Assembly (NCBI RefSeq): GCF_964204645.1
Contig: NC_134025.1
Location: 18,265,101-18,329,100 of the forward strand
DNA length: 64,000 nt
Source of the DNA: Tubulanus polymorphus
Taxonomy: Eukaryota > Animalia > Nemertea
Direction of reading: 5' to 3'
Position numbers and translations under genes: made by a program. This document shows positions 1-64,000 of the stretch, in pieces. Under the pieces are notes generated by a model. It saw nothing but the letters and a program-made list of their open reading frames with translations, was not told the origin of the DNA and did no database searches. Positions within the stretch are counted from its first letter, which is position 1; each line of letters opens with the position of its first letter.

Positions 1-634
1 AGTATGGCTAGATGCCAACAGCTGCTACGCAATACGTCTGCAGTAAATGAATAAACACACGCCACGCTGTCATACAACTCGGTGAAAATTTCGGTCTGAC
101 TGTAAAAATTAGGACTTTCAAGGACATTGTCTGCCAACCTTTCGAAGTTTAAGACTCCCACTGATTTTCCCAGCAAAAAAACAAGGAATTTAAGACTGCT
201 GCGGTACCGACCCTTGGTGCAAGGTGCCCGTTCACACCCGAGTGATGTAGTCATCCGCATATTAATTCACCTTGCAAAATAAATCTATCCGAATGAATAA
301 TTAATAAAACATTTTTCAAAAATCTTTTCAATATCACCTATCACCATTCAACCCAATATAATGAAATAATCTTGAATACAAATTGCCGGATCTATTTTTG
401 CAGCGGATTTAGCCCCATTTATCGGATCTTTCAATAATTCAATGACTGTATAAATGGTGTGCTTTGGTTCGCGGTAAACATACACAACACGACACCGACA
501 CGCTCGTTCCTCGAGAGCTAAAAACCAATGAACTTGAAACTCACCACAATCTTAGAACACGTTATACGCTACAATTTTCTAATTCATTGTTGTAACAAAA
601 TATGCTTAGGTATCAATATAATGTCGAAAAACTT

Positions 635-1172
635 TTTCCCACCTACGAATGAGTACTGATGACACCAAGATGGCCGCCAATTGCGTCATAATTTTGGCTG
701 ATCAAAAATACCTGACTCAGGTATAAAACATCCCTTTCCAAAGAATACCCATCAGCAATTGCAATGAGAAATGGCAAACCAGTAGGAAGCTACAGACTCA
801 GAATTCGGGCCAAAATTGACATTTTTGCCATTAAAAGGTCCTAGGACGACCATCTTGAGTCGGATCGACCCAATTTTTGTTATACTGATGGGCCCTGGGA
901 GGGTTCAAATATACACAAAAGATCAAGGTAATTGATCAGGGCGTCTTCAAAATTTCCCTCAAAAAGTTCAAAAACGTGTAAAAAGTGCTGATTTTGGCGA
1001 ACAGCAATGGCTGCCAGTCGGCCATCTTGATTCTGACAGGGCTAGTTCCATATCAAGACATTACCTTGAAGCGTCTTCAAAACTTCCCAAAATAACTGGA
1101 TTCCCTCTACGGACAGACGGACGAAAAGTGAACGTAATAGCCCGCTGGGACTAAAGTCCCATGTGGGCTAAA
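635..1172 (+). repeat. HINE/Helentron-like non-autonomous interspersed repeat (family B), partial copy
   Basis: Homologous to 36530-37077, 54480-55017 and 40595-40868, and in reverse to 13700-15042. It ends in a GGAC/GACG microsatellite plus the hairpin tagcccgctgggactaaagtcccatgtgggcta. Confidence 0.7.
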
Positions 1173-1176
1173 AAAT

Positions 1177-2200
1177 GTGAGATTACAATCCAATCATTTG
1201 AACACATGCACATGTGTGTATTGTGAAAATATCCCCTGTCAGCTGAGACCTCTTCTTATTTGTGGTGCTGCAAAAATCGTTGATGAAAATGAAGTGATAA
1301 AGTGCATGTTGTGCCCAAAATCAGATGTCATGCGGTTCCACCCACTCCCCTGCATCGAGGGAAAATGCGCGGATTGTTCGAGTGAAAGATCAAATAATAC
1401 GAATCCTTAATGAATGAAAATCCCACTTAGAAAATTGCGGTGGAATCTCCTATGTTCGTCACATATGTTCACTGCAAAATGGCAACATCACCAATATAGA
1501 GACATCTAAAACATTTATCCTGGAAACCTCTACATAAGTTGTATGTGATTTTGCCAAGAATCGTGAAGTGAAATACCAAGACGAGATCAAATCGGCTTAT
1601 TTCAGGAAAAAACATCACCATTCACCATTGTGAATTCTTCTACGGAAAATTTGGGCAACAAGTAAGAGAAGCCATAATTATAATATCAGATGACAGAGTG
1701 GCACATGGCAACCACAAAATTGATTAGTGATCGAAACATTAAAGTCCAAAATATTATTGTCTTCTCCGATGGATGTGCATCACAATACAAGGGAAAGGGG
1801 GCTTGCGGATATTTCAATGTCTCGCTCACTATTTCGGTTCCGAACACGGTAAGGGTGAAGGCGATGGGGAAATCGGTATTCTGAATCGAGCTATCGATAG
1901 AGCAATTGCTTCGGGAAGCGTTATTACAGGGGATTTAGATTTGTTTAATTATTGCGATGAAAAGATATGTCTAAATGATCCATTGTCAAAAAGAAATTAT
2001 AGATGAAAGGTCGTCGAAGGAGACACAAAATAAGAAAGGACCCAACCCACATGAACTGTTCGTACGGGATTACAGCTGCTTTTGCCTCACGTGTCGAGAC
2101 CCCAGTACCAAAATTGCATGTAAAAACCGAATCTATGTTGGTCAGCCGAAACGCGAGAAATTGGTTCTGGTACGTCCTCATTCATTAGACATCAACGATT
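1177..2200 (+). pseudogene. Degenerate DDE transposase, Sola2-like
   Basis: Motifs across shifting frames: Cys-rich CTCVYCENI and CIEGKCADC, then CDFAKN..YQDEIKSAYF (~1545-1605), IIVFSDGCASQYKGK, YFGSEHGKGEGDG and SCFCLTC. Multiple stops and frameshifts. Superfamily assignment is from motif recall. Confidence 0.65.
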
Positions 2201-2399
2201 AAGTTTTAGAACCTGAGTGTGACCGAGTATGGCAGATTTCACGATAACGGGTACCAGTATCTACCAAAATTGCATTTGATTTTTAAAAATGATTTTAGTG
2301 AACTGAATAATTTTTGAGAATATCATACTATTCTCTTCATAAAAAAGACCTGTTTTGGAACATTGAAGTGGAACCGAGCATTCACTTAAAACATGATGC

Positions 2400-2900
2400 C
2401 TCCACATGCGCACAAGCGCTATTATCATTAGACTGTTGCACACACACACGCTTGTACAGTATATACTACTTTAAAGTGATACTGTAACGCTGCTTGCTGG
2501 TCCCTGCACCTTTGACATGAAAATACGCTTACGAACAATCAACTATTATAGCAGAAGATGAGCACTGTGTTTTCTGTTAGAATTTGTAATAAATTGTAAT
2601 AACACGGCACTGTTAGCTTCCGCGGCCATACATCGGAAAATGTTGTCATGTCTAGACTTTCCATATTTAGCCACCTCAGATAGGTGATATCATGTCAATT
2701 GTATTCAAATATTTTTCATTTCGTGAAAAATATTTTTTTCCAAATATAAAATAGTGGTCCTGATCCTGCCTACCTGTACGAATTTTTGAACGTGGACCGT
2801 AAACAAATGTATATTTTTGGCCTTGATTTGACTACAAATTCTTTGAGAAAGAAAAATACAATAATAGAACTTTGAAGTAATGAATTAAAAAGATTTTTCA
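2400..2900 (-). repeat. Interspersed repeat family A (reverse copy)
   Basis: Reverse complement matches 34883-35500 and 57288-57885 (e.g. ctgtgttttctgttagaatttgtaataaattgtaat; agcttccgcggccatacat). Confidence 0.75.
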
Positions 2901-2939
2901 TAAGCAATACCCTTGCTAAACAAGCTCGAGTTTTCAAGG

Positions 2940-3610
2940 TATACCAGATGTTGCATATGGGCAATTTATTTTATTTCTCCTGTAAGGTGTAGAACTGAAA
3001 ACTATTTTCACCATGTTGAATGCGTTGAAAAAATGAAGCTTTCGGCAGAAATTCCTTGCTACGACGTACAGGGAAAAGGTTATATTCATATGTATTGAAT
3101 ACCTGACTGTGTCAGATACGATATATATTTCAAAAAGATTGGTTTGATAACTATAATCAGTCGAATTCTTAATATGGCATTATTGAAATGTTTTTTTCTT
3201 GTATTTTTATATCAGCTCTGCTGATATTCGTATTCCTGGTGTTGACATTTCGTCAAACTCTCCCGTTAGCTGTAGAACTGAAAATTATTTTGACCATGTT
3301 GAATGCGTTTAAAAATCAAAGATTTAATCAGAAATTCCTAGTAACGATGAACAGGGAACGAGGTGAGCAAGAATTTATGGGAATTTATGTATTCATATGT
3401 ATTGAATACCCCACTGTGTCAGATACGATATATATTTCAAAAAGTTTAGTTTGATTAATATAATCAGATAAATTCTTCATATCATTAGAATATGTTTTCT
3501 TCTTGTATTTTCATTTCAGCCCTGCTGATATTCAGTGTTCCAGATGTTATTTCGTCAAACTCTTCTGTAAGCTGTGGAACTAAAAAATCATTTTGATGTT
3601 GAAAGTGTTG
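2940..3610. repeat. Diverged tandem repeat, about 285-300 bp unit, 2-3 copies
   Basis: agaactgaaaa.tatttt.accatgttgaatgcgtt at ~2991 and ~3274 with a degenerate copy at ~3577. gtgtcagatacgatatatatttcaaaa occurs at ~3110 and ~3416. Confidence 0.75.
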
Positions 3611-3618
3611 ATCATGTT

Positions 3619-5583
3619 GGGCAATTCCAGATGAGAAACTCAATTTCACTAAATTTCACAAAATGCTTCTGAATTGTGATTTTCAAGTAGAAAACATCAT
3701 AGGCTTTCAGAATTTTAGCACATTGCACCAGATTATAAAGCATTTCAATATTTTTTTCAACATGGCAAGATGGGGTTTTTCATGGGAAATTTCATACGAA
3801 TAATAGGTAACTCCTTTGAGCTTGGTTTACTTGTCAAACCAATCACTTTATATAGAGATTTCCACTGTAATATAATCACTGGATGTGTTTATTTCAATAT
3901 TCCACTCTCACAAATTAAATCACTGTTAATGGGGAATAAAAAATCTCTATGCCACAATACTGAGGTCTCATGGTTTACTTTCACTGCGAGGCAAGTTATC
4001 ACCAGATTTTTAAGAAAACTTGATTTTTCTTTATTCATACTTAAAACAATGTGTACTTTTAAAGAAAATGCTCTGGTTAGCTTCAGTTTTTCAATAAGGT
4101 GGTAACAGAATTACGAAAGTGGTCTGATAACGGAATAACATGTATACATTCTTTTAAGAAATATGAATTTCTTTGAAAATTATTGAATCTAATTCACTAA
4201 AATAAGATGCTGAGTACATCTCCTGGGTCACCTGAGTTGAAACAACATTTAATTGTAGATCTGTTCAACGATATTTTGTTGATGTACAGAATCATGCAAA
4301 ACCTTCTGCAATAAAAGCCCGGAATTATTTCACAATATGCAAACAATCAGTGGGAAAATAATGCTGAACCAGCATTTGAGGATGAAGTGGAAACATCGGG
4401 CGAACCTCAGTTCAAATCTTATTGCAAATCTAAAATGATAACTTGCCCTGGGAATAGGGTGAAGTGAAATACACCAAGGCAAAATATGTTCGAAAACTGT
4501 CAGGTCATGAATAATGAAGGCGAAATGATAAGCATAAGATTCCTGTAAATAGTTGAAATTTGGTAAATTGAACTGGCAAGCTGTTGATGACATTGATTCG
4601 CTTGACAAATCATGTATCATTAGAAGTTTCCCAGGACTGCAGATATAACTGGAGTGACTGCTTGATTTTTTAGATTAAATTTTGATTTGAGGTCTCATAA
4701 CAGACTCAGAAAAAATGTTCCTAGTGTATGATCTTATTTGAGAAGTGATTCAAAATTGAAACATGTTGTTAAGGTTTTAGAGTTTATTTGTAAACTTTTT
4801 CTTAACATAAGCGTCACTGAAAATGTGCATTTGAAATGTCCTGCATCGTGTAATTCCGTTATCATGTTATATATTTCTATACATGGTTTGATAAGATTTT
4901 CGCTTTGCGAGAAAAGATATGACGACTTACATCCCTAAAATATAATTTGAATGGATTTAGCTTTTCAATAATTTCAAATTACTCTCTCGATTTGAATTGG
5001 CTATGCTTTGCATCTAGTTTATAAAGGTGATCAATTTCCTTCTATAAATTCTTCCCTCAATTTTTTCAGAATGTTTTTGGGTTTCCAGTTAATAGTATAT
5101 ACACTTAACACTTTCAGAATAAATCTAATGTAGACAAAGAAAGTCATTGAATTACCAATGAAGATGATTATTTCGCATAAGTAATTCCGTTACTTTTACA
5201 TGTAATTCCGTTAGCACTAGATATTCAATGCATGTGACTTACTACAAACTGGAATTCATTAATGAACATGACCAATGTAAAGTAGAACATCCCCTTATAT
5301 CAGAATATAAACAACTTTGGGGCCAAGTCCAACAGAATTCAGACAAAATAGAATTTTGGAATGATAAAAAACAGATTTTGATTTTCTGACGTAATTCCGT
5401 TACCAGATATAACCCATGGCTGTTCATAATCTATGATTCAAACCCAAACAAAAAATTTTCCTCGCTAAGATAGACATCCAAAGGTCTCCATTCAGCTGTG
5501 TTTGGTGTCTTGATTTCAAATCTAACTTGCCATACAAATTGATTGAAGTGTCTGAACTGTAATTCCGTTACCGTGGAATTGCC
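3619..5583. mobile_element. Non-autonomous DNA transposon with GGCAATTCCA termini and repeated GTAATTCCGTTA motifs
   Basis: GGGCAATTCCA at 3619 and TGGAATTGCC at 5574-5583. GTAATTCCGTTA occurs at ~4850, 5181, 5202, 5391 and 5559, with inverted variants at ~4103-4139. No coding capacity. Confidence 0.55.
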
Positions 5584-6496
5584 AACATTAAAATCCTAGC
5601 AGCGATGCAAATTCAATTCTTTGCAGTCACTGTTCCTATTTATGAACCTCTCGCTGGGGGTAAAGATCAAGACTTTCTACCCATTTGAAATTGGGCGCTT
5701 TTTTTCTAATTATTTGGATTTCGGATCCGCCGCCGAGAATTCCCGGTTTTCTTGCATTAAAAAAAAATTTATGTTTATTTTTATGTCCGCTACCCGCCCT
5801 AACAAAAAACGGATGAACAAAATAAAAAAAAAATCTTTTACTTTATTTTCCAATGCGTTCCCCGTGGGTAATTTCTATCCCAAATGAGTGAAAAATTTTT
5901 TTACCAAATTGCAAGTATCTTACACACATATTGCAAAAACACGTTCATTCGTTAAGCTGAGATGTGCCAGGACTCGAACCCTCAACGGTATAGCCCGTGA
6001 CAATTAAATCGTGATGTCAAGTGCAGCCACCTGGCACTGAAACATGGCCGCCACCGGTGATACAACAACCTGTCTTGTTGTTGTCAGATCAGGCTGCCAA
6101 GAGAAAGATCGGCGCCTGGCAAGGCTAAGTGAGGACAAAACTATGAGACAATGCGTCCACCAGTTCGTCGGGGAGGCACATGTGTCGCAGGTCGAAGGCT
6201 GACCATCTGAAAACGCCAAGTAAGTGTAACATCTTTCAATTTAAACTCATTATATTGAATTTTCTAAGTTATAGGCCTATTCGTGCACCGTCAATGCGCA
6301 TGCGTGATGTAAATTAGCCAATCAGAACGAGCCATTGGCAAATAAATAGCTTTAAGAGGAATAATGCTGCATTGGCATATCACACCTGCCTATTATTATT
6401 GATTTGTCAAGTTCTGTTGTTTCACAACGAAAAAGCATATTTTCTGCTGAACTTGACTAGACTAATCCTTATTTTTCTTGCAAACACAGATTGTCA

Positions 6497-6499
<3 letters not shown>

Positions 6500-6574
<75 letters not shown>
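6500..6574. repeat. (TA)n microsatellite
   Basis: Perfect TA run, read directly. Confidence 0.98.
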
Positions 6575-6575
<1 letters not shown>

Positions 6576-8239
6576 TAAGATAATGTACGATTAACGGGGC
6601 GTTTGTCTTTTTAATTTCCTTGTTGCGGGGTGGTGAAAAATTACGGGGCATACAAAGTGTCCCGTAATTGTTACACCTTGCAAACGCTCAGAAAATTGTT
6701 CAATCACCCACTTGCAGTCGTAGGCGTAATCGGGTCTGACAAAGATATTTATATATAAAGCAATACAGCAGCCCCATCTGACGGTTAGAACAGATAAGCT
6801 CCGCCCCTTTTTCTACGTCAGAAGTTAGGAGAAACCATCACCTGGCAGAACTCCGGAAGTTCGGGAGAGCCCATACAGAGCAGAGCAGGGTGTACGGCTG
6901 TGTAGTGTGTATATGATTTACACTTACAAACTGCAAGAATCTTCAAGAACATTAAGATATATTTTTTTCCAAAAACGCGTGTTCTCAACACATTGTTCAT
7001 ATGAAATTCATTGGGCAATTAAAATAATCCTTTGCTTCGAGGTTCGGTAGGGTTCATCTCCTACAGCAAACAATGAACTCGACCGATAGGTCAATGCGCA
7101 TGTCCAGTTACTATTCGCGGTGATGCGAGAACATTGAGTCTAAGCCTAGCCAAAAAGGAAAAAGGTAAGCTTTCTTTATTAGTTTGCCGATCTTGCATGT
7201 CCTTTTTACATGTAACATCATTGGAGACATTTATCCATAGGCCAAATGCAGTATATTTCAACTTTTTTAAATGGACGAAGGGTACCATTATGTACTCTGC
7301 TTTAGAGGTACATGCCTTAAAACGACCAGCACGTGCTTTGAACTTAACCGTCGATTCTTTATTCGTTTTACATACACTGCATTGAAGGAATTCTTTTTTA
7401 TGTAAATCGAATAGAGATGGACTTCATTCTTTGATTAGATCAATACAAGTGTATCATTACTGTTTATTGTCCGAAGTATGTATTGCATTGATATTTTGAA
7501 ATCATCAAAACCATGGTTTGCCGACTTGATAAACTCAAAAGTAGTTGTCATTGTCAGAAACCATTTATGGGATATTTAATGATACAAACAAATACGCTTG
7601 ATATGCTTAATAGAATTGTAGGCCATATTGCATAATCATGAAAATCATTTTGTTATCAGGCAGTATTCAGATAGGAAGGTTTTTTCCTTATCTGTAGTTA
7701 GTACCAGGGAACAAATAGAATACAGTCAACCTCGGCTATGCCATCCCCGCTTTATCATTATAAGTGCTTGTTCTTACAATATATTGCTTCCATTCCCTGT
7801 GTGTCTAATTTGTACTCAATAATTCGTAGACCCATTCTCCATTTCTATGTTAGACTATGTATGTAACCCGTATCAGTTGTCGGGAACGTAGACCTACATC
7901 TGTAGTGAAAAGAATATTAACAACTAATTTAGTAATTGAGGTCAGTGGGAAATATGAGTAACTTAGAAGTAATCGCTCAATGTCTAAGTCTAAAGCTTCT
8001 CCATTTAATGATGGCTGGTATTTCGTATTGCTTTCAAGTGTGATAGTAGTTTAAGTTCAAGAGTTTACGTAGACAATCTAAACATCTGTAAACCGGCTAT
8101 TGTACTGGTTATGCACTTAAATCAGTTTATATGGTTGATAATTCATTAGTAGAACTATGGGTTATCTTGTATCCGTACATCACCTAATCTATACTAAAAA
8201 GCCGAGTCCTGAGTGATAGGCAAACACCAAGATTGACTG

Positions 8240-11225
8240 TAGTAAAATCACGTCATGATTACGTAGTGTCTTGATATAATTGATTTTATATGCCACTTAA
8301 ATGAATGCATAATTGGGGGACATGAATATTATAATAACTCTGTGACTAGGTAGTGTCCAGATATGAATAGTTTTATATGCCAATAAACTGAATGTAGATG
8401 TGTAGATACAATTAGTAAAATCACTTCATAATTAGGTAGTGTGTAATATGAATATTATAATAACTCTATGATTAGGTAGTGTCCAGATATGAATAGTTTT
8501 ATATGCCAATAAACTGAATGTAGATGTGTAGATACAATTAGTAAAATCACTTCATAATTAGGTAGTGTGTGATATGATGGGTTTTATATGCTATTTTACT
8601 GCATGTAGAATTGTAGGACATATATAAATAGTAAAATCACTTCATCATTAGGGAGTGTCCAGATATGGTGGGTTTTATATGCCACTTTACTGAATGTAGA
8701 ATTGCGGGACATAATGAATAGTAAAATAACGTCGCGATTATCTAGTGGGCTGATACGAAGGGTTTTTATACGCCACTTAAATGTATGTAAATTTGTAGGA
8801 CATATATGAATAGTAAAATCATTTCATGATTAGGCAGTGTCCTGATATGCTTTTGTATGCCACGCAGCGTAATGTAGAATTACAGGACATATATAAATAA
8901 TATTAGTTCTTAGGTAGAGGGTCAAGATAATTAAAAATCCATAGGAGCAAAAACCATACAAATCGCATTTTGTAATGAGTAATATATATTTATTGTAGCG
9001 AACGTTTTCCGGAGTAACATTATCCCCTCTTCAGGCATAGCGCGCAAGTGATTAAATGTTCATATCATACTGGTATTTATATAGAATAGGACGAAGCTAA
9101 TTACAAACAATTTCAATTAACTGAGTGACAAGATGATTACAATATAAAGATAATTAATTATACACAATCTAAATTACTGAGTGAATATATTTGACTAGTA
9201 GTTAATTATCTAAAAACGTATTATATGAAAATTTAATCACTTGCGCGCTATGCCTGAAGAGGGGATAATGTAACTCCCGAAAACGTTTACTATAATAAAT
9301 ATATATTACTCATTAGAAAATGAGATTTGTATTGTTTTTGCTCCTATGGATTTTTGATAAATAATATTACTGCATGATTGGGTAGTGTCCGGATTTTAAT
9401 GTTTTTATATGCCACTTACTTGAATGTAGAATTGCAGGGCATATTTAAATAGTGAAATAACGCCATGATTATCTAGTGTCCTGACACTAATGGTTTTATA
9501 CGCAACTTAAATGTATGTAGAATTGTAGGACATATACGAATAGTAAAATCACTTCATAATTAGAGAGTGTCCCAATAGGTATGAACGATTTTTTTCATAT
9601 GACATTTAACTGGATGTAGAATTGTAAGACATATATAAATAGTGAAATCACTTCACGATTAGGCAGTGTCCCGATATATGTGCCACTTAATTGGATGTAG
9701 AATTGCAGGACATAATCAAATAGTAAAATAATGGCATGATTATCCATTGTCCTAATATGAATGGTTTTATACGCCACTTAAAATGTATGTAGATTTGTAG
9801 GACATGTACGAATAGTAAAATCATTAGGCAGTGTCCTGATGCCGTAGGTTTTATATGCCACGCAACTGATCATGTACAATTGTAGGACCTACACAAATAG
9901 TAAAATCATTTCAGGATTCGGTAGTGTCCTGACATGAATAGTTTTAAATACCCCCTAAATGAATATAAATTTGATGATGAGTTCTATATGTTGCGAAACT
10001 GATTAAAGAATTGTAGGGCATACATAAATAGTAAAATCACTTCATAATTAGAGTGTCCCAATATAAAGGGTTTTATATTCCACTTAACTGAAGGTAGAAT
10101 TGTAGGACATATATAAATAGTAAAATCACTTCATCATTAGAGAGTGTCCCAATATAAAGGGTTTTATATTCCACTTAACTGAAGGTAGAATTGTAGGACA
10201 TATATAAATAGTAAAATCACTTCATCATTAGAGAGTGTCCCAATATAAAGGGCTTTATATGCCACTTAACTGAAGGTAGAATTGTAGGACATATATAAAT
10301 AGTAAAATCACTTCATCATTAGAGAGTGTCCCAATATAAAGGGTTTTATATTCCACTTAACTGAATGTAGAATTGTAGGACATATATAAATAGTAAAATC
10401 ACTTCATCATTAGAGAGTGTCCCAATATAAAGGGTTTTATATGCCACTTAACTGAATGTAGAATTGTAGGACATATATGAATAGTAAAATCACTTCATAA
10501 TTAGAGAGTGTCCCAATATAAAGGGTTTTATATTCCACTTAACTGAAGGTAGAATTGTAGGACATATATAAATAGTAAAATCACTTCATCATTAGAGAGT
10601 GTCCCAATATAAAGGGTTTTATATGCCACTTAACTGAAGGTAGAATTGTAGGACATATATAAATAGTAAAATCACTTCATAATTAGAGAGTGTCCATTGT
10701 CCTAATATGAATGGTTTTATACGCCACTTAAAATGTATGTAGATTTGTAGGAAATATACGAATAGTAAAATTATCAGGCAGTGTCCTGATGCCGTGGGTT
10801 TATATGCCACGCAACTGAATGTAGAATTGTAAGACATCCACAAATAGCGCCCTGATATGATAGTTTTATATGCCACCTAACTGAATATAAATTTGTACTG
10901 CACTTAGCTGATGCAGTATTGTAAGACATATATAAATAGTAAAATGCTTTATGATTACCGTAGGTAGTTTCTTACGAGTCGAGTTTTCTATGCTGCCTAA
11001 CTAATTATAGATTTGTAGGACATATAAAAATAGTAAAATCACTTCATCATTACGAAATGTGCCAATATGAAGGGTTTTATATGCCAGCGATATAGAATTG
11101 TATATATAGAATTGTAGGACATATGTAGTAATAGACATAAATAGTAAAATCATTTTATGATTAGGTAGTGTCCAGATATGATGGGTTTTATATGCCACAT
11201 AACTGAATGTAGAATTGTAGGACAT
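8240..11225 (+). repeat. 91-bp satellite array, homogeneous core ~10020-10690 with diverged flanks
   Basis: Unit aatagtaaaatcacttcatcattagagagtgtcccaatataaagggttttatatgccacttaactgaa.gtagaattgtaggacatatata recurs at 10116, 10207, 10298 and onward (period 91). Confidence 0.95.
8933..9355. mobile_element. Inverted repeat (~125-bp arms), Penelope pLTR-like, with minimal hammerhead motifs
   Basis: 8933-9057 is the reverse complement of 9231-9355. Each arm contains CTGAAGA-GGGGA..TCCC/G-GAAA-ACGTT. The element interrupts the 91-bp satellite. Confidence 0.7.
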
Positions 11226-11520
11226 GACTAGTACAATCAATGCAAGATTAGATATTGCCCTGATGTAATTATGATCTTTCAAGAACCGGTGCGATTCGTG
11301 AAGTCTCTTTTCTCTGTCATAAATAAGTTTAAGAAGACTTTTTAACAATCCTTCAATACAGTGTTTAAGATGGATACAAAAACGATGTCCGACTGCACAG
11401 TTCTGGCTTGAATGGCATTAGTTTGAAGTATTTGCTCACAAAAGTTACAAATTATCTCGAGAAAACTGATGAAACACAAAAGTGAACAGACTAGCAGTGT
11501 ATGCCTGACATATCTGCATG

Positions 11521-12105
11521 TCCGTTCCTAAATTCTAATTTTTTTTTGGTCTGACATCGATTTTTTGAGTTCCCTATAAACTAAACTTTTCAACACATAC
11601 CGGGTACCTCAATTAGGTCTTAATACGACCAGTGAAACTGTAAGTAAATCATCGTTTTATCCATTTTAAACTGTTTTGCATTGGAGGATTACTAAAAAAA
11701 AGTCTTCTTTAACTCATTTCAATTAGAGAAAATAGACCCCATTTAATGAACTACCGTTACGTAAATCAATTTTAACAATATTTTTCTATGCCTAGGCCCT
11801 TGCCATTTGAAAATGTTTGCAAATTATTCAAAGAAAATCATGGTTCGTAGGCACGGAAACACAAGAAACATCTTAGAATTTCAAAAAATGGCTGATCTTT
11901 TCTGTTTTCGACACGAGAAAATGAAAACCCTTTGGCAATAATTCAATACAGTCTAAAATGGCTATAAAACGAGGATTTATTCAGGCTGCACAGTTACCGT
12001 ACACTGGTCGTTAAGACCAATTTAGGGTATGTGTTCAAAAAGTTAAGCGAAATATCCCAAAAAGATCGATTTCACACGAAAATAAATTAGCCTTATGCCC
12101 GCATC
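11521..12105. mobile_element. Old fold-back/MITE-like element with diverged ~120-bp inverted arms
   Basis: 11521-11645 (..ttttcaacacatac..ggtcttaatacgaccagtg) is an imperfect reverse complement of 11995-12105 (cactggtcgttaagacc..gtatgtgttcaaaaagtt). Confidence 0.55.
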
Positions 12106-12191
12106 TAAAATTGATTAGTGACATAAAGTCGGTATTTAACGGTTTTGTTCGGTATTTAGGGCTACCGGTTAGTTCGTTGCTGCGTTGAAGG

Positions 12192-12250
12192 TAGTCTAGT
12201 ACCTAGCCGTCGTTCTAGGGAACCGGTAACAACGACCGGTATTCAGACTA
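12192..12250 (+). mobile_element. 59-bp mini-MITE with TAGTCT...AGACTA ends and a 9-bp TSD
   Basis: Flanked by CGTTGAAGG at 12183-12191 and 12251-12259. Confidence 0.85.
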
Positions 12251-12582
12251 CGTTGAAGGTCGTTGCTGCGTTGTAAACAACCGGTGGACGTGCAATATTT
12301 TCATTACTACATTTACGCCCGTTTCATTAAAATTCTGGCTACAAAATTTCTTATATTGACATACATTGTACCGCATTTCTAATCAGGATTGCAGAAAACG
12401 CTAAATTCATTTACACACACATTCAACTATACTTATAGGCCTATAGTACACCAGCACTAGCACATTGGATGTGAGTAACCTGTCCTTGTTAGTATTTAGT
12501 AATCGGTTGGTGGTAAGCTATTATCTAATAAAATAAAGGCCTCCTCCCAGCTAATCCCTGATGGCCTGAATACCATCTGACC

Positions 12583-12684
12583 TAGTACTAGTCTGAACAG
12601 ACTGTAACAACTGCTGTTCAACAGTTGTTGTTACGGTTCCCTACCTACAACCTGTTTGGAAAACAACGGCTAGGTACTAGACTA
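12583..12684 (-). mobile_element. 102-bp copy of the same mini-MITE family, opposite orientation, 9-bp TSD
   Basis: Flanked by CATCTGACC at 12574-12582 and 12685-12693. Its reverse complement starts TAGTCTAGTACCTAGCCGT, like the copy at 12192. Confidence 0.85.
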
Positions 12685-13452
12685 CATCTGACCTTACTAG
12701 TAGTATTAGGCCCTATCTCTAGTCTTGACCGAGTCATCTCAGATAGGCTTGTAATTTGTACTTTTACTGCTAACGTTGATAATATCCAGAACTTAGAGAG
12801 GCCCTAGAGTATATACAAATAGGCCTACAAATACCTACCGGTATAGGAATTGTCGTGGTTTGTAAAACAGTCCGATCATCATAGAAACCAAACCTGATGT
12901 GCTGACTGATATTCCGCGCTACAGGCTGATACTTTTACCACTGCACAGTAGGCTACAGCTAACCTGCTGAATCAGCCTAGATTATAATCCAAATACCGGT
13001 ACCAACCTGTCATTGTTACAGGTTCATTGTAGGACATGGACCGGCCTATAGCCATGCCTGCTTATTAATTAGTTTCACTTATTTAGGCCCCCTAGTAGTA
13101 GGCCTATAGTGATACAGAATTCTAGCATATTTAGGCCTTGAAGCTTGGAACTAAGCACCGGTGTTGCACAATGAATTTTTTCTTTATTGTATATTTTTGA
13201 CAGCCAATTTTTGTAATTTATATCAAGTGCTACTGCTATTGATATGATATGCAGTGACGTGGCCGTTGGTCTAAATGGTTTTTTTTTGCAAAAATCAATC
13301 GCTTAATTCTTTTTTATTTTTTTTATGTTTCAAGGTGAGGATTTGTGTTCTGCCCAATTTGCAGTATTAATATCTCGGTTAATAGGGCAAAGATACAAAT
13401 AAGCCTGCCCATTATCATAGCACCTTATTCTTGGTTGTATTTTTCAGGTGAG

Positions 13453-16264
13453 ATGCCGAGACGCATGACACCAAGTCAGGTGGCTCTTGAATTTATTAAA
13501 TTTGGCAAAGATCCAGAAGAGGCATTCGAAAAAAAAGTTGTCAATAGCGAAATAGGTAGGCTAAATTATACCTAAATGGAATGTTTTAACCCTATCAAAC
13601 CCTAACCCTCCTGACCTTCTAGACCCCAACCCTATCCTAAACCTAATGAGGCCTATAGGCCGAGAAGTGTTTTTGATATATAATGAGGACAACATAATCT
13701 TTAGCCCACTTGGGACTTAAGTCCCAGTGGACTATTGCGTTCACTTTTCATCTGTCGTCCGTTTGTCCATAGACGGAATCAAGTTCTTTTGGGAAGTTTT
13801 GAAGTCGCTTCAATGGATTGTCTTGATCTTTAGTTTTTACATGTATCTAGATACATCTTCTGCCCGAAAACTGGCCTGATCAGAATCAAGATGGCCGACT
13901 GGTTGCCATTGTTGTTCAGAAAAATCAGCACTTTTTACATATTTTTGATGTTATTAAGGGAAATTTTGAAACCCTTTGATCAATTATCTTGATCATTCAC
14001 ATCTGTTTGTATCCCCGGTGCATCAGCATAAGAAAAATTGTGTAGATCAGACTTAACATGGCCATCATGTGACCTTTTTTATGCCCAAGGTCATTTTTGG
14101 CCTGAATTCCGAGATCTGGTTATACTATGAGAAGGGCTCTTACACAGGCCTATCAGACAGATACTTTGATCAGTCAAGCGTGATGCAATCAGTGACCATC
14201 TTCGTGTCATCAGTCCTCAGAAAAAGGTTTTTGAAGGAAACTATGGACAAGTTTTGACTTATAGTCTTGATATTTGATATAGGCCTATAGTATCGCTGTC
14301 ATAGTATTCATCTCCTCACGTGGAATTGGGGTTACCCGGGTTTTTGTTCTCACCACCAGGGAGAGTTGAATATAGAATTACATACAGAATTACAGAATTG
14401 GTACCTATTGATATTTTGTATGAGTTTCAAGGTCATTGGTATGGTAACCACAATGAATGGCAAAATTGTATCTTGTGACATATTCTATGATTATGGGGCC
14501 GATTCTTTTATGCAGTCCGTATTCTCCGGATTGAATATCCTGATTTGTGCATAATGGAATAGTTGTTGAGAATCAAAATGGCGGCTTCCGTAACTTTTCT
14601 GAGTTTTAGGAGGCAAAATTCATGCGTCGCCATTTTGTCACGTGGTCTCTCCGCAATCACACCGGTCGACAGATTGGAGAGAATGGACTCTCCGAACTCT
14701 CCAGAAATAGTCACCTGATCAATAAAAGAATGGAAATGGAGCGTCCGGATTATCCGTACTGCATAAAAGAATCGGCCCTAGGCCACCAGGGGCATTGAAG
14801 AGCTAAATAACTTTTATTATATTATATTAGTATTTTCATATTGTATTGGTCTTGGTCATATTGTATTTTGTAACCACAATCAATTACAAAATTGTAGCTC
14901 ATGACATGTTCCATCATTGATTGTGGTGAGTTGTAAGGTCATTGCTTTCTTAATATGTTCACCAGGGGGCGTTGAATATTCCGTTTGTTAAGCATTTCTA
15001 ACCAATTCCCAAGTGGGCGTGGTGTCCCTGGACCACTAGTTTACTAAATTACTGCTGCATCTGTATGATATCCACTTTTTTATAGAATATCTGTTGTGTC
15101 AGTCCGTAGACAGAATCCAGTTATTTTGGGAAGTTTAGAAAACACATGGATTGATGTTTGGTTTATACATATATTACCCTGAAACACCTACAGCCCAAAG
15201 ACTGGTCCTGTCAGAATCAAGATGGCAGATTTCTGTTTGCCGAAATCAGCATTTTTACAGATTTTGATGTTTTAAAGGGAAATCTTTTAAGACGCTTCAA
15301 TTATCTTGATCTTTCAAATAATATTTTTAATGCCCAGGGGCCCATCAGCATTAAAACAATTGAGTTGATCAGACACAAGAAGTCCGTCCTGTGACCTTTT
15401 TGGTGCCCATATAGCTCAAAAATCTCAGTCTGAAATCCTCAAAAACCTATATCGGTAGCTTCCTTGACTTAATAGCAGAAACTGAGTATTTCCATATCAT
15501 ACCTATTAATACATTGGCATATTTTGTTACCACAATACATAGTAAAGACATAAATAAACAATCAATGCAAAATTTATGTCATGGTTTCTGTAGTTCACCA
15601 GACGTTGAATATTAACATTTCCAGATGGTTGAGCATTTCAAACCTTTTCTCATCTGGGCATGGTGTCCCTGGACCCTAGGTTTTAATGTAGGACCTGAAG
15701 GAATGGTTTTTAATCAAAGATAATACTTTTTTCTGATTAAGGATATGGATTATTCACAAAGAAAGCAGTTTGTAGAGGGGATTTTTTGGTGGAATATCGT
15801 GGGCTACTCCGTGATGTGAAGGAAATCGGGGATGACGATACATATGTCTTTGAATTTCAAGACAAAAAGTTCAGTTCTCTGTGGTATGTAGGTCTATTGA
15901 TTTTCTAACCAGATATTGCCCATCAGGCTACTTAGTTTACACTTTAACTAAAATAAGTCATTCAAAGCCTAACTGTTACCTGTAGGCCTGTATCATAATT
16001 TGATACCACCCATCTTCTTAAAGTATATTAGGCCTAATTGAATACTCTAAATATGACTTTTACCATTTCAGCATTGATGCCTCAATTGATGATGGTAGTT
16101 TGGGACGGCTCATCAATGATGGGTGGGGTGGCAAAGAAAACTGTAAAGCCAAAACCGTCATATCTGAAGGAAGGCCCCATATTGCATTTTTTGCTATTAA
16201 GGACATACCCCCCAAAACAGAATTGCGGTATGATTACGGGGTGACTGATTATTGGTGGAGACAG
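13453..16264 (+). CDS. SET-domain exons (SETD8/PR-Set7-like) of the multidomain gene
   Basis: IGYGLFTKKAVCRGDFLVEYRG ... CIDASIDDGSLGRLIND ... FFAIKDIPPKTELRYDYG..YWWR contains the GxG, EYxG, RxxN and ELxYDY SET motifs. Confidence 0.9.
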
Positions 16265-19200
16265 GTAAATTATGATGATTTATTTTCATCCAATTTTGTT
16301 GCAGCGAAGCTCTCATTCAGTTAGAACCTTACCCTCCCCTTCACCATACATCCATACTTTTTGTATACGCTTTAGTGCCTTATAGTAACAACCTCTAATG
16401 CAAGCATTTGTGCATCAAAGAATTAGCCCTAAGTTCAAAGCTTGTAATTTTTATCAGAATGACGACTGAAGTTGTCAATTGAAAAAAAAGTATCGTGAAC
16501 ATAACCTCAATATCTCCAATTATCCTTGACAGCGGGTCCCGAGAAGAAAGCAGTTTATGATTCGTAACGCTTGTCTTTATTAATGAATTATCAGTAAATG
16601 ATTTATGCTGGTGTTGAAAAAATTAAACTTTGGTTATGAGTTACGATGGTCCAACATCAATGATCATACTACATGGAGTATGGTGCATACAGCAGTTTAT
16701 AAATGCAAACCCCCTCCCATACACAACCATAGACATTTTAATACAAATTTTCAAACCCCCTCACCCTTCTCTGTGTGTATGTACTGATCCTAAGAACATC
16801 GACTGATCAATTTCTTAATCACGATAAAAGTTCCTCTACAACTAATCATTGTACTATAGATACGCCGTGTAGTATCTTTGTTTCTACTGATGCATTTGGG
16901 TACCATATTGTATTTCTGTGCTGCATGAATGAGCTACATTTGCTTATTTGCTGATTTCTTCACTGCTTCCATTATGCCATTCTGGAAAATTATTTTTGTA
17001 TTCAACATATAAATAGGCTTCTAACAAAAAAGAACTTAATGCCTCAGGTAAGCTTGTTAACCTGTTGGGATTAAAATTTTCTAGATTGAGTCAAACTTGC
17101 AAAGTACACCCAGCATGCTGAAGCTTGCGATTGTCATTAGGCCTATGTAGATGGAATTTGGTTTAAGCATGGAGAATAAAAGCAAAATGAGTCTATCATA
17201 TTCAAATGTAAATTTCAGATTTGCCTTGCATTTCATGGCTTACATAAAAACTTGCTGTATACAGGCTACATTTGCACCATGAGATTTTCTTCATGTACTG
17301 TGTGTGATAACTGTGCATGAATCTGAATTGAGGGTGTCTATCAGGAATATGTGTTAATTCTGCGGTTAATAAATATCATTGGACTTTGAAGATAAGATAG
17401 GTTATGTTAGATGCAACTTGCTTCTTATAGGTATGCCCTATGATGGTAGATGATTCATTTTCATACACCAACGACCATAAACTATCATTACCCAATTTGT
17501 ATAAGTGAATGATACAGTATTGGCTTAGAAGCATTAGGTTGGAACACAACCAAGGGCGGGTAGTTGAATTATGCCTTTTATTATGCACATATAAATCCAG
17601 CTTGCATCCACCCCTCAGAAATGTTGCTCTTTTTCTCTATAAGATTTGTATGTCCATAAACTCAGTTTATACATTTACCGGTATACTTTGTTGAGCCGTC
17701 CACCAGAACAGCAGAAATAGACGAATTTGAATCATTTTGCATGTGATAGGCCTAACCTTATATATATTCTAACCTTATATATATTCTATATATATATATC
17801 TGTTGTATGCTTTTCAATTTTTATGGTTCCCTTTTGTTTCATTGAATTATCTCATAATGCATATTTTAGATAATGAGCAATGTTAAGCATGTATTCTTTG
17901 TGTAAAAAAACTTAGGTTCAGTCCTATTGGCCACCCACCATGATAAATGTTTTGTTTTAAGGTGAATACTATACAGTGTTATAATTTCCTGATGGTCTAA
18001 GTATGTATCGTTTGATAAAAATATATTTTTAACATCAATGAAATTGGTTATTATTTATGTTAGAAATAATCCATTCTCATGAAGTAAACATGATCTTTGA
18101 AATGCATGCAGGGGCGTATCAAGCGGGTGGTCTCGAAGGTCTAGACTCGTGCCTTCCCTTTGAAGTTGCCCTTCGTACAGAGATAACTTAAACCTATAAA
18201 TTTAACATCTCAGAAATTTCATCTTTAAGGGTTGATTTATTCAAAAGTGTATCTAACCCTAGATGGAGGGACCCCCCTTAACGAATTTGATATGGCTGCT
18301 TTAACCGAAAATGCCTCGTATTTACTTTTTGAACCCGCCTTGCAATTTTCCTATTTCTACCCTTGGCAGGTAATTTGATTTCTTTCCCTACAAATTGAAC
18401 GGTAGGATTGGAAAAAAGACAGTAACCAGGCATACATGTTTTGTCGATTTTTTACTTTCTCTTGACACACTCAAAATGAGGTTGATATAAAACCATGTAA
18501 TTTTCATGGATCACATTCAAGATGGTCTACTGGCAACATGTAAGCCTATATTTTGGGAAATTACCTACTCTAGGTATTGTATTAACACCCTGTAATTTCA
18601 TTTTCAAGATAATGTATTGACTTCCAAGTCTTTTCGTCAACACAAATCTGGTGAAAAAAAAAATCATGATTCTTGTTCTGGTAAGTAAACTCATGAAATA
18701 ACTTAAGCTTGTATAATGCAGTAATAATTGGCAGCAGATTGCTGTATCATTGTATCTGTCATTTGATTTTCTAGATAATGTATTGACGAGTAAATGTTCC
18801 AGTGATGATTCAAAACAAGTTTCTGAATTCACGTGTTCTGGTAAGTTTACTCATTATGTAAATTTTTAGCTTGTATAATGCAGTAATAGTGGTCAACAGG
18901 TTGCTGTATCATTGTATCCGTCATTTGATTTTCTAGATAATGTATTGACGAGTAAATGTTCCAGTGATGATTCAAAACAAGTTTCTGAATTCACGTGTTC
19001 TGGTAAGTTTACTCATTATGTAACTTTTTAGCTTGTATAATGCAGTAATAGTGGTCAACAGGTTGCTGTATCATTGTATCCGTCATTTGATTTTCTAGAT
19101 AATGTATTGACGAGTAAATGTTCCAGTGATGATTCAAAACAAGTTTCTGAATTCACGTGTTCTGGTAAGTTTACTCATTATGTAACTTTTTAGCTTGTAT

Positions 19201-22200
19201 AATGCAGTAATAGTGGTCAACAGGTTGCTGTATCATTGTATCCGTCATTTGATTTTCTAGATAATGTATTGACGAGTAAATGTTCCAGTGATGATTCAAA
19301 ACAAGTTTCTGAATTCACGTGTTCTGGTAAGTTTACTCATTATGTAACGTTTTAGCTTGTATAATGCAGTAATAGTGGTCAACAGGTTGCTGTATCATTG
19401 TATCCGTCATTTGATTTTCTAGATAATGTATTGACGAGTAAATGTTCCAGTGATGATTCAAAACAAGTTTCTGAATTCACGTGTTCTGGTAAGTTTACTC
19501 ATTATGTAACTTTTTAGCTTGTATAATGCAGTAATAGTGGTCAGCAGGTTGCTGTATCATTGTATCCGTCATTTGATTTTCTAGATAATGTATTGACGAG
19601 TAAATGTTCCAGTGATGATTCAAAACAAGTTTCTGAATTCACGTGTTCTGGTAAGTTTACTCATTATGTAACTTTTTAGCTTGTATAATGCAGTAATAGT
19701 GGTCAGCAGGTTGCTGTATCATTGTATCCGTCATTTGATTTTCTAGATAATGTATTGACGAGTAAATGTTCCAGTGATGATTCAAAACAAGTTTCTGAAT
19801 TCACGTGTTCTGGTAAGTTTACTCATTATGTAACGTTTTAGCTTGAATAATGCAGTAAAAGTGGTCAACAGGTTGCTGTATCATTGTATCCGTCATTAGA
19901 TTTTCTAGATAATGAATTGACGAGTAAATGTTCCAGTGATGATTCAAAACAAGTTTCTGAATTCACGTGTTCTGGTAAGTTTACTCATTATGTAACTTTT
20001 TAGCTTGTATAATGCAGTAATAGTGGTCAACAGGTTGCTGTATCATTGTATCCGTCATTTGATTTTCTAGATAATGTATTGACGAGTAAATGTTCCAGTG
20101 ATGATTCAAAACAAGTTTCTGAATTCACGTGTTCTGGTAAGTTTACTCATTATGTAACTTTTTAGCTTGTATAATGCAGTAATAGTGGTCAGCAGGTTGC
20201 TGTATCATTGTATCCGTCATTTGATTTTCTAGATAATGTATTGACGAGTAAATGTTCCAGTGATGATTCAAAACAAGTTTCTGAATTCACGTGTTCTGGT
20301 AAGTTTACTCATTATGTAACGTTTTAGCTTGAATAATGCAGTAAAAGTGGTCATCAGGTTGCTGTATCATTGTATCCGTCATTAGATTTTCTAGATAATG
20401 AATTGACGAGTAAATGTTCCAGTGATGATTCAAAACAAGTTTCTGAATTCACGTGTTCTGGTAAGTTTACTCATTATGTAACTTTTTAGCTTGTATAATG
20501 CAGTAATAGTGGTCAACAGGTTGCTGTATCATTGTATCCGTCATTTGATTTTCTAGATAATGTATTGACGAGTAAATGTTCCAGTGATGATTCAAAACAA
20601 GTTTCTGAATTCACGTGTTCTGGTAAGTTTACTCATTATGTAACTTTTTAGCTTGTATAATGCAGTAATAGTGGTCAACAGGTTGCTGTATCATTGTATC
20701 TGTCATTTTATTTTACAGATATTTCATTGATTCGTGAGTGTTCTGGTGAAAAGAAAATTTCTGAATTCACAGTTTCTGGTAAATAAACTCTATTTCTCTA
20801 TTCATATGTGTTAAAAGTTCTATATTTAGTAAAGGGGCATATAAAACCTATCCTACCTTAATGAGAAAAGATTCACCATATGTCCTACAATTCTCCATTT
20901 ACTTAAGTGGCATATAAAACCATTCACATCAGGACACTATCTAATCATTAAATAATTTTACTATTTATGTATGTCCTACAATTCTGTACTTGGTTAAGTA
21001 GTATATATAACCCATCATATCTGGTCACTACCTAATTGTGAAGTGATTTTACTGTCTATATATGTCCTACAATTCTACATTCAGTTAGGTGGCATATAAA
21101 ACCCTTCATATTGGGACACTCTCTAATGATGAAGTGATTTTACTATTCATATATGTCCTACAATTCTACATTCAGTTAGGTGGCATATAAAACCCACAAT
21201 ATCTGGATACTGCCTAATGATGAAGTGATTTTACTACCTATGCATATCTTACAATTCTACATTCAGCATATAAATCCCATATCAGGACACTATCCCAAAC
21301 CCAATATCCTTTTCAAACAAGTTGAAATAGACCTTTCCTGTTCATGAAGAATTTGAACAATTTTATGCATCACAATTCTATGTTACATTATAATCTAATA
21401 CATTATATCACCATTGCATGCTTTACTTATGTTATGTTGCAATAATTGTCAGGTTGCTGTATCATTATATCTGTCATTTGATTTTCAAGATAATGTATTG
21501 ATGTGATGATATAAAGAAAGTTTCTGAATTTACCTGCTCTGGTAAATTAACGTATTGCATAATTCTTTAACTTGTAACATGCAGCAATAATTGTCACCAT
21601 ATCATTTATTTTTCAAGATGATGCATTGACATGTGGCCCTTCTGGTGATGTTGACAATGATTCTGAATCCACCTGTTCTGGTAAGATAACACTTGTTTGC
21701 ATAAGCAGTTATAGTTGTTCACAATTTAATAGCTGTATCGATGATATCTACCGTATTTATGCAGTTACTGATAGTTACATAGCTTTATTATTCACAAGAT
21801 GCACATTTCCAATAATCAGCTATTTGAATGATTGAACATCAATGAGCTGCCAATATAGTTATCTTTGGAATTTGTTTTATTCCCAAAATTGGACTAGCTA
21901 ACACTACTTACCCACTGATAATTGAAATATATATTTTCTTCAAATAGTTTTTGAGATGTTTTGGCTTTTCTCTACTTTTAGAATTTTCAGATGGCGAGGA
22001 ATTACTTGAATCTTCGATATCTCAAGCTATAATAAGTACGTTACATTTGAAGTGTACTATACCTTTAAACCTGGTTTTTGTTCATCCTAAACATTCATAT
22101 TTTGTGAGTGTAAGGAAAACGATCGACTTGCAAGATAATGCCTTGCGAGAAGAAAGTCAAAATGCAATCGGTCTTCAGAGAGTGAAATCATGTAAAAGTG

Positions 22201-25200
22201 GTTTCCCTTCTTTTGTGGGTGGGGATTAGAGCACATTGTACGAACTTTTGTCTTTCAAGGAGCACATACTTTGTGGACAAGACATGTCCTAAAATGCATC
22301 AAAAACTGTGATATAAAAATAAATTGCAATCCATATTACTTTACACTCCCTATTTCATAAAAAATATCCTTCGGTCGTTGAAAGTGTTGAGCATAGCTTG
22401 TGTCATTAACACGTAGATACTAAGGGGGAGGGTCAATGCCGAAAAATTATGCCAGTATGGATAATTGAAATAATTGAAACTAATCTATTTAGGTTTTCTG
22501 CCACATGACTATGATAGCGATGAAGAATTACCATTTTTTTATGAAAACAAGGAGGGAACCTGCGGTAAGTGAACGTTATGATCTTATCTACCTTAAAAAG
22601 GTGCATATTAACTGAAAAATCTTACACATTAACTGAAAAATCTTGTTCTAAAGTTGTATTAGGCATATTGCGTTCTAGTGTCAATTGTCCATCCATAGGT
22701 AGAATCAAAGCATTTTAGGAAGCTTTGGAGATATTTTAAAGGATTGTCTTAATACATGTATCTAGTACTTTTGAGACAACTGCAGCTCAAAAACTGGTCT
22801 TATCAGATTCAAGATATGTGACCAACAGCATTTGTTCAACAAAAGTTTTCATGGAGAACTTGTTTGATGTTTGGTATATATAATATATGTATCTCTGCCC
22901 AGAGCCTATTACTACTGGAAAAATTGGATCAATCAGAGGAAAATGGCGTAGTCTCTGTAGTAGTCTCTGTAATCTGTAGTCTCAATTTCTAGATCTTTAG
23001 ATATGTTTGGATCAGGCAAATTTTGAGTCATCTTAGTCTCACCAGTCCTCGCTCATGGTTGGAATGGTTTTTTTTTTAAGGAGGGTACCAACAATTTTAA
23101 CTTGTTATTTATGTTGTTGTTATTTATGTTGAATTTGTTTTGTTGAATAGAAATTATCCGATATTGTTCTCCCCACTAGGATTAATTTGAACATTGAAAT
23201 TTACTTTGGAAATTTGAAATTTACTTTGGAACCATTCAGTTTTGTACCTATTATCTATTGCAAAGTGAAAAAGCACATGAAATTTTCTGTCATTTCATTG
23301 ATTTTCATGGAAAATAGTTTGTGTATTCGCACCAGCAGGAATTGAACATTGAAGTATTGTTAGACAGAGGTTAGAGTGATAAAAACTTGTAGTCCAATGA
23401 TGCCTTCAAAAATAACATGAAATAACGCAAAGATGTTATCAATGTATGTGAATATTAATTCAACAGTTTCTACGAGGTCAAAAAGTCAAAAATTCAGTTC
23501 AGTAGGATATTTGTTTTTTAGATATTGGATTTAGATACAACTTTGACAAGATTTTTATTGAGAAGCCGGAAAATTGACTTTTGATTGTATTGAATTGGGT
23601 ACATGTAAAATGGCTAGGTCTACCAGATTTGATTTAAATTCATAAGAATAGATCTGCAACACCAAACATGTTAAATTTTGGTGGTAGTTTCCTAGGTATT
23701 CATTAACACTTGATAGATGTCTTTTATTTTATCTTCAGCTACTACCACTATTGATTACTCAAACATTCTGAAGATGCTCACTCTGAGTGCACAGAAAAGC
23801 TATGAGAATCTGAAAACTACTGTTGGCTATTTTGCAAGTAGGATACGGGAACTTGAGTATAAGTGTTTGGACAGAAAACTGATGGTACATGGCAGGTCAT
23901 TAGAAATTATGCAGAAATGTGGTGATATGGTAAATGGGGTGCTCATGCCTGCAGATGTATCTGGTGATGGTAACTGTTTGTTCAATGCAGTATCAGTCGG
24001 TCTTTGTGGGTGTGAAGATCTAGCAACTGAACTTCGTGTTCGCACTTGTATCGAAATGGTTGAGAATTCTGACTTCTATCAAACTCGAAGTATCGAATTT
24101 GGATTCGATTTGATTTCACCATCCTTCGCAGATGCATGTATTGCTTGTGCAATACACAACAGTTATTCTTCGATGCTGACAATACAGGCACTCGCAACAG
24201 TTATTGATAGGAGGATAAGATCAGTATACCCCTCGGTTAATGGGTTATTGGATAATCGTGTGCCTATAATGAACCATATATTAAATCCAAGAAAAAATTT
24301 GACTGGCACATTGAGGCAAGCACCTTTACTCGTAATGTGGACTACACATTCAGAACTTAAACCTGGACACTGGAATCCGGATCATTTTGCCCCTTTACTG
24401 CCAAAAGATGTATTTGAACCGAAAGCTGGAACCTCTTCACAACAGGATGCAATTATAAAGAAAAAAAGGCAAATTGACTCATCTGACTCTGAAGATCAGT
24501 CAATTGATGTTGACATTCCAAAAAAGCGGAAAAAAAGAAAATGTATATCAGATTCTGAAGATGATTACATTCCTGATGACGATCTATGTGATAGTGATGA
24601 TGATAATCTCCATGAAATTGATCCAAATGATAACGATATTGAGGAAGAAGACTTTGGAGATTATCTGTCAAGACTGTCGGCTCATTTGAAACATGTTACT
24701 GTTCCGACATACCAGTCAGTAGATGGCAAGCGGGACTACCGAAAGGCAGATTATTGTTTGTATTGTAAGCGTGTGTTTACTTCGAAAATATCCTCGCATT
24801 TGTGCAGTATTCACGCGTCTGAACCAGAAATTATAAAGTACCATCTGATACGCGATCCAAATGAAAAAAAAAAACATATGCGCTTACTTCAGAATGAAGG
24901 AAACTTTCGGCACAATTGTAAAGTGATAAAAGAAGGACATGGTACGTTGGTCGTTGTCCGTAGACCCAATAAAACGGATAAACCACCAAATGCAGTGGAC
25001 TACGTACCATGCGAATTTTGTAAGGGTTTTTTCTACAAGGGATGCCTTTCCGAGCATGCGACACGTTGCCACTTCAAACCAATGGCAAAACAACCAGACA
25101 TCAATTACATAAGAACCTCTCGAAACATGCTATCACCATTTGTACCAAGAATCGATGAGGATACGGTTGCATTAAACTTGATATTCAGCAGAATGCGAGA

Positions 25201-28200
25201 AACAGTTGCAAACCCTGGCATTCCTGGCATTTGCGAAAAAGACGAATTAATTGGTGAATTTGCTTTGTCATTGTACTCGCGTTTAGGCACTGCAAAGGAG
25301 CAGCGCCGAAAAGACCTAGCAAACTTGAGAACAAAGGTCCGTTTACTCGGTATGCTACTGAAAGCCCTGAACGAGAACAATGGCGAAGAAAACTGGATAT
25401 CGCTTTCCTCGTACCTGAGAGGGCCACATTTCCATCAGATAGTCAAATGTGTTAAGAAGTTAGCTTTGGAAAAAGATTCCCCGAGTGTGGCAATAAATTT
25501 GGGGATTTACATCAAACATTGCATTGTCCTCAAAATGAGCATGGGGATTTTTGAAGGAGACAAAATTATGCAAGAAGAGGGAAGAGATTTCGAAGTAGTT
25601 TATCGGGCCCATTGGAACAATACTGTTTCGTGTGTTGCTAATCGAAGGATTAAACTTAGGAAACTCAATCAAGGCAATACACATCCAGTGGCAGATGACT
25701 TAGTAGTCTTTAAAGATTGGCTCGACTCTGAAATTGATAAAGCGTTGATGATACATGAGCCTACTTCAAAACAGTGGAAACATCTTGCTTATGCTGTTCT
25801 TGTCCGTATAGTCCTTTTCAACCGAAGGCGGATATCAGAAGTGGAAGAAATGATCATGAGCGATTTCGAAAATATTGTGCCGGATGCCGATCAGAATCAA
25901 GAGATCCTGCAATCACTGTCTCTAGCTGAGCAGCTTTTGGTCAAACGGTAATTGTTGTTTTAAAATTGTCTTAGTCATATGCTCTTATCTAATTTACAAG
26001 ATATGTTGGGTTGATTTTGGAGAGTTTTTTGTAGAATGCGTGTAATAGAAATCCGAGGGAAGAGCACTCGCAGTATTCGAGGTGTATACATTCTGCTTAC
26101 TGAGAAGATGGTTAAAGCTATCGAACATATCCTCGATACCAGACAAAGTACAAGTGACTTCATTTTTGCTAGGTAACATCAATTCTGAAATCAATTAGAC
26201 TTGTGGCATTCTATTTAGCATGTATAAAAGACGTGTATAAAAGACGTGTATATAGCGTGTATAATAAGAACATTCAACAACGTATATCTGTTGACATTGA
26301 CAATTTGGATAGATTTTACTTCTATCCATCTTCAGCGATTTAGAAGAGTTTTTATATAACTCTGAAGATGGATAGAAGTCTATCTGAAATGTCAGTGTAA
26401 AGTTTCACAGATAAAGCTATGTGGGTCTTTCTAGGAAGAATGCTATTTTCTGATTTATACAGTGTTTGCACTTTCCTATTCAAATAACATTAACCCATTA
26501 ACAATTGCAATACGGATTTTGAATGTTTCTTGAATGGATTCGATTAATGCAAGGTTTATTTTATTATTATTAAGGTACAATCATTCCCTTTTTGAATGTC
26601 AATTGATTAATAGTCCTGATAAAAATCTTAATCTCTCATCACAACTGATATAGTTTTGTTCGTGGGCATCTACATGCTGAATAATCAAATAAGTTAGTGC
26701 TTACCAGGCCATGCAGCCATTTTTTAGAAAAATGTCTTTGTATACAGTATATACTTTTTTTAGTTCATATCGTGACAGGTTTTGTGCAAGCATTGCAAAT
26801 CCATCATTCATTTTAGGAAACGTGCTGACACACCACTTGACGGTTGTACTGCAACGCGTGAAATGACAAAATTGTGTCCCGGACTGAATGCACCTGAACG
26901 AATTAGATCGACGAAGCTCCGATCTTTCTTTGCAACTACACTACAAGTAGGTTTATCATTTACCAATGAACTAGGATTAGTCTTATTGCAAGCATTACAA
27001 ACCTCTTTAAAATACAAACCACAGTATTACAATTATAAATGTTGTATATTTATATTACCTGATTAATAACCTGACAATTTAAGACTACATGTATATGGGG
27101 GATTTTTTTCTGTCTTCCTGATATCAGGTGTTATCTATATTCAAAGGAATCATTAGGTTAATTACTTACTGAAATTTAGAGGGCATGTGACCGTTAAGGT
27201 CATGTAATCATCTAGACAGTACTTGATCATGAAAGGATTTTCCCATTATATATATATCCTACAATTCTACATGCAGTAAAATAGCATATTAAACCCATCA
27301 TATCAGAACACTACCTATTTATGAAGTGTCTATTTATGTATGTCCCACAATTCTACATCCAGTTAAGTGACATATAAAACCCATCATATCAAGACACTAC
27401 CTGACCATGAAGTGATTTTTCCTATTTATGTATGTCCCACAATTCTACATTCAGTTAACCAGTATATAAAACCTATCATAAAAGGATGACAAGTGATAAT
27501 AGACAAGTGCTGATATCGGATCCTGTATAGGCCTAAAACATCCGTATCAGGACATACCTTATCATGAAGTGCTTTTACATGTACTATCATACAAGCCTAA
27601 TTTCCAGCCCTGTATGTATTAGTGAATGAAATTTTTAAGAATATAAAATAGAACCTTCATTCATCAAGAATATCTATAAAGAAGGTAAAGCTCTGGTCTT
27701 CGAAAGACATAACAAGCAATGATTATAATAAATCAATGATCGGCTATAATGATACTTGTGAATGGAAATTATATTGTGAAGTGATTTGAAATGGATGAAA
27801 GCCCTAAAGCCAGTATTTGGGTTTATAACTTCAGATTTTGTCTATGAAGCCCAACGAGTTGAAGATGGTGGCTGATCATATGGGGCACGATGTGAAAATT
27901 CACGCAGATGTATATTGCCTCCAATCTTCACTCGTTGAAAAAGCGAAGGTAGCGAAGGTGCTATTGGCTGCCGAAAATGGCATTATGGCAAGATTCAAAG
28001 GAAAGTCATTGGAGGATATTGATCCCGATGGTAAGTCTGACTTTACTGATAGATTAAATATTTTAGTATTCTCTGCTATGACAGCAGTCACCCGTGTGTG
28101 TGTATGTGTACATGTGCATTTATTCATTGATAACGTTTTAGCACTCCCATTATCCTTGGATTATGCCGATAAGTGGACTGAGTGTGAAGACAGTGAAAAC

Positions 28201-28632
28201 AGTGATGACAGTGATGACAATGACATGGTCGATGCAGAAGTTCCGCCAAAGATGGAAACTAACCAATCTGAAGCGCAAAGTAAGTTCATGGATAGGGTCC
28301 ATAGTGATTAAACCACCTTATGGACGGTATAACAATCCTAGGGGAAATGGGGCCTATTGTGAGAACCTATCAGTAGTCTTGATGCAATGGTTTGTGTAGC
28401 ATTTTTATATGATTTTGTTTCAGATGAGAAGTCACGTATTAAGAGGGCACCCTGGACAAAGGGAGAAACAGATATTTTTTGTAAGATATTGCATAACTAT
28501 TTGAATAATAAGCGAATGGCACCAGCAGTAGACTTGAGAAAAGTAGTTGAAGAACTTGGTGGTAGCCGAACTTTGCCTCAGGTTCGAACGAGGCTACATA
28601 ATATTATCTCGAAGAAGCAGAAAACGAAATAA
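13453..28632 (+). CDS. Spliced multidomain protein (~1,530 aa): SET - microexon repeats - OTU protease - Zn fingers - tyrosine recombinase - Myb/SANT-like
   Basis: Manually joined, phase-compatible GT-AG exons: 13453-13555, 15742-15883, 16072-16264, 17017-17047, 18609-18680, 12 x 66 nt (18775 + 162n, to 20622), 20719-20778, 21618-21680, 21982-22035, 22493-22564, 23739-25947, 26035-26172, 26817-26946, 27835-28030, 28142-28279, 28424-28632. Total 4602 nt with no internal stop. The SET and OTU-YR blocks are well supported; the small linker exons are less certain. Confidence 0.8.
13700..15042 (-). mobile_element. Near full-length HINE-like family B element in intron 1; a second partial copy at ~15090-15682
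   Basis: Begins tttagcccacttgggacttaagtcccagtgg (hairpin) and ends tcccaagtgggcgtggtgtccctggaccactagttt. The subterminal IR is gcccacttggga/tcccaagtgggc. Reverse of 53815-55017. Confidence 0.7.
14496..14778. mobile_element. MITE nested in the family B element (Harbinger-like GGGCC ends)
   Basis: GGGCCGATTCTTTTATGCAGT ... ACTGCATAAAAGAATCGGCCC form 21-bp perfect TIRs that extend imperfectly. The TSD is unclear. Confidence 0.8.
18609..20778 (+). repeat. 162-bp tandem array: 12 near-identical copies of a 66-nt exon plus 96-nt intron, with diverged end copies
   Basis: Each unit is ttttctAG|ataatgtattg...gtgttctg|GTAAGT and encodes DNVLTSKCSSDDSKQVSEFTCS in phase 1-1. Exon starts are 18775, 18937 ... 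20557. Confidence 0.93.
20875..21295 (-). repeat. 91-bp satellite copies (reverse orientation) in an intron
   Basis: tatatgtcctacaattctacattcagtta.gtggcatataaaaccc is the reverse complement of the 8240-11225 unit. Confidence 0.9.
23739..25947 (+). CDS. Large exon: OTU-like protease, acidic/NLS linker, C2H2 and C2HC fingers, N-terminal part of the tyrosine recombinase
   Basis: SGDGNCLFNAVS...WNPDHFAPL (OTU Cys and His boxes, vertnin-like), PKKRKKRK, CLYC..HLCSIH, CEFC..HATRC, LFNRRRISE. 744-aa ORF without stops. Confidence 0.92.
26035..28632 (+). CDS. Tyrosine recombinase catalytic exons and Myb/SANT-like C-terminus
   Basis: EIRGKSTRSIRGVYILL; FIFAR; IRSTKLRSFFAT; VADHMGHDVKIHADVY; final exon KRAPWTKGETDIF...RTLPQVRTRLHN, TAA at 28630-28632. 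Confidence 0.88.
26295..26400. ncRNA. Degenerate minimal hammerhead ribozyme pair (Penelope-like relic) in an intron
   Basis: act-CTGAAGA-tgGATAGaagtCTATCt-GAAA-tGTC-agt at 26359-26396, with an inverted copy immediately upstream (acttctatccatcttcag). Confidence 0.5.
27250..27590 (-). repeat. 91-bp satellite copies (reverse orientation) in an intron
   Basis: gtatgtcccacaattctacat.cagttaa...atataaaaccca units. Confidence 0.85.
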
Positions 28633-30145
28633 TATAGGGAACCTCTAAATGTATGGCGTAAATATACTGTCAAAATTAAAATAGCATTTTTGACGCGTCA
28701 ATCGATGCGTCAAATTCACTTTATTTATGTTTTGTAATAATTACGTTATTGTTTAGCTGTAGCAAGAACGTACATATAGAACATAGTATTGATTGTTTTG
28801 CCATGCGAGTGAGTTTTGGAGAAAGTTGGACATGCATATATAATGCACCAAGATAGCGATCGTAAATCCGAGAAAAATACATTTTTTCGCTCAAAACTAA
28901 AATTTACTCATTTGGTCGTACTGGACCCATGGTCCTAATTAAAGATATGTGAAACTTTGTTTTTGCCACTAAGCACTGTGCCCAATGTAAATAATATCTA
29001 TATATTGATATTCCGTATGTGGAGTTTTCTTTCAATGATTGCTTGTTTTTGTTCTGATCGATTTCTCCTTTTATTAAAGCGCAATGATTACTGTTTAGAA
29101 GAAAATGTTTAAACAAAATCAAATATATTACCGGTATATAAATTGTTAAAGCAGTAAATGAAAAATGACCGATCTGAATAAATGTTAGAATTTCCCTCAT
29201 GCCAGTCTTACACCTGTTATAGAAATGTAATGAACTAGATTACAGGAGAAAATGTGGAGAAGGTTTTTTTTTTAATGATGTGAACATAAGTAAATGGTGT
29301 ATTTTTGTAGACTAATCTCATTCCTATCAGGTATATTTGTTGTAGGCCATTGATTTCAGGTTGAGAACATAATGATTAAAAAATGTGATTAGTTTCTGTT
29401 TTATCTGCAGTTGACAAAATATCATACAATCCAATGACTACCGGTATAACATATTTGATTTGGGATAGTAAACGCATCGAGTTCCAGGTCAGCTAATCTT
29501 TACACAATTCTTATGAAACATAGCATGAATTTCCATATTGGAACTTGAATTATCGCCTAACTGAAATAACGAAAATCACTGGTCCTAAATGATTTGAGTC
29601 AGAAGGTATCGACTGTATTTTGAATGTATGACATGAATAATATTAAAATATTCCATTGGCAGAATATCCAACTTCCTCGTGGTTTACAATTCTAGGGTTG
29701 ATAAATATATCAGAATTATCTTGTAGAGTTTGTAAATTTGCTAATGCTTTTTTCCTAATAAAGAGATTTCCAATTTTCATTGAAAATTTTGTTTTGTTTC
29801 TGTTGTCAGATGTATCTGGATATTGAAAGCTTTGAAAGGACTTTCATTCCCTCAATTAGAGCCATATTTCAAAAATGTGAATAGAAGTGAAGAGTAGAGA
29901 ATATTCCGACAAAGCAAGGAGAAATATGGAAGTTGTATACCTTACTTGGACGAAGCTCTGTAGGAAAGCCTATCGCAATTGTTATGAATCGACCCAGACC
30001 TGTTAGAACCGACTGTTGCCCGGTCGCTTACAATAGAATAGGCAGTGAGATAATTCGCTGTTTAGTAATGTCTAAGCGTTTGGCCTCAGGTATTCCACAC
30101 GAAGGGCATAGTTTCAGTTATGTTACATGTATAGGTGCATGTATT

Positions 30146-30317
30146 TAATTCATGGGGCATATAGGCCTATATAAATTGTGAGGTTTGCATATCATTAGCA
30201 TATAATTATACATATATGCCCCAGAAACGTATATAATTCATGGGGCATATAGGCCTATATAAATTGTGAGGTTTGCATATCATTAGCATATAATTATACA
30301 TATATGCCCCAGAAACG
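30146..30317. repeat. Perfect tandem duplication (~87-bp period) with internal IR, followed by a TA microsatellite at ~30383-30441
   Basis: taattcatggggcatataggcctatataaattgtgagg...tatatgccccagaaacg occurs twice; ggggcatata/tatatgcccc are inverted. Confidence 0.85.
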
Positions 30318-30391
30318 GGTATTAAAATAGCACCACACAATTGGGTTTGAGCCCACAAACCCCGTTAATAGTATGTTTTCAGTATATATAT

Positions 30392-30441
<50 letters not shown>

Positions 30442-31485
30442 GTGGTAAGTATTTAGTCAATATATGACGTATTTTATACACTACTACTAGTACTACTAAA
30501 CTTTACTATAATTAAGTACCGGTATTTTTAAAATATTACACTCTTTCTGAAAACAGGGCTTACGACGCACAATAGTTACCATATCCCATTAAATACAGTA
30601 GGGCCTACCCGGTACCAAATATTTTAATTGCCACTGTGGTCATTGCGTATATAATTCTGTGAGCGGTCCATATCAAGGCGACTCAAGGTCTTCTTCCCAG
30701 CAATTGGGAATACGAAACCTAGAACTGTTTAAAAATGTTAATCATGATTTCCGATGTTGTGGCTTCTGGGATAAAAGTAATCGTCATATATCTAGCAAGT
30801 GAAAACAAGACAGCTGAATCTCCAAAGAAATCGGCATTTGATGTGCCAATGTGCCCACATAGAGTTACCACCAAAAAGGTAAAAAAGTAATTCACGTGCA
30901 TACAACTCAATTGCCATACCCTGTATTTTACATGTACTGGTAATTTATTTTCATAAAACTCAGTCACTGTAAAAATGAATTTAAGAGCTTTGGTCAGATT
31001 TTACATTTTGTGTTATACCAGTAGGTTGAATAGCTTGGGTGGTAGATATAGTGATGAGCGCTGATAATGTGAATTGTACCAGGGATTCAACGGCCAGTGC
31101 TATACAAGAAAAAGTGTGAATCTTTATTCTTTAAAACATTGCTTTCAGAATCGGTGAGCTGAATAGTTTTGACAGGTTATAAAATGCAGTCATAGAATTG
31201 TGTAAAAAAGGTGTAGCGTGGTCAGCGAATTCGGTCTCAACCGCTGGATCGAGATTCATCAATACTCTTTCTTAGGTTTTATGGTGAGTTTAAAAAGATG
31301 ATTTTGGATTTAATTATTTGAAGCAACCGGATACACTGTGGTATACATGTTTACATAGCAGCGTAATTTAATACTTGGTGAAGAGGTGTACTAAGCAATT
31401 ATGGTAGCATGTACTGGTATTATCCATTGACTTTTTGGTTTTTCTTGAGCATTTACATTCGTACAATTTGTTTTGTTCTATTCAG

Positions 31486-34400
31486 GTATCTCGATTTCCA
31501 CCATGGAATTTTTCGTGAACGATCTTGCAGGATACCCGACATGTTCAAGCCATTCCATGGCTTCTATGATAATCGCATTAATCATCAGAAATCTCCAAAG
31601 GTTAGAATTAAGTAATTTCTTCCCCTTGAGAGTTGAATTGCGTCCCAGGTTGGCTGTTATCTCTTTCTTTTTAAGCATTATGACAGCACTAAACTTGTAT
31701 TTAGTTTGTCGAAGTAAAAGGCCTATAGGGCTTATGTTGTAATTTGCTAATATTCGACAATAGATAAATATTCTATTCTATTATTCTACAAATACCGGTA
31801 ACTGACATTTTACAATGCAAGAAAGATTTTGAATGTTATCGCATCCCAGATCCTGCTTACTTATTTTGGTGCAATCATTAATATCCCCCACCCCCATCAG
31901 GGGTTGACCTTCACTTTTCATGACAGAGTCCTTTTATGTAAGTTTTTCATATAATGTTAATCAGTTGAAGGATTAAGTACTCATATCAACATGTGCAGTG
32001 ACTTACTCATGCAGCCTTATCTGAGCAAAAACAGCTGGAAACATCTTGCAGATGAAATTGGTCTATTGGTGGAAGGCATGCAGAAATATAAGGAGTTTCT
32101 ACCATCACAGCAGGAAATAAATGCCAGACACCATTCATCTCTTCAAAATAATGCGAGATCCGGATTTAGAATTTTCCTATTGGTTTATCGAATGTAAATA
32201 ATTCATAATTTCCTTGCTGATGGCTAACTAACCAACCAGCAATATCCAAACAAGCAGGGCTTGAAACTTTAACCTTTCAAAGGACAGGTGATGCAGACAC
32301 ATGTATTTTTTTAGTCTTCTATTGATTTTATGTTGTTTTGCAGCCAATGAAAAAGAAAAAGAAGATTACGTCGTTCTGGACAGAATGTTAAAAGATTCTG
32401 ACTATTATCAGCCAATCAGCTTACAGGATTTGGAGCCATTGGATCGCTACGAGAGGTGTACGTGGATCAAAAACATTACTGTCTCCATGTCCGTTGCATT
32501 ATAGGCATACCATCAGGGAAACTACTTGGGAAACTTGACTTTTATATGGAAGGTAGCTCAAGAAAACTGAAACGAAGAAGACAATCTCAAAGCAATATCC
32601 ATGGCAAAAAAGGATATAAATAAATATTCGACTCAAGCTATGCGCAAGTGCTTCATACAAAATTATATCAAACCGGTAACATTGAAGCCATCCATATTAA
32701 GAGACATTTATAGATATTTCAGCACCAGAAACGTGTGAAGAATACAAAGTCGACGAGAGGGTTACTGCATTTCTTGCCGAAAGTGGCTATCCTAACTTGT
32801 TTTGGGATCTCCGAAAATTAAACGGCAACCCAGGCTCTACCAAGTTTGATGATTTCTGGAACGAATTAGGCAATTATCTGGAAGAAATTGCTGACGTTAA
32901 CGACTGAAGGGATGGCCCGGAATTATACTTACCGTTGGCTATAAGCATTCGTGAATTGAACGAGTCTATAGTGGTTAGATTGCCTCCAGATACACCAGTC
33001 CCTAGCAACAGTTGGATAAGGTAAGTACACGTGTAATAACTGACATAAAAGTTTTTTCTTCAATAGGAATTTAAATCAATAAGCTGAGGATACCTGGATC
33101 CACAGGTTGTTTGAGATTGGATCTTAAGAAAATGTTACAATTCTGTCAACTCTTGTTTTATTTTGATGTACTTCAGATTACAGTTTTGGCCGAGTAACAG
33201 CCGGTCTAAGGCTGCTTTTCACTACACAGGTCGTTTTGCGGTCAAGTACGTTGTTCAGCAGAGACTATTATGCCAGGAGCATCCAGATCTTCAAAATGTT
33301 AAAGGTAATACTACAATGTAGCTCTATTTAGACAGTGCAATATAGCTCAATTAAGTCATTCAATGGCTATCGGAGGTAGCACTCTTTTTTGTAAAACAGA
33401 CAACTAAATATTGATTTTATTCTGTTTTCTTCAGGAATTCGCTCTTATGTGGAGAAAACATTGTATGTTTTTTTGCTTAGACGACAAAGCTGTTATCCCC
33501 TTGGGTGAACCTGGGGCTCCTGTTTCCACAGGTGTTTGCCAAGGACGAGGGCTAACATTGGCTGATAACTCAACAAATCAATGTTTAGACCATGATTTTC
33601 ATGTGTGCGGTCTGATTCCATCAGTTACTTTACATGTCGAGATTCCCAGCGATTCGAGAGACAGTTTTTATGATGGTCAGGTCATGTATGTGTGAAAGAT
33701 AAGGTATATATTAATCAATATGTAAATTCATCAACATCAGGGTATTTTGTGGCTTATGTCATTTCTATAATAAAACAGATTTTACGAATAAACCTGGTGT
33801 GGAAGCAGTAATCTCTGAAATGTGAACTTGAAATATCAGTATTTATTACAGCATACTGATTGTTGTGTAAATTCAAATCCCTTTTCAGATTTTTGAGCCA
33901 TCTAGTGCATCAAGGCATGGAAGTGAGCAGGAGCTGCTGAAATGCGAGTTGTATTCTCCCGACGATGTATTTTCTTCGAAGCCCATCCTGATTAATTATA
34001 CTGATGGTGGGCCTGATCACCGAACGACATATATATCAGTGAAATTGGCAGCAATCCCGCAGTTCATTGGTATGTAAATAAAGGACCCTCTACATTTCGA
34101 TAGTCTTATACCAGGCTATACTTAAGTTAATTTACTGTAAATTAACTTAAGTATCGCCTGGTATTGGTATAAGACTGGTATTCATATTTTCAGACTCATT
34201 TTAGCGCCAAATTCGTTATACCACCGAAATTACTTCAGTCCTGTGGCCGGCATTATAATGAGCAGTTGCGCTTATTTTAAAAAACCTGTATGATTTTCTT
34301 TTCAGCTCTCAATTTAGATATGTTTGTCCATGTACGCACAACGCCTCATGGTAGTTACCTTAACCCAGCAGAATGTGTAATGTCAGTTCTGAACATGGCT

Positions 34401-35843
34401 TTACAAAATGTTGCCCTCGCACGGAACAGAATGCCTGAACACCAGGAAAAGTATATGAAGCCCTGTTCGACGATGAAGGAGGTTAGGGAGAAGGTAAAAG
34501 GACTTCCATCTTTAGAAAGAGAGTTGAGAAAGTGTACAGATGAGGTAGGCGCAATCTACATACATAAGAGTGTGGTCGACTGTGTAAGAAAAAAAAGTTT
34601 TTCTTTCAATAGGTCAAGGATATAGTTGCTGAGAGGTTTCGTCGTCTCCTATATAAAGAAAAGTCAGTTCGCACCCGGCCTGCATGCCAAGAAGACGACA
34701 TAAAGATTTTAAATGATTCTCTGACTATAAATAGTCCGAATATATCACTCGACTCGAAAGCGTGTGAAGTTAAAGCCGACAAAGCTTTCAACACCTTCAT
34801 GGAAAACCATTGTCGAGCACGCCAGTATTCATTCCAGGTACTTTATATAAATATATAGTATAGAACGACTAAATAATAAATTGCCCATGGGCAAAGTGTG
34901 GTTTACCTTGAAAGCTAGAGGTTGTTTGGGGTAAGGGCATTGCTTGAAAAATCTTTTTAATTCGTGACTTCAAAGTTCTACAAGTGTTTTATTGTATTTT
35001 ATCTTTATTAAAGGATTATTTTGTAGTCAAATAAGACTAAAGATATACATTTGTTTAGGTCCACATCCAAAATTTCGTAGGGTACAGGTAGGCGCGGCAT
35101 GGAAACTATATTATATTTTCAAAGAAATATTTTTCATAATATGAAAAAATATTCAAATAAAATTCATTATGATGTCACATATCAGAGGGTGGCTGAATGT
35201 ATGGCCGCGGAAGCTAAAATACCGGTGCAGTAAGAAACGGCGTATAAGATCGTTTTAAATCCTGGAATTTACCACTACAATATTCAGACCTCGACCTAAA
35301 CCTATAGTTTGCTGCTTAGTATTTTCAGGTCACAAGAAATTACAATTTATTACAAATTCTATCAAACAGAAAACACAGCGCTCTTCTGTTGATGAAATGT
35401 CAAATGCGCTAGCAAGCAGCGTTACAGTATCTTGAACTTGAACTATCACTATAGTAGTGTATACTGTACAAGCATGTGTTTGTGTGCAACAGTCTATAGC
35501 ACATCGTTGCCAGAGAAGGGTTAACGTGTGGGTCTCAGATTGAGGCCCAGTATTACTCTGGTAAGCATGGGGTGAACAATTTGGGTCTGTTTTCTTTTTT
35601 TTGGTATTTTACTCCTCAATCTATATTGAACTTATTTCAATTTTTGTAGCATTGGTACATTACGGTGTAATTTGTGTGCATTGCGGTACAGATGACGACA
35701 TAGTAGATGACGACGACCCTACCATGTCGGAAGCAAAAGCTAGATTTCTAACCGTGCGCCCTGTGTGTAAATTGTGTATTGTTATTAAAGGTCTTGTTAC
35801 AAGGGGAAAACGCAATCAAAATACATGTCATTGTGAAGCTTGA
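31486..35843 (+). pseudogene. Intron-containing Zator-like (TP36/ISAzo13-related) DDE transposase, inactivated
   Basis: Exonic motifs YLDFHH, LRLQFWP, CLDDKAVIPLGEPG, LDHDFH, SFYDGQV, YTDGGPDHR (~33999-34023), TPHGSYLNPAECVMSVLN and a C-terminal CVHC..CKLC. Stops and frameshifts at 32500-32910. Superfamily is from motif recall. Confidence 0.7.
34883..35500 (+). repeat. Interspersed repeat family A
   Basis: About 600 bp, highly similar to 57288-57885, both starting gcccatgggcaaagtgtggtttacct. Confidence 0.9.
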
Positions 35844-36529
35844 AATCTCATCAGTGTGTCAATTTAATTCTATTCTTTGTGGATTTATAAACTATCTAGT
35901 GAAATGGCATAAGTTCAAGTCCGTCTGTCCAGTCTGACACAATAGAGAGCTGTTATCTATCCTATATACTTGAGATGAAACTGGAATTCTTAAATTACTG
36001 GATTCTCGGCGATCGATCTGAAATCCAAGCGATTCATAAAACACCTAAATTACATTGGGATCTTAGATTCTTAACTGAAAAATGTCATTTTTCAATTCTT
36101 TTGTGGATTCCTTTGAATTCTGCCTAAAAATAGGTTAAAAAAAGAAAAGTTTTTTTCCCCCTTCCAACCACGTTAAAGTGTACACCACCTCTGAATAAAG
36201 AAAAAGTTTATCTTTTTTTTTCCCTTTACCCCACCGAAGATTTCCTCCCAAAATCCCAAAATCCCGAAATCCAAGTAATTTAAAAAAAGCTACTTGGTCC
36301 ACTACAACCAGCCTAAGGATGCTCTTGTATTACCAACCAATTCACCACAGCATGTTTTTTAAACTCCAAAATGAAGGAAACTACGAATATAATACGAAAG
36401 TAAGTTGTAAATAAAACTGTCGATTTGAAATTGTCAAATGTTTTAAGAACCATTTCCAAAGTGCGCACGGTCTCATGACTGCTATGAACCCCCTCGTTAT
36501 TAGCCCACTTGGGGCTTAAGTACCAAAAC

Positions 36530-37450
36530 TTTTTCCCACCTATGAGTACTGATGACAGCAAGATGGCCACCAATTGCGTCATAATTGGCTGATCAAAAAT
36601 ACCTGTCTGAAGTATAAAACATCCCTTTCCAAAGAATACCCATCACAAATTGCAATCAGAAATGGCAAACCAGTACGAAGCTACAGGACCCAGAATTCCG
36701 GCAAAATTGACATATTTGGGCACTAAAAAGGTCATAGGACAGCCATCTTGAGTCCGTTCGACCTAATTTTTCTTAAAGCTGATGGGTCCTTCGGGGTATC
36801 AAATATAAACGAAAGATCGAGGTAATTGATCAAAGCGTCTTCAAAATTTCCCTCAAAAAGTTCAAAAATGTGTAGAAAGTGCTGAATTTGGCGAACAACA
36901 ATGGCTGCCAGTCAGCCATATTGATTCTGACAGGGCCAGTTTTTGGGTTGATATCAAGACATTACATTGAAGCGTCTTCAAAACTTCCCAATATAACTGG
37001 ATTCCGTCTACGGACGGACGACGGACGAAAAGTGAACGCAATAGCCCGCTGGGACTAAAGTCCCAAGTGGGCTAAAAAGGTTTTTTGAGTAAACTATCGA
37101 CAGGATTTACAGCAATCAATTGCAAAGTTGTATTGCATGACTTGTTCTACGATAATGGAGTTTTCACAGGTCATCAGCTGGTCACCAGGGGGCGTTAAAT
37201 AGCCGAATAACTTAGTATTTTCATATTGTATTGGTACCCAGGCATATTTTGTAACCACAATGAATTGTAAAGTTGTAGATTGACATGTTCTATGAGTGTG
37301 GTGAGGTCTGTGGTTTTAAGGTCATTGTCTTTAATTCCAGGGGCATGGAATATCTGAATAACTTAGTATTTTCATATCATATTGGTACCTAGACATTGTT
37401 GAGCAATTCAAACCACTTCCTAAGTGGGTGTGGTGTCCCCGGACCCCTAA
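36530..37450. repeat. Family B HINE-like fragments (forward 36530-37077, reverse ~37080-37450)
   Basis: Matches 635-1172. The reverse piece ends taagtgggtgtggtgtccccggacccctaa. Confidence 0.75.
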
Positions 37451-37489
37451 TGAGATATGTTGCAAATTGTTTTTGTTTATGATTTCAGG

Positions 37490-38445
37490 TTATAGCAGCT
37501 GGACATGGCGAGTTAGTTGTTGCACGTCGCCCTACCTCCGGAAACTTCAAAGCATGGCATTACCTACCCTGTGAACATTGTCTTGCTTTCGACTTGCGCA
37601 ATTCTTTGTACCAGCATGTTAAAAAATGTCAATGTCAATGTTAACGGAATTCAACTTGTTTATTGGAACCTTCGATTACTGTTGATGAAAATTCTATGGA
37701 ATCTTCCTTAAATGAGCTACTAAGCGGGTTATAAGAAACATCTTCAAACCCAGGCATTGCTGTAATCTGCCGCAATGATGATCTACTAAAAGATTTTACC
37801 TCTTCTCATATTGACCGAATGGGTGACAAAGAAGATCAACGATTAAAGGATATGGACAATGCCGCACAAAAGTCAGAACAGTTGCTCGACTTTTGAAGCA
37901 TATGAATAAGAAGAAGGGTTTCGAGAAACCATTGTCATTACATATCGAGTATATAGTTCGACTTTGTCGTAGAATCAGTTAAAGGACTTTCTAAATCCAT
38001 TGATTCTCCTCAAATAGCTATTGTCCTCGGCCATTTCCTGAAGCACATTGTGCTTCTCAAGCGTTGTATTGGTGTGGAAAAGAATTCGGAAGAAATTAAA
38101 GAAAAACGTGTGATTTCCAGTACCTACGATGCACATTGGACATGCAAAGTCTCAAGCGTTGTAGTAAGATGTCAAAAGATTCGTAAGATCAATAAGACGA
38201 AACCTAAACTGAAAACATCAGATCTTGTCAAAATGAAAGACTGGCTGATTGCAGAGATCAAGAAGAATCGTCACCATGAATCGCCCGATTATGCGACTTG
38301 GAAATATATGGCGCATTTAACTATGTGTCATATACTGATGTTCAACAGGAGACGTCCTGCTGAAGTCCACGTGCTGAAAGTCGCTGAAAGTGAAGAAATA
38401 ATCAAAGGGCTTAGTGTTTGTGAGAGAGCAATGGTTGAAAGGTAG
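37490..38445 (+). pseudogene. Decayed, truncated paralogue of the ZnF-tyrosine recombinase gene
   Basis: VIAAGHGELVVARRP..YLPCEHC, NPGIAVICRND, RMGDKEDQRLKDMDN, YDAHW, DLVKMKDWL, MFNRRRPAEV and LSVCERAMVER|gtag align with the 24920-25947 region. Contains frameshifts and stops. Confidence 0.85.
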
Positions 38446-39464
38446 AAATAAATGTTATAGTTTTTAGACTACTTAAGACTTTTGTCCCAAGAGGCTATTA
38501 CATTCACTTTGTGTCCATCCACCATCAAACTTTCAGTAGACAGAACACTCTAACAATGAGCAGTTTTGAAGTTGCTTCCCTCTGACTAACATTATGCTAA
38601 GGTATTGGGTATAAGTGTACAACAGTTGATTAGGCCACACCAAAAGAAAACCCTGTTTCTCGGGCTCGACCGACCCAATATTTTGTGGTATCATACACTC
38701 ATTTTCAGAATAAAATACTATCTACCCTTTTCAAAATTTTGGGTGAAATAGTTTTTTTCAAAATATATATGTGGCTGATCGACTACCAAACTCTCCCCTA
38801 CGTAAATACTTACGCAATTTCCACATTTTATCATCCTTGAATAAAATTAAAGTAGGCGCCCAACGCACGACTTCTCCCAGTCTCATCTGTGTTTGTTTTT
38901 AACAGCACGCCTGTGATAACTATGCTGTACCTTCTCTATTGATCGCTTCACATGGATTTCCGTAGTACTATAGCGATAAATATATGGTTATATGTGTGTA
39001 GATAGCTCCCACCTCTAAATTAGTTGAAAAACTGACTGTTGATTAGATGAAAAAGCTGAGAGCATTCCACAGCCCGCTATTGTCAACAGACTATTTAGTC
39101 CATTATTTATTTATTCATCACCCCTCACAATTATACCTAAGAATGTACTAAAATTTAATAGAGTAGAGCAGTAACACAGTTCACAAAAAGCCAACGGCCA
39201 CGGTTAAACCGTACGGGTTAGCAGGTCTTTAACTCCATTGGTATCGCCATACTTGCTAGTTTGGATACTGAATTGAATAGCCTACTCGGTTATATTCGTA
39301 ACACCGAACAAATTATAAGCGAACATACGATACCTAGTCGAATGAAATGCTCGGTAAAGTCATTGACTAGGTTTTACTAGTCATAAAGTCATTAACTAGT
39401 TTTTCGTCGTTGACTGTTTTGACTTTACGTTTCATTCATAACTGTCAGTCATCAAATAAGATAA

Positions 39465-40035
39465 CAACTAGAATCACTGCGGATGAAATATCCTGATGAA
39501 GTGTGAATATCCTGATGTCTTTAGAAAACTTTCTGGAGACAATTTGGTTAAGGTGACAATTTGGCGACAATTTGGTGTCTTGAATCGCATTTACGCAAAA
39601 ATGACCTCTACTGACCTTGACCTTTGGAACCCAAAATCAATAGGGCACATCCTCTCCCTATGGGTAATAAAACTATGATATAGCATTGTCCTGCCATGAA
39701 TGGTTCTTCTTGAATAGCACTGACAGGGTTTCACATAAATGACCTCTAGTGACCTTGACCTTTGGACCCTAAAATCAATAGGGCACATCTTCTACCTAGG
39801 GGTAATATTACTGTAATATCATTTCCTGCTATCAATGGTTCATCTTAAATCCTGTTCACAAGGTTTCTCATGAATGACCTATAATGACCTTGACCTTTGA
39901 ACACAAAAATCAATATGGCACATCCTCTTCCTAGGAGTAATCATAATATGGAATATCATAGTCCTGCTATCAACGGGTCTTCTTGAATCGCGTTCACAAG
40001 CAGGTGAGGACGGACGGACGAACGGACGGATTCCA
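39465..40035 (+). mobile_element. HINE/pearl-like element with ~139-bp internal repeats
   Basis: Starts aacaactaga, has three tgacct..tgaccttgacctttg..aaaatcaat units (39601, 39740, 39875) and ends in (GGAC)n. Confidence 0.7.
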
Positions 40036-41011
40036 AGTCAACAAAAAAGCCTGACCACACGAAATACAGTAAAAACCACTGATAAGTCAATGAATCTTTA
40101 ACCCCAGGTTTTACCAGCTGAAGAAATATTTATCTCGACGTTTATTCATACTTGTCAACTACTTAGTATTTTTAGGTCACGATAAAATATTCATTGAAAG
40201 TTTACTTATTTCAAAAACTTTTCATTCAAACACTGTATGATAACATAGTCATAAGGTGCGCACCAATGTGAGCAGTGGTATGCTGTCACGAGTGACTGTG
40301 TGCATAGTGTGTGTAAAGAGATTATGTTGATCAAACACAGCAGCAATGCAGTGAAAGAAAGATAGACGCACGTGTACGTCACTGACATAACTCAGTGCTA
40401 ATCAAAACTCTGACCCAAATTACCAGCAGTAGAAGTAAACGAACCCGTACTCCCTTTTTTTAAAGTTCATAACCGCATTCACAGATGTGATAAGAAAGGA
40501 TGAGAAAGCATAGTTTTTACGGAGCATCCGTACTTCCGTATTTAGCTATTATGATCTGTAGCAAATACGGAAATCCCGTAGAGGTAAACAGGTCTGATTT
40601 ATGCCCCCTCGAAAAATGTGTAAAAAGTGCCGATTTTGGCTAACAACAATGGCTGCCAGTCGGCCATCTTGAATCTAACAGGGGCAGTTTTAGGGCTGAA
40701 GATGTGTCTACGGTAGATACAAGTGTAATCTAAATACTAAGACATTACATTGAAGCATCTTTAATACTTCCCAAAATAACTGGATTCTATCATCAGGCGA
40801 TGGACAGATGTAAGGACGAAAAGTGAACGCAACAGCCTGCTGGGACTTAAGTCTCAAGTGGGCTAAAAAGTTGAAGTTTTGGGTTGGAAAAGCCTGTTAC
40901 CACATGGTTTTGCATATAAAATGATATATGAGCTTCCTTTGATCTATCAGGTTTATTGTTATCATTTCAAAAGATTCACAGAGGGGATGCACTTAGATCC
41001 TAGGCACTTAC

Positions 41012-44000
41012 TCTGGAGTTATCTTCATATCATCTTCATCGAGATCGGCTAGCAGCGGTTCCAAACCCATATTCATTCTAAGGTTGTTTATGTGATCTCT
41101 CATTGGAAGGTACTCCTCGAAGAGCTTCTTTACATTTTCCATCGCTTTATTCCTTTCTTCTTCAGACTGTTTCACTGTAGTCTCCATCTGATAAAGGTAA
41201 TTAAAATCTGCAGTTAAAACTCTTTTGCATTGTGAGTCATGATAGAACATTGCCTGACAATCTGGGCATGGCTGTAAGTGATTGCTCGCTTTGAAATGAG
41301 CCTTGCAGGGTTGAGGATTCTCTTCACTGACTGGCACTGAAACCATTCTACAGAAACCAGGAAGAACTCCACAGCAGCATACTCGAGAAATAGAATTCGT
41401 AGAATGGCGTGAGGATTAAACATCGACTCGCCCTATATTTGTGTGGTGAACACAACATTAATTGTGCGTTAGTTATGCTCCCTTGTTTAGAACAGAATCG
41501 CATTATTCATTACTAATTCTTTAGGGTAGGATGTTTCATTTATCTAATACGTATTTTGCACAACATTGTGATTTTGCCTTTTGCCTTTTAGTGATAACTT
41601 GATAGTTATTTATACTGCATGAATATTTATTAACAGTGTTGTCTATGTGATTGTGCTTTGGTTGGTCATTTTCTTTTTACTCTCTGTGCAAATTTTTGCT
41701 TGCATTTTTTGGTGTTCAATTTTTTCGATTATCAGGCATTAAATTTGAAAACAATTGGTTACATTTTCAGTTTACCTAGAGTCGAGGATCTTTTGGACTC
41801 TATGTCAGAGGCGGGTTAATGGCAGGTTGAGATGGAGGTATCCGACAAAGCCAAAACTGCCTCTTCTGCATGATTGATTTCATTTCAAGTTATTCCATCT
41901 GGACTAAAAGGGGCGCCATGGACTTTCTAACCCTTGATTGAGAGGTGTTTGGGGGATTTGATTATCCGTGTTTTTACTATTTGGATGACGTCCTTGTGCA
42001 TTCAGACAGCATTTAGTCCATTGCAACACATTTTTGAGCAGTTGTATCAAGCAGAGCTCAAACTCAATCCTTCTACTAAATGAATTAACTATTCTGTTGG
42101 TCGTCGCTTAATGTTGATTTTGTAACATGTAAATAAAGTTTAATTGAATTGTATAATTTTTTGAATAAGTTTAGTAGCGCCACCAAATTGTTGTACTGAA
42201 TTATAGTAGACTTTGACTTAAGAGTAATCGACTGTGATAGCATGGTACCTTGTGTACTGTGTGTTATATAAGACTTGATTTTAGTGTAGACATTGTGGAA
42301 ATTATCAATGTGGTACCTCACTTTGCCTTATAGACATTGATTTTAGTGTAGACATCGTGGACTGCAACAGCGTAGTACCCTACCCAGCAGTGTTATAGCC
42401 AGGGATGATAACACGCCACCATTAAAAAGGTGGATAATCTTAAATCTCGCAATAACTTAGAAATAACAAACGCCGTATTTTTACTGCCAGGTACGTTACT
42501 TCTAAGTTATTGCCAGCTACAAGCGCCGAAGGCGCGAAATGGCCTCCAGAAAATTTTGATTTTTCAGATCGTTTTTATCAGTTTTCACATTGAAATTTCA
42601 CTGAGAAAATTAAATAACATCGTCCAATGTTTTACTGTCAATGCACTGCTAGTTCCAAGACGAGTCAAGATGCTCATCATCTATTCGTTGCATAAGAAAA
42701 CAATGTAGGCGGCGTCACGTTAGGGGCTGCAAAAGCCATTTTTCAGCACTTCACGAGCAACACTAAAAAATCAATAATGTAGATACATATATCCACAGAC
42801 ACACGGTCGGGCAACAGAGAGAAAACTTCGTTAACAAAAATTATCGCATTTAAAAATAGATTGGGAAACGCTTTTATGAGAAACGGATTTGCATCGATTT
42901 TAGAAATGATAAAAATTGATTGAAAAGGCGGAAATCCGCTGAACGGCAGAAAATAATCATCCATGTGTAGTACACTGATGTTAACCACCGTTTACAGAGC
43001 TGCCAATTGGTTTCGCCATCTATAACACGTGTCTTTTCTGTTTGTTTCGAGTCCCATAAATCCCTGTTGTTCCCATTACACTGCAGTCAGTAGAACTCAG
43101 ATATAGATTTTCCGTGGATCACGTTGTTTTAGAACGCTATGTTGTACTATTTATATAGCCACAGTAGGCTATTGTGCAATATACACAATATATATATATA
43201 TATATTATGCAAGTGTAGAATCCGATAGAAACCAATCGCCTGATGTTGTTATTATTGGAGATTAGAACATGCGAGATCTCCAGTATCCACATAGTAGCAG
43301 CGCTATCATCCACAATTCTGGAGCCGCCGCTGAAAATATTCAGTCTTTTAGAAAAAGCATCATCCCAAATACCGAATCTAGAATCCGTTAAGGAGGTCAT
43401 CGTTCACATTGGTACCAATGACATCAATCGCAACAAGTCCAATACCGATGCTATCAAAATGAACATTACCTTTACCATCGCCATTTCCTTCAGCAAAAAT
43501 ATCACTTTCAAGTATCTTCCCTAAGAAAGGGAACTCAAAAGCTGCGAGGGATTTCAATACTGCCGCCTGCGCAGTTAATTCTTACATGGGGCGATTCTGC
43601 TCCAAACAGAACGTCCTATTCATTGATAATGACATCATTCTGAAACCCCACGGGGCTTTAAGAGATAGGTTTTTCAACATTAGTGACAAATCAGGGATTC
43701 ATTTGAACGAACTCTATTAGGTGATTTCAATATTGATTTCGGTAAATACGGTGATAATTCACCAAATGATTCTTTCTTTAACTATACAATAAGTATAAAT
43801 TTACCGACTCGAGTAACAGATGCTACATCAACTTATGTATATTATGTTATTGAGAATATATTGACCAATTTTAACGACGATTGCCAATCTCAAAGTGGTG
43901 TTTTCTTAGTTGATACATCAGACCACTACCCAATTTTTGCTAGTTTTGACGGTATCTATAAAAGACATAAAACAAGTAATAATACTAAGTTAATCCATGA

Positions 44001-47000
44001 TATAAATCCTAGGACCATTGAAAATTTCTCCCGTTCTTTGCTGACCAATGATTGGCAAAGTGTGTACGAGTATAGTGACCCTGAAGCGTCTTGCGGAATT
44101 TTATAAGATTAAATCTATACGTGATAAATCAAATCATAGCCATAAGCCGTGGATTACCACGGGAATAAAAAAATCGATTCGTTTCAAGGAAAAACTGTAT
44201 AAAAAGTACTTACGATAACGGACTAAAGAGAGGAAAGATAAATATAATAGACATAGAAATATTCTTAATTCTGTCATCAAGAAGACTAAATATTCATTTT
44301 ATAGGGACAAATTTATAGCATGTAAATTAAACCCTAGAGAAATATGGCGAAACGTCAATTCTTTACTTAACAAAGGTAAACAAAATCCTGACATTAACTC
44401 AGAATTTCTTCTTAATGATAAAGTTCTAAAAAATGAGCAAGAAATTGCTGAAAGTTTCAATGAGTATTTTGTAAACGTTGCGCGGTCATTGGAATCTCAA
44501 ATACCAATTTCCAAGAAAAACTTTAAAGATTATTTAGGTGAAAATGTGAAAATTTTTTCCTCTCACCAACATGTACTCAGGAAATTGAATAAATTGTCTC
44601 TAATTTCAAGTCCAAACCTTCAAGTGGCTTTGAAAACATACGTACAATGTTACTTAAATCGATTATTTCTATAATTTCACAACCTCTATGCCATATATTC
44701 AATTGCAGTTTCACTTCAGGGCAAGTGCCCAGTGCATTCAAAATAGCTCATGTCACTCCAATCTATAAAAGTGGAAATAATAATTTATTCAGTAATTACC
44801 GTCCTATTTCCGTCTTTATCAAAAATATTGGAAAAAATCGTATATGACAGACTGAACAAATTTTTTGAAAAACTCAAACTTTTTAATCAACACCAATTTG
44901 GTTTCAGGAAAAAGTACTCACCTACACTTGCTTTACCTCTCATCACCTCTCTCTCATTACCAATAAATTATCTAGTGCCCTTGATAAGGGCCTTTTTACT
45001 GCAGGGGTATTTATTGACCTGCCAAAGGCATTTGACACCCTTAAGTTTGATATCCTGATTTCTAAACTTGAGCACTATGGAATTCGTGGCATTCCGCTAA
45101 ACTGGTTTCAAAGTTATATCACAGGTCGAAAACAGGCGGCCAAGTATAAAAATACTTTATCCTTAACTGCGGATATAACATCCGGTGTTCCACAAGGTTC
45201 CATACTAGGACTACTATTTTGTTTCTAGTATACATAAACGACTGTCCTAATGCTTGTAAATTATTAGACTCAATATTTTTTGCTGACAATAGCAACTTTT
45301 TTTGTAGTAACTCTAATTATAAAAAGTTAGAGGGCATTCTTAACCAAGAGTTTAAATCAGCTCCTCAACTGGTTTAGAGCGAATCGCCTTTCCGTTAATA
45401 TAGATAAAACAAATTATATTATTTTTGGCAACAGATTTTTTCTGGATCTAAATATACTTTTAGATGGTCAACCGCAAAAAAGAGTAACAAGCACAAAATT
45501 TCTAGGCATAATTTTTGATCAAAATTTTACATGGAAGGAACACATCAATTTTGTTTGCAAAAAAAGTTTCACGTGGCATTGGCATCATTAACCGGTTGAA
45601 AAATTACTTATCTCCAGACATTGTGAAAAATTTATACCATTGTTTTGTCCATTCACATTTGGATTATGCCAATGTCAATGTTATATGGGGAAATGCTTGT
45701 TGTACCTATTCAAACCCACTTTTTGTTCCCCACAAAAAAGAGCAATACGTACTGTAACGCGTTCTGACTGGTTAGAACACACGTCACCAATTTTCAAAAG
45801 ACTCAAAATTCTGAAATTATGTGATATTTATAAACATCAGCTTGGAACTTTCACCTTCTGTCAAATTAATAATTTCTTACATGACCTTTTCGAAGACTTC
45901 TTCATTTTTCCGCGTTCTACACCTAATTGGCGCAACACACACAGAATCAATGATCTTTTTATCGAATTTTCGAAATCTAATATAAAATCTAGAAGTATTA
46001 AAATTCAAGGTGCAAAATACTGGAACAATCTACCATCTGAATTGAAAAATCAGCCCCATTTAAGTATATTTCGTAATAGTCTCAAAAGTCTGCTCTTGTC
46101 TAATTACTAGTAACCATAATTGTATGTTCTGACTTCGTCTAATTTATTTTTATATTTTTTAGAGTGTCTCTTGTAACGTATGTGTGTGGTGTGCGTATGA
46201 GTGCGAGAATGTGAGCGTATGTGGTGAGGGATTTTAGACTAGTACAAGCCTTACTGGCTTTTCTTCAATTCCTCGCATAAATTATTGTTACACGGACTAT
46301 ATATTATGTAATAACTATTATGTTATAATCCTTGTACCAATTATTTATGCAAAATAAATCAAATCAAATCAAAGAATACCGGAGATCGATAAAACAATAC
46401 TCCAAGACGCTTTTACGGTCTGATTGAGTTGTCGATGTCCATGACAAGACCGACCCACAACCTACCCCCCAACCCCAATTATGATCAATGATATTTTAGA
46501 AATGAACCGAACCGATAAACATTTTACAACTAAAAAGATTCTTTGTGTGTGGTTGGGTTAGTAACAAGTCAAACATTCTAATCTCCATCTATTCTCAAAA
46601 TATAGTAGATCAGTTCAGCATGAGCAATATATACGTGTGAGCGACACTGATTCCCACTTCTTAGTTTGATGTCTATGTTTTCATCGTGCAAGTGGTTGAA
46701 ATTATTGTTTACATCGAACGTCTTCAACAGCTGATACAACCGCACCCGCGTCTGTCAATCATCTTAATTGATTCATATACAAAAATACTCACTATGAAAA
46801 AACTATGCGGTGAATCAATCCAGAATCAATCCAGAATTTTTCAGTAGAATGTCAGTGTCGTGAATAAGACTATCAGTTATAGTGTATTATATTGTTATAT
46901 TAAATTGTAGAACTTCACACAATTGTCGAACTGCGTGAACTATTAGACTGTACTGAGCCTTTAACTGTAACTGTAACTATTCAACTGTATCTGTGCATTC

Positions 47001-50000
47001 CTCTATAAATACGGAATAGAATTCTATAGTATGTGTCACATTAACAGAAAACCACGTAGTCGTTCGGTCGTTCGTTCTCTATCTCTCTCTGCTTACCGGT
47101 CGGACCTACCCCTCTCGAGGACAGTCAGACACTAGGTAACTTTTGTTAAAGGTTTATTTGTTGTATGTCATTAGTTATCACAATCAGTTATATAATACTT
47201 TATTCATAACTTTCAAGCAGCGCGCCGGCAGCGAACGCTCAAGCAAGGTCAGTCACTTAGGCCAACGATAACATGAAACAGACCACGGTTTTGCCGGTAA
47301 AGAGCGTCTCTCCACATAGATTAGAGGACTGTAATGGACCATTTGTTGACACTAACCTTTAATAAACTTCGTATGGACACAATCAAGATAATTCCACCTT
47401 ATAATTCCATTATTACACGATTGATGCCCAGCTCAAACATGGCGGCGCCATTCAATACGCTAGTCACGATGTATCTCTACACACATCAAAATCACACTTG
47501 AAAAGTGTTGACTTATGAGAAACGATCGATATCAAGCAATTTAATTGGGAAAATAGCAGCACGATAGATGAAAAAAGTTGATAAACCACCTCCGACTGTC
47601 TAGTCATTTAAAAGCTTTGCCTTCACATGGAACTATTTCCGCCTTATCACAGGTGCACTCTGCCGCCGTCATTCGCCCATTCAACGATAAAAACTTTCCC
47701 ATGGTCTTACTATCGACATTTTCTAATAATTTAGGGAAATATTTTAAAAATCAAGATTTCACACTCAGCATTAATAAGATTAGAGTATTCATTCGTTTGA
47801 CAAATCTTCCTCTGAACTCCCACCAACAAGTTATATGTGGCGACACGAAAATGACGTCATCGACTCACTACCATCTTCTTATAACCTTCATGGCTACGTC
47901 ATGAAGGTAAAAATAGTCCATCATAGTAACTGAGCCACTCGCCCAGTTTTCGTAAGGGGAGGGTGACCTGATTTCGGCACAGTAAATTTTTACGGCAATT
48001 TTCTATCTGAATTATATGCAATTCATGATAAATAATCACTTACTGGATGTCCATATCATTTAGAGACCATAACATCAGTTTAATGCCTAAATATTGTTAC
48101 TTACTATTGTACTATTGTTTTAATTAGTTATGAGCATTCGACAAAATCGGGCGATCATTTTAAATTTTTGACCTGAATTCGGCACTGTATTCCCTAAATT
48201 CGGCACCGCGTACCTGACTTCGGCAGTGTGTTTAAAATTGATCTTTATACAGATTACAGGGCCTGTATCGGCTTTTCTTGGAAAAAGTAAGGCTCCGTAA
48301 TCTGTATTATGTTTATGTGCATATTAATGAGGTGCCTTAAATTCAAAACTTATACATAATCAGATGAAACGGTGATGTTTCAGCGTATAATTTTCAACGT
48401 AAATTGGCACTTAGCCAGCCAGTCAGCTGTTCCGTACTGGTTTTCACTGTGTTAAAATTCTAACTTTGAAAGCCTCATCACAGTGTTTAATTGGTAATGT
48501 TCAGCATTTTGAAAGTAATGTGGGCCTGTAAGGCGAAGTTTCTTAGGGGAGGAATGGTTTTCTGGAACAAAGACAACGCAGCAAGAGAAATGAAACTTAA
48601 GCTTGTATTGTACAGCCTGTTAATTCATGGTAAGTAGCAGATGCTTTTCATCGACACTTGTACAACAAAATCAGTGAGTTTCCATCCAATCATGTCTATT
48701 GCGTCATTGAAATTTGCTAAAAGTGAACAAATTTTATTCGTTGTAACAATAATATATTTTAAAACAATTCTTCAAATAAATTTTCTCAGCAGGCCTATTT
48801 CATTCATAGAAACGAAAATTCAATTTTTTATTTAATAACAGAAAATCATATTAAAACCAATATTACTATACTAGGCCTAAATCATATCAGGTCATTGCAC
48901 AGAAAATGTCATTGGTGTTCTCGTACTCTCTACATTCAAATGAAAGCTGGCATCGTTGATTGATGACGCGGGGCGGAGACAGCACCATAATGACCCCTGA
49001 TACCGGGTGATCTTCGACGTCTTCGGTCCATACAAATAAATTTCTTCGCTGGAGCTGTTCCAAAAACTTGATCTGCAGCGAAGAGCTCTTGGGCAACATT
49101 TTTTCGACCTGAAATGAACATTGCAGTCTAGTGTTACAGTATCAGCAAATCCTCTGTCAAGGCCCATCCATTCTTGTACTTACTATTCCAAAATAGAGGT
49201 TTTTTTTTTCCTCGTTCACCCTTTTGAGCAATTGCAACATAAGAATCAGCTCTGAAGATGTAAATTCAATAATAAGAATTATTTTGGGACTTCACTTAAA
49301 TCCTTCCAAGAACAATAACCCGGTACCGTTGAATCACAATCACGGTTTACTCGATCAAGGCTTCAGAACCATAGAATGTTATTTGGATTTTATTAACTAA
49401 TCATCTGTTTTGATCGTTTATTTACAGAGTACCTAGTTCGCAAAGGTTACCTTAGTTCCTGGTGTGTATCCTCTAACGATGGTATAGGGCTGCTTTTTTC
49501 AGCTGGGACATCCGTCGATGTAGCTGCCTTGTTGTGCTGGTGAGGAATTAATTAAACATGAGAAAAATACAAAAAATCTTTAGAAATAAAGAAGTTTCAC
49601 GTACATCAAGTCTACTCTCCATTACTTCGATTGCTGGGCATGTCTTTTGTTTTTTTGCAGGTAAAGTTTTCTGTAATGATGGAAGAAATATGCATGGTAA
49701 CAGTGCTTCATCTAGCATTAAAAAAGAACAGGGTGCTGATTTCAAATAAGGGCATTTTTGTGCGTAATTCCATCGGAGCAAGGGCACATAATAACGCGGT
49801 CACGTCTGTTTTAGGGGCAAACTGCAATGTTCACTATTGCATAGAATCGAGGTACCTCTACTACAATTGAGGAATAGAAAGTATGTTTAACTCTGATTTT
49901 GCCATGAGTGACACACTTAACCACAGTACATCCTTACACCTAGCCTATACCTGTCAATGAAGAAAAGTTAATCTATATAGGGCTTTCAAAATGATTTGGA

Positions 50001-53000
50001 AAATCAGGTGCAGACAAAAAAATTGCAGAAAAAAGCAATCTCAAGTAGCAAATACAGCGAAAAAGAGCCAGTAATAGTGTATAGGCCTGCATGAAATTGC
50101 ATATTTTTAATCTTAGAAATATCAAATTAATTGATTTAAATTGATAGTGTTAGTGATTGGCAAGTAACTGTTGATAATTGTTAAGCAGCCAGCTTAAGAA
50201 CACATTATTGCTATTTTAGGCTACTCAAACTAATTGTCTGTGTGAGTCTCTCTGTCAGTTCACCGAACAAAGTTTTTCACCTTGTATATATATTTTGCTA
50301 ATAGTCTAGATAAAAAGATCCAGAGCATCACGATGTGTTAAAAACGAAACAATCCATCGAATGTACACTACAAGCTTTACAACGGGAGTCGCTAGAATGA
50401 TTGGCAGTAGTTTGGAAGTCAGCCAATTTCCTGGAAACTTAAACTAGGCCACGCGTCTGAGGCACGTTTTCACACGATGCACACTGACTGCAGTACATTT
50501 GAATATAACCACTGATCACATGAGCTACTATGGTTGATATCATACGAGATATTTCATAGCCGTCGCAGGAAACTTACTAACAGTCGGATGCGTCGGCTTA
50601 TTTTGAAAGCCCTGACTCATTACTCGTGACTGACAATGGCAGGATGGCGGACCTACGGCAAGGGATGAGGGCACAAGGGCGAGCATGGGACACATCTGAA
50701 GGGCACAAGGGCGGCTATTTTCGGGGGCGGGGCGGACCGCCCTTCTATTTTTGGCTAGATGAAGCACTGGGTAAGTGCTGGGTAACAATCATTAGAATAC
50801 ATCATAGCAATTTAACTTACCTTGGTGATAGTTTTTAATTTCTTATTTCGAGGTTCTTGTGACTTCTTCTCTTCTCGTAAACACTTCTCAACGTATGCTT
50901 CATCCGATGTTATAACGAAATAATTTGCAGTCGGCCTACAGGGTTTGGGTTGACAGGGTTTACGTGCTTTAGCTTGATGGTATTTTAGAATATCGCTTAA
51001 TTTACTTGATCTCGAAGAGGTGTTATCAAATGGAAAGTAGTCACTTTGCTGCAAAATAAAGATTTCGAGGTCAGGACGGATGGATTTATTTTATTAAATC
51101 TATTCACTTGTCACTCACCAATGATTTTTCTTTTAACCGCTTCCATGTCATATATAACGCATCACTTTTTAAATCGAACCCCTCTTGATATCTTTTGTCA
51201 TACTTGGCCAGTTGTTGTTTTGTGAGAGTGCTCTCAATCACAGAAAGTGCTCTATCAGCTGGACAGGCTTTAGTGATACTAACTCCGGTTGCAAGATCCT
51301 GTAAAACGATTTTGAATATATTCAAGGCCTCCTATAAAATATCTTAATCTTTTGATATGATATTATTTCTCATCTCAGTCTTACATCAGTCATATCAGTC
51401 TGGTAATCGTTAATTGGTCCTACTACCTGGTTAATTTCAGTTTCTCCCACTATACTGTTGCATGAATTCATCTGAAAATGAAAATATTTTATTGCAACCA
51501 AACGTGAGGACGGTAACATTTCTACATTCATGATTTTACCTCCTTGTTGATGTTTTCAGGTTAATGGAATTGCTTGACGGAAAAGTCCAAAAAAATTCCT
51601 TTTCCCAACTATGACTCCAGGATTATCTGCCATGAGTGTTGAGCAAGTGGACTTCCAGGCCTTTTTTAGTGGCCCAAAAACAGTTCTGCAAATATTTCAA
51701 TGGATAGAATTATATGCCATAATAATAAAACAAAGACAATAATTATACGGATAATTCATAACAAATGGTTTGTCACCTATCTAAAGGCTGGAGCCAATTG
51801 CTTGTGTGCGACGGAAGTTCAACGATCACTATTCTATTTTCTCTGGCTTTCTCTATTAGCTCAACAAAATTGTGACTATTGTGACCATCAACGATAAGAA
51901 GTTGTGGCCGTTCACTCCCAATAGCTTTAAGGAATGTTTCCTCAAACCAAAGTAGACCAATACCCTGTAAGAAAAAGTTACTGGGTATATTGATTGAAGT
52001 TTTTGTGCGGTAATTACCTATTCTTGGCATTACTCATGATCTCGACATTTCTCTTTTCAGGGGTATACCGGTACATCATGAAAATATACACCTACTTGTT
52101 TCGTCCAACCACTGTCACTTGCACTGATGTTCCAATTCTTCGGCGCCCTCTCAACATCAAATCCAGTGGCAGCCAGCCGGGTTTTTCCTTTCACCACAAA
52201 ATGTGGGTTCAGGATTTGCCCGACTGCTGACGCGCAGCCAATCACTGTAACGAGCTCCTTATTTCCGCTCGATCTAACAGGTACTGTCTTTACTCCACGC
52301 CTGAAATTAATTATCTTCAATTTGCATGAAATATATCAAAACTGAATGGCCTTAACCTTCATTTCATTTGATATCATGCTGATTTTTTACTATGACTTAT
52401 GACTTATCTAATATTATTAACTTGCAACAACTTGCGGTGGAGAAAAATCCATTTGGAACCCGGACTCATCCATATTCCAAATTTGGCGCCGCTGAAAATC
52501 ATATCCGTCGATGACACCGCGATATGAATGAAAAAACTTCATAACTCGAACAGGTTGCATGCCTGCCATTCTTACACTAGCAGTTGACTCCGGAGTCCTC
52601 AATGGTAAGTCTGGGTGGCGTTTCTTGAAACCTCTCCACCATTTCTCCGAAGGATTACCACCTAAAAATGGCTTTCCTTTTTTATCTGCAATTTTTCCAG
52701 CGTACCTTAACAATGTTTGTTTATTGAACCCCATTCCCATCTGTGACCTATTGCAGGCAAAGTCCACTAGCTCCCTCTCCTCTTCATGATTGAGTGTCGG
52801 TTGTCCTCCTATTTTTGCCCCCATTTCGATTCTTCCTTTGATTATATCTTGCAGTGTAGACCGAGGTACACCAAATTGTTTGGCAGCTGTCTTGATAGGC
52901 ATACCACCATTTATGGCATCGATAGCATTTGCTTTCTGATCGACAGAATACTGAAGATACCGATTCATCTGAAATTTGTTTCATTTAATTAGATTAAATG

Positions 53001-56000
53001 AAAATTTATTCAAAACTTTTGTCATTTATAATTGTCATGTCATTTTAGTTGCAATAAATATTCCATTAGAAAAATAAAGTTTGATCTCAATAGATAACTA
53101 CTTCCATTCCTTGCAAAAATTGTCACTTTATATAGCTTCAAATAATATTGATGGAGGCCTTATGCACATTTCAATAAATAAAATTATATTGATGAATGAC
53201 GAATTTTTAAACATTAAAAAAAAATATTTTCCAGTATGGAAGTGAGATAGGAACATCATTTCACCAGTCAGTGTACCTGAATTTGGCATGCTAGTTGCCG
53301 TATATTTTTGAAACCGAGTGCCGAATTCGGGTACAGGTAGTAAAACATGTATATTTTTGGCAGCTAATCAATCTTTTAAGCATAGAGTCGATAATTAAAG
53401 CTATTTTTTATCACTTAAGATTGTACTATGTACCTTCAATTTATATTTACGATCGTAGATGACACCAAAAATGATACAAAACTAGGTCAAATCCTAGTAA
53501 AAACAGCGACGGGCCAGCAGCTAGCAGAAGCGATTTCTTCGTCGTCATAAAAGGCGCGATTAACATAAACTCCTCCCCCTAACCAATCAAATTTCTTTAA
53601 CATTCAGGTGTCAGGAATATGGCCTTTGACCTCAACCATTGATATACGATTTGCCATATTAGGTATCTCGTCAATTGACGTGTTTATAACTGTGCCGAAT
53701 TCGGGTACAGTGCCCAATTTAGGTCACCCTCCCCTAATAGATTTAACAATCTGTGACTTTTCATGAAGTCCAGGGTAGTTTTCTGTCTCAGATACTCTAA
53801 GAGGGTGTTAAATTAAATTAGGGGTCCAGGGTCACCAAGCCCACTTGGGAAGTGGTTTCAAATGCTCAACAATCAAACAATTTCAATATTGAACGCCCCA
53901 TCCAATGACCTGGAAAAAATCAAATGACCTTGAAACTCACCACAATCATAGAAGATGTCAGCAGCTACAATTTTGCAATTGATTGTGGTAACAAAATATG
54001 CCTAGGTACCAATATGATAAGGAAATACTAAGTTATTCTACTATTCAACGCCCCCTAGTGACCATGTAGAATAACTAATGTCCTTGAAACTCACCACAAT
54101 CATAGACCATGTCATGAGCTACAACTTTGCAATTGATTGTGGTAACAAAATATGCATAGGTATGAATATAATATAGAAATCCTAAGTTATTGCGTTGTTC
54201 AATGCCCCATGGTGGCCATATACAAAAACCAATGACCTTGAAACTCACCACAATCATAGAGCATGTCATGAGCTACAACTTTCCAATTTATTGTGGTAGC
54301 AAAATATGCATAGGTACGAATATAATAAGAAAATATTAAGTTATCTACAACGCCCCCTGGTGACCATATAGAATGACTTATGTCCTTAAAACCCACCACG
54401 ATCATAGAGCATGTCATGAGCTACAACTTCCCAATTGATTGTGGTAACAAAACATGCAAAATATAAGTATCAATATAATGTGGTAAAACTTTTTTCCACC
54501 TCCGAATGAGTATTGATGACACCAAGATGGCTGCCAATTACGTCATAATCGCCTGATCAAAAATGCCTGTCTTGGGTATAAAAGATCCCTTTCCAAAGAA
54601 TACCAATCAGCTCCAGGCCAACATTGACATTTTTGGGCATAAAACAGGTCACAGGACAGCCATCTTGAGTCCGATCCACCCAATTTTTTCATGCTGATGG
54701 ACCCTTGGGGGATTCAAACATGTACAAAAGATAAAGGTAATTGATAAAAGCCTCTTCAAAATTTCCCTCGAAAACTTCAAAAATGTGTAAAAAGTGCTGA
54801 TTTTGGCTAACAATAATTGCTGCCAGTCCGCCATCTTGAATCTGACAGGGCCAGTTTTTGGGCTGAAGATGTAGGGTAGATACATGCATAAACCAAATAT
54901 CAAGACATTAACTTGAGGGGCCTTCAAAACTTCCCAAAATAACTGGATTCTGTCTACGGACGGACACCGTGACGGACGAAAGAGCCAGCTAGGAGTGAAG
55001 CCCAAGAGGGCTAAAAATTTTCTTGGAGGAGGACCCCCAAACCCCCTGCAATGGCTTAGCACCATCGGTGCTGGCGTTGTCATAGCAGAACAAAGATAAT
55101 ATTTAATCCTGCTGCACTGCAATAAATTTTACCCATGGAAAACACTGAAAATTATCAAAAGATTTCACAGAAATTGATCATGAAAAACAATTCTAAAGGC
55201 CTCAAAATCTCAAAATCGAACCTGGAAGTAAAACAGTAGACAATTTCGCGGGTTCACACGAACACCTGCTGATTTCTACGGCTAAGCCAACCATGGAGGA
55301 GGCTTTGCTTTTTTAAAACAATTTTTTTGCGTTCAGATTTTGGTGAAAAACCTCTAGACTAAATCGGGATCCTTTTTTAAAATTTCACTTCCAAGAAATT
55401 GGTGAATGGATAACGCATAACAGCATAATTGGATAGAATAGCTCAGTTACACAGTCAAAGGGCCTTTCATCTGCAAACCATGCCATCTTAATTTGCTCCA
55501 TTTGTATAGTAATGGGCTCCGCCCATGGCTGAACTGATAAAATTCCACAGAACTATAAGATCAATCAAAACCAACTACAGCCTGTTCCAATTACAACTAT
55601 GGGACCACATAGTAGTGGCTACACTAACCTGACTAATGTCAGCATGGATTTGACGCAGTTCCTCAACATGGGCCATTTTCTCTTGTAACAATAAATCCAT
55701 TTCAACCTTGTAGTCTTGTAAACACCTGTCTTCATTCTCAGTGACATCATATTCCTGCCTTAAACGACTTCGTAATTTTTCGAACTGAATTGTTTTCAGT
55801 CTACAAGATAAAAAAACAAGAACTAACTTTGTAAACATAGGCTTGCTAACATACCACGGTGGAACTTCGTTACAGCAAATTTCACGGGACCAGAAAATTT
55901 GTTCATTATAACTGATAGTTTGTTATATCGAAGATAAGATTAATTAAATTATCTTACTTGAAACAAAATTCTATATTTGTTACTCAATCTAACAATTTCT

Positions 56001-57086
56001 ATTCAACGCCCCCTGGCGACCATATACAAAAACAAGAAGATTTTTTCAAATAAGAAGTTGTTATTTTTCGAAAGGAAAAACTTTTTGCCCTGAGCAGAAA
56101 CAACATTGTTCAAACGAATTTTCCAACAAAAAGTTTTGTTCGAACGAAATCAATTTCAGATAAGAAAATTTCCTTCCAATGAAAACCATTCTGTTCGATC
56201 GAACAGTATACTTTTTGTTAGAACGAGAAAACTGATAAAGCTTATAACATTTTACAACTAAACAGATTCTTTCTGTGTGGTCGGGTTTATCAAGTTCGGC
56301 TTTCTAGTGAATTGTCAATCCATTTCACAATACAGTGCACCAGCTCAACATGAATATGTACGTGTGAGTGGTATCCATTCGCCGGACAAAAGCGACAGTC
56401 AACGTTCCCTGGTAGTATCATTCTATTGGCACCTAAATCCTGATCGTATGAGAGGGCGCAGATCGAGGCTTCCCTACTACGTAACCATCTCATCATAAAC
56501 CTTAGCGTCAAGCAGTAGTGCAAACATGACGCCGAGGTCAGTAAGACGATTCCCACGATTTGACAGGATCGTAGCGAGTCAGCCGCGGCAAAACGGAGCA
56601 TTTGAATTCAACTATATACTAAACAATATTGGTTGTCATGCATGGTGTTTAAATGTGATTAAGAATTGTTTAAAAATCATCTGCATATTGATACAAACGT
56701 TTTTTTCTTCAAGATAATGCCGAGCGTATGAATAATTAATTTTAGTTCAAATATTTTTTAACAAATCTTTTTTATTCACTGAATGTCCTTTGTCTAAAGA
56801 TTAACGGCTTCGTTGATTTTGGTGAGCTTCACACGTTACTAAAACGAGGGCGCTATCATCACAGCTCGGCAGTAAATACTGCAAACGATGGACGCCACTC
56901 ATCGACATGCAATTTTCAGCACAGCACAGCTGGTCTTTTAAGATATCCGTCTAATTTTTGTTGTAATCAACGCACAATAGATTCGTAGTTTGTTTGATAC
57001 CTATAACACCTCACCTGACGATCTTAATCCATGTGCAAATCAGCCATAAAGTGAGAGTAAATTTCCGTCGATTCAACGGCGGCCAT
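41012..57086 (-). CDS. ZC4H2: Zinc finger C4H2 domain-containing protein, exons 1-3 (partial; exon 1 frameshifted)
   Basis: Exon 2 at 55800-55629 ([13 protein letters not shown]...[28 protein letters not shown]) and exon 3 at 41187-41012 ([29 protein letters not shown]) match the ZC4H2 coiled coil as I recall it. Splice sites are canonical. Candidate exon 1 is 57086-57015. Confidence 0.9.
41770..42080 (+). pseudogene. Gypsy/Ty3 reverse transcriptase fragment
   Basis: [51 protein letters not shown] in broken frames. Confidence 0.75.
43330..46373 (+). mobile_element. Degenerate CR1/L2-group LINE (esterase-type ORF1 remnant, APE endonuclease, RT)
   Basis: IVHIGTND and SGIHLN (SGNH esterase); [13 protein letters not shown] and SDHYPIF (EN); [25 protein letters not shown] and FFAD (RT); 3' tail aataaatcaaatcaaatcaaa. 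Many frameshifts. Confidence 0.9.
48887..52968 (-). pseudogene. Intron-containing pogo transposase (psq HTH, CENP-B HTH, DD35D), probably defective
   Basis: [12 protein letters not shown]; [10 protein letters not shown]; IWNMDESGF; [10 protein letters not shown]-(35 aa)-LQPLD. It is interrupted by a MITE and lacks sequence present in copy 2 (the GFRPTGLYPYNP region at ~63640-63730). Confidence 0.85.
49701..50769. mobile_element. Non-autonomous element with 16-bp perfect TIRs and a 5-bp TSD (hAT5-like)
   Basis: CAGTGCTTCATCTAGC ... GCTAGATGAAGCACTG flanked by GGTAA on both sides. The empty site is visible in pogo copy 2 at ~62731-62745. Confidence 0.92.
53815..55017 (+). mobile_element. Near full-length HINE-like family B element with ~150-bp internal tandem repeats
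   Basis: Starts attaggggtccagggtcaccaagcccacttggga. Four ccttgaaactcaccacaatcataga-type units (~53930-54480) follow, then the family B body and a degenerate hairpin. Confidence 0.75.
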
Positions 57087-57287
57087 TTTGAAAACTTGTG
57101 GAGGGTGCTGGCACCTGGGGACTGAGGCCAGGACAACAGCACAAACTAACAAAACGAAATGACGTAATTGAAAAAATTAAGAAATCAACACTTATTCACA
57201 TTTTTCTTCATCCAGAATTTATTAATTATTTATCATGGAAAGCACGAAGATTTGAAATATACGTTGGAAAACCATCAAAAATAAATA

Positions 57288-57885
57288 GCCCATGGGCAAA
57301 GTGTGGTTTACCTTAAAAATAGAGGTTGTTTGGGGTAAGGGCATTGGTTGAAAAATCTTTTTAATTCGTGAGTTCAAAGTTCTACAAGTTTAATTAAATA
57401 TTGTATTTTATCTTTCTTAAAGGATTATCTTGTAGTCAAATAAGACCAAAGATATACATTTGCTTACAGTCCACATCCAAAATTTCGTAGTGTACAGGTA
57501 GGCGCGGCATGGAAACTATTTTATATTTTCAAAGAAATATTTTCATAATATGAAACAATATTCAAATAAAATTCATGTGATGTCACATATCAGAGGGTGG
57601 CTGAATGTATGGCCGCTGAAGCTTAAATACCGGTGCAGTAAGAAATTGGCGTATTAGATCGTTTGAAATCCTGGAATTTACCACTACAATATTCACACCT
57701 CGACCTAAACCTTTAGTTTGCTGCTTAGTATTTTCAGTTCACAAGAAATTACAATTTATTACAAATTCTATCAAACAGAAAACACAGCGCTCATCTGCAG
57801 ATGAAATGTCAAACGCGCCAGCAAGCAGCGTTACAGTATCACTATAGTCGTGTATACTGTGTGTTTGTGTTTGCAACAGTCTAAT
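57288..57885 (+). repeat. Interspersed repeat family A, ~200 bp upstream of the ZC4H2 start
   Basis: Highly similar to 34883-35500. Confidence 0.9.
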
Positions 57886-59148
57886 CTAATGATTTCCGCG
57901 CGCACGTGGAGGCCTTGTGTAAGTGAGTGTTCGCTTGCACTTCAGTGTCAATCAAATCAATCACCGGGTGTCGTGCCTTGACTGACCGGCGACTGGCAAC
58001 GATCTAAATCAACTACAGCGAACGTTTCAAACACATTATATATTATGTATTCATGGTTTGCTACAAAGAAAAAACAAACAAACATTTCAGCAACAATAAT
58101 TATGGTCATTTTTACTTCATGTACCACAAATTATAGCATTTGAAATAATTGATATAATCATATTTAAAGAGAGGCTACTCACAATTTCATGTTCACTGTG
58201 CGACATGTAGAGCTGACACTGAATACACAGATTTCTGATCAAACATTATATATGCCAAAAAGTTATTGAGCCGTTAAGGCATGATATAAGGCATTCACCT
58301 ACACGGAAATGCACAACTCATAAATCTATAATCCATATCAAAACTTGCAGAGTGTAAAAGCCGCAAAGAAAGCATGAAATTACAAATCATAACAAATACA
58401 GAAAAACCATAGCTAATGAATAATTTCTTATATGACAAAATCTTTTAATAATCTAATTATGAATTAAAGGTAATTTCTAACACCGGGTATTAAAATGAAA
58501 CAATACCTATTGCGGATAATAATTACTTTCTCACCAGCAATGAGCATTTGAAATTCGCACGTATACGGCACCTAGTCCAATTAAACGTTTGCCATTCTAT
58601 GGCTTTCCCATAATTATTTTAGTAGCGCCAGAATTCCCCGTATATCCCAAAAACAGCCAATCACATTCGCTCGTAGAGACAGCGCCCCCAATCGAGGTCA
58701 TTGCAATATTATACGCGAGAGCGAAGAATTTTCGCGCCAAAAACCGTTTTTCGTAGCATTTCTACAATGTTGACAATCTCATCCACGGAGGTTCGCTATG
58801 TCATCAATCGCATCGATTACACGTTGTTTAAGCTGAGAACCACAGAAACAAATGCTCACATAAAAAAACGTACTGCAATTTTACATGAATTGGCTCAATG
58901 CCAACTTCATATCGCTGACAAAGGTTAACCGATAAAAATTGTCGTTTCGTCTTGGAAGTTTTATAATAAATCCTTGGAGGTCACCTTGTCTATCATGCCA
59001 CATGTATGCAATGCAGAGAAATGGCGGCCAATGGCGAAATTTGTGGAGAAATTAATTTCTCAAAATAATGTTGATTAATCGCTCGAAACATACATAAATA
59101 TTTTTGAAGTGTTTCTTTTTTCAACTGTGTTTTGACCCTTGTCATTCT

Positions 59149-59462
59149 CAGGGGTTTGGCGATGGGCTTGGATTTTATTTTCGGGTTGTTAATAATCTCG
59201 CGAGAATGGCGCTAAATATGAACCGTGAATAAATTCAAAATATCACGGAAATACCTTGTGTTCATATTGTTTATTTATCCGCTTTAAAGTTCCGATAAAA
59301 AATTGGTCCTTAAGGATCATTATCAAATGGTCGTGACGCTCTATAAAAAATCAAAAGGGATGAAAACCCTTCAAGTCTCGTGCCAGCCAGAAAGTTGGGA
59401 CAGTCACGTGACTTAACGCTTTCTACCCAGAAATAAAATCCAAGCCAATCGCCAAACCCCTG
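59149..59462. mobile_element. 314-bp MITE with ~32-bp TIRs
   Basis: CAGGGGTTTGGCGATgGGCTTGGATTTTATTT ... AAATAAAATCCAAGCCaATCGCCAAACCCCTG. No clean TSD. Confidence 0.8.
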
Positions 59463-60393
59463 TGTTGTCATCCCTAACGTTGGTATAAGCCTATCCAATT
59501 ATAAAAAGCTTAGGGTAGGTTCGGGAGTTTTCGTGCAGCGTCGGGGAATCCAGGCGGAAGTAAACATGGAAGCCCGTGACGTCATATAGCCTCATTTTCG
59601 CGTTTGTTTATTATTGTCTGCGGACGTTCGAAGTTGAAAGCAGTGAGTCTTTAGTTCAAATTCATACTTAAAATCAATGTTTCTTAATATATATTTATCA
59701 ATTTCCCGTTCTTAAAGTCCGCGGGAACCATGTGGTATATGATATCTATCACAAAACTTGATATAATTCATGATTTGATGCTTGAAACAACTCGCGGACC
59801 GGCCCAACTGTCAAAATGCTAATGAGGCATGTGCCCGTGACGTCAGATAATTTATGCGCAAGAAGGGCGTTGTGAAATCTTTACATTTGGAGGGACCATC
59901 TCACCATCTAGTTTCACTACGTGTCGGAGTTAGTTTTTGCGCAGTGTTATGATTTCACTCGCTGCAATTAAATAGGCCTACTGAGGTTGCGTCAGTTTTC
60001 GCGCAGTGACAAAATAAACTAAAAAAACACTCTTGTAATTGACATTATCATAAGTACCCAACGTACAAGTCCCTTTCCGACGTATTGTATGACCAATATC
60101 TATATAATATATGAAAATATAATATATCATTAAGCCTTATAGTTGAAGAAATAATTGCCATAATTTCTGGACCTTGATGTTTTGTGTCAAATGAATATGT
60201 TTCAAGGCCTAAATGCATATTATAAAAGTATGAATAAATTTTAGTTTGAAATACAACATGGTTTTGCGAGCAAGCATGCTGAATTGGCGACTCCTTCGCT
60301 AAGGCCTACTCTATAAGCATGGCCTTTGAAGTGGGCCGGGTATCTCGACCACATTCGAAATAGATAGGCCTAATACCCAGCCAGTTTAGATAG

Positions 60394-60720
60394 GCCTACC
60401 CTAAAAGACTTCTGATTTTCCTACAATAATTCTTATTCAATTTTTTATAGATTTCAGGATCTCTACAGAATTACAGTACTGTTAGCTATTTGTATTTTAT
60501 TTCGACACGTCAAGCCTACATTTGATTATAATTAGGTTAGTAGAGTGTTTAAATTAAAGAAATAGAAAAAACCCTACCCTTAACCAAAAGACTTTTGATT
60601 TTCCAGCAATTATTCTTATTCGATTTTTTTCAGATTTCAGGATCTCTGCGGATTCTCTTTTTGTCACTTTTACTCGGCGGTTCCTAGTTATAATTAGGTG
60701 AGTACGTGTTTGAATAAATC
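60394..60720. repeat. Diverged ~180-bp tandem duplication
   Basis: cctaccct..aaaagactt.tgattttcc..caat.attcttattc.atttttt.agatttcaggatctct at ~60394 and ~60572. Confidence 0.65.
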
Positions 60721-60952
60721 TTTTTCTGCCTGAAATTTGGGTAACCTATACATGTTACACACACGCAATCAATCGCAATATTTTGGTGGATTTCACATTT
60801 AGTGGATCATTTTAACCATTTTACTCCATTACATATCATTATTCCTGAAAGATATTTTCCTTTTCACGTGACAGCTTAGAAGATCAACACATGGACTTGA
60901 ATGATGAGGGGAAACGAGAATTAAAGATCAGAATATTGATTATTTTGCCATA

Positions 60953-63780
60953 GGGGAGGGTGACCTGATTTCGGCACAGTAAATCTTTACGGCAATTTTC
61001 TATCTGAATTATATGCAATTCATGATAAATAATCACTTACTGGATAACCATATCATTTAGAGACCGTAACATGAGTTTAATGCCTAAATATTGTTACTCC
61101 GGGTCAGGCTTTTAAAAAGTTATGAGGATTCAACAAAATCGGACGATTTTTAAAAATTTTTGACCTGAATTCGGCACAGTATTCCCTAAATTCGGCACCG
61201 CGTACCTGACTTCAGCAGTGAGTTTAAAATTGATCTTTATACAGATTACTGGGCCTGTATCGGCTTTTCTTAAAAAGTAAGGCCCCGTAATCTGTATTAT
61301 GTTTATGTGCATATTAATGAGGTGCATTGAATTGAAAACTTATACATAATCAGATGAAACGGTGATGTTTCAGCGTATAATTTTCAATGTAAATTGGCAC
61401 TTAGCCAGCCAGCTGTTCCGTACTGGTTTAAACTATGTAAAAATTCTAACTTTGAAAGCCTCATCACAAGTGTTAAATTGGTAATGTTCAGCATTTTGAA
61501 AGTAATGTGGGCCTGTAAGGCGAAGTTTCTTAGGGGAGGAATCGTCTTCTGGAACAAAGACAAGGCGGCAAGAGAAATGAAACTTAAGCTTGTATTTTAC
61601 AGCCTGTTAATTCATGGTAAGTAGTAGGATGCTTTTCATCGACACTTGTACAACAAAATCAGAGTTTCCATCCTATCATGTCTGTTGGGTCATTGAAATT
61701 GATTGAAGTTTGCTAAAAGTGAACAAATTTTATTCGTTGTAACAATAATATATTTAATATCAATTATTCAAATAAATTTTGAATGGCCTTGGCCTCAGCA
61801 GGCAATATTTCATTCATAGAGATAGATAGAAACGAAAATTCAATTTTTTATTCAATAACAGACAAAATAACAAATCACATTAAAATCAATATTACTAGGC
61901 CTACTATCAAATCATATCAGGTCATTGCACAGAAAATGTCATTGGTGTTTTCATACTCTCTACATTCAATGAAAGCTGGCATCGTTGATTGATGATGCGG
62001 GGTGGAGAAAGCACCATAATGACCCCTGATACCGGGTGACCTTCGATGTCTTCGGTCCATACAAATAAATTTCTTCGCTGGAGCTGTTCCAAAAACTTGA
62101 TCTGCAGCGAAGAGCTCTCGGGCAACATTTTTTCGACCTGAAATGAACATTGCAGTCTAGTGTTACAGTATCAGCAAATCCTCTGTCACGGCCCATCCAT
62201 TCTTGTACTTACTATTCCAAAATAGAGGTGATTTTTTCCTCGTTCACCCTTTTGAGCAATTGCAACATAAGAATCAGCTCTGAAGATGTAAATTCAATAA
62301 TAAGAATTATTTTGGGACTTCACTTAAATCCTTCCAAGAACAATAACCGGGAACCGTTGAATCACAATCACGGACTACTCGATCAAGGCTTCAGAACCAT
62401 ACAATGTTATTTGGATTTCATTAACTAATCATCTGTTTTGATCATTTATTTACAGAGTACCTAGTTCGCAAAGGTTACCTTAGTTTCTGGTGTGTATCCT
62501 CTAATGATGGTATAGGGCTGCTATTTTCAGCTGGGACATCTGTGGATGTAACTGCATTGTTGTGCTGCTGAGGAAGTAAGAACACTTAACTAAACATGAG
62601 AAAAATACAAAAAATCTTTAGAAATAAAGAAGTTTCACGCACATCAAGTCTACTCTCCATTACTTCGATTGCTGGGCATGTCGTTTGTTTTTTTGCAGGT
62701 AAAGTTTTTTGTAATAATGGAAGAAATATGCATGGTAGGTGCTGGGTAACAATCATTAGGATACATCATAGCAATTAAACTTACCTTGGTGATAGTTTTG
62801 AATTTCTTATTTCGAGGTTCTTGTGACTTCTTCTCTTCTCGTAAACACTTTTCAACGTATGCTTCATCCGATGTTATAACGATATAATTTGCAGTCAGCC
62901 TACAGGGTTTGGGTTGACAGGGTTTACGCGGTTCAGCTTGAGGGTATTTAAGAATATCGCTTAGTTTACTTGATCTTGAAGAGGTGTTATCAAATGGAAA
63001 GTAGCCACTTTGCTACAAAATAGAAATTTCGAGGTCAGGACGGATGGATTTATTTTATTAAATCTATTCACTTGTCACTCACCAATGATTTTTCTTTTCC
63101 ATGTCATATATAACGCATCACTCAACAAATCGAACCCCTGTTGATATCTTTTGTCATACTTGGCCAGTTGTTGTTTTGTGAGAGTGCTCTCAATCACAGA
63201 AAGTGCTCTATCAGCTGGACAGGCCTTAGTGATACTCACTCCCGTTGCAAGATCCTGTAAACCGATTTTGAATATATTCAAGGCCTCCTATGAAATATCT
63301 TAATCTTTTGATATGATATTATTTCTCATCTCAGTCTTACATCAGTCATATCAGTCTGGTTATCGTTAATTTGTCCTACTATCTGGTTAATTTCAGTTTC
63401 TCCCACTATACTGTTGCATGAATTCATCTGAAAATGAAAATATTTTATTGCTACCAAACGTGAGGACGGTAACATTTCTACTTTCATGATTTTACCTCCT
63501 TGTTAATGTTTTCAGGTTGATGGAATTCGGGCATTTCACTGTTATCTAAAAACAAAATATGTAAGTACTAATTGAAGGTTTTGGTTAGTTGTCGATTACC
63601 TGTCTCCCCCAGTATTATAATTACCTCCATGATCAATGATTTCAGTTCATCAACTGTTGCTGAATGAACGTACGCATCAGTGGGAATTGCCAGAGGATTA
63701 TATGGGTATAATCCAGTGGGCCTGAAACCAGTCGAGTCCCTTCTCTTAGAAGAATAATTACTTGTATCATATTGAATACC
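60953..63780 (-). mobile_element. pogo-type DNA transposon, copy 2 (3' half; interrupted or truncated near 63780)
   Basis: Starts TA|GGGGAGGGTGACCTGATTTCGGCAC and is colinear and highly similar to 47956-51570 without the 49701-50769 insert. Confidence 0.92.
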
Positions 63781-64000
63781 GGTAGTTTGTTTTGATAACG
63801 ATATGCGCCTTCACGCACGCCACCGCGCGTCAGCCTGATTGCTGCAGTGCGTTAATCAATAGACTGTTACACACACACTTAGGTATAATACACTACCATA
63901 CAGTGATGTAATGTATTAAGCGCTGCTATGAGCGCGCATATATGAATACATCGTTTTAAATGAAGCTGTGTCAAAATGAAAGCAGTTTTTTTTCATTAAA

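Follow-up and report, generated by a model that had tools for sequence, protein, structure and literature searches.

A 23.8-kb multicopy element between (TA)n runs in the nemertean Tubulanus polymorphus, with a gene that likely joins SETD8-like SET, OTU and tyrosine recombinase domains

CryptonV elements are described as animal DNA transposons that possess a tyrosine recombinase, lack a reverse transcriptase (RT) and insert specifically into microsatellites (Kapitonov & Jurka 2012, Repbase Reports, as cited in PMC8869645; also listed in PMC4455052 and PMC5753468). CryptonA, F, I and S elements are likewise described as mobilized by a recombinase alone, and some oomycete CryptonF and S elements carry a cysteine peptidase (C48) (PMC3212892, PMC13465315). 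Starships and nimaviral genomes are also large eukaryotic elements moved by tyrosine recombinases, and microsatellite targeting is reported for the nimaviruses (PMC10871703). Helentrons are large transposons that bear OTU proteases and sometimes a SET domain (PMC4067079, PMC6431247). A separate literature treats the "novel predicted KMT5A genes" of Hydractinia, Hydra and sea urchin as host methyltransferases; at least 60 are reported in Hydractinia and sea urchin (KMT5A-like genes number 65 in Hydractinia and 61 in sea urchin), many of them switched on at genome activation (PMC10368294). Among the titles and abstract starts of PMC open-access and bioRxiv papers we found no description of an animal recombinase transposon fused to SET or OTU; entries in Repbase Reports and Dfam, Kojima's 2020 review and supplements to bioRxiv papers may also bear on novelty.

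We analyzed a 64,000-nucleotide stretch of the Tubulanus polymorphus genome (hereafter the window; coordinates count from its first letter, Table 1). An intron-rich gene at 13453-28632 sits in a 23.8-kb unit that has imperfect inverted ends and lies between (TA)n runs, an arrangement that is new relative to the first-pass annotation made from the letters of the window. The window has two long TA runs, one on each side of this unit. Both termini begin with CT beside TA and have TATTAACGGG/GATTAACGGG...GTTTGT in common; their local alignment scores 26, a value reached by none of 2000 random internal 100-mers. The CCCACAA motif is present in 6 of 56 microsatellite flanks, where 0.2 would be expected, and we treat it as a lead only because it was picked after viewing the sequences and the six cases come from about four independent elements.

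Table 1. Features of the element and its gene, in window coordinates
Feature	Position	Strand	Basis or remark
(TA)n run beside left end, likely target site	6500..6574	.	TRF; depth
Whole element, ~23.8 kb	6575..30382	+	left end set by depth step, right end putative
Left terminus, imperfect inverted repeat of right terminus	6575..6606	+	local alignment
91-bp tandem arrays, left arm	8240..11268	-	inverted relative to same-unit arrays at 20878-21266 and 27210-27480
Coding exon 1, start of SET region	13453..13555	+	aligned with N-termini of SET-recombinase relatives
Nested high-copy host repeats, intron 1	13690..15680	.	very high depth, loose ends; related copies elsewhere in window
SET exon 2 (GxG, EYRG)	15742..15883	+	
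SET exon 3 (RLIND, ELRYDYG), SETD8/KMT5A-like	16072..16264	+	Pfam SET; PDB sequence matches
Candidate phase 0-to-1 linker exon	17017..17047	+	best donor, poor acceptor
Phase-1 cassette exons	18609..22564	+	in part used by NCBI models
OTU-like cysteine protease domain (DGNC...H)	23900..24400	+	inside 2.2-kb exon 23739-25947
Two zinc fingers, C2H2 and C2HC type	24755..25070	+	sequence
Tyrosine recombinase core-binding and catalytic domains, over 4 exons	25229..27973	+	AF2 model, fold match
Last exon: Myb/homeodomain-like HTH and stop	28424..28632	+	Pfam sub-cut-off; fold match
Right terminus, inverted partner	30355..30382	-	CCCACAA subterminal motif directly inside
(TA)n run beside inferred right end	30383..30441	.	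TRF

Read depth and NCBI models indicate that the unit is multicopy. Single-contig depth in run X1 was 167-245 inside the element and 40-47 outside. The step falls at the left (TA)n run, with values of 40-47 to its left and 195 from position 6584 on (a rise of about 4-5-fold); the profile extended to position 30000, short of the putative right end at 30382. Run X1 may be the source sample of the assembly. In run X5, from another sample, the step was noisier and had the same direction. Seven near-identical NCBI models from Tubulanus polymorphus lie on five chromosome-size records and differ from the window by 0-4 residues. Because two pairs of these models are non-overlapping halves, each pair on one record, we count about five loci. 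The first-pass annotation had named a single-copy syntenic locus across distant species as evidence against a mobile element; the locus instead exists in about five near-identical copies, and its left end is sharp and falls at the (TA)n run. A decayed paralogue, 33% identical, lies 7 kb from the element. Within the unit we found no cargo ORF, and the other arm ORFs that were scanned gave no Pfam match. The single RVT_1 match among the scanned ORFs (44887-45228) falls outside the element, in line with the earlier claim that no RT is present, and an Rfam search of the window returned no matches.

From the ATG at 13453 to the TAA at 28630-28632, 26 GT-AG exons splice into 1,515 amino acids without a stop; adding a 54-bp exon (21982-22035) that the NCBI models also use extends the protein to 1,533. 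The stop-free frame of about 1,530 amino acids proposed in the first-pass annotation is thus borne out at 1,515-1,533, with one linker exon as a candidate, and all the SET, OTU and tyrosine recombinase motifs named there could be located. In the numbering of the 1,533-amino-acid frame, the SET motifs are GYG at 35, EYRG at 52, RLIND at 94 and ELRYDYG at 132, the OTU signature is DGNC at 604 with H743, and the recombinase residues are R1225, K1273, R1345, H1371 and Y1380. The predicted order is a SETD8-like SET domain, 22-residue repeats, OTU, two zinc fingers, the tyrosine recombinase and a C-terminal helix-turn-helix (HTH). The repeats, rich in Ser, Asp and Cys, are encoded by the cassette, in which twelve exons of 66 bp form a tandem array with a 162-bp unit; a further five exons are related to these or act as linkers. 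A 52-bp repeat-like segment (21490-21541) was discarded as an exon because its length disrupts the frame.

NCBI model P0017 corresponds to the last six exons of the window gene and is identical at 1006 of 1006 residues. All seven NCBI models of this element begin downstream of the SET region, and none contains the SET exons. A linker exon is required to bridge the phase-0 end of SET exon 3 and the phase-1 start of the repeat exons. The interval holds 66 stop-free candidates; the one listed in Table 1 has the top donor of the interval (10.7 bits) and a poor acceptor (-8.9).

An integrase fold in the C-terminal region, on which the first-pass annotation had staked its reading, was recovered: the AF2 model (pLDDT 88) matches recombinase structures, the best being XerH (Z 15.4, rmsd 4.5, 306 residues aligned), followed by an integron integrase (Z 14.7), Tn1549 Int (13.4) and Cre (13.0). 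Pfam Phage_integrase matches the window recombinase at E 3.8e-7, and the same search detects the domain in only 6 of 64 members of the family. A sequence search of the PDB with the recombinase half gave no match under E 0.5. The catalytic R, K, R, H and Y are invariant in all 64 relatives, and the His position of HxxR is occupied by Thr (58/64), Arg (5/64) or Ser (1/64). In a quick tree (33 rows, SH-aLRT, unrooted, built without known Crypton rows and hence silent on CryptonV), the window recombinase groups with Lineus and mollusc proteins with a support of 100.

The SET exons fall within the multicopy unit by read depth. Pfam SET is above cut-off on the SET exon (E 3.6e-8), and the spliced domain matches a profile built from 13 relatives at 2e-38. 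The introns that flank and separate the two SET exons occupy identical places and phases in the distant relative L037. All of the 14 best PDB sequence matches are SETD8/KMT5A; GxG, YxG, RLIN and ELxYDY are present, with ND instead of NH, and GxG, EYxG, RLIN and YDY/YNY are retained in animals as far apart as nemertean, fish, amphibian and sea urchin. Because ND replaces the NH of SETD8 and Thr replaces the His of HxxR in most relatives, enzyme activity is not guaranteed. The OTU domain is above the Pfam cut-off (E 7e-6; Atlas 0.93 to OTU clusters). Its Cys607, in the DGNC box, and the downstream His743 are both retained in relative P0075, where the domain occupies the same position. The second zinc finger is near-invariant among the 64 relatives. 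For the Myb-like domain proposed earlier, the Pfam match stayed below cut-off (E 0.0076), and the model does contain an HTH fold of homeodomain/Myb type (Z 8.8).

Relatives with comparable ends were found elsewhere. L073 and L074 align at 99.6% identity as far as a single point, beyond which they continue in (GT)n/(GCGT)n and (GTAG)n, respectively, and in unrelated flanks; L063 and L064 both terminate in (GTAA)n-type runs and differ in their flanks. Contig ends at microsatellites were left out of this evidence because assemblies break there anyway. In Lineus, seven models fall into one 90% cluster and are spread over several chromosome-size records. Judged from predicted proteins, the SET-recombinase fusion recurs across animals and OTU is rare among the relatives. 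Among 76 relatives of at least 800 amino acids, 14 carry SET (11 within the first 250 residues) and one carries OTU; the 62 without SET include the four closest named spiralian proteins (P0049, P0050, P0051 and P0053). A fish SET-recombinase query found SET in 60 of the 120 matches listed, a proportion biased by the query. SET exons were present in 1 of 80 metagenome loci, most of which are short, and the OTU profile matched none of the 80. The spliced relative L057, with a 970-amino-acid frame, has no SET match, and a weak search with SET exon 3 against proteins longer than 175 amino acids matched 0 of 83 candidates. Other relatives have BRCT, chromo or no accessory domain. Viral contigs yielded 34 pattern matches and no relatives.

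Set against the described classes, the element resembles a Crypton in the broad sense, being a multicopy recombinase element with no RT match in the scanned ORFs of the unit. It has the CryptonV hallmark of microsatellite insertion: (TA)n on both sides with the depth step on the left, and relatives at GT, GTAG and GTAA runs. By analogy it may work like CryptonV, a name for animal microsatellite-targeting recombinase transposons that the first-pass annotation does not mention, and the Repbase entries may already note some of its features. In the cited sources CryptonV is described without reference to SET, OTU, zinc fingers, an HTH or a 24-kb size, features that the Tubulanus element has. The DUF3504 domain of CryptonA was found in 0 of 64 aligned members at E 0.01, and Pfam gave no GCR1_C match, as in CryptonF, in the last exon or P0020, a region that folds as an HTH. 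Animal CryptonA and I elements are described in the cited sources without a C-terminal domain or terminal repeats, whereas this element has both. For Starships, DUF3435 was detected in none of the 64 members, with Atlas features at 0.89 to DUF3435 clusters serving as a lead only, and in contrast to both Starships and nimaviruses the element is one intron-rich gene in which we found no cargo or viral genes. As had been argued in the first-pass annotation, the unit is not DIRS-like: the RT and RNase H of DIRS/Ngaro elements are missing from the scanned ORFs of 6575-30382. Helentrons differ in their rolling-circle Rep/Helicase chemistry, and their SET is described as Clr4-like and encoded in a separate ORF (PMC4067079, PMC6431247).

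We consider it probable that the (TA)n-flanked unit is a recently active autonomous DNA transposon, moved by its own recombinase and encoding one protein with a SETD8-like SET domain and OTU. The integrase fold and the multicopy status support the earlier reading of a mobile tyrosine recombinase element, and SET, OTU and recombinase are likely to form one polypeptide because of homology to relatives. By the known chemistry of tyrosine recombinases, the enzyme would bind the two imperfect inverted ends and excise a circle through a 3'-phosphotyrosine. Recombination of the circle junction with a (TA)n tract would then leave TA runs to the left and right but no true duplication, and the C-terminal HTH and the zinc fingers could help choose ends or target. 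SET and OTU may modify chromatin or protect the protein. Least securely, the SET domain would place H4K20me1 marks close to the element or to its target and so keep transcription or accessibility in the germline or early embryo, and OTU might strip ubiquitin from histones or from the element's own protein.

The same transposon could instead express its domains separately: SET from a short mRNA of its own that stops within intron 3, and OTU with the recombinase from a second mRNA further downstream. This would account for the SET region missing from the NCBI models, the weak linker acceptor and the many short SET-only models of sea urchin and Hydractinia; read-through of exon 3 meets a stop at 16322-16324, would yield a SET-only product of about 166 amino acids, and is followed by AATAAA at 17175 and 17368. 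We nevertheless find it unlikely, as the phase-0 donor at 16264 is strong and conserved in L037, RefSeq models of many relatives fuse SET and recombinase in one protein, and the NCBI models of this element start by reading into introns within the repeat array (e.g. MHNSGQQVAVSLYPSFDFL). Another reading takes SET and OTU as passengers (histone readers or relics, for instance) that are enzymatically inactive or play no part in transposition; it strikes us as quite improbable. The family-wide ND for NH, a shortened insert region in the window SET and the variable accessory domains of relatives would fit, but the SET motifs are kept across distant animals, and the OTU Cys and His in both the window and P0075.

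It is very doubtful that the locus is a domesticated host gene or a segmental duplicate that is not self-mobile. Many introns, nested repeats, a low copy number and the split appearance of two of the roughly five copies point that way, and neither excision nor an empty site or circle was seen. The depth, however, steps exactly at the TA run and the ends are inverted, copies on five records show at most four changes, the catalytic set is full, relatives have identical ends in differing flanks, and a decayed paralogue lies nearby. Hardly any credence attaches to the view that this is a piece of a large endogenous DNA virus integrating by tyrosine recombinase: nimaviral recombinases are reported to have a C2H2 finger, 5 of 7 catalytic residues and microsatellite targeting (PMC10871703), but here a single gene occupies 23.8 kb, none of the other arm ORFs scanned has a Pfam match, the search of viral contigs gave no relatives, and viral integrases are remote fold matches only, at 10-16% identity.

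The transposon reading bears on the published KMT5A-like proteins, which are described as long proteins having an N-terminal SETD8-like SET domain and conserved C-termini (PMC10368294). Some of these Hydractinia and sea-urchin genes carry a recombinase domain. The tables of that paper give DNA_BRE_C for 3 of 13 genes activated at 4 h, and the word "recombinase" does not occur in its main text. Two of its sea-urchin loci are in the cluster of P0128, which matches the window recombinase core at E 7e-62; by sequence, these two "novel KMT5A genes" belong to the present recombinase family. Both linked loci are reported as almost silent in embryos. Only tentatively do we extend this to an animal-wide superfamily of microsatellite-targeting recombinases with a fused, active SETD8-like H4K20 methyltransferase (in some lineages also an OTU deubiquitinase), which would be on at zygotic genome activation, would mark host chromatin so as to evade silencing or to permit integration, and would amount to the "KMT5A paralogue" expansions of hydrozoans, sea urchins and fish, unrecognized in print.

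The group concerned, animal recombinase transposons, is poorly described, and gene annotation overlooks the SET-recombinase link, with Pfam detecting 6 of 64 recombinases and NCBI models omitting the SET exons here. The element supplies this group with defined ends, a target and an intact young copy, so that excision, the formation of circles and the targeting of (TA)n can be tested directly. Given that the element is predicted to encode SET and OTU, likely in one protein with its recombinase, many "extra" histone methyltransferase genes reported in animal embryos would be such transposons, and the puzzle of the published KMT5A-like genes would lead to mobile elements instead of enzymes of the host. 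A transposon whose transposase carries a histone methyltransferase and a deubiquitinase would itself be writing marks on host chromatin.

The gene at 13453-28632 (+ strand) comprises 26-27 GT-AG exons that join into 1,515 aa without a stop, or 1,533 aa once exon 21982-22035 is added, in line with the stop-free spliced frame of about 1,530 aa proposed in the first-pass annotation. The SET and OTU domains claimed there were recovered above the Pfam cut-off (E 3.6e-8 and 7e-6). The exons had also been called phase-compatible, which holds for the stop-free frame but not for one junction: SET exon 3 ends in phase 0 and the repeat exons are in phase 1, so a linker exon is required, and none of several candidates in the sequence is clear. 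This join is the weak point of the gene model; we consider a single polypeptide from SET to recombinase likely. In the left arm, strong splice sites (donors and acceptors at 7164, 12512, 13335 and 13448) suggest non-coding 5' exons, in which case the transcript may begin near the element's left end.

Features of the element and the surrounding window, with domains in gene order
Feature	Position	Strand	Details
SET	aa 1-146		N-terminal; three exons
66-bp cassette exons (n=12) plus related exons			after SET; within 162-bp tandem array
2.2-kb exon			after cassette exons; OTU, acidic linker, two Zn fingers, first half of recombinase
Three further recombinase exons			3' of 2.2-kb exon
Acidic exon			between recombinase and HTH exons
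HTH exon			last in order
CCCACAA sites	L056:163-220; L063:9389-9448; L074:9010-9069; window:30349-30358		L, metagenome locus
Very high-copy interspersed repeat family	520-1174, 13690-15680, 36525-37450, 40612-40870, 53816-55028		154-bp internal repeats; 13690-15680 nested in element's intron 1
Two decayed multi-exon coding relics	31450-34860, 1270-2150	+	peptides DDKAVIPLG, FSDGCASQYK (transposase-like); no Pfam match; presumably resemble DDE transposases
Decayed paralogue of element's recombinase family	37430-38445	+	33% identical to P0002 over ~340 aa; stops and frameshifts; second Zn finger and FNRRR motif kept
Host zf-C4H2 (ZC4H2-like) gene exons	41008-41415, 55575-55922	-	Pfam E 1.8e-11, 1.4e-21
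Decayed non-LTR retroelement	43200-46110	+	RVT_1 match at 44887-45228
Decayed DNA transposon, two related copies	47955-53740, 60952-63527		91-95% identical; presumably pogo-like
Tc5/psq HTH in decayed DNA transposon	52417-52980	-	Pfam

The C-terminal part matched Phage_integrase (Pfam E 3.8e-7), and an AlphaFold2 model of the last 632 aa, built on a 64-row alignment (pLDDT 88), adopts an integrase fold, bearing out the claimed tyrosine recombinase. The top structural match was XerH (Z 15.4, rmsd 4.5, 306 aligned), and the other best matches were the integron integrase, XerA, the Tn1549 integrase, Cre and lambda Int. The catalytic R1225, K1273, R1345, H1371 and Y1380 are kept in all 64 rows, while the His position of HxxR is mostly Thr. 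The annotated Myb-like domain fell below the Pfam cut-off but survives as structure, since the last 65 residues resemble homeodomain/Myb-type HTHs (Z up to 8.8). No match to DUF3504, DUF3435 or GCR1_C was found by Pfam in any of the 64 aligned members.

In sequencing run X1, which may come from the assembly's own sample, depth was 40-47 in the four contigs covering 1145-6337. The next contig begins at the (TA)n run 6500-6574 with a depth of 195, and long contigs up to 30000, SET exons included, had a depth of 167-246. In raw reads of run X5, from another sample, depth also rises at this point, with more noise. The window has just one further long TA run, 30383-30441. The stretches that adjoin the two runs on the element side are imperfect inverted repeats of each other, and none of 2000 internal 100-mers aligned as well. 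Because of the depth step, the second TA run and the inverted ends, we place the element at 6575-30382 and infer its right end. NCBI assigns an almost identical protein to the nemertean Tubulanus polymorphus, and that protein's cluster holds seven models on five chromosome-size records, with 0-4 differences from the window sequence. Two pairs of models are non-overlapping halves, each pair on one record, which suggests about five copies, two of them split. The element is real, intact and young, and very probably a self-mobile element that targets microsatellites.

Several internal features accompany these ends. A 91-bp tandem unit recurs at 8240-11268 (inverted in this left-arm array), 20878-21266 and 27210-27480, and depth suggests that it is mostly element-specific. 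At 30141-30317, 65 bp inside the right end, an 88-bp unit stands twice in tandem; both copies contain a 24-bp inverted repeat and are possible subterminal binding sites. At 24020-25822, X5 raw reads are about twice as deep as over the introns nearby (90% likeness), which may reflect GC bias or additional copies that are more distant.

A library of 50% representatives gave 6,077 matches at E 0.001 and 724 at 1e-30, OTU and repeat matches counted in. Named relatives come from nemerteans, molluscs, ants, a wasp, a hemichordate, sea urchin, fish and amphibians. Among 76 representatives of at least 800 aa (out of 148 new ones), 14 carry SET, one OTU, three BRCT and one chromo. Four relatives (P0094, P0156, P0172 and P0196) have BRCT or chromo domains where SET would be, so their sequences suggest swappable chromatin modules. 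The element's SET aligns over its full length with those of relatives, shares the place and phase of its introns with metagenome locus L037, and has SETD8/KMT5A as closest solved relatives. SET and OTU are both absent from the four closest named spiralian proteins, models that may be cut short like the Tubulanus ones; SET occurs in only one of 80 metagenome loci and OTU in none. Among these 80, L073 and L074 match at 99.6% identity as far as a single junction, beyond which they pass into different microsatellites and flanks, a pattern repeated by L063 and L064. L055 and L057 correspond to L078 and L079 without the introns, suggesting that relatives are transcribed and spliced. Several unrelated members have CCCACAA no more than ~40 bp from the microsatellite junction, a post hoc lead to a conserved recombinase site.

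In the available sections of the papers cited, CryptonV works like the element: some families insert specifically into microsatellites (PMC8869645, citing a Repbase report), a likeness of described behaviour, and PMC4455052 and PMC5753468 list CryptonV by name only. From comparable excerpts, animal CryptonA and I are without terminal repeats or a C-terminal domain, and C48 peptidases occur in oomycete elements (PMC3212892). Helentrons also carry OTU and SET, but with other chemistry (PMC4067079, PMC6431247), and nimaviruses follow a related logic but with viral genomes (PMC10871703). The available portions of PMC13465315, PMC10942377, PMC9004415 and PMC12153100 contain nothing on the element's recombinase family. 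Among the papers listed by literature searches, none was seen from its title or the opening of its abstract to describe a SET/OTU-recombinase fusion as a transposon; Repbase and Dfam may contain part of this, and the element class is probably already catalogued.

Tyrosine recombinases form a covalent tyrosine intermediate during recombination. The element's enzyme would bind the inverted ends, excise a circle through this intermediate and recombine the circle junction with a (TA)n tract; such tracts are plentiful and safe as targets. SET would monomethylate H4K20 as SETD8 does (PMC10368294, available text), and SET and OTU would sustain element expression, mark the target or shield the protein from ubiquitin-driven decay. 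That SET acts on chromatin to the element's benefit seems somewhat more probable than its opposite.

According to the accessible text of PMC10368294, Hydractinia has 65 KMT5A-like genes and sea urchin 61, with SET mostly N-terminal; 22 are activated in early Hydractinia embryos, and the paper interprets the genes as host enzymes. Its S8 table lists DNA_BRE_C for 3 of 13 early genes. Two sea-urchin loci that it flags cluster with P0128, which is a SET-recombinase from the element's family, though both loci are nearly silent in embryos. Neither the chromatin-enzyme fusion nor its connection with the KMT5A expansions seems to have been reported before, and both can be put to a direct test.

Follow-up and report, generated by a model that had tools for sequence, protein, structure and literature searches.

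The satellite-like repeat between the SET and OTU coding regions of the Tubulanus polymorphus sequence is best explained as a symmetric exon that was tandemly duplicated together with its intron inside a transposon gene, where it likely encodes a low-constraint spacer of a predicted SET-linker-OTU-recombinase protein. Judging from sequence, we give this reading a probability of about 0.6. In the window, which is the whole 64,000-nucleotide stretch of DNA analysed, the anatomy of the units can be observed directly, and RefSeq models incorporate units in frame; OTU and recombinase domains are encoded downstream, and relatives of the recombinase possess a repeat-filled linker. The case indicates that a transposon that is apparently active can host an exon-intron unit with satellite behaviour and still keep its frame intact, and it shows why genes of this kind are split by repeat masking and short-read annotation.

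Anatomy of the exon-intron array

TRF analysis of the 64-kb window identified a repeat of period 162 with 12.7 copies and 97% matches at 18674-20721. Between 18609 and 21680 we found 16 AG...GT blocks, comprising 12 near-identical units and four diverged copies, all on the forward strand. The 162-bp units (18775..20622) each consist of a 66-nt phase 1-1 exon beginning at 18775+162n and a 96-nt intron, with the donor CTG|GTAAGT, and are free of stops in phase 1. Each exon encodes a 22-aa peptide rich in Ser, Asp, Lys and Cys. Both TRF and the block list confirm the array as described by a sequence-only reading of this DNA, which had given a single unit peptide; that peptide, with DNVL, holds for 10 of the 12 units, whereas two (19909 and 20395) encode DNEL. 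The term microexon, used in the same reading, sits poorly with a length of 66 nt, since the usual cut-offs lie lower.

The diverged copies flank the units. A 72-nt copy (unit 0, 18609-18680) is open in phase 1, and copies of 60 nt (20719-20778) and 63 nt (21618-21680) are open and present in RefSeq models, so that the three lengths and open frames reported earlier are upheld. The final 15 nt of unit 0 also open XP_074652770.1, where they are read in a different frame. The fourth copy (52 nt, 21490-21541) carries a 14-nt deletion and stops, and its inclusion is computed to truncate the protein at 469 aa; consistent with the proposal that it is dead and skipped, it is omitted by all five models that reach the array. 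The consensus donor GTAAGT, ascribed earlier to each 162-bp unit, is found in the 12 units but gives way to GTAAAT in the 60- and 52-nt copies and to GTAAGA in the 63-nt copy. Altogether, an acceptor, an open exon of length 3n and a donor are retained in 15 of the 16 copies. We also noted a weak, possible 18-nt phase 1-1 exon (18522-18539, forward strand), present in no model, and a non-coding 91-bp minisatellite (20878-21266) within a 711-nt intron, which also occurs at 8322-11200 and 27210-27480.

Downstream exons and gene models

Phase 1 is held from the array through to the acceptor at 23739 and is compatible with the exons that follow. Two acidic linker exons, phase 1-1 and unrelated to the unit, lie at 21982-22035 (54 nt) and 22493-22564 (72 nt) on the forward strand. 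They precede six exons on the same strand (23739-25947, 26035-26172, 26817-26946, 27835-28030, 28142-28279 and 28424-28632) that encode an OTU domain, a zinc finger, a tyrosine recombinase and a Myb-like region, the last label being weak (E about 0.07). OTU and Phage_integrase exceed the Pfam cut-off (PF00589, 29.7 bits vs 27.1), and the best PDB match of the recombinase is XerH, a fold match with an E value of 9e-4. Across 15 sequences R888, K936, R1008 and H1034 are invariant and Y1043 is at least 90% conserved; we presume their catalytic roles from the YR motif. The C-terminal helical domain is folded confidently in the AlphaFold model. Disorder of residues 1-205 was discarded as a reading of pLDDT values below 50, which the OTU domain, barely covered by the alignment, also shows.

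The window matches a T. polymorphus RefSeq model and is identical to XP_074662711.1 from the 60-nt exon onward. Seven near-identical models lie on five contigs that differ in length. Five of the seven reach the array and take up 3, 4, 4, 5 and 4 units in frame, followed by the 60-, 63-, 54- and 72-nt exons, and encode an OTU-zinc finger-tyrosine recombinase protein. Outside their divergent ends these five differ from the window by 0-4 substitutions; with copies about 99% identical, they do not count as independent evidence. Unit-to-unit junctions occur in predicted RefSeq proteins only. Since the models use 3-5 of 12 units, never include a DNEL unit, and have N-termini that start at intronic or out-of-frame ATGs, the annotation within the array is unreliable.

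The uptake of only 3-5 units and the lack of a DNEL unit would also suit a mostly intronic satellite, in which an ancestral exon was passively amplified and few units, or only the diverged copies, are spliced in, and so would the short introns, the other, non-coding satellites of the element, and the identity of the 12 units as the product of a single recent event that gives no evidence of selection. We nevertheless consider this very unlikely, given that the donor in 12/12 units and the acceptor in 10/12 are those of the units in the RefSeq models and that the sequence offers no reason for most units to be ignored; identical units would probably be collapsed by short-read annotation.

The junction between SET and the array

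The KMT5A-like SET domain (Pfam SET, E 4e-14) is encoded by exons at 13453-13555, 15742-15883 and 16072-16264 on the forward strand, which correspond to the sequence of XP_074653171.1 over residues 1-146. The third of these exons finishes in phase 0, a point that the sequence-only reading missed, and splicing it straight onto the array therefore breaks the frame. XP_074653171.1, the only SET model found, contains precisely this junction: SET is spliced onto a unit acceptor in phase 0 and the 149-aa protein ends in WWRQ-IMY-stop, three codons into the unit. The earlier proposal of a SET-to-OTU linker therefore stands as regards the use of units as exons and the family layout, but not as regards a direct SET junction, and reading the array as such a linker needs an unannotated bridging exon.

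A candidate of 31 nt lies at 17017-17047 on the forward strand, a predicted exon that would shift the frame from phase 0 to 1 and is absent from every RefSeq model. Its donor, CAG|GTAAGC, is the strongest within the 2.3-kb SET-to-array intron and its acceptor is pyrimidine-poor. With this exon, 27 GT-AG exons join into 1533 aa without a stop, running from SET through the linker and OTU to the recombinase. An equally good bridge arose in 3 of 1000 resampled introns, a p-value that is post hoc because the candidate was spotted by eye and with a relaxed acceptor score; a scan with strict acceptors found no exon between SET and the array. No SET-fused T. polymorphus protein appeared among candidates of 1303-3720 aa, which is weak evidence, or among SET matches, and a search for longer homologs returned only a distant Adineta protein.

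We regard as rather unlikely a two-ORF organisation, in which SET is always a 149-aa protein, the first units are 3' UTR exons and OTU-recombinase starts separately in or after the array; units would then be exons, yet not a SET-to-OTU linker. RefSeq does annotate two genes here, with odd starts and stops, and splices SET to a unit acceptor in phase 0. Moreover, I-M-Y-stop after AG occurs at array acceptors only (12 sites), and the closest relative, from Lineus longissimus, has a model of 853 aa that lacks SET. On the other hand, the phase-1 frame lacks a Met anywhere between unit 0 and the OTU exon, so that its preservation needs upstream entry, a candidate bridge with a very strong donor exists, and SET is fused to the recombinase in relatives.

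Under the preferred spacer reading, the 31-nt exon would carry the frame from SET in phase 0 to the array in phase 1. If it were skipped, SET would stop three codons into the unit, the array would become 3' UTR and the message would likely be sensitive to NMD. We tentatively raise the further possibility, doubtful as it is, that the exon works as a frame switch and lends the satellite a dual role. With the exon in, the array would be the coding spacer of a full-length histone methyltransferase-deubiquitinase-recombinase mobilising a 24-kb (TA)n-targeting transposon; with it out, it would form a 22-junction 3' UTR that follows a protein consisting of SET only. Splicing would then let the element regulate its own transposition, in the manner of the P element, and the element would bring along chromatin-modifying enzymes of its own. 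A regulated switch would offer a testable case of splicing control in a Crypton-type element.

The host transposon

The array belongs to what is probably a whole tyrosine-recombinase DNA transposon of ~23.8 kb (6575..30382, forward strand) within a (TA)n microsatellite, whose flanks lie at 6500-6574 and 30383-30441. Imperfect inverted ends are present at the boundaries, which we infer from one copy; within the 64 kb, TTAACGGGG has a single forward occurrence, at 6591, and a single reversed one, at 30360. A Pfam scan of the six ORFs of at least 100 aa within 6575-30382, a scope that short or spliced genes could escape, yielded SET and OTU matches and no RT. The sequence suggests a young, multi-copy and apparently active element.

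With a recombinase and dispersed near-identical copies, it is probably a Crypton in the broad sense of a YR DNA transposon. It may also be CryptonV-like, given the (TA)n on both sides and the matching inverted ends of one copy. CryptonV elements are described as animal tyrosine-recombinase DNA transposons, some families being microsatellite-specific (PMC8869645, citing Repbase Rep. 2012 12:2034); the likeness, in recombinase type and putative microsatellite insertion, is one of description, and the description drawn on here makes no mention of SET, OTU or exon arrays. CryptonA and CryptonI, described as having no terminal repeats and no C-terminal domain, with DUF3504 in CryptonA (PMC3212892, PMC13465315), do not fit the imperfect inverted ends, the folded C-terminal helical domain and the absence of a DUF3504 match. 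A viral origin is unsupported: none of 29 pattern matches on viral contigs was confirmed as a relative, and the viral fold matches are generic integrases with 11-16% identity.

Relatives and comparable exon arrays

The recombinase core gave 6077 matches at E values up to 0.001, pointing to a large, thinly described animal tyrosine-recombinase family that carries SET domains and has repeatedly gained repeats in one position. Proteins with a SET-linker-recombinase layout, annotated as uncharacterized, occur in fish, sea urchin and molluscs, and the SET domain of the window is 39% identical to that of a pipefish relative. SET was present in 14 of 149 relatives examined and OTU in one, which has no SET. 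Three of the 14 are concatenated models; among the 11 intact ones left, nine place independent tandem peptide repeats in the stretch from SET to the recombinase, with scores of 48-322 vs shuffle maxima up to 16.5. SET, a repeat-filled linker and a recombinase are thus the usual layout of the family as seen in its sequences. This copy shares the recombinase core, SET type and repeat-rich linker, and differs in its extra OTU domain and in its use of phase 1-1 units of exon plus intron, for which a bridge in frame is required. SET together with a linker repeat was found in one of nine metagenome loci (L004), where a single 1066-codon open frame links SET to a zinc finger by way of an intra-exon minisatellite, a coding repeat of 18 bp that spans 1.8 kb; none of the nine loci, most of them too short, has an exon-intron array upstream of the recombinase. 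A SET-plus-recombinase element is undescribed in the literature searched, whose scope excluded Repbase Reports and subscription papers.

Exon-intron satellites are known already, and what is new here is their location in a transposon, together with a frame switch that may exist. In SmPoMuc of Schistosoma mansoni, a multi-copy gene family whose transcripts vary in repeat number, a small exon and its flanking introns are reported as homogenised in up to 20 units that are >93% identical (PMC2576457). Exon and introns likewise form a tandem repeat in a multi-copy family in T. polymorphus; in SmPoMuc, however, the exon measures 27 bp, the unit 1 kb and the gene is a host mucin gene, compared with 66 nt and 162 bp in a transposon gene, and the likeness is one of organisation that implies no homology. 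Titin PEVK similarly has short repetitive exons encoding a low-complexity segment of variable length; its mechanical function is known and its alternative splicing documented, which sets it apart from the array (PMC6469411). Schistosome micro-exon genes, described as having symmetric exons of at most 36 bp that are skippable without frameshift (PMC8293314), resemble the array in their runs of such exons, but theirs belong to host-exposed parasite proteins, whereas the array consists of 60-72 nt copies of one unit, lengths beyond the 36-bp definition, and membership of that type was rejected.

Constraint and history of the units

Of 20,000 shuffled units, 12 combined a symmetric open exon with a strong donor and an acceptor rich in pyrimidines. 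For the diverged copies, simulated neutral evolution under an assumed law of indel lengths gave P = 0.006 for at least three of four keeping both length mod 3 and an open frame. If these copies reflect coding selection, as suggested earlier, it would act on frame and not on sequence: identity to the core is 57-69% for the diverged exons and 46-93% for their intron flanks, so the exons are no better conserved than introns and, on this comparison, no sequence constraint is visible.

With exons conserved no better than introns, tuned skipping is a poorer fit than a near-neutral spacer, and we found no evidence for the proposed tuning of linker length. We would give little credence to regulated skipping or copy-number change that sets linker length and hence protein activity. 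Symmetric exons do permit skipping, relatives have many annotated isoforms (up to X12 and X13) and, in P0124, mosaic repeat orders, and titin PEVK offers a precedent (PMC6469411). Yet the relatives' repeats are mutually unrelated (period 14-66 aa), their linkers span 68-705 aa, two of 11 have no repeat, and the L004 relative uses its minisatellite instead.

For the spacer reading, we propose that a few rounds of duplication of an ancestral phase 1-1 exon came first, that the copies diverged, and that one of them was recently amplified 12-fold by unequal exchange. As each unit equals 22 codons, gains, losses and skips would keep the frame, and selection would bear on the reading frame and the splicing signals and not on the sequence itself. 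Units 8 and 11 share five variants, the mark of a 486-bp higher-order duplication.

Array anatomy and exon use

The repeat array is real: an exon-intron unit, repeated as a satellite, occupies the linker of a gene belonging to a young Crypton-type transposon, whose possible likeness to CryptonV lies in its insertion setting. TRF reported 12.7 copies of a 162-bp period at 18674-20721 (97% matches), and a script scan picked out 16 AG...GT blocks spanning 18609-21680. Twelve of them measure 66 nt, end at CTG|GTAAGT donors and have introns of 96 nt; of the other four, three (72, 60 and 63 nt) are open and one, of 52 nt, contains stops, in agreement with the sequence-only reading. The array is open in phase 1 only; read in phase 0, each of the six copy types translated meets a stop at codon 4. 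This anatomy was recovered in only 12 of 20,000 shuffled units. Neutral simulation gave P = 0.006 for at least three of the four diverged copies staying intact, a value that assumes an indel-length law and is biased toward intact copies, since these were located via conserved ends. Identity to the core is 57-69% in the diverged exons and 46-93% in their intron flanks. Two units (19909, 20395) encode DNEL and have five variants in common, the mark of a 486-bp higher-order duplication. In both, an additional AG stands 9 nt before the acceptor (19900-19908, 20386-20394) and would either lengthen the exon in frame by three codons or promote its skipping. A 91-bp minisatellite occurs at three sites inside the element in both orientations (8322-11200, 20878-21266, 27210-27480), one of them splitting the exon array, and contains, at 8930-9358, a 429-bp element whose inverted arms are 141 nt long.

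For the ORF at 23717-25951, the matching RefSeq entries come from the ribbon worm Tubulanus polymorphus, where the OTU-recombinase gene forms a cluster of seven models on five contigs. Starting at the 60-nt copy, XP_074662711.1 reproduces the window exons through to the stop codon with zero differences, and the remaining four compared models show 0-4 substitutions, divergent ends excluded. Five of the seven reach the array and two begin downstream of it. The five, which are predictions from near-identical and hence non-independent copies, include 3, 4, 4, 5 and 4 units in frame and continue through the 60- and 63-nt copies into two phase 1-1 exons (21982-22035, 22493-22564). The proposal that units are used as exons is thus borne out by predicted models, as is skipping of the dead 52-nt copy, which is absent from all five and whose inclusion, by conceptual translation, ends the protein at 469 aa. 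Within the array the models look collapsed, since they contain no DNEL unit and at most 5 of the 12 units, and take their N-termini from intronic or out-of-frame ATGs. Such sparse inclusion would suit a largely intronic satellite; the sharing of the models' donor by all 12 units, and of their acceptor by 10 of 12, argues the other way, and we regard that reading as very unlikely.

A candidate link from SET to the array

The SET exons span 13453-16264, and exon 3 terminates in phase 0, against phase 1 for the array. Only one SET model was found for T. polymorphus, XP_074653171.1, and its C-terminus reads WWRQ-IMY-stop. Within the window, I-M-Y-stop immediately 3' of an AG occurs at the 12 array acceptors and nowhere else, so RefSeq splices SET into a unit out of frame, and the direct SET-array link first envisaged does not hold as stated. 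The 2.3-kb intron after SET exon 3 contains six donors scoring at least 6.5, the best of which (CAG|GTAAGC at 17047) closes an open, phase 0-to-1 candidate exon of 31 nt (17017-17047) with a weak acceptor. When it is included, conceptual splicing of 27 GT-AG exons gives 1533 aa with no stop and a 381-aa linker (Ser 24%, Asp/Glu 20%, Cys 8%); when omitted, the 149-aa RefSeq protein results, its stop followed by 22 junctions. Comparable bridges appeared in 3, 19 and 214 per 1000 resampled introns with the donor score set to 12, 10 and 7, respectively, thresholds chosen post hoc. Met is missing from the array phase-1 frame as far as the OTU exon, and its preserved frame therefore needs upstream entry. 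A two-ORF arrangement, with SET separate from the rest, would accommodate the stop in the RefSeq SET model; set against this need for upstream entry, it appears unlikely.

Given the established array anatomy, annotated in-frame use, domains and family layout, we place at roughly 60% the reading of the array as a frame-kept spacer of exon-intron repeats, joined to SET via the 31-nt exon. As every symmetric unit contributes whole codons, the units may have spread through unequal exchange; selection would maintain frame and splice signals only, and the 31-nt exon likely joins SET to the array. Its skipping would give a SET-only message, probably sensitive to NMD under the usual rule. With lower probability, the 31-nt exon might be a regulated frame switch. 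The earlier suggestion that copy number or skipping could tune linker length is not upheld as stated, and we consider such adaptive tuning very unlikely.

Canonical SET domains carry an NHS motif; at this position the domain at 13453-16264 has RLIND and fish relatives have RLVND. The nearest solved structures to the family profile are KMT5A/SETD8.

Linker repeats among relatives

The recombinase family is large, with 6077 matches, and of ten members looked up the nine that bear a name come from nemerteans, molluscs, sea urchin and fish. Among the 149 relatives examined (best 150 of 6077 minus the query), 14 have SET, 47 a tandem peptide repeat and one OTU; many of the 135 records without SET are partial. 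Removal of three concatenated models left 11 SET-bearing relatives, in nine of which the stretch from SET to the recombinase contains repeats; these score 48-322, while shuffles reach no more than 16.5 and the relatives' own recombinase cores no more than 12. These repeats are mutually unrelated, with periods of 14-66 aa in linkers of 68-705 aa. In L004, a metagenomic locus of a relative, one 1066-codon open frame joins SET, a 1.8-kb 18-bp repeat and the zinc finger; this coding minisatellite of ~98 copies (L004:1729-3508) lies in the SET-recombinase linker, with a second simple repeat downstream (L004:10235-10593). Together, the nine relatives and the L004 frame show that a fused, repeat-prone linker is common among SET-bearing relatives. 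In three fish proteins (P0059, P0124, P0154) the repeats begin directly after SET and have Q or K as their last residue, the pattern expected of phase 0-0 exons; this hints at more than one origin of exon-based linker repeats.

Tandem exon duplications affect 7-17% of metazoan genes, according to PMC3342872. SmPoMuc genes likewise repeat an exon together with intron sequence as a satellite, in as many as 20 units (PMC2576457); in titin PEVK, short repetitive exons form an array that varies (PMC6469411); and the MEG definition (PMC8293314) calls for exons shorter than those of the array. Exon-intron satellites are known; what is new here is their variant in a transposon-gene linker. No paper on a SET-plus-recombinase element was found in the literature searched, Repbase Reports being outside its scope.

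The transposon and its surroundings

OTU and phage-integrase domains both score over their Pfam cut-offs in the protein, and XerH is its best solved-structure match. The recombinase R, K, R, H and Y residues are conserved, and we take their catalytic roles to follow the recombinase motif. Runs of (TA)n at 6500-6574 and 30383-30441 bracket 23.8 kb, whose two ends can be aligned with each other as an imperfect inverted repeat. Its core, TTAACGGGG, occurs once per orientation in the 64 kb and lies 17 and 15 nt inward of the (TA)n runs. Judged from this one copy, the runs and inverted ends (6500-6660 and 30300-30441), which the sequence-only reading does not mention, are the probable limits of the 23.8-kb element. 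According to PMC8869645, some CryptonV families target microsatellites; in PMC5753468 and PMC4455052, CryptonV is a table entry only. PMC10871703 describes nimavirus recombinases. Identity with CryptonA or CryptonI was rejected, since the features given for them in PMC3212892 and PMC13465315 do not apply here.

A degenerate second recombinase copy with stops (37486-38442), 33% identical to the main protein, is an older relative. A broken multi-exon transposase-like gene at 31486-35800 bears DDKA, HDF and TDGGPDHR motifs, by which alone we presume it Zator-like; its section 34872-35496 is repeated at 2665-2970 and 57277-57883. Two zf-C4H2 (ZC4H2-like) segments on the minus strand (41008-41415, 55575-55922) match overlapping profile parts and may represent a partially duplicated host gene or two copies. 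A frameshifted LINE-like reverse transcriptase remnant (RVT_1) lies at 43219-46110, and a pogo/Tc5-type transposase N-terminus (HTH_psq, HTH_Tnp_Tc5) at 52417-52980 on the minus strand; near the latter, 47955-49699 and 50770-51571 are repeated at 60952-63527 (91-95%).
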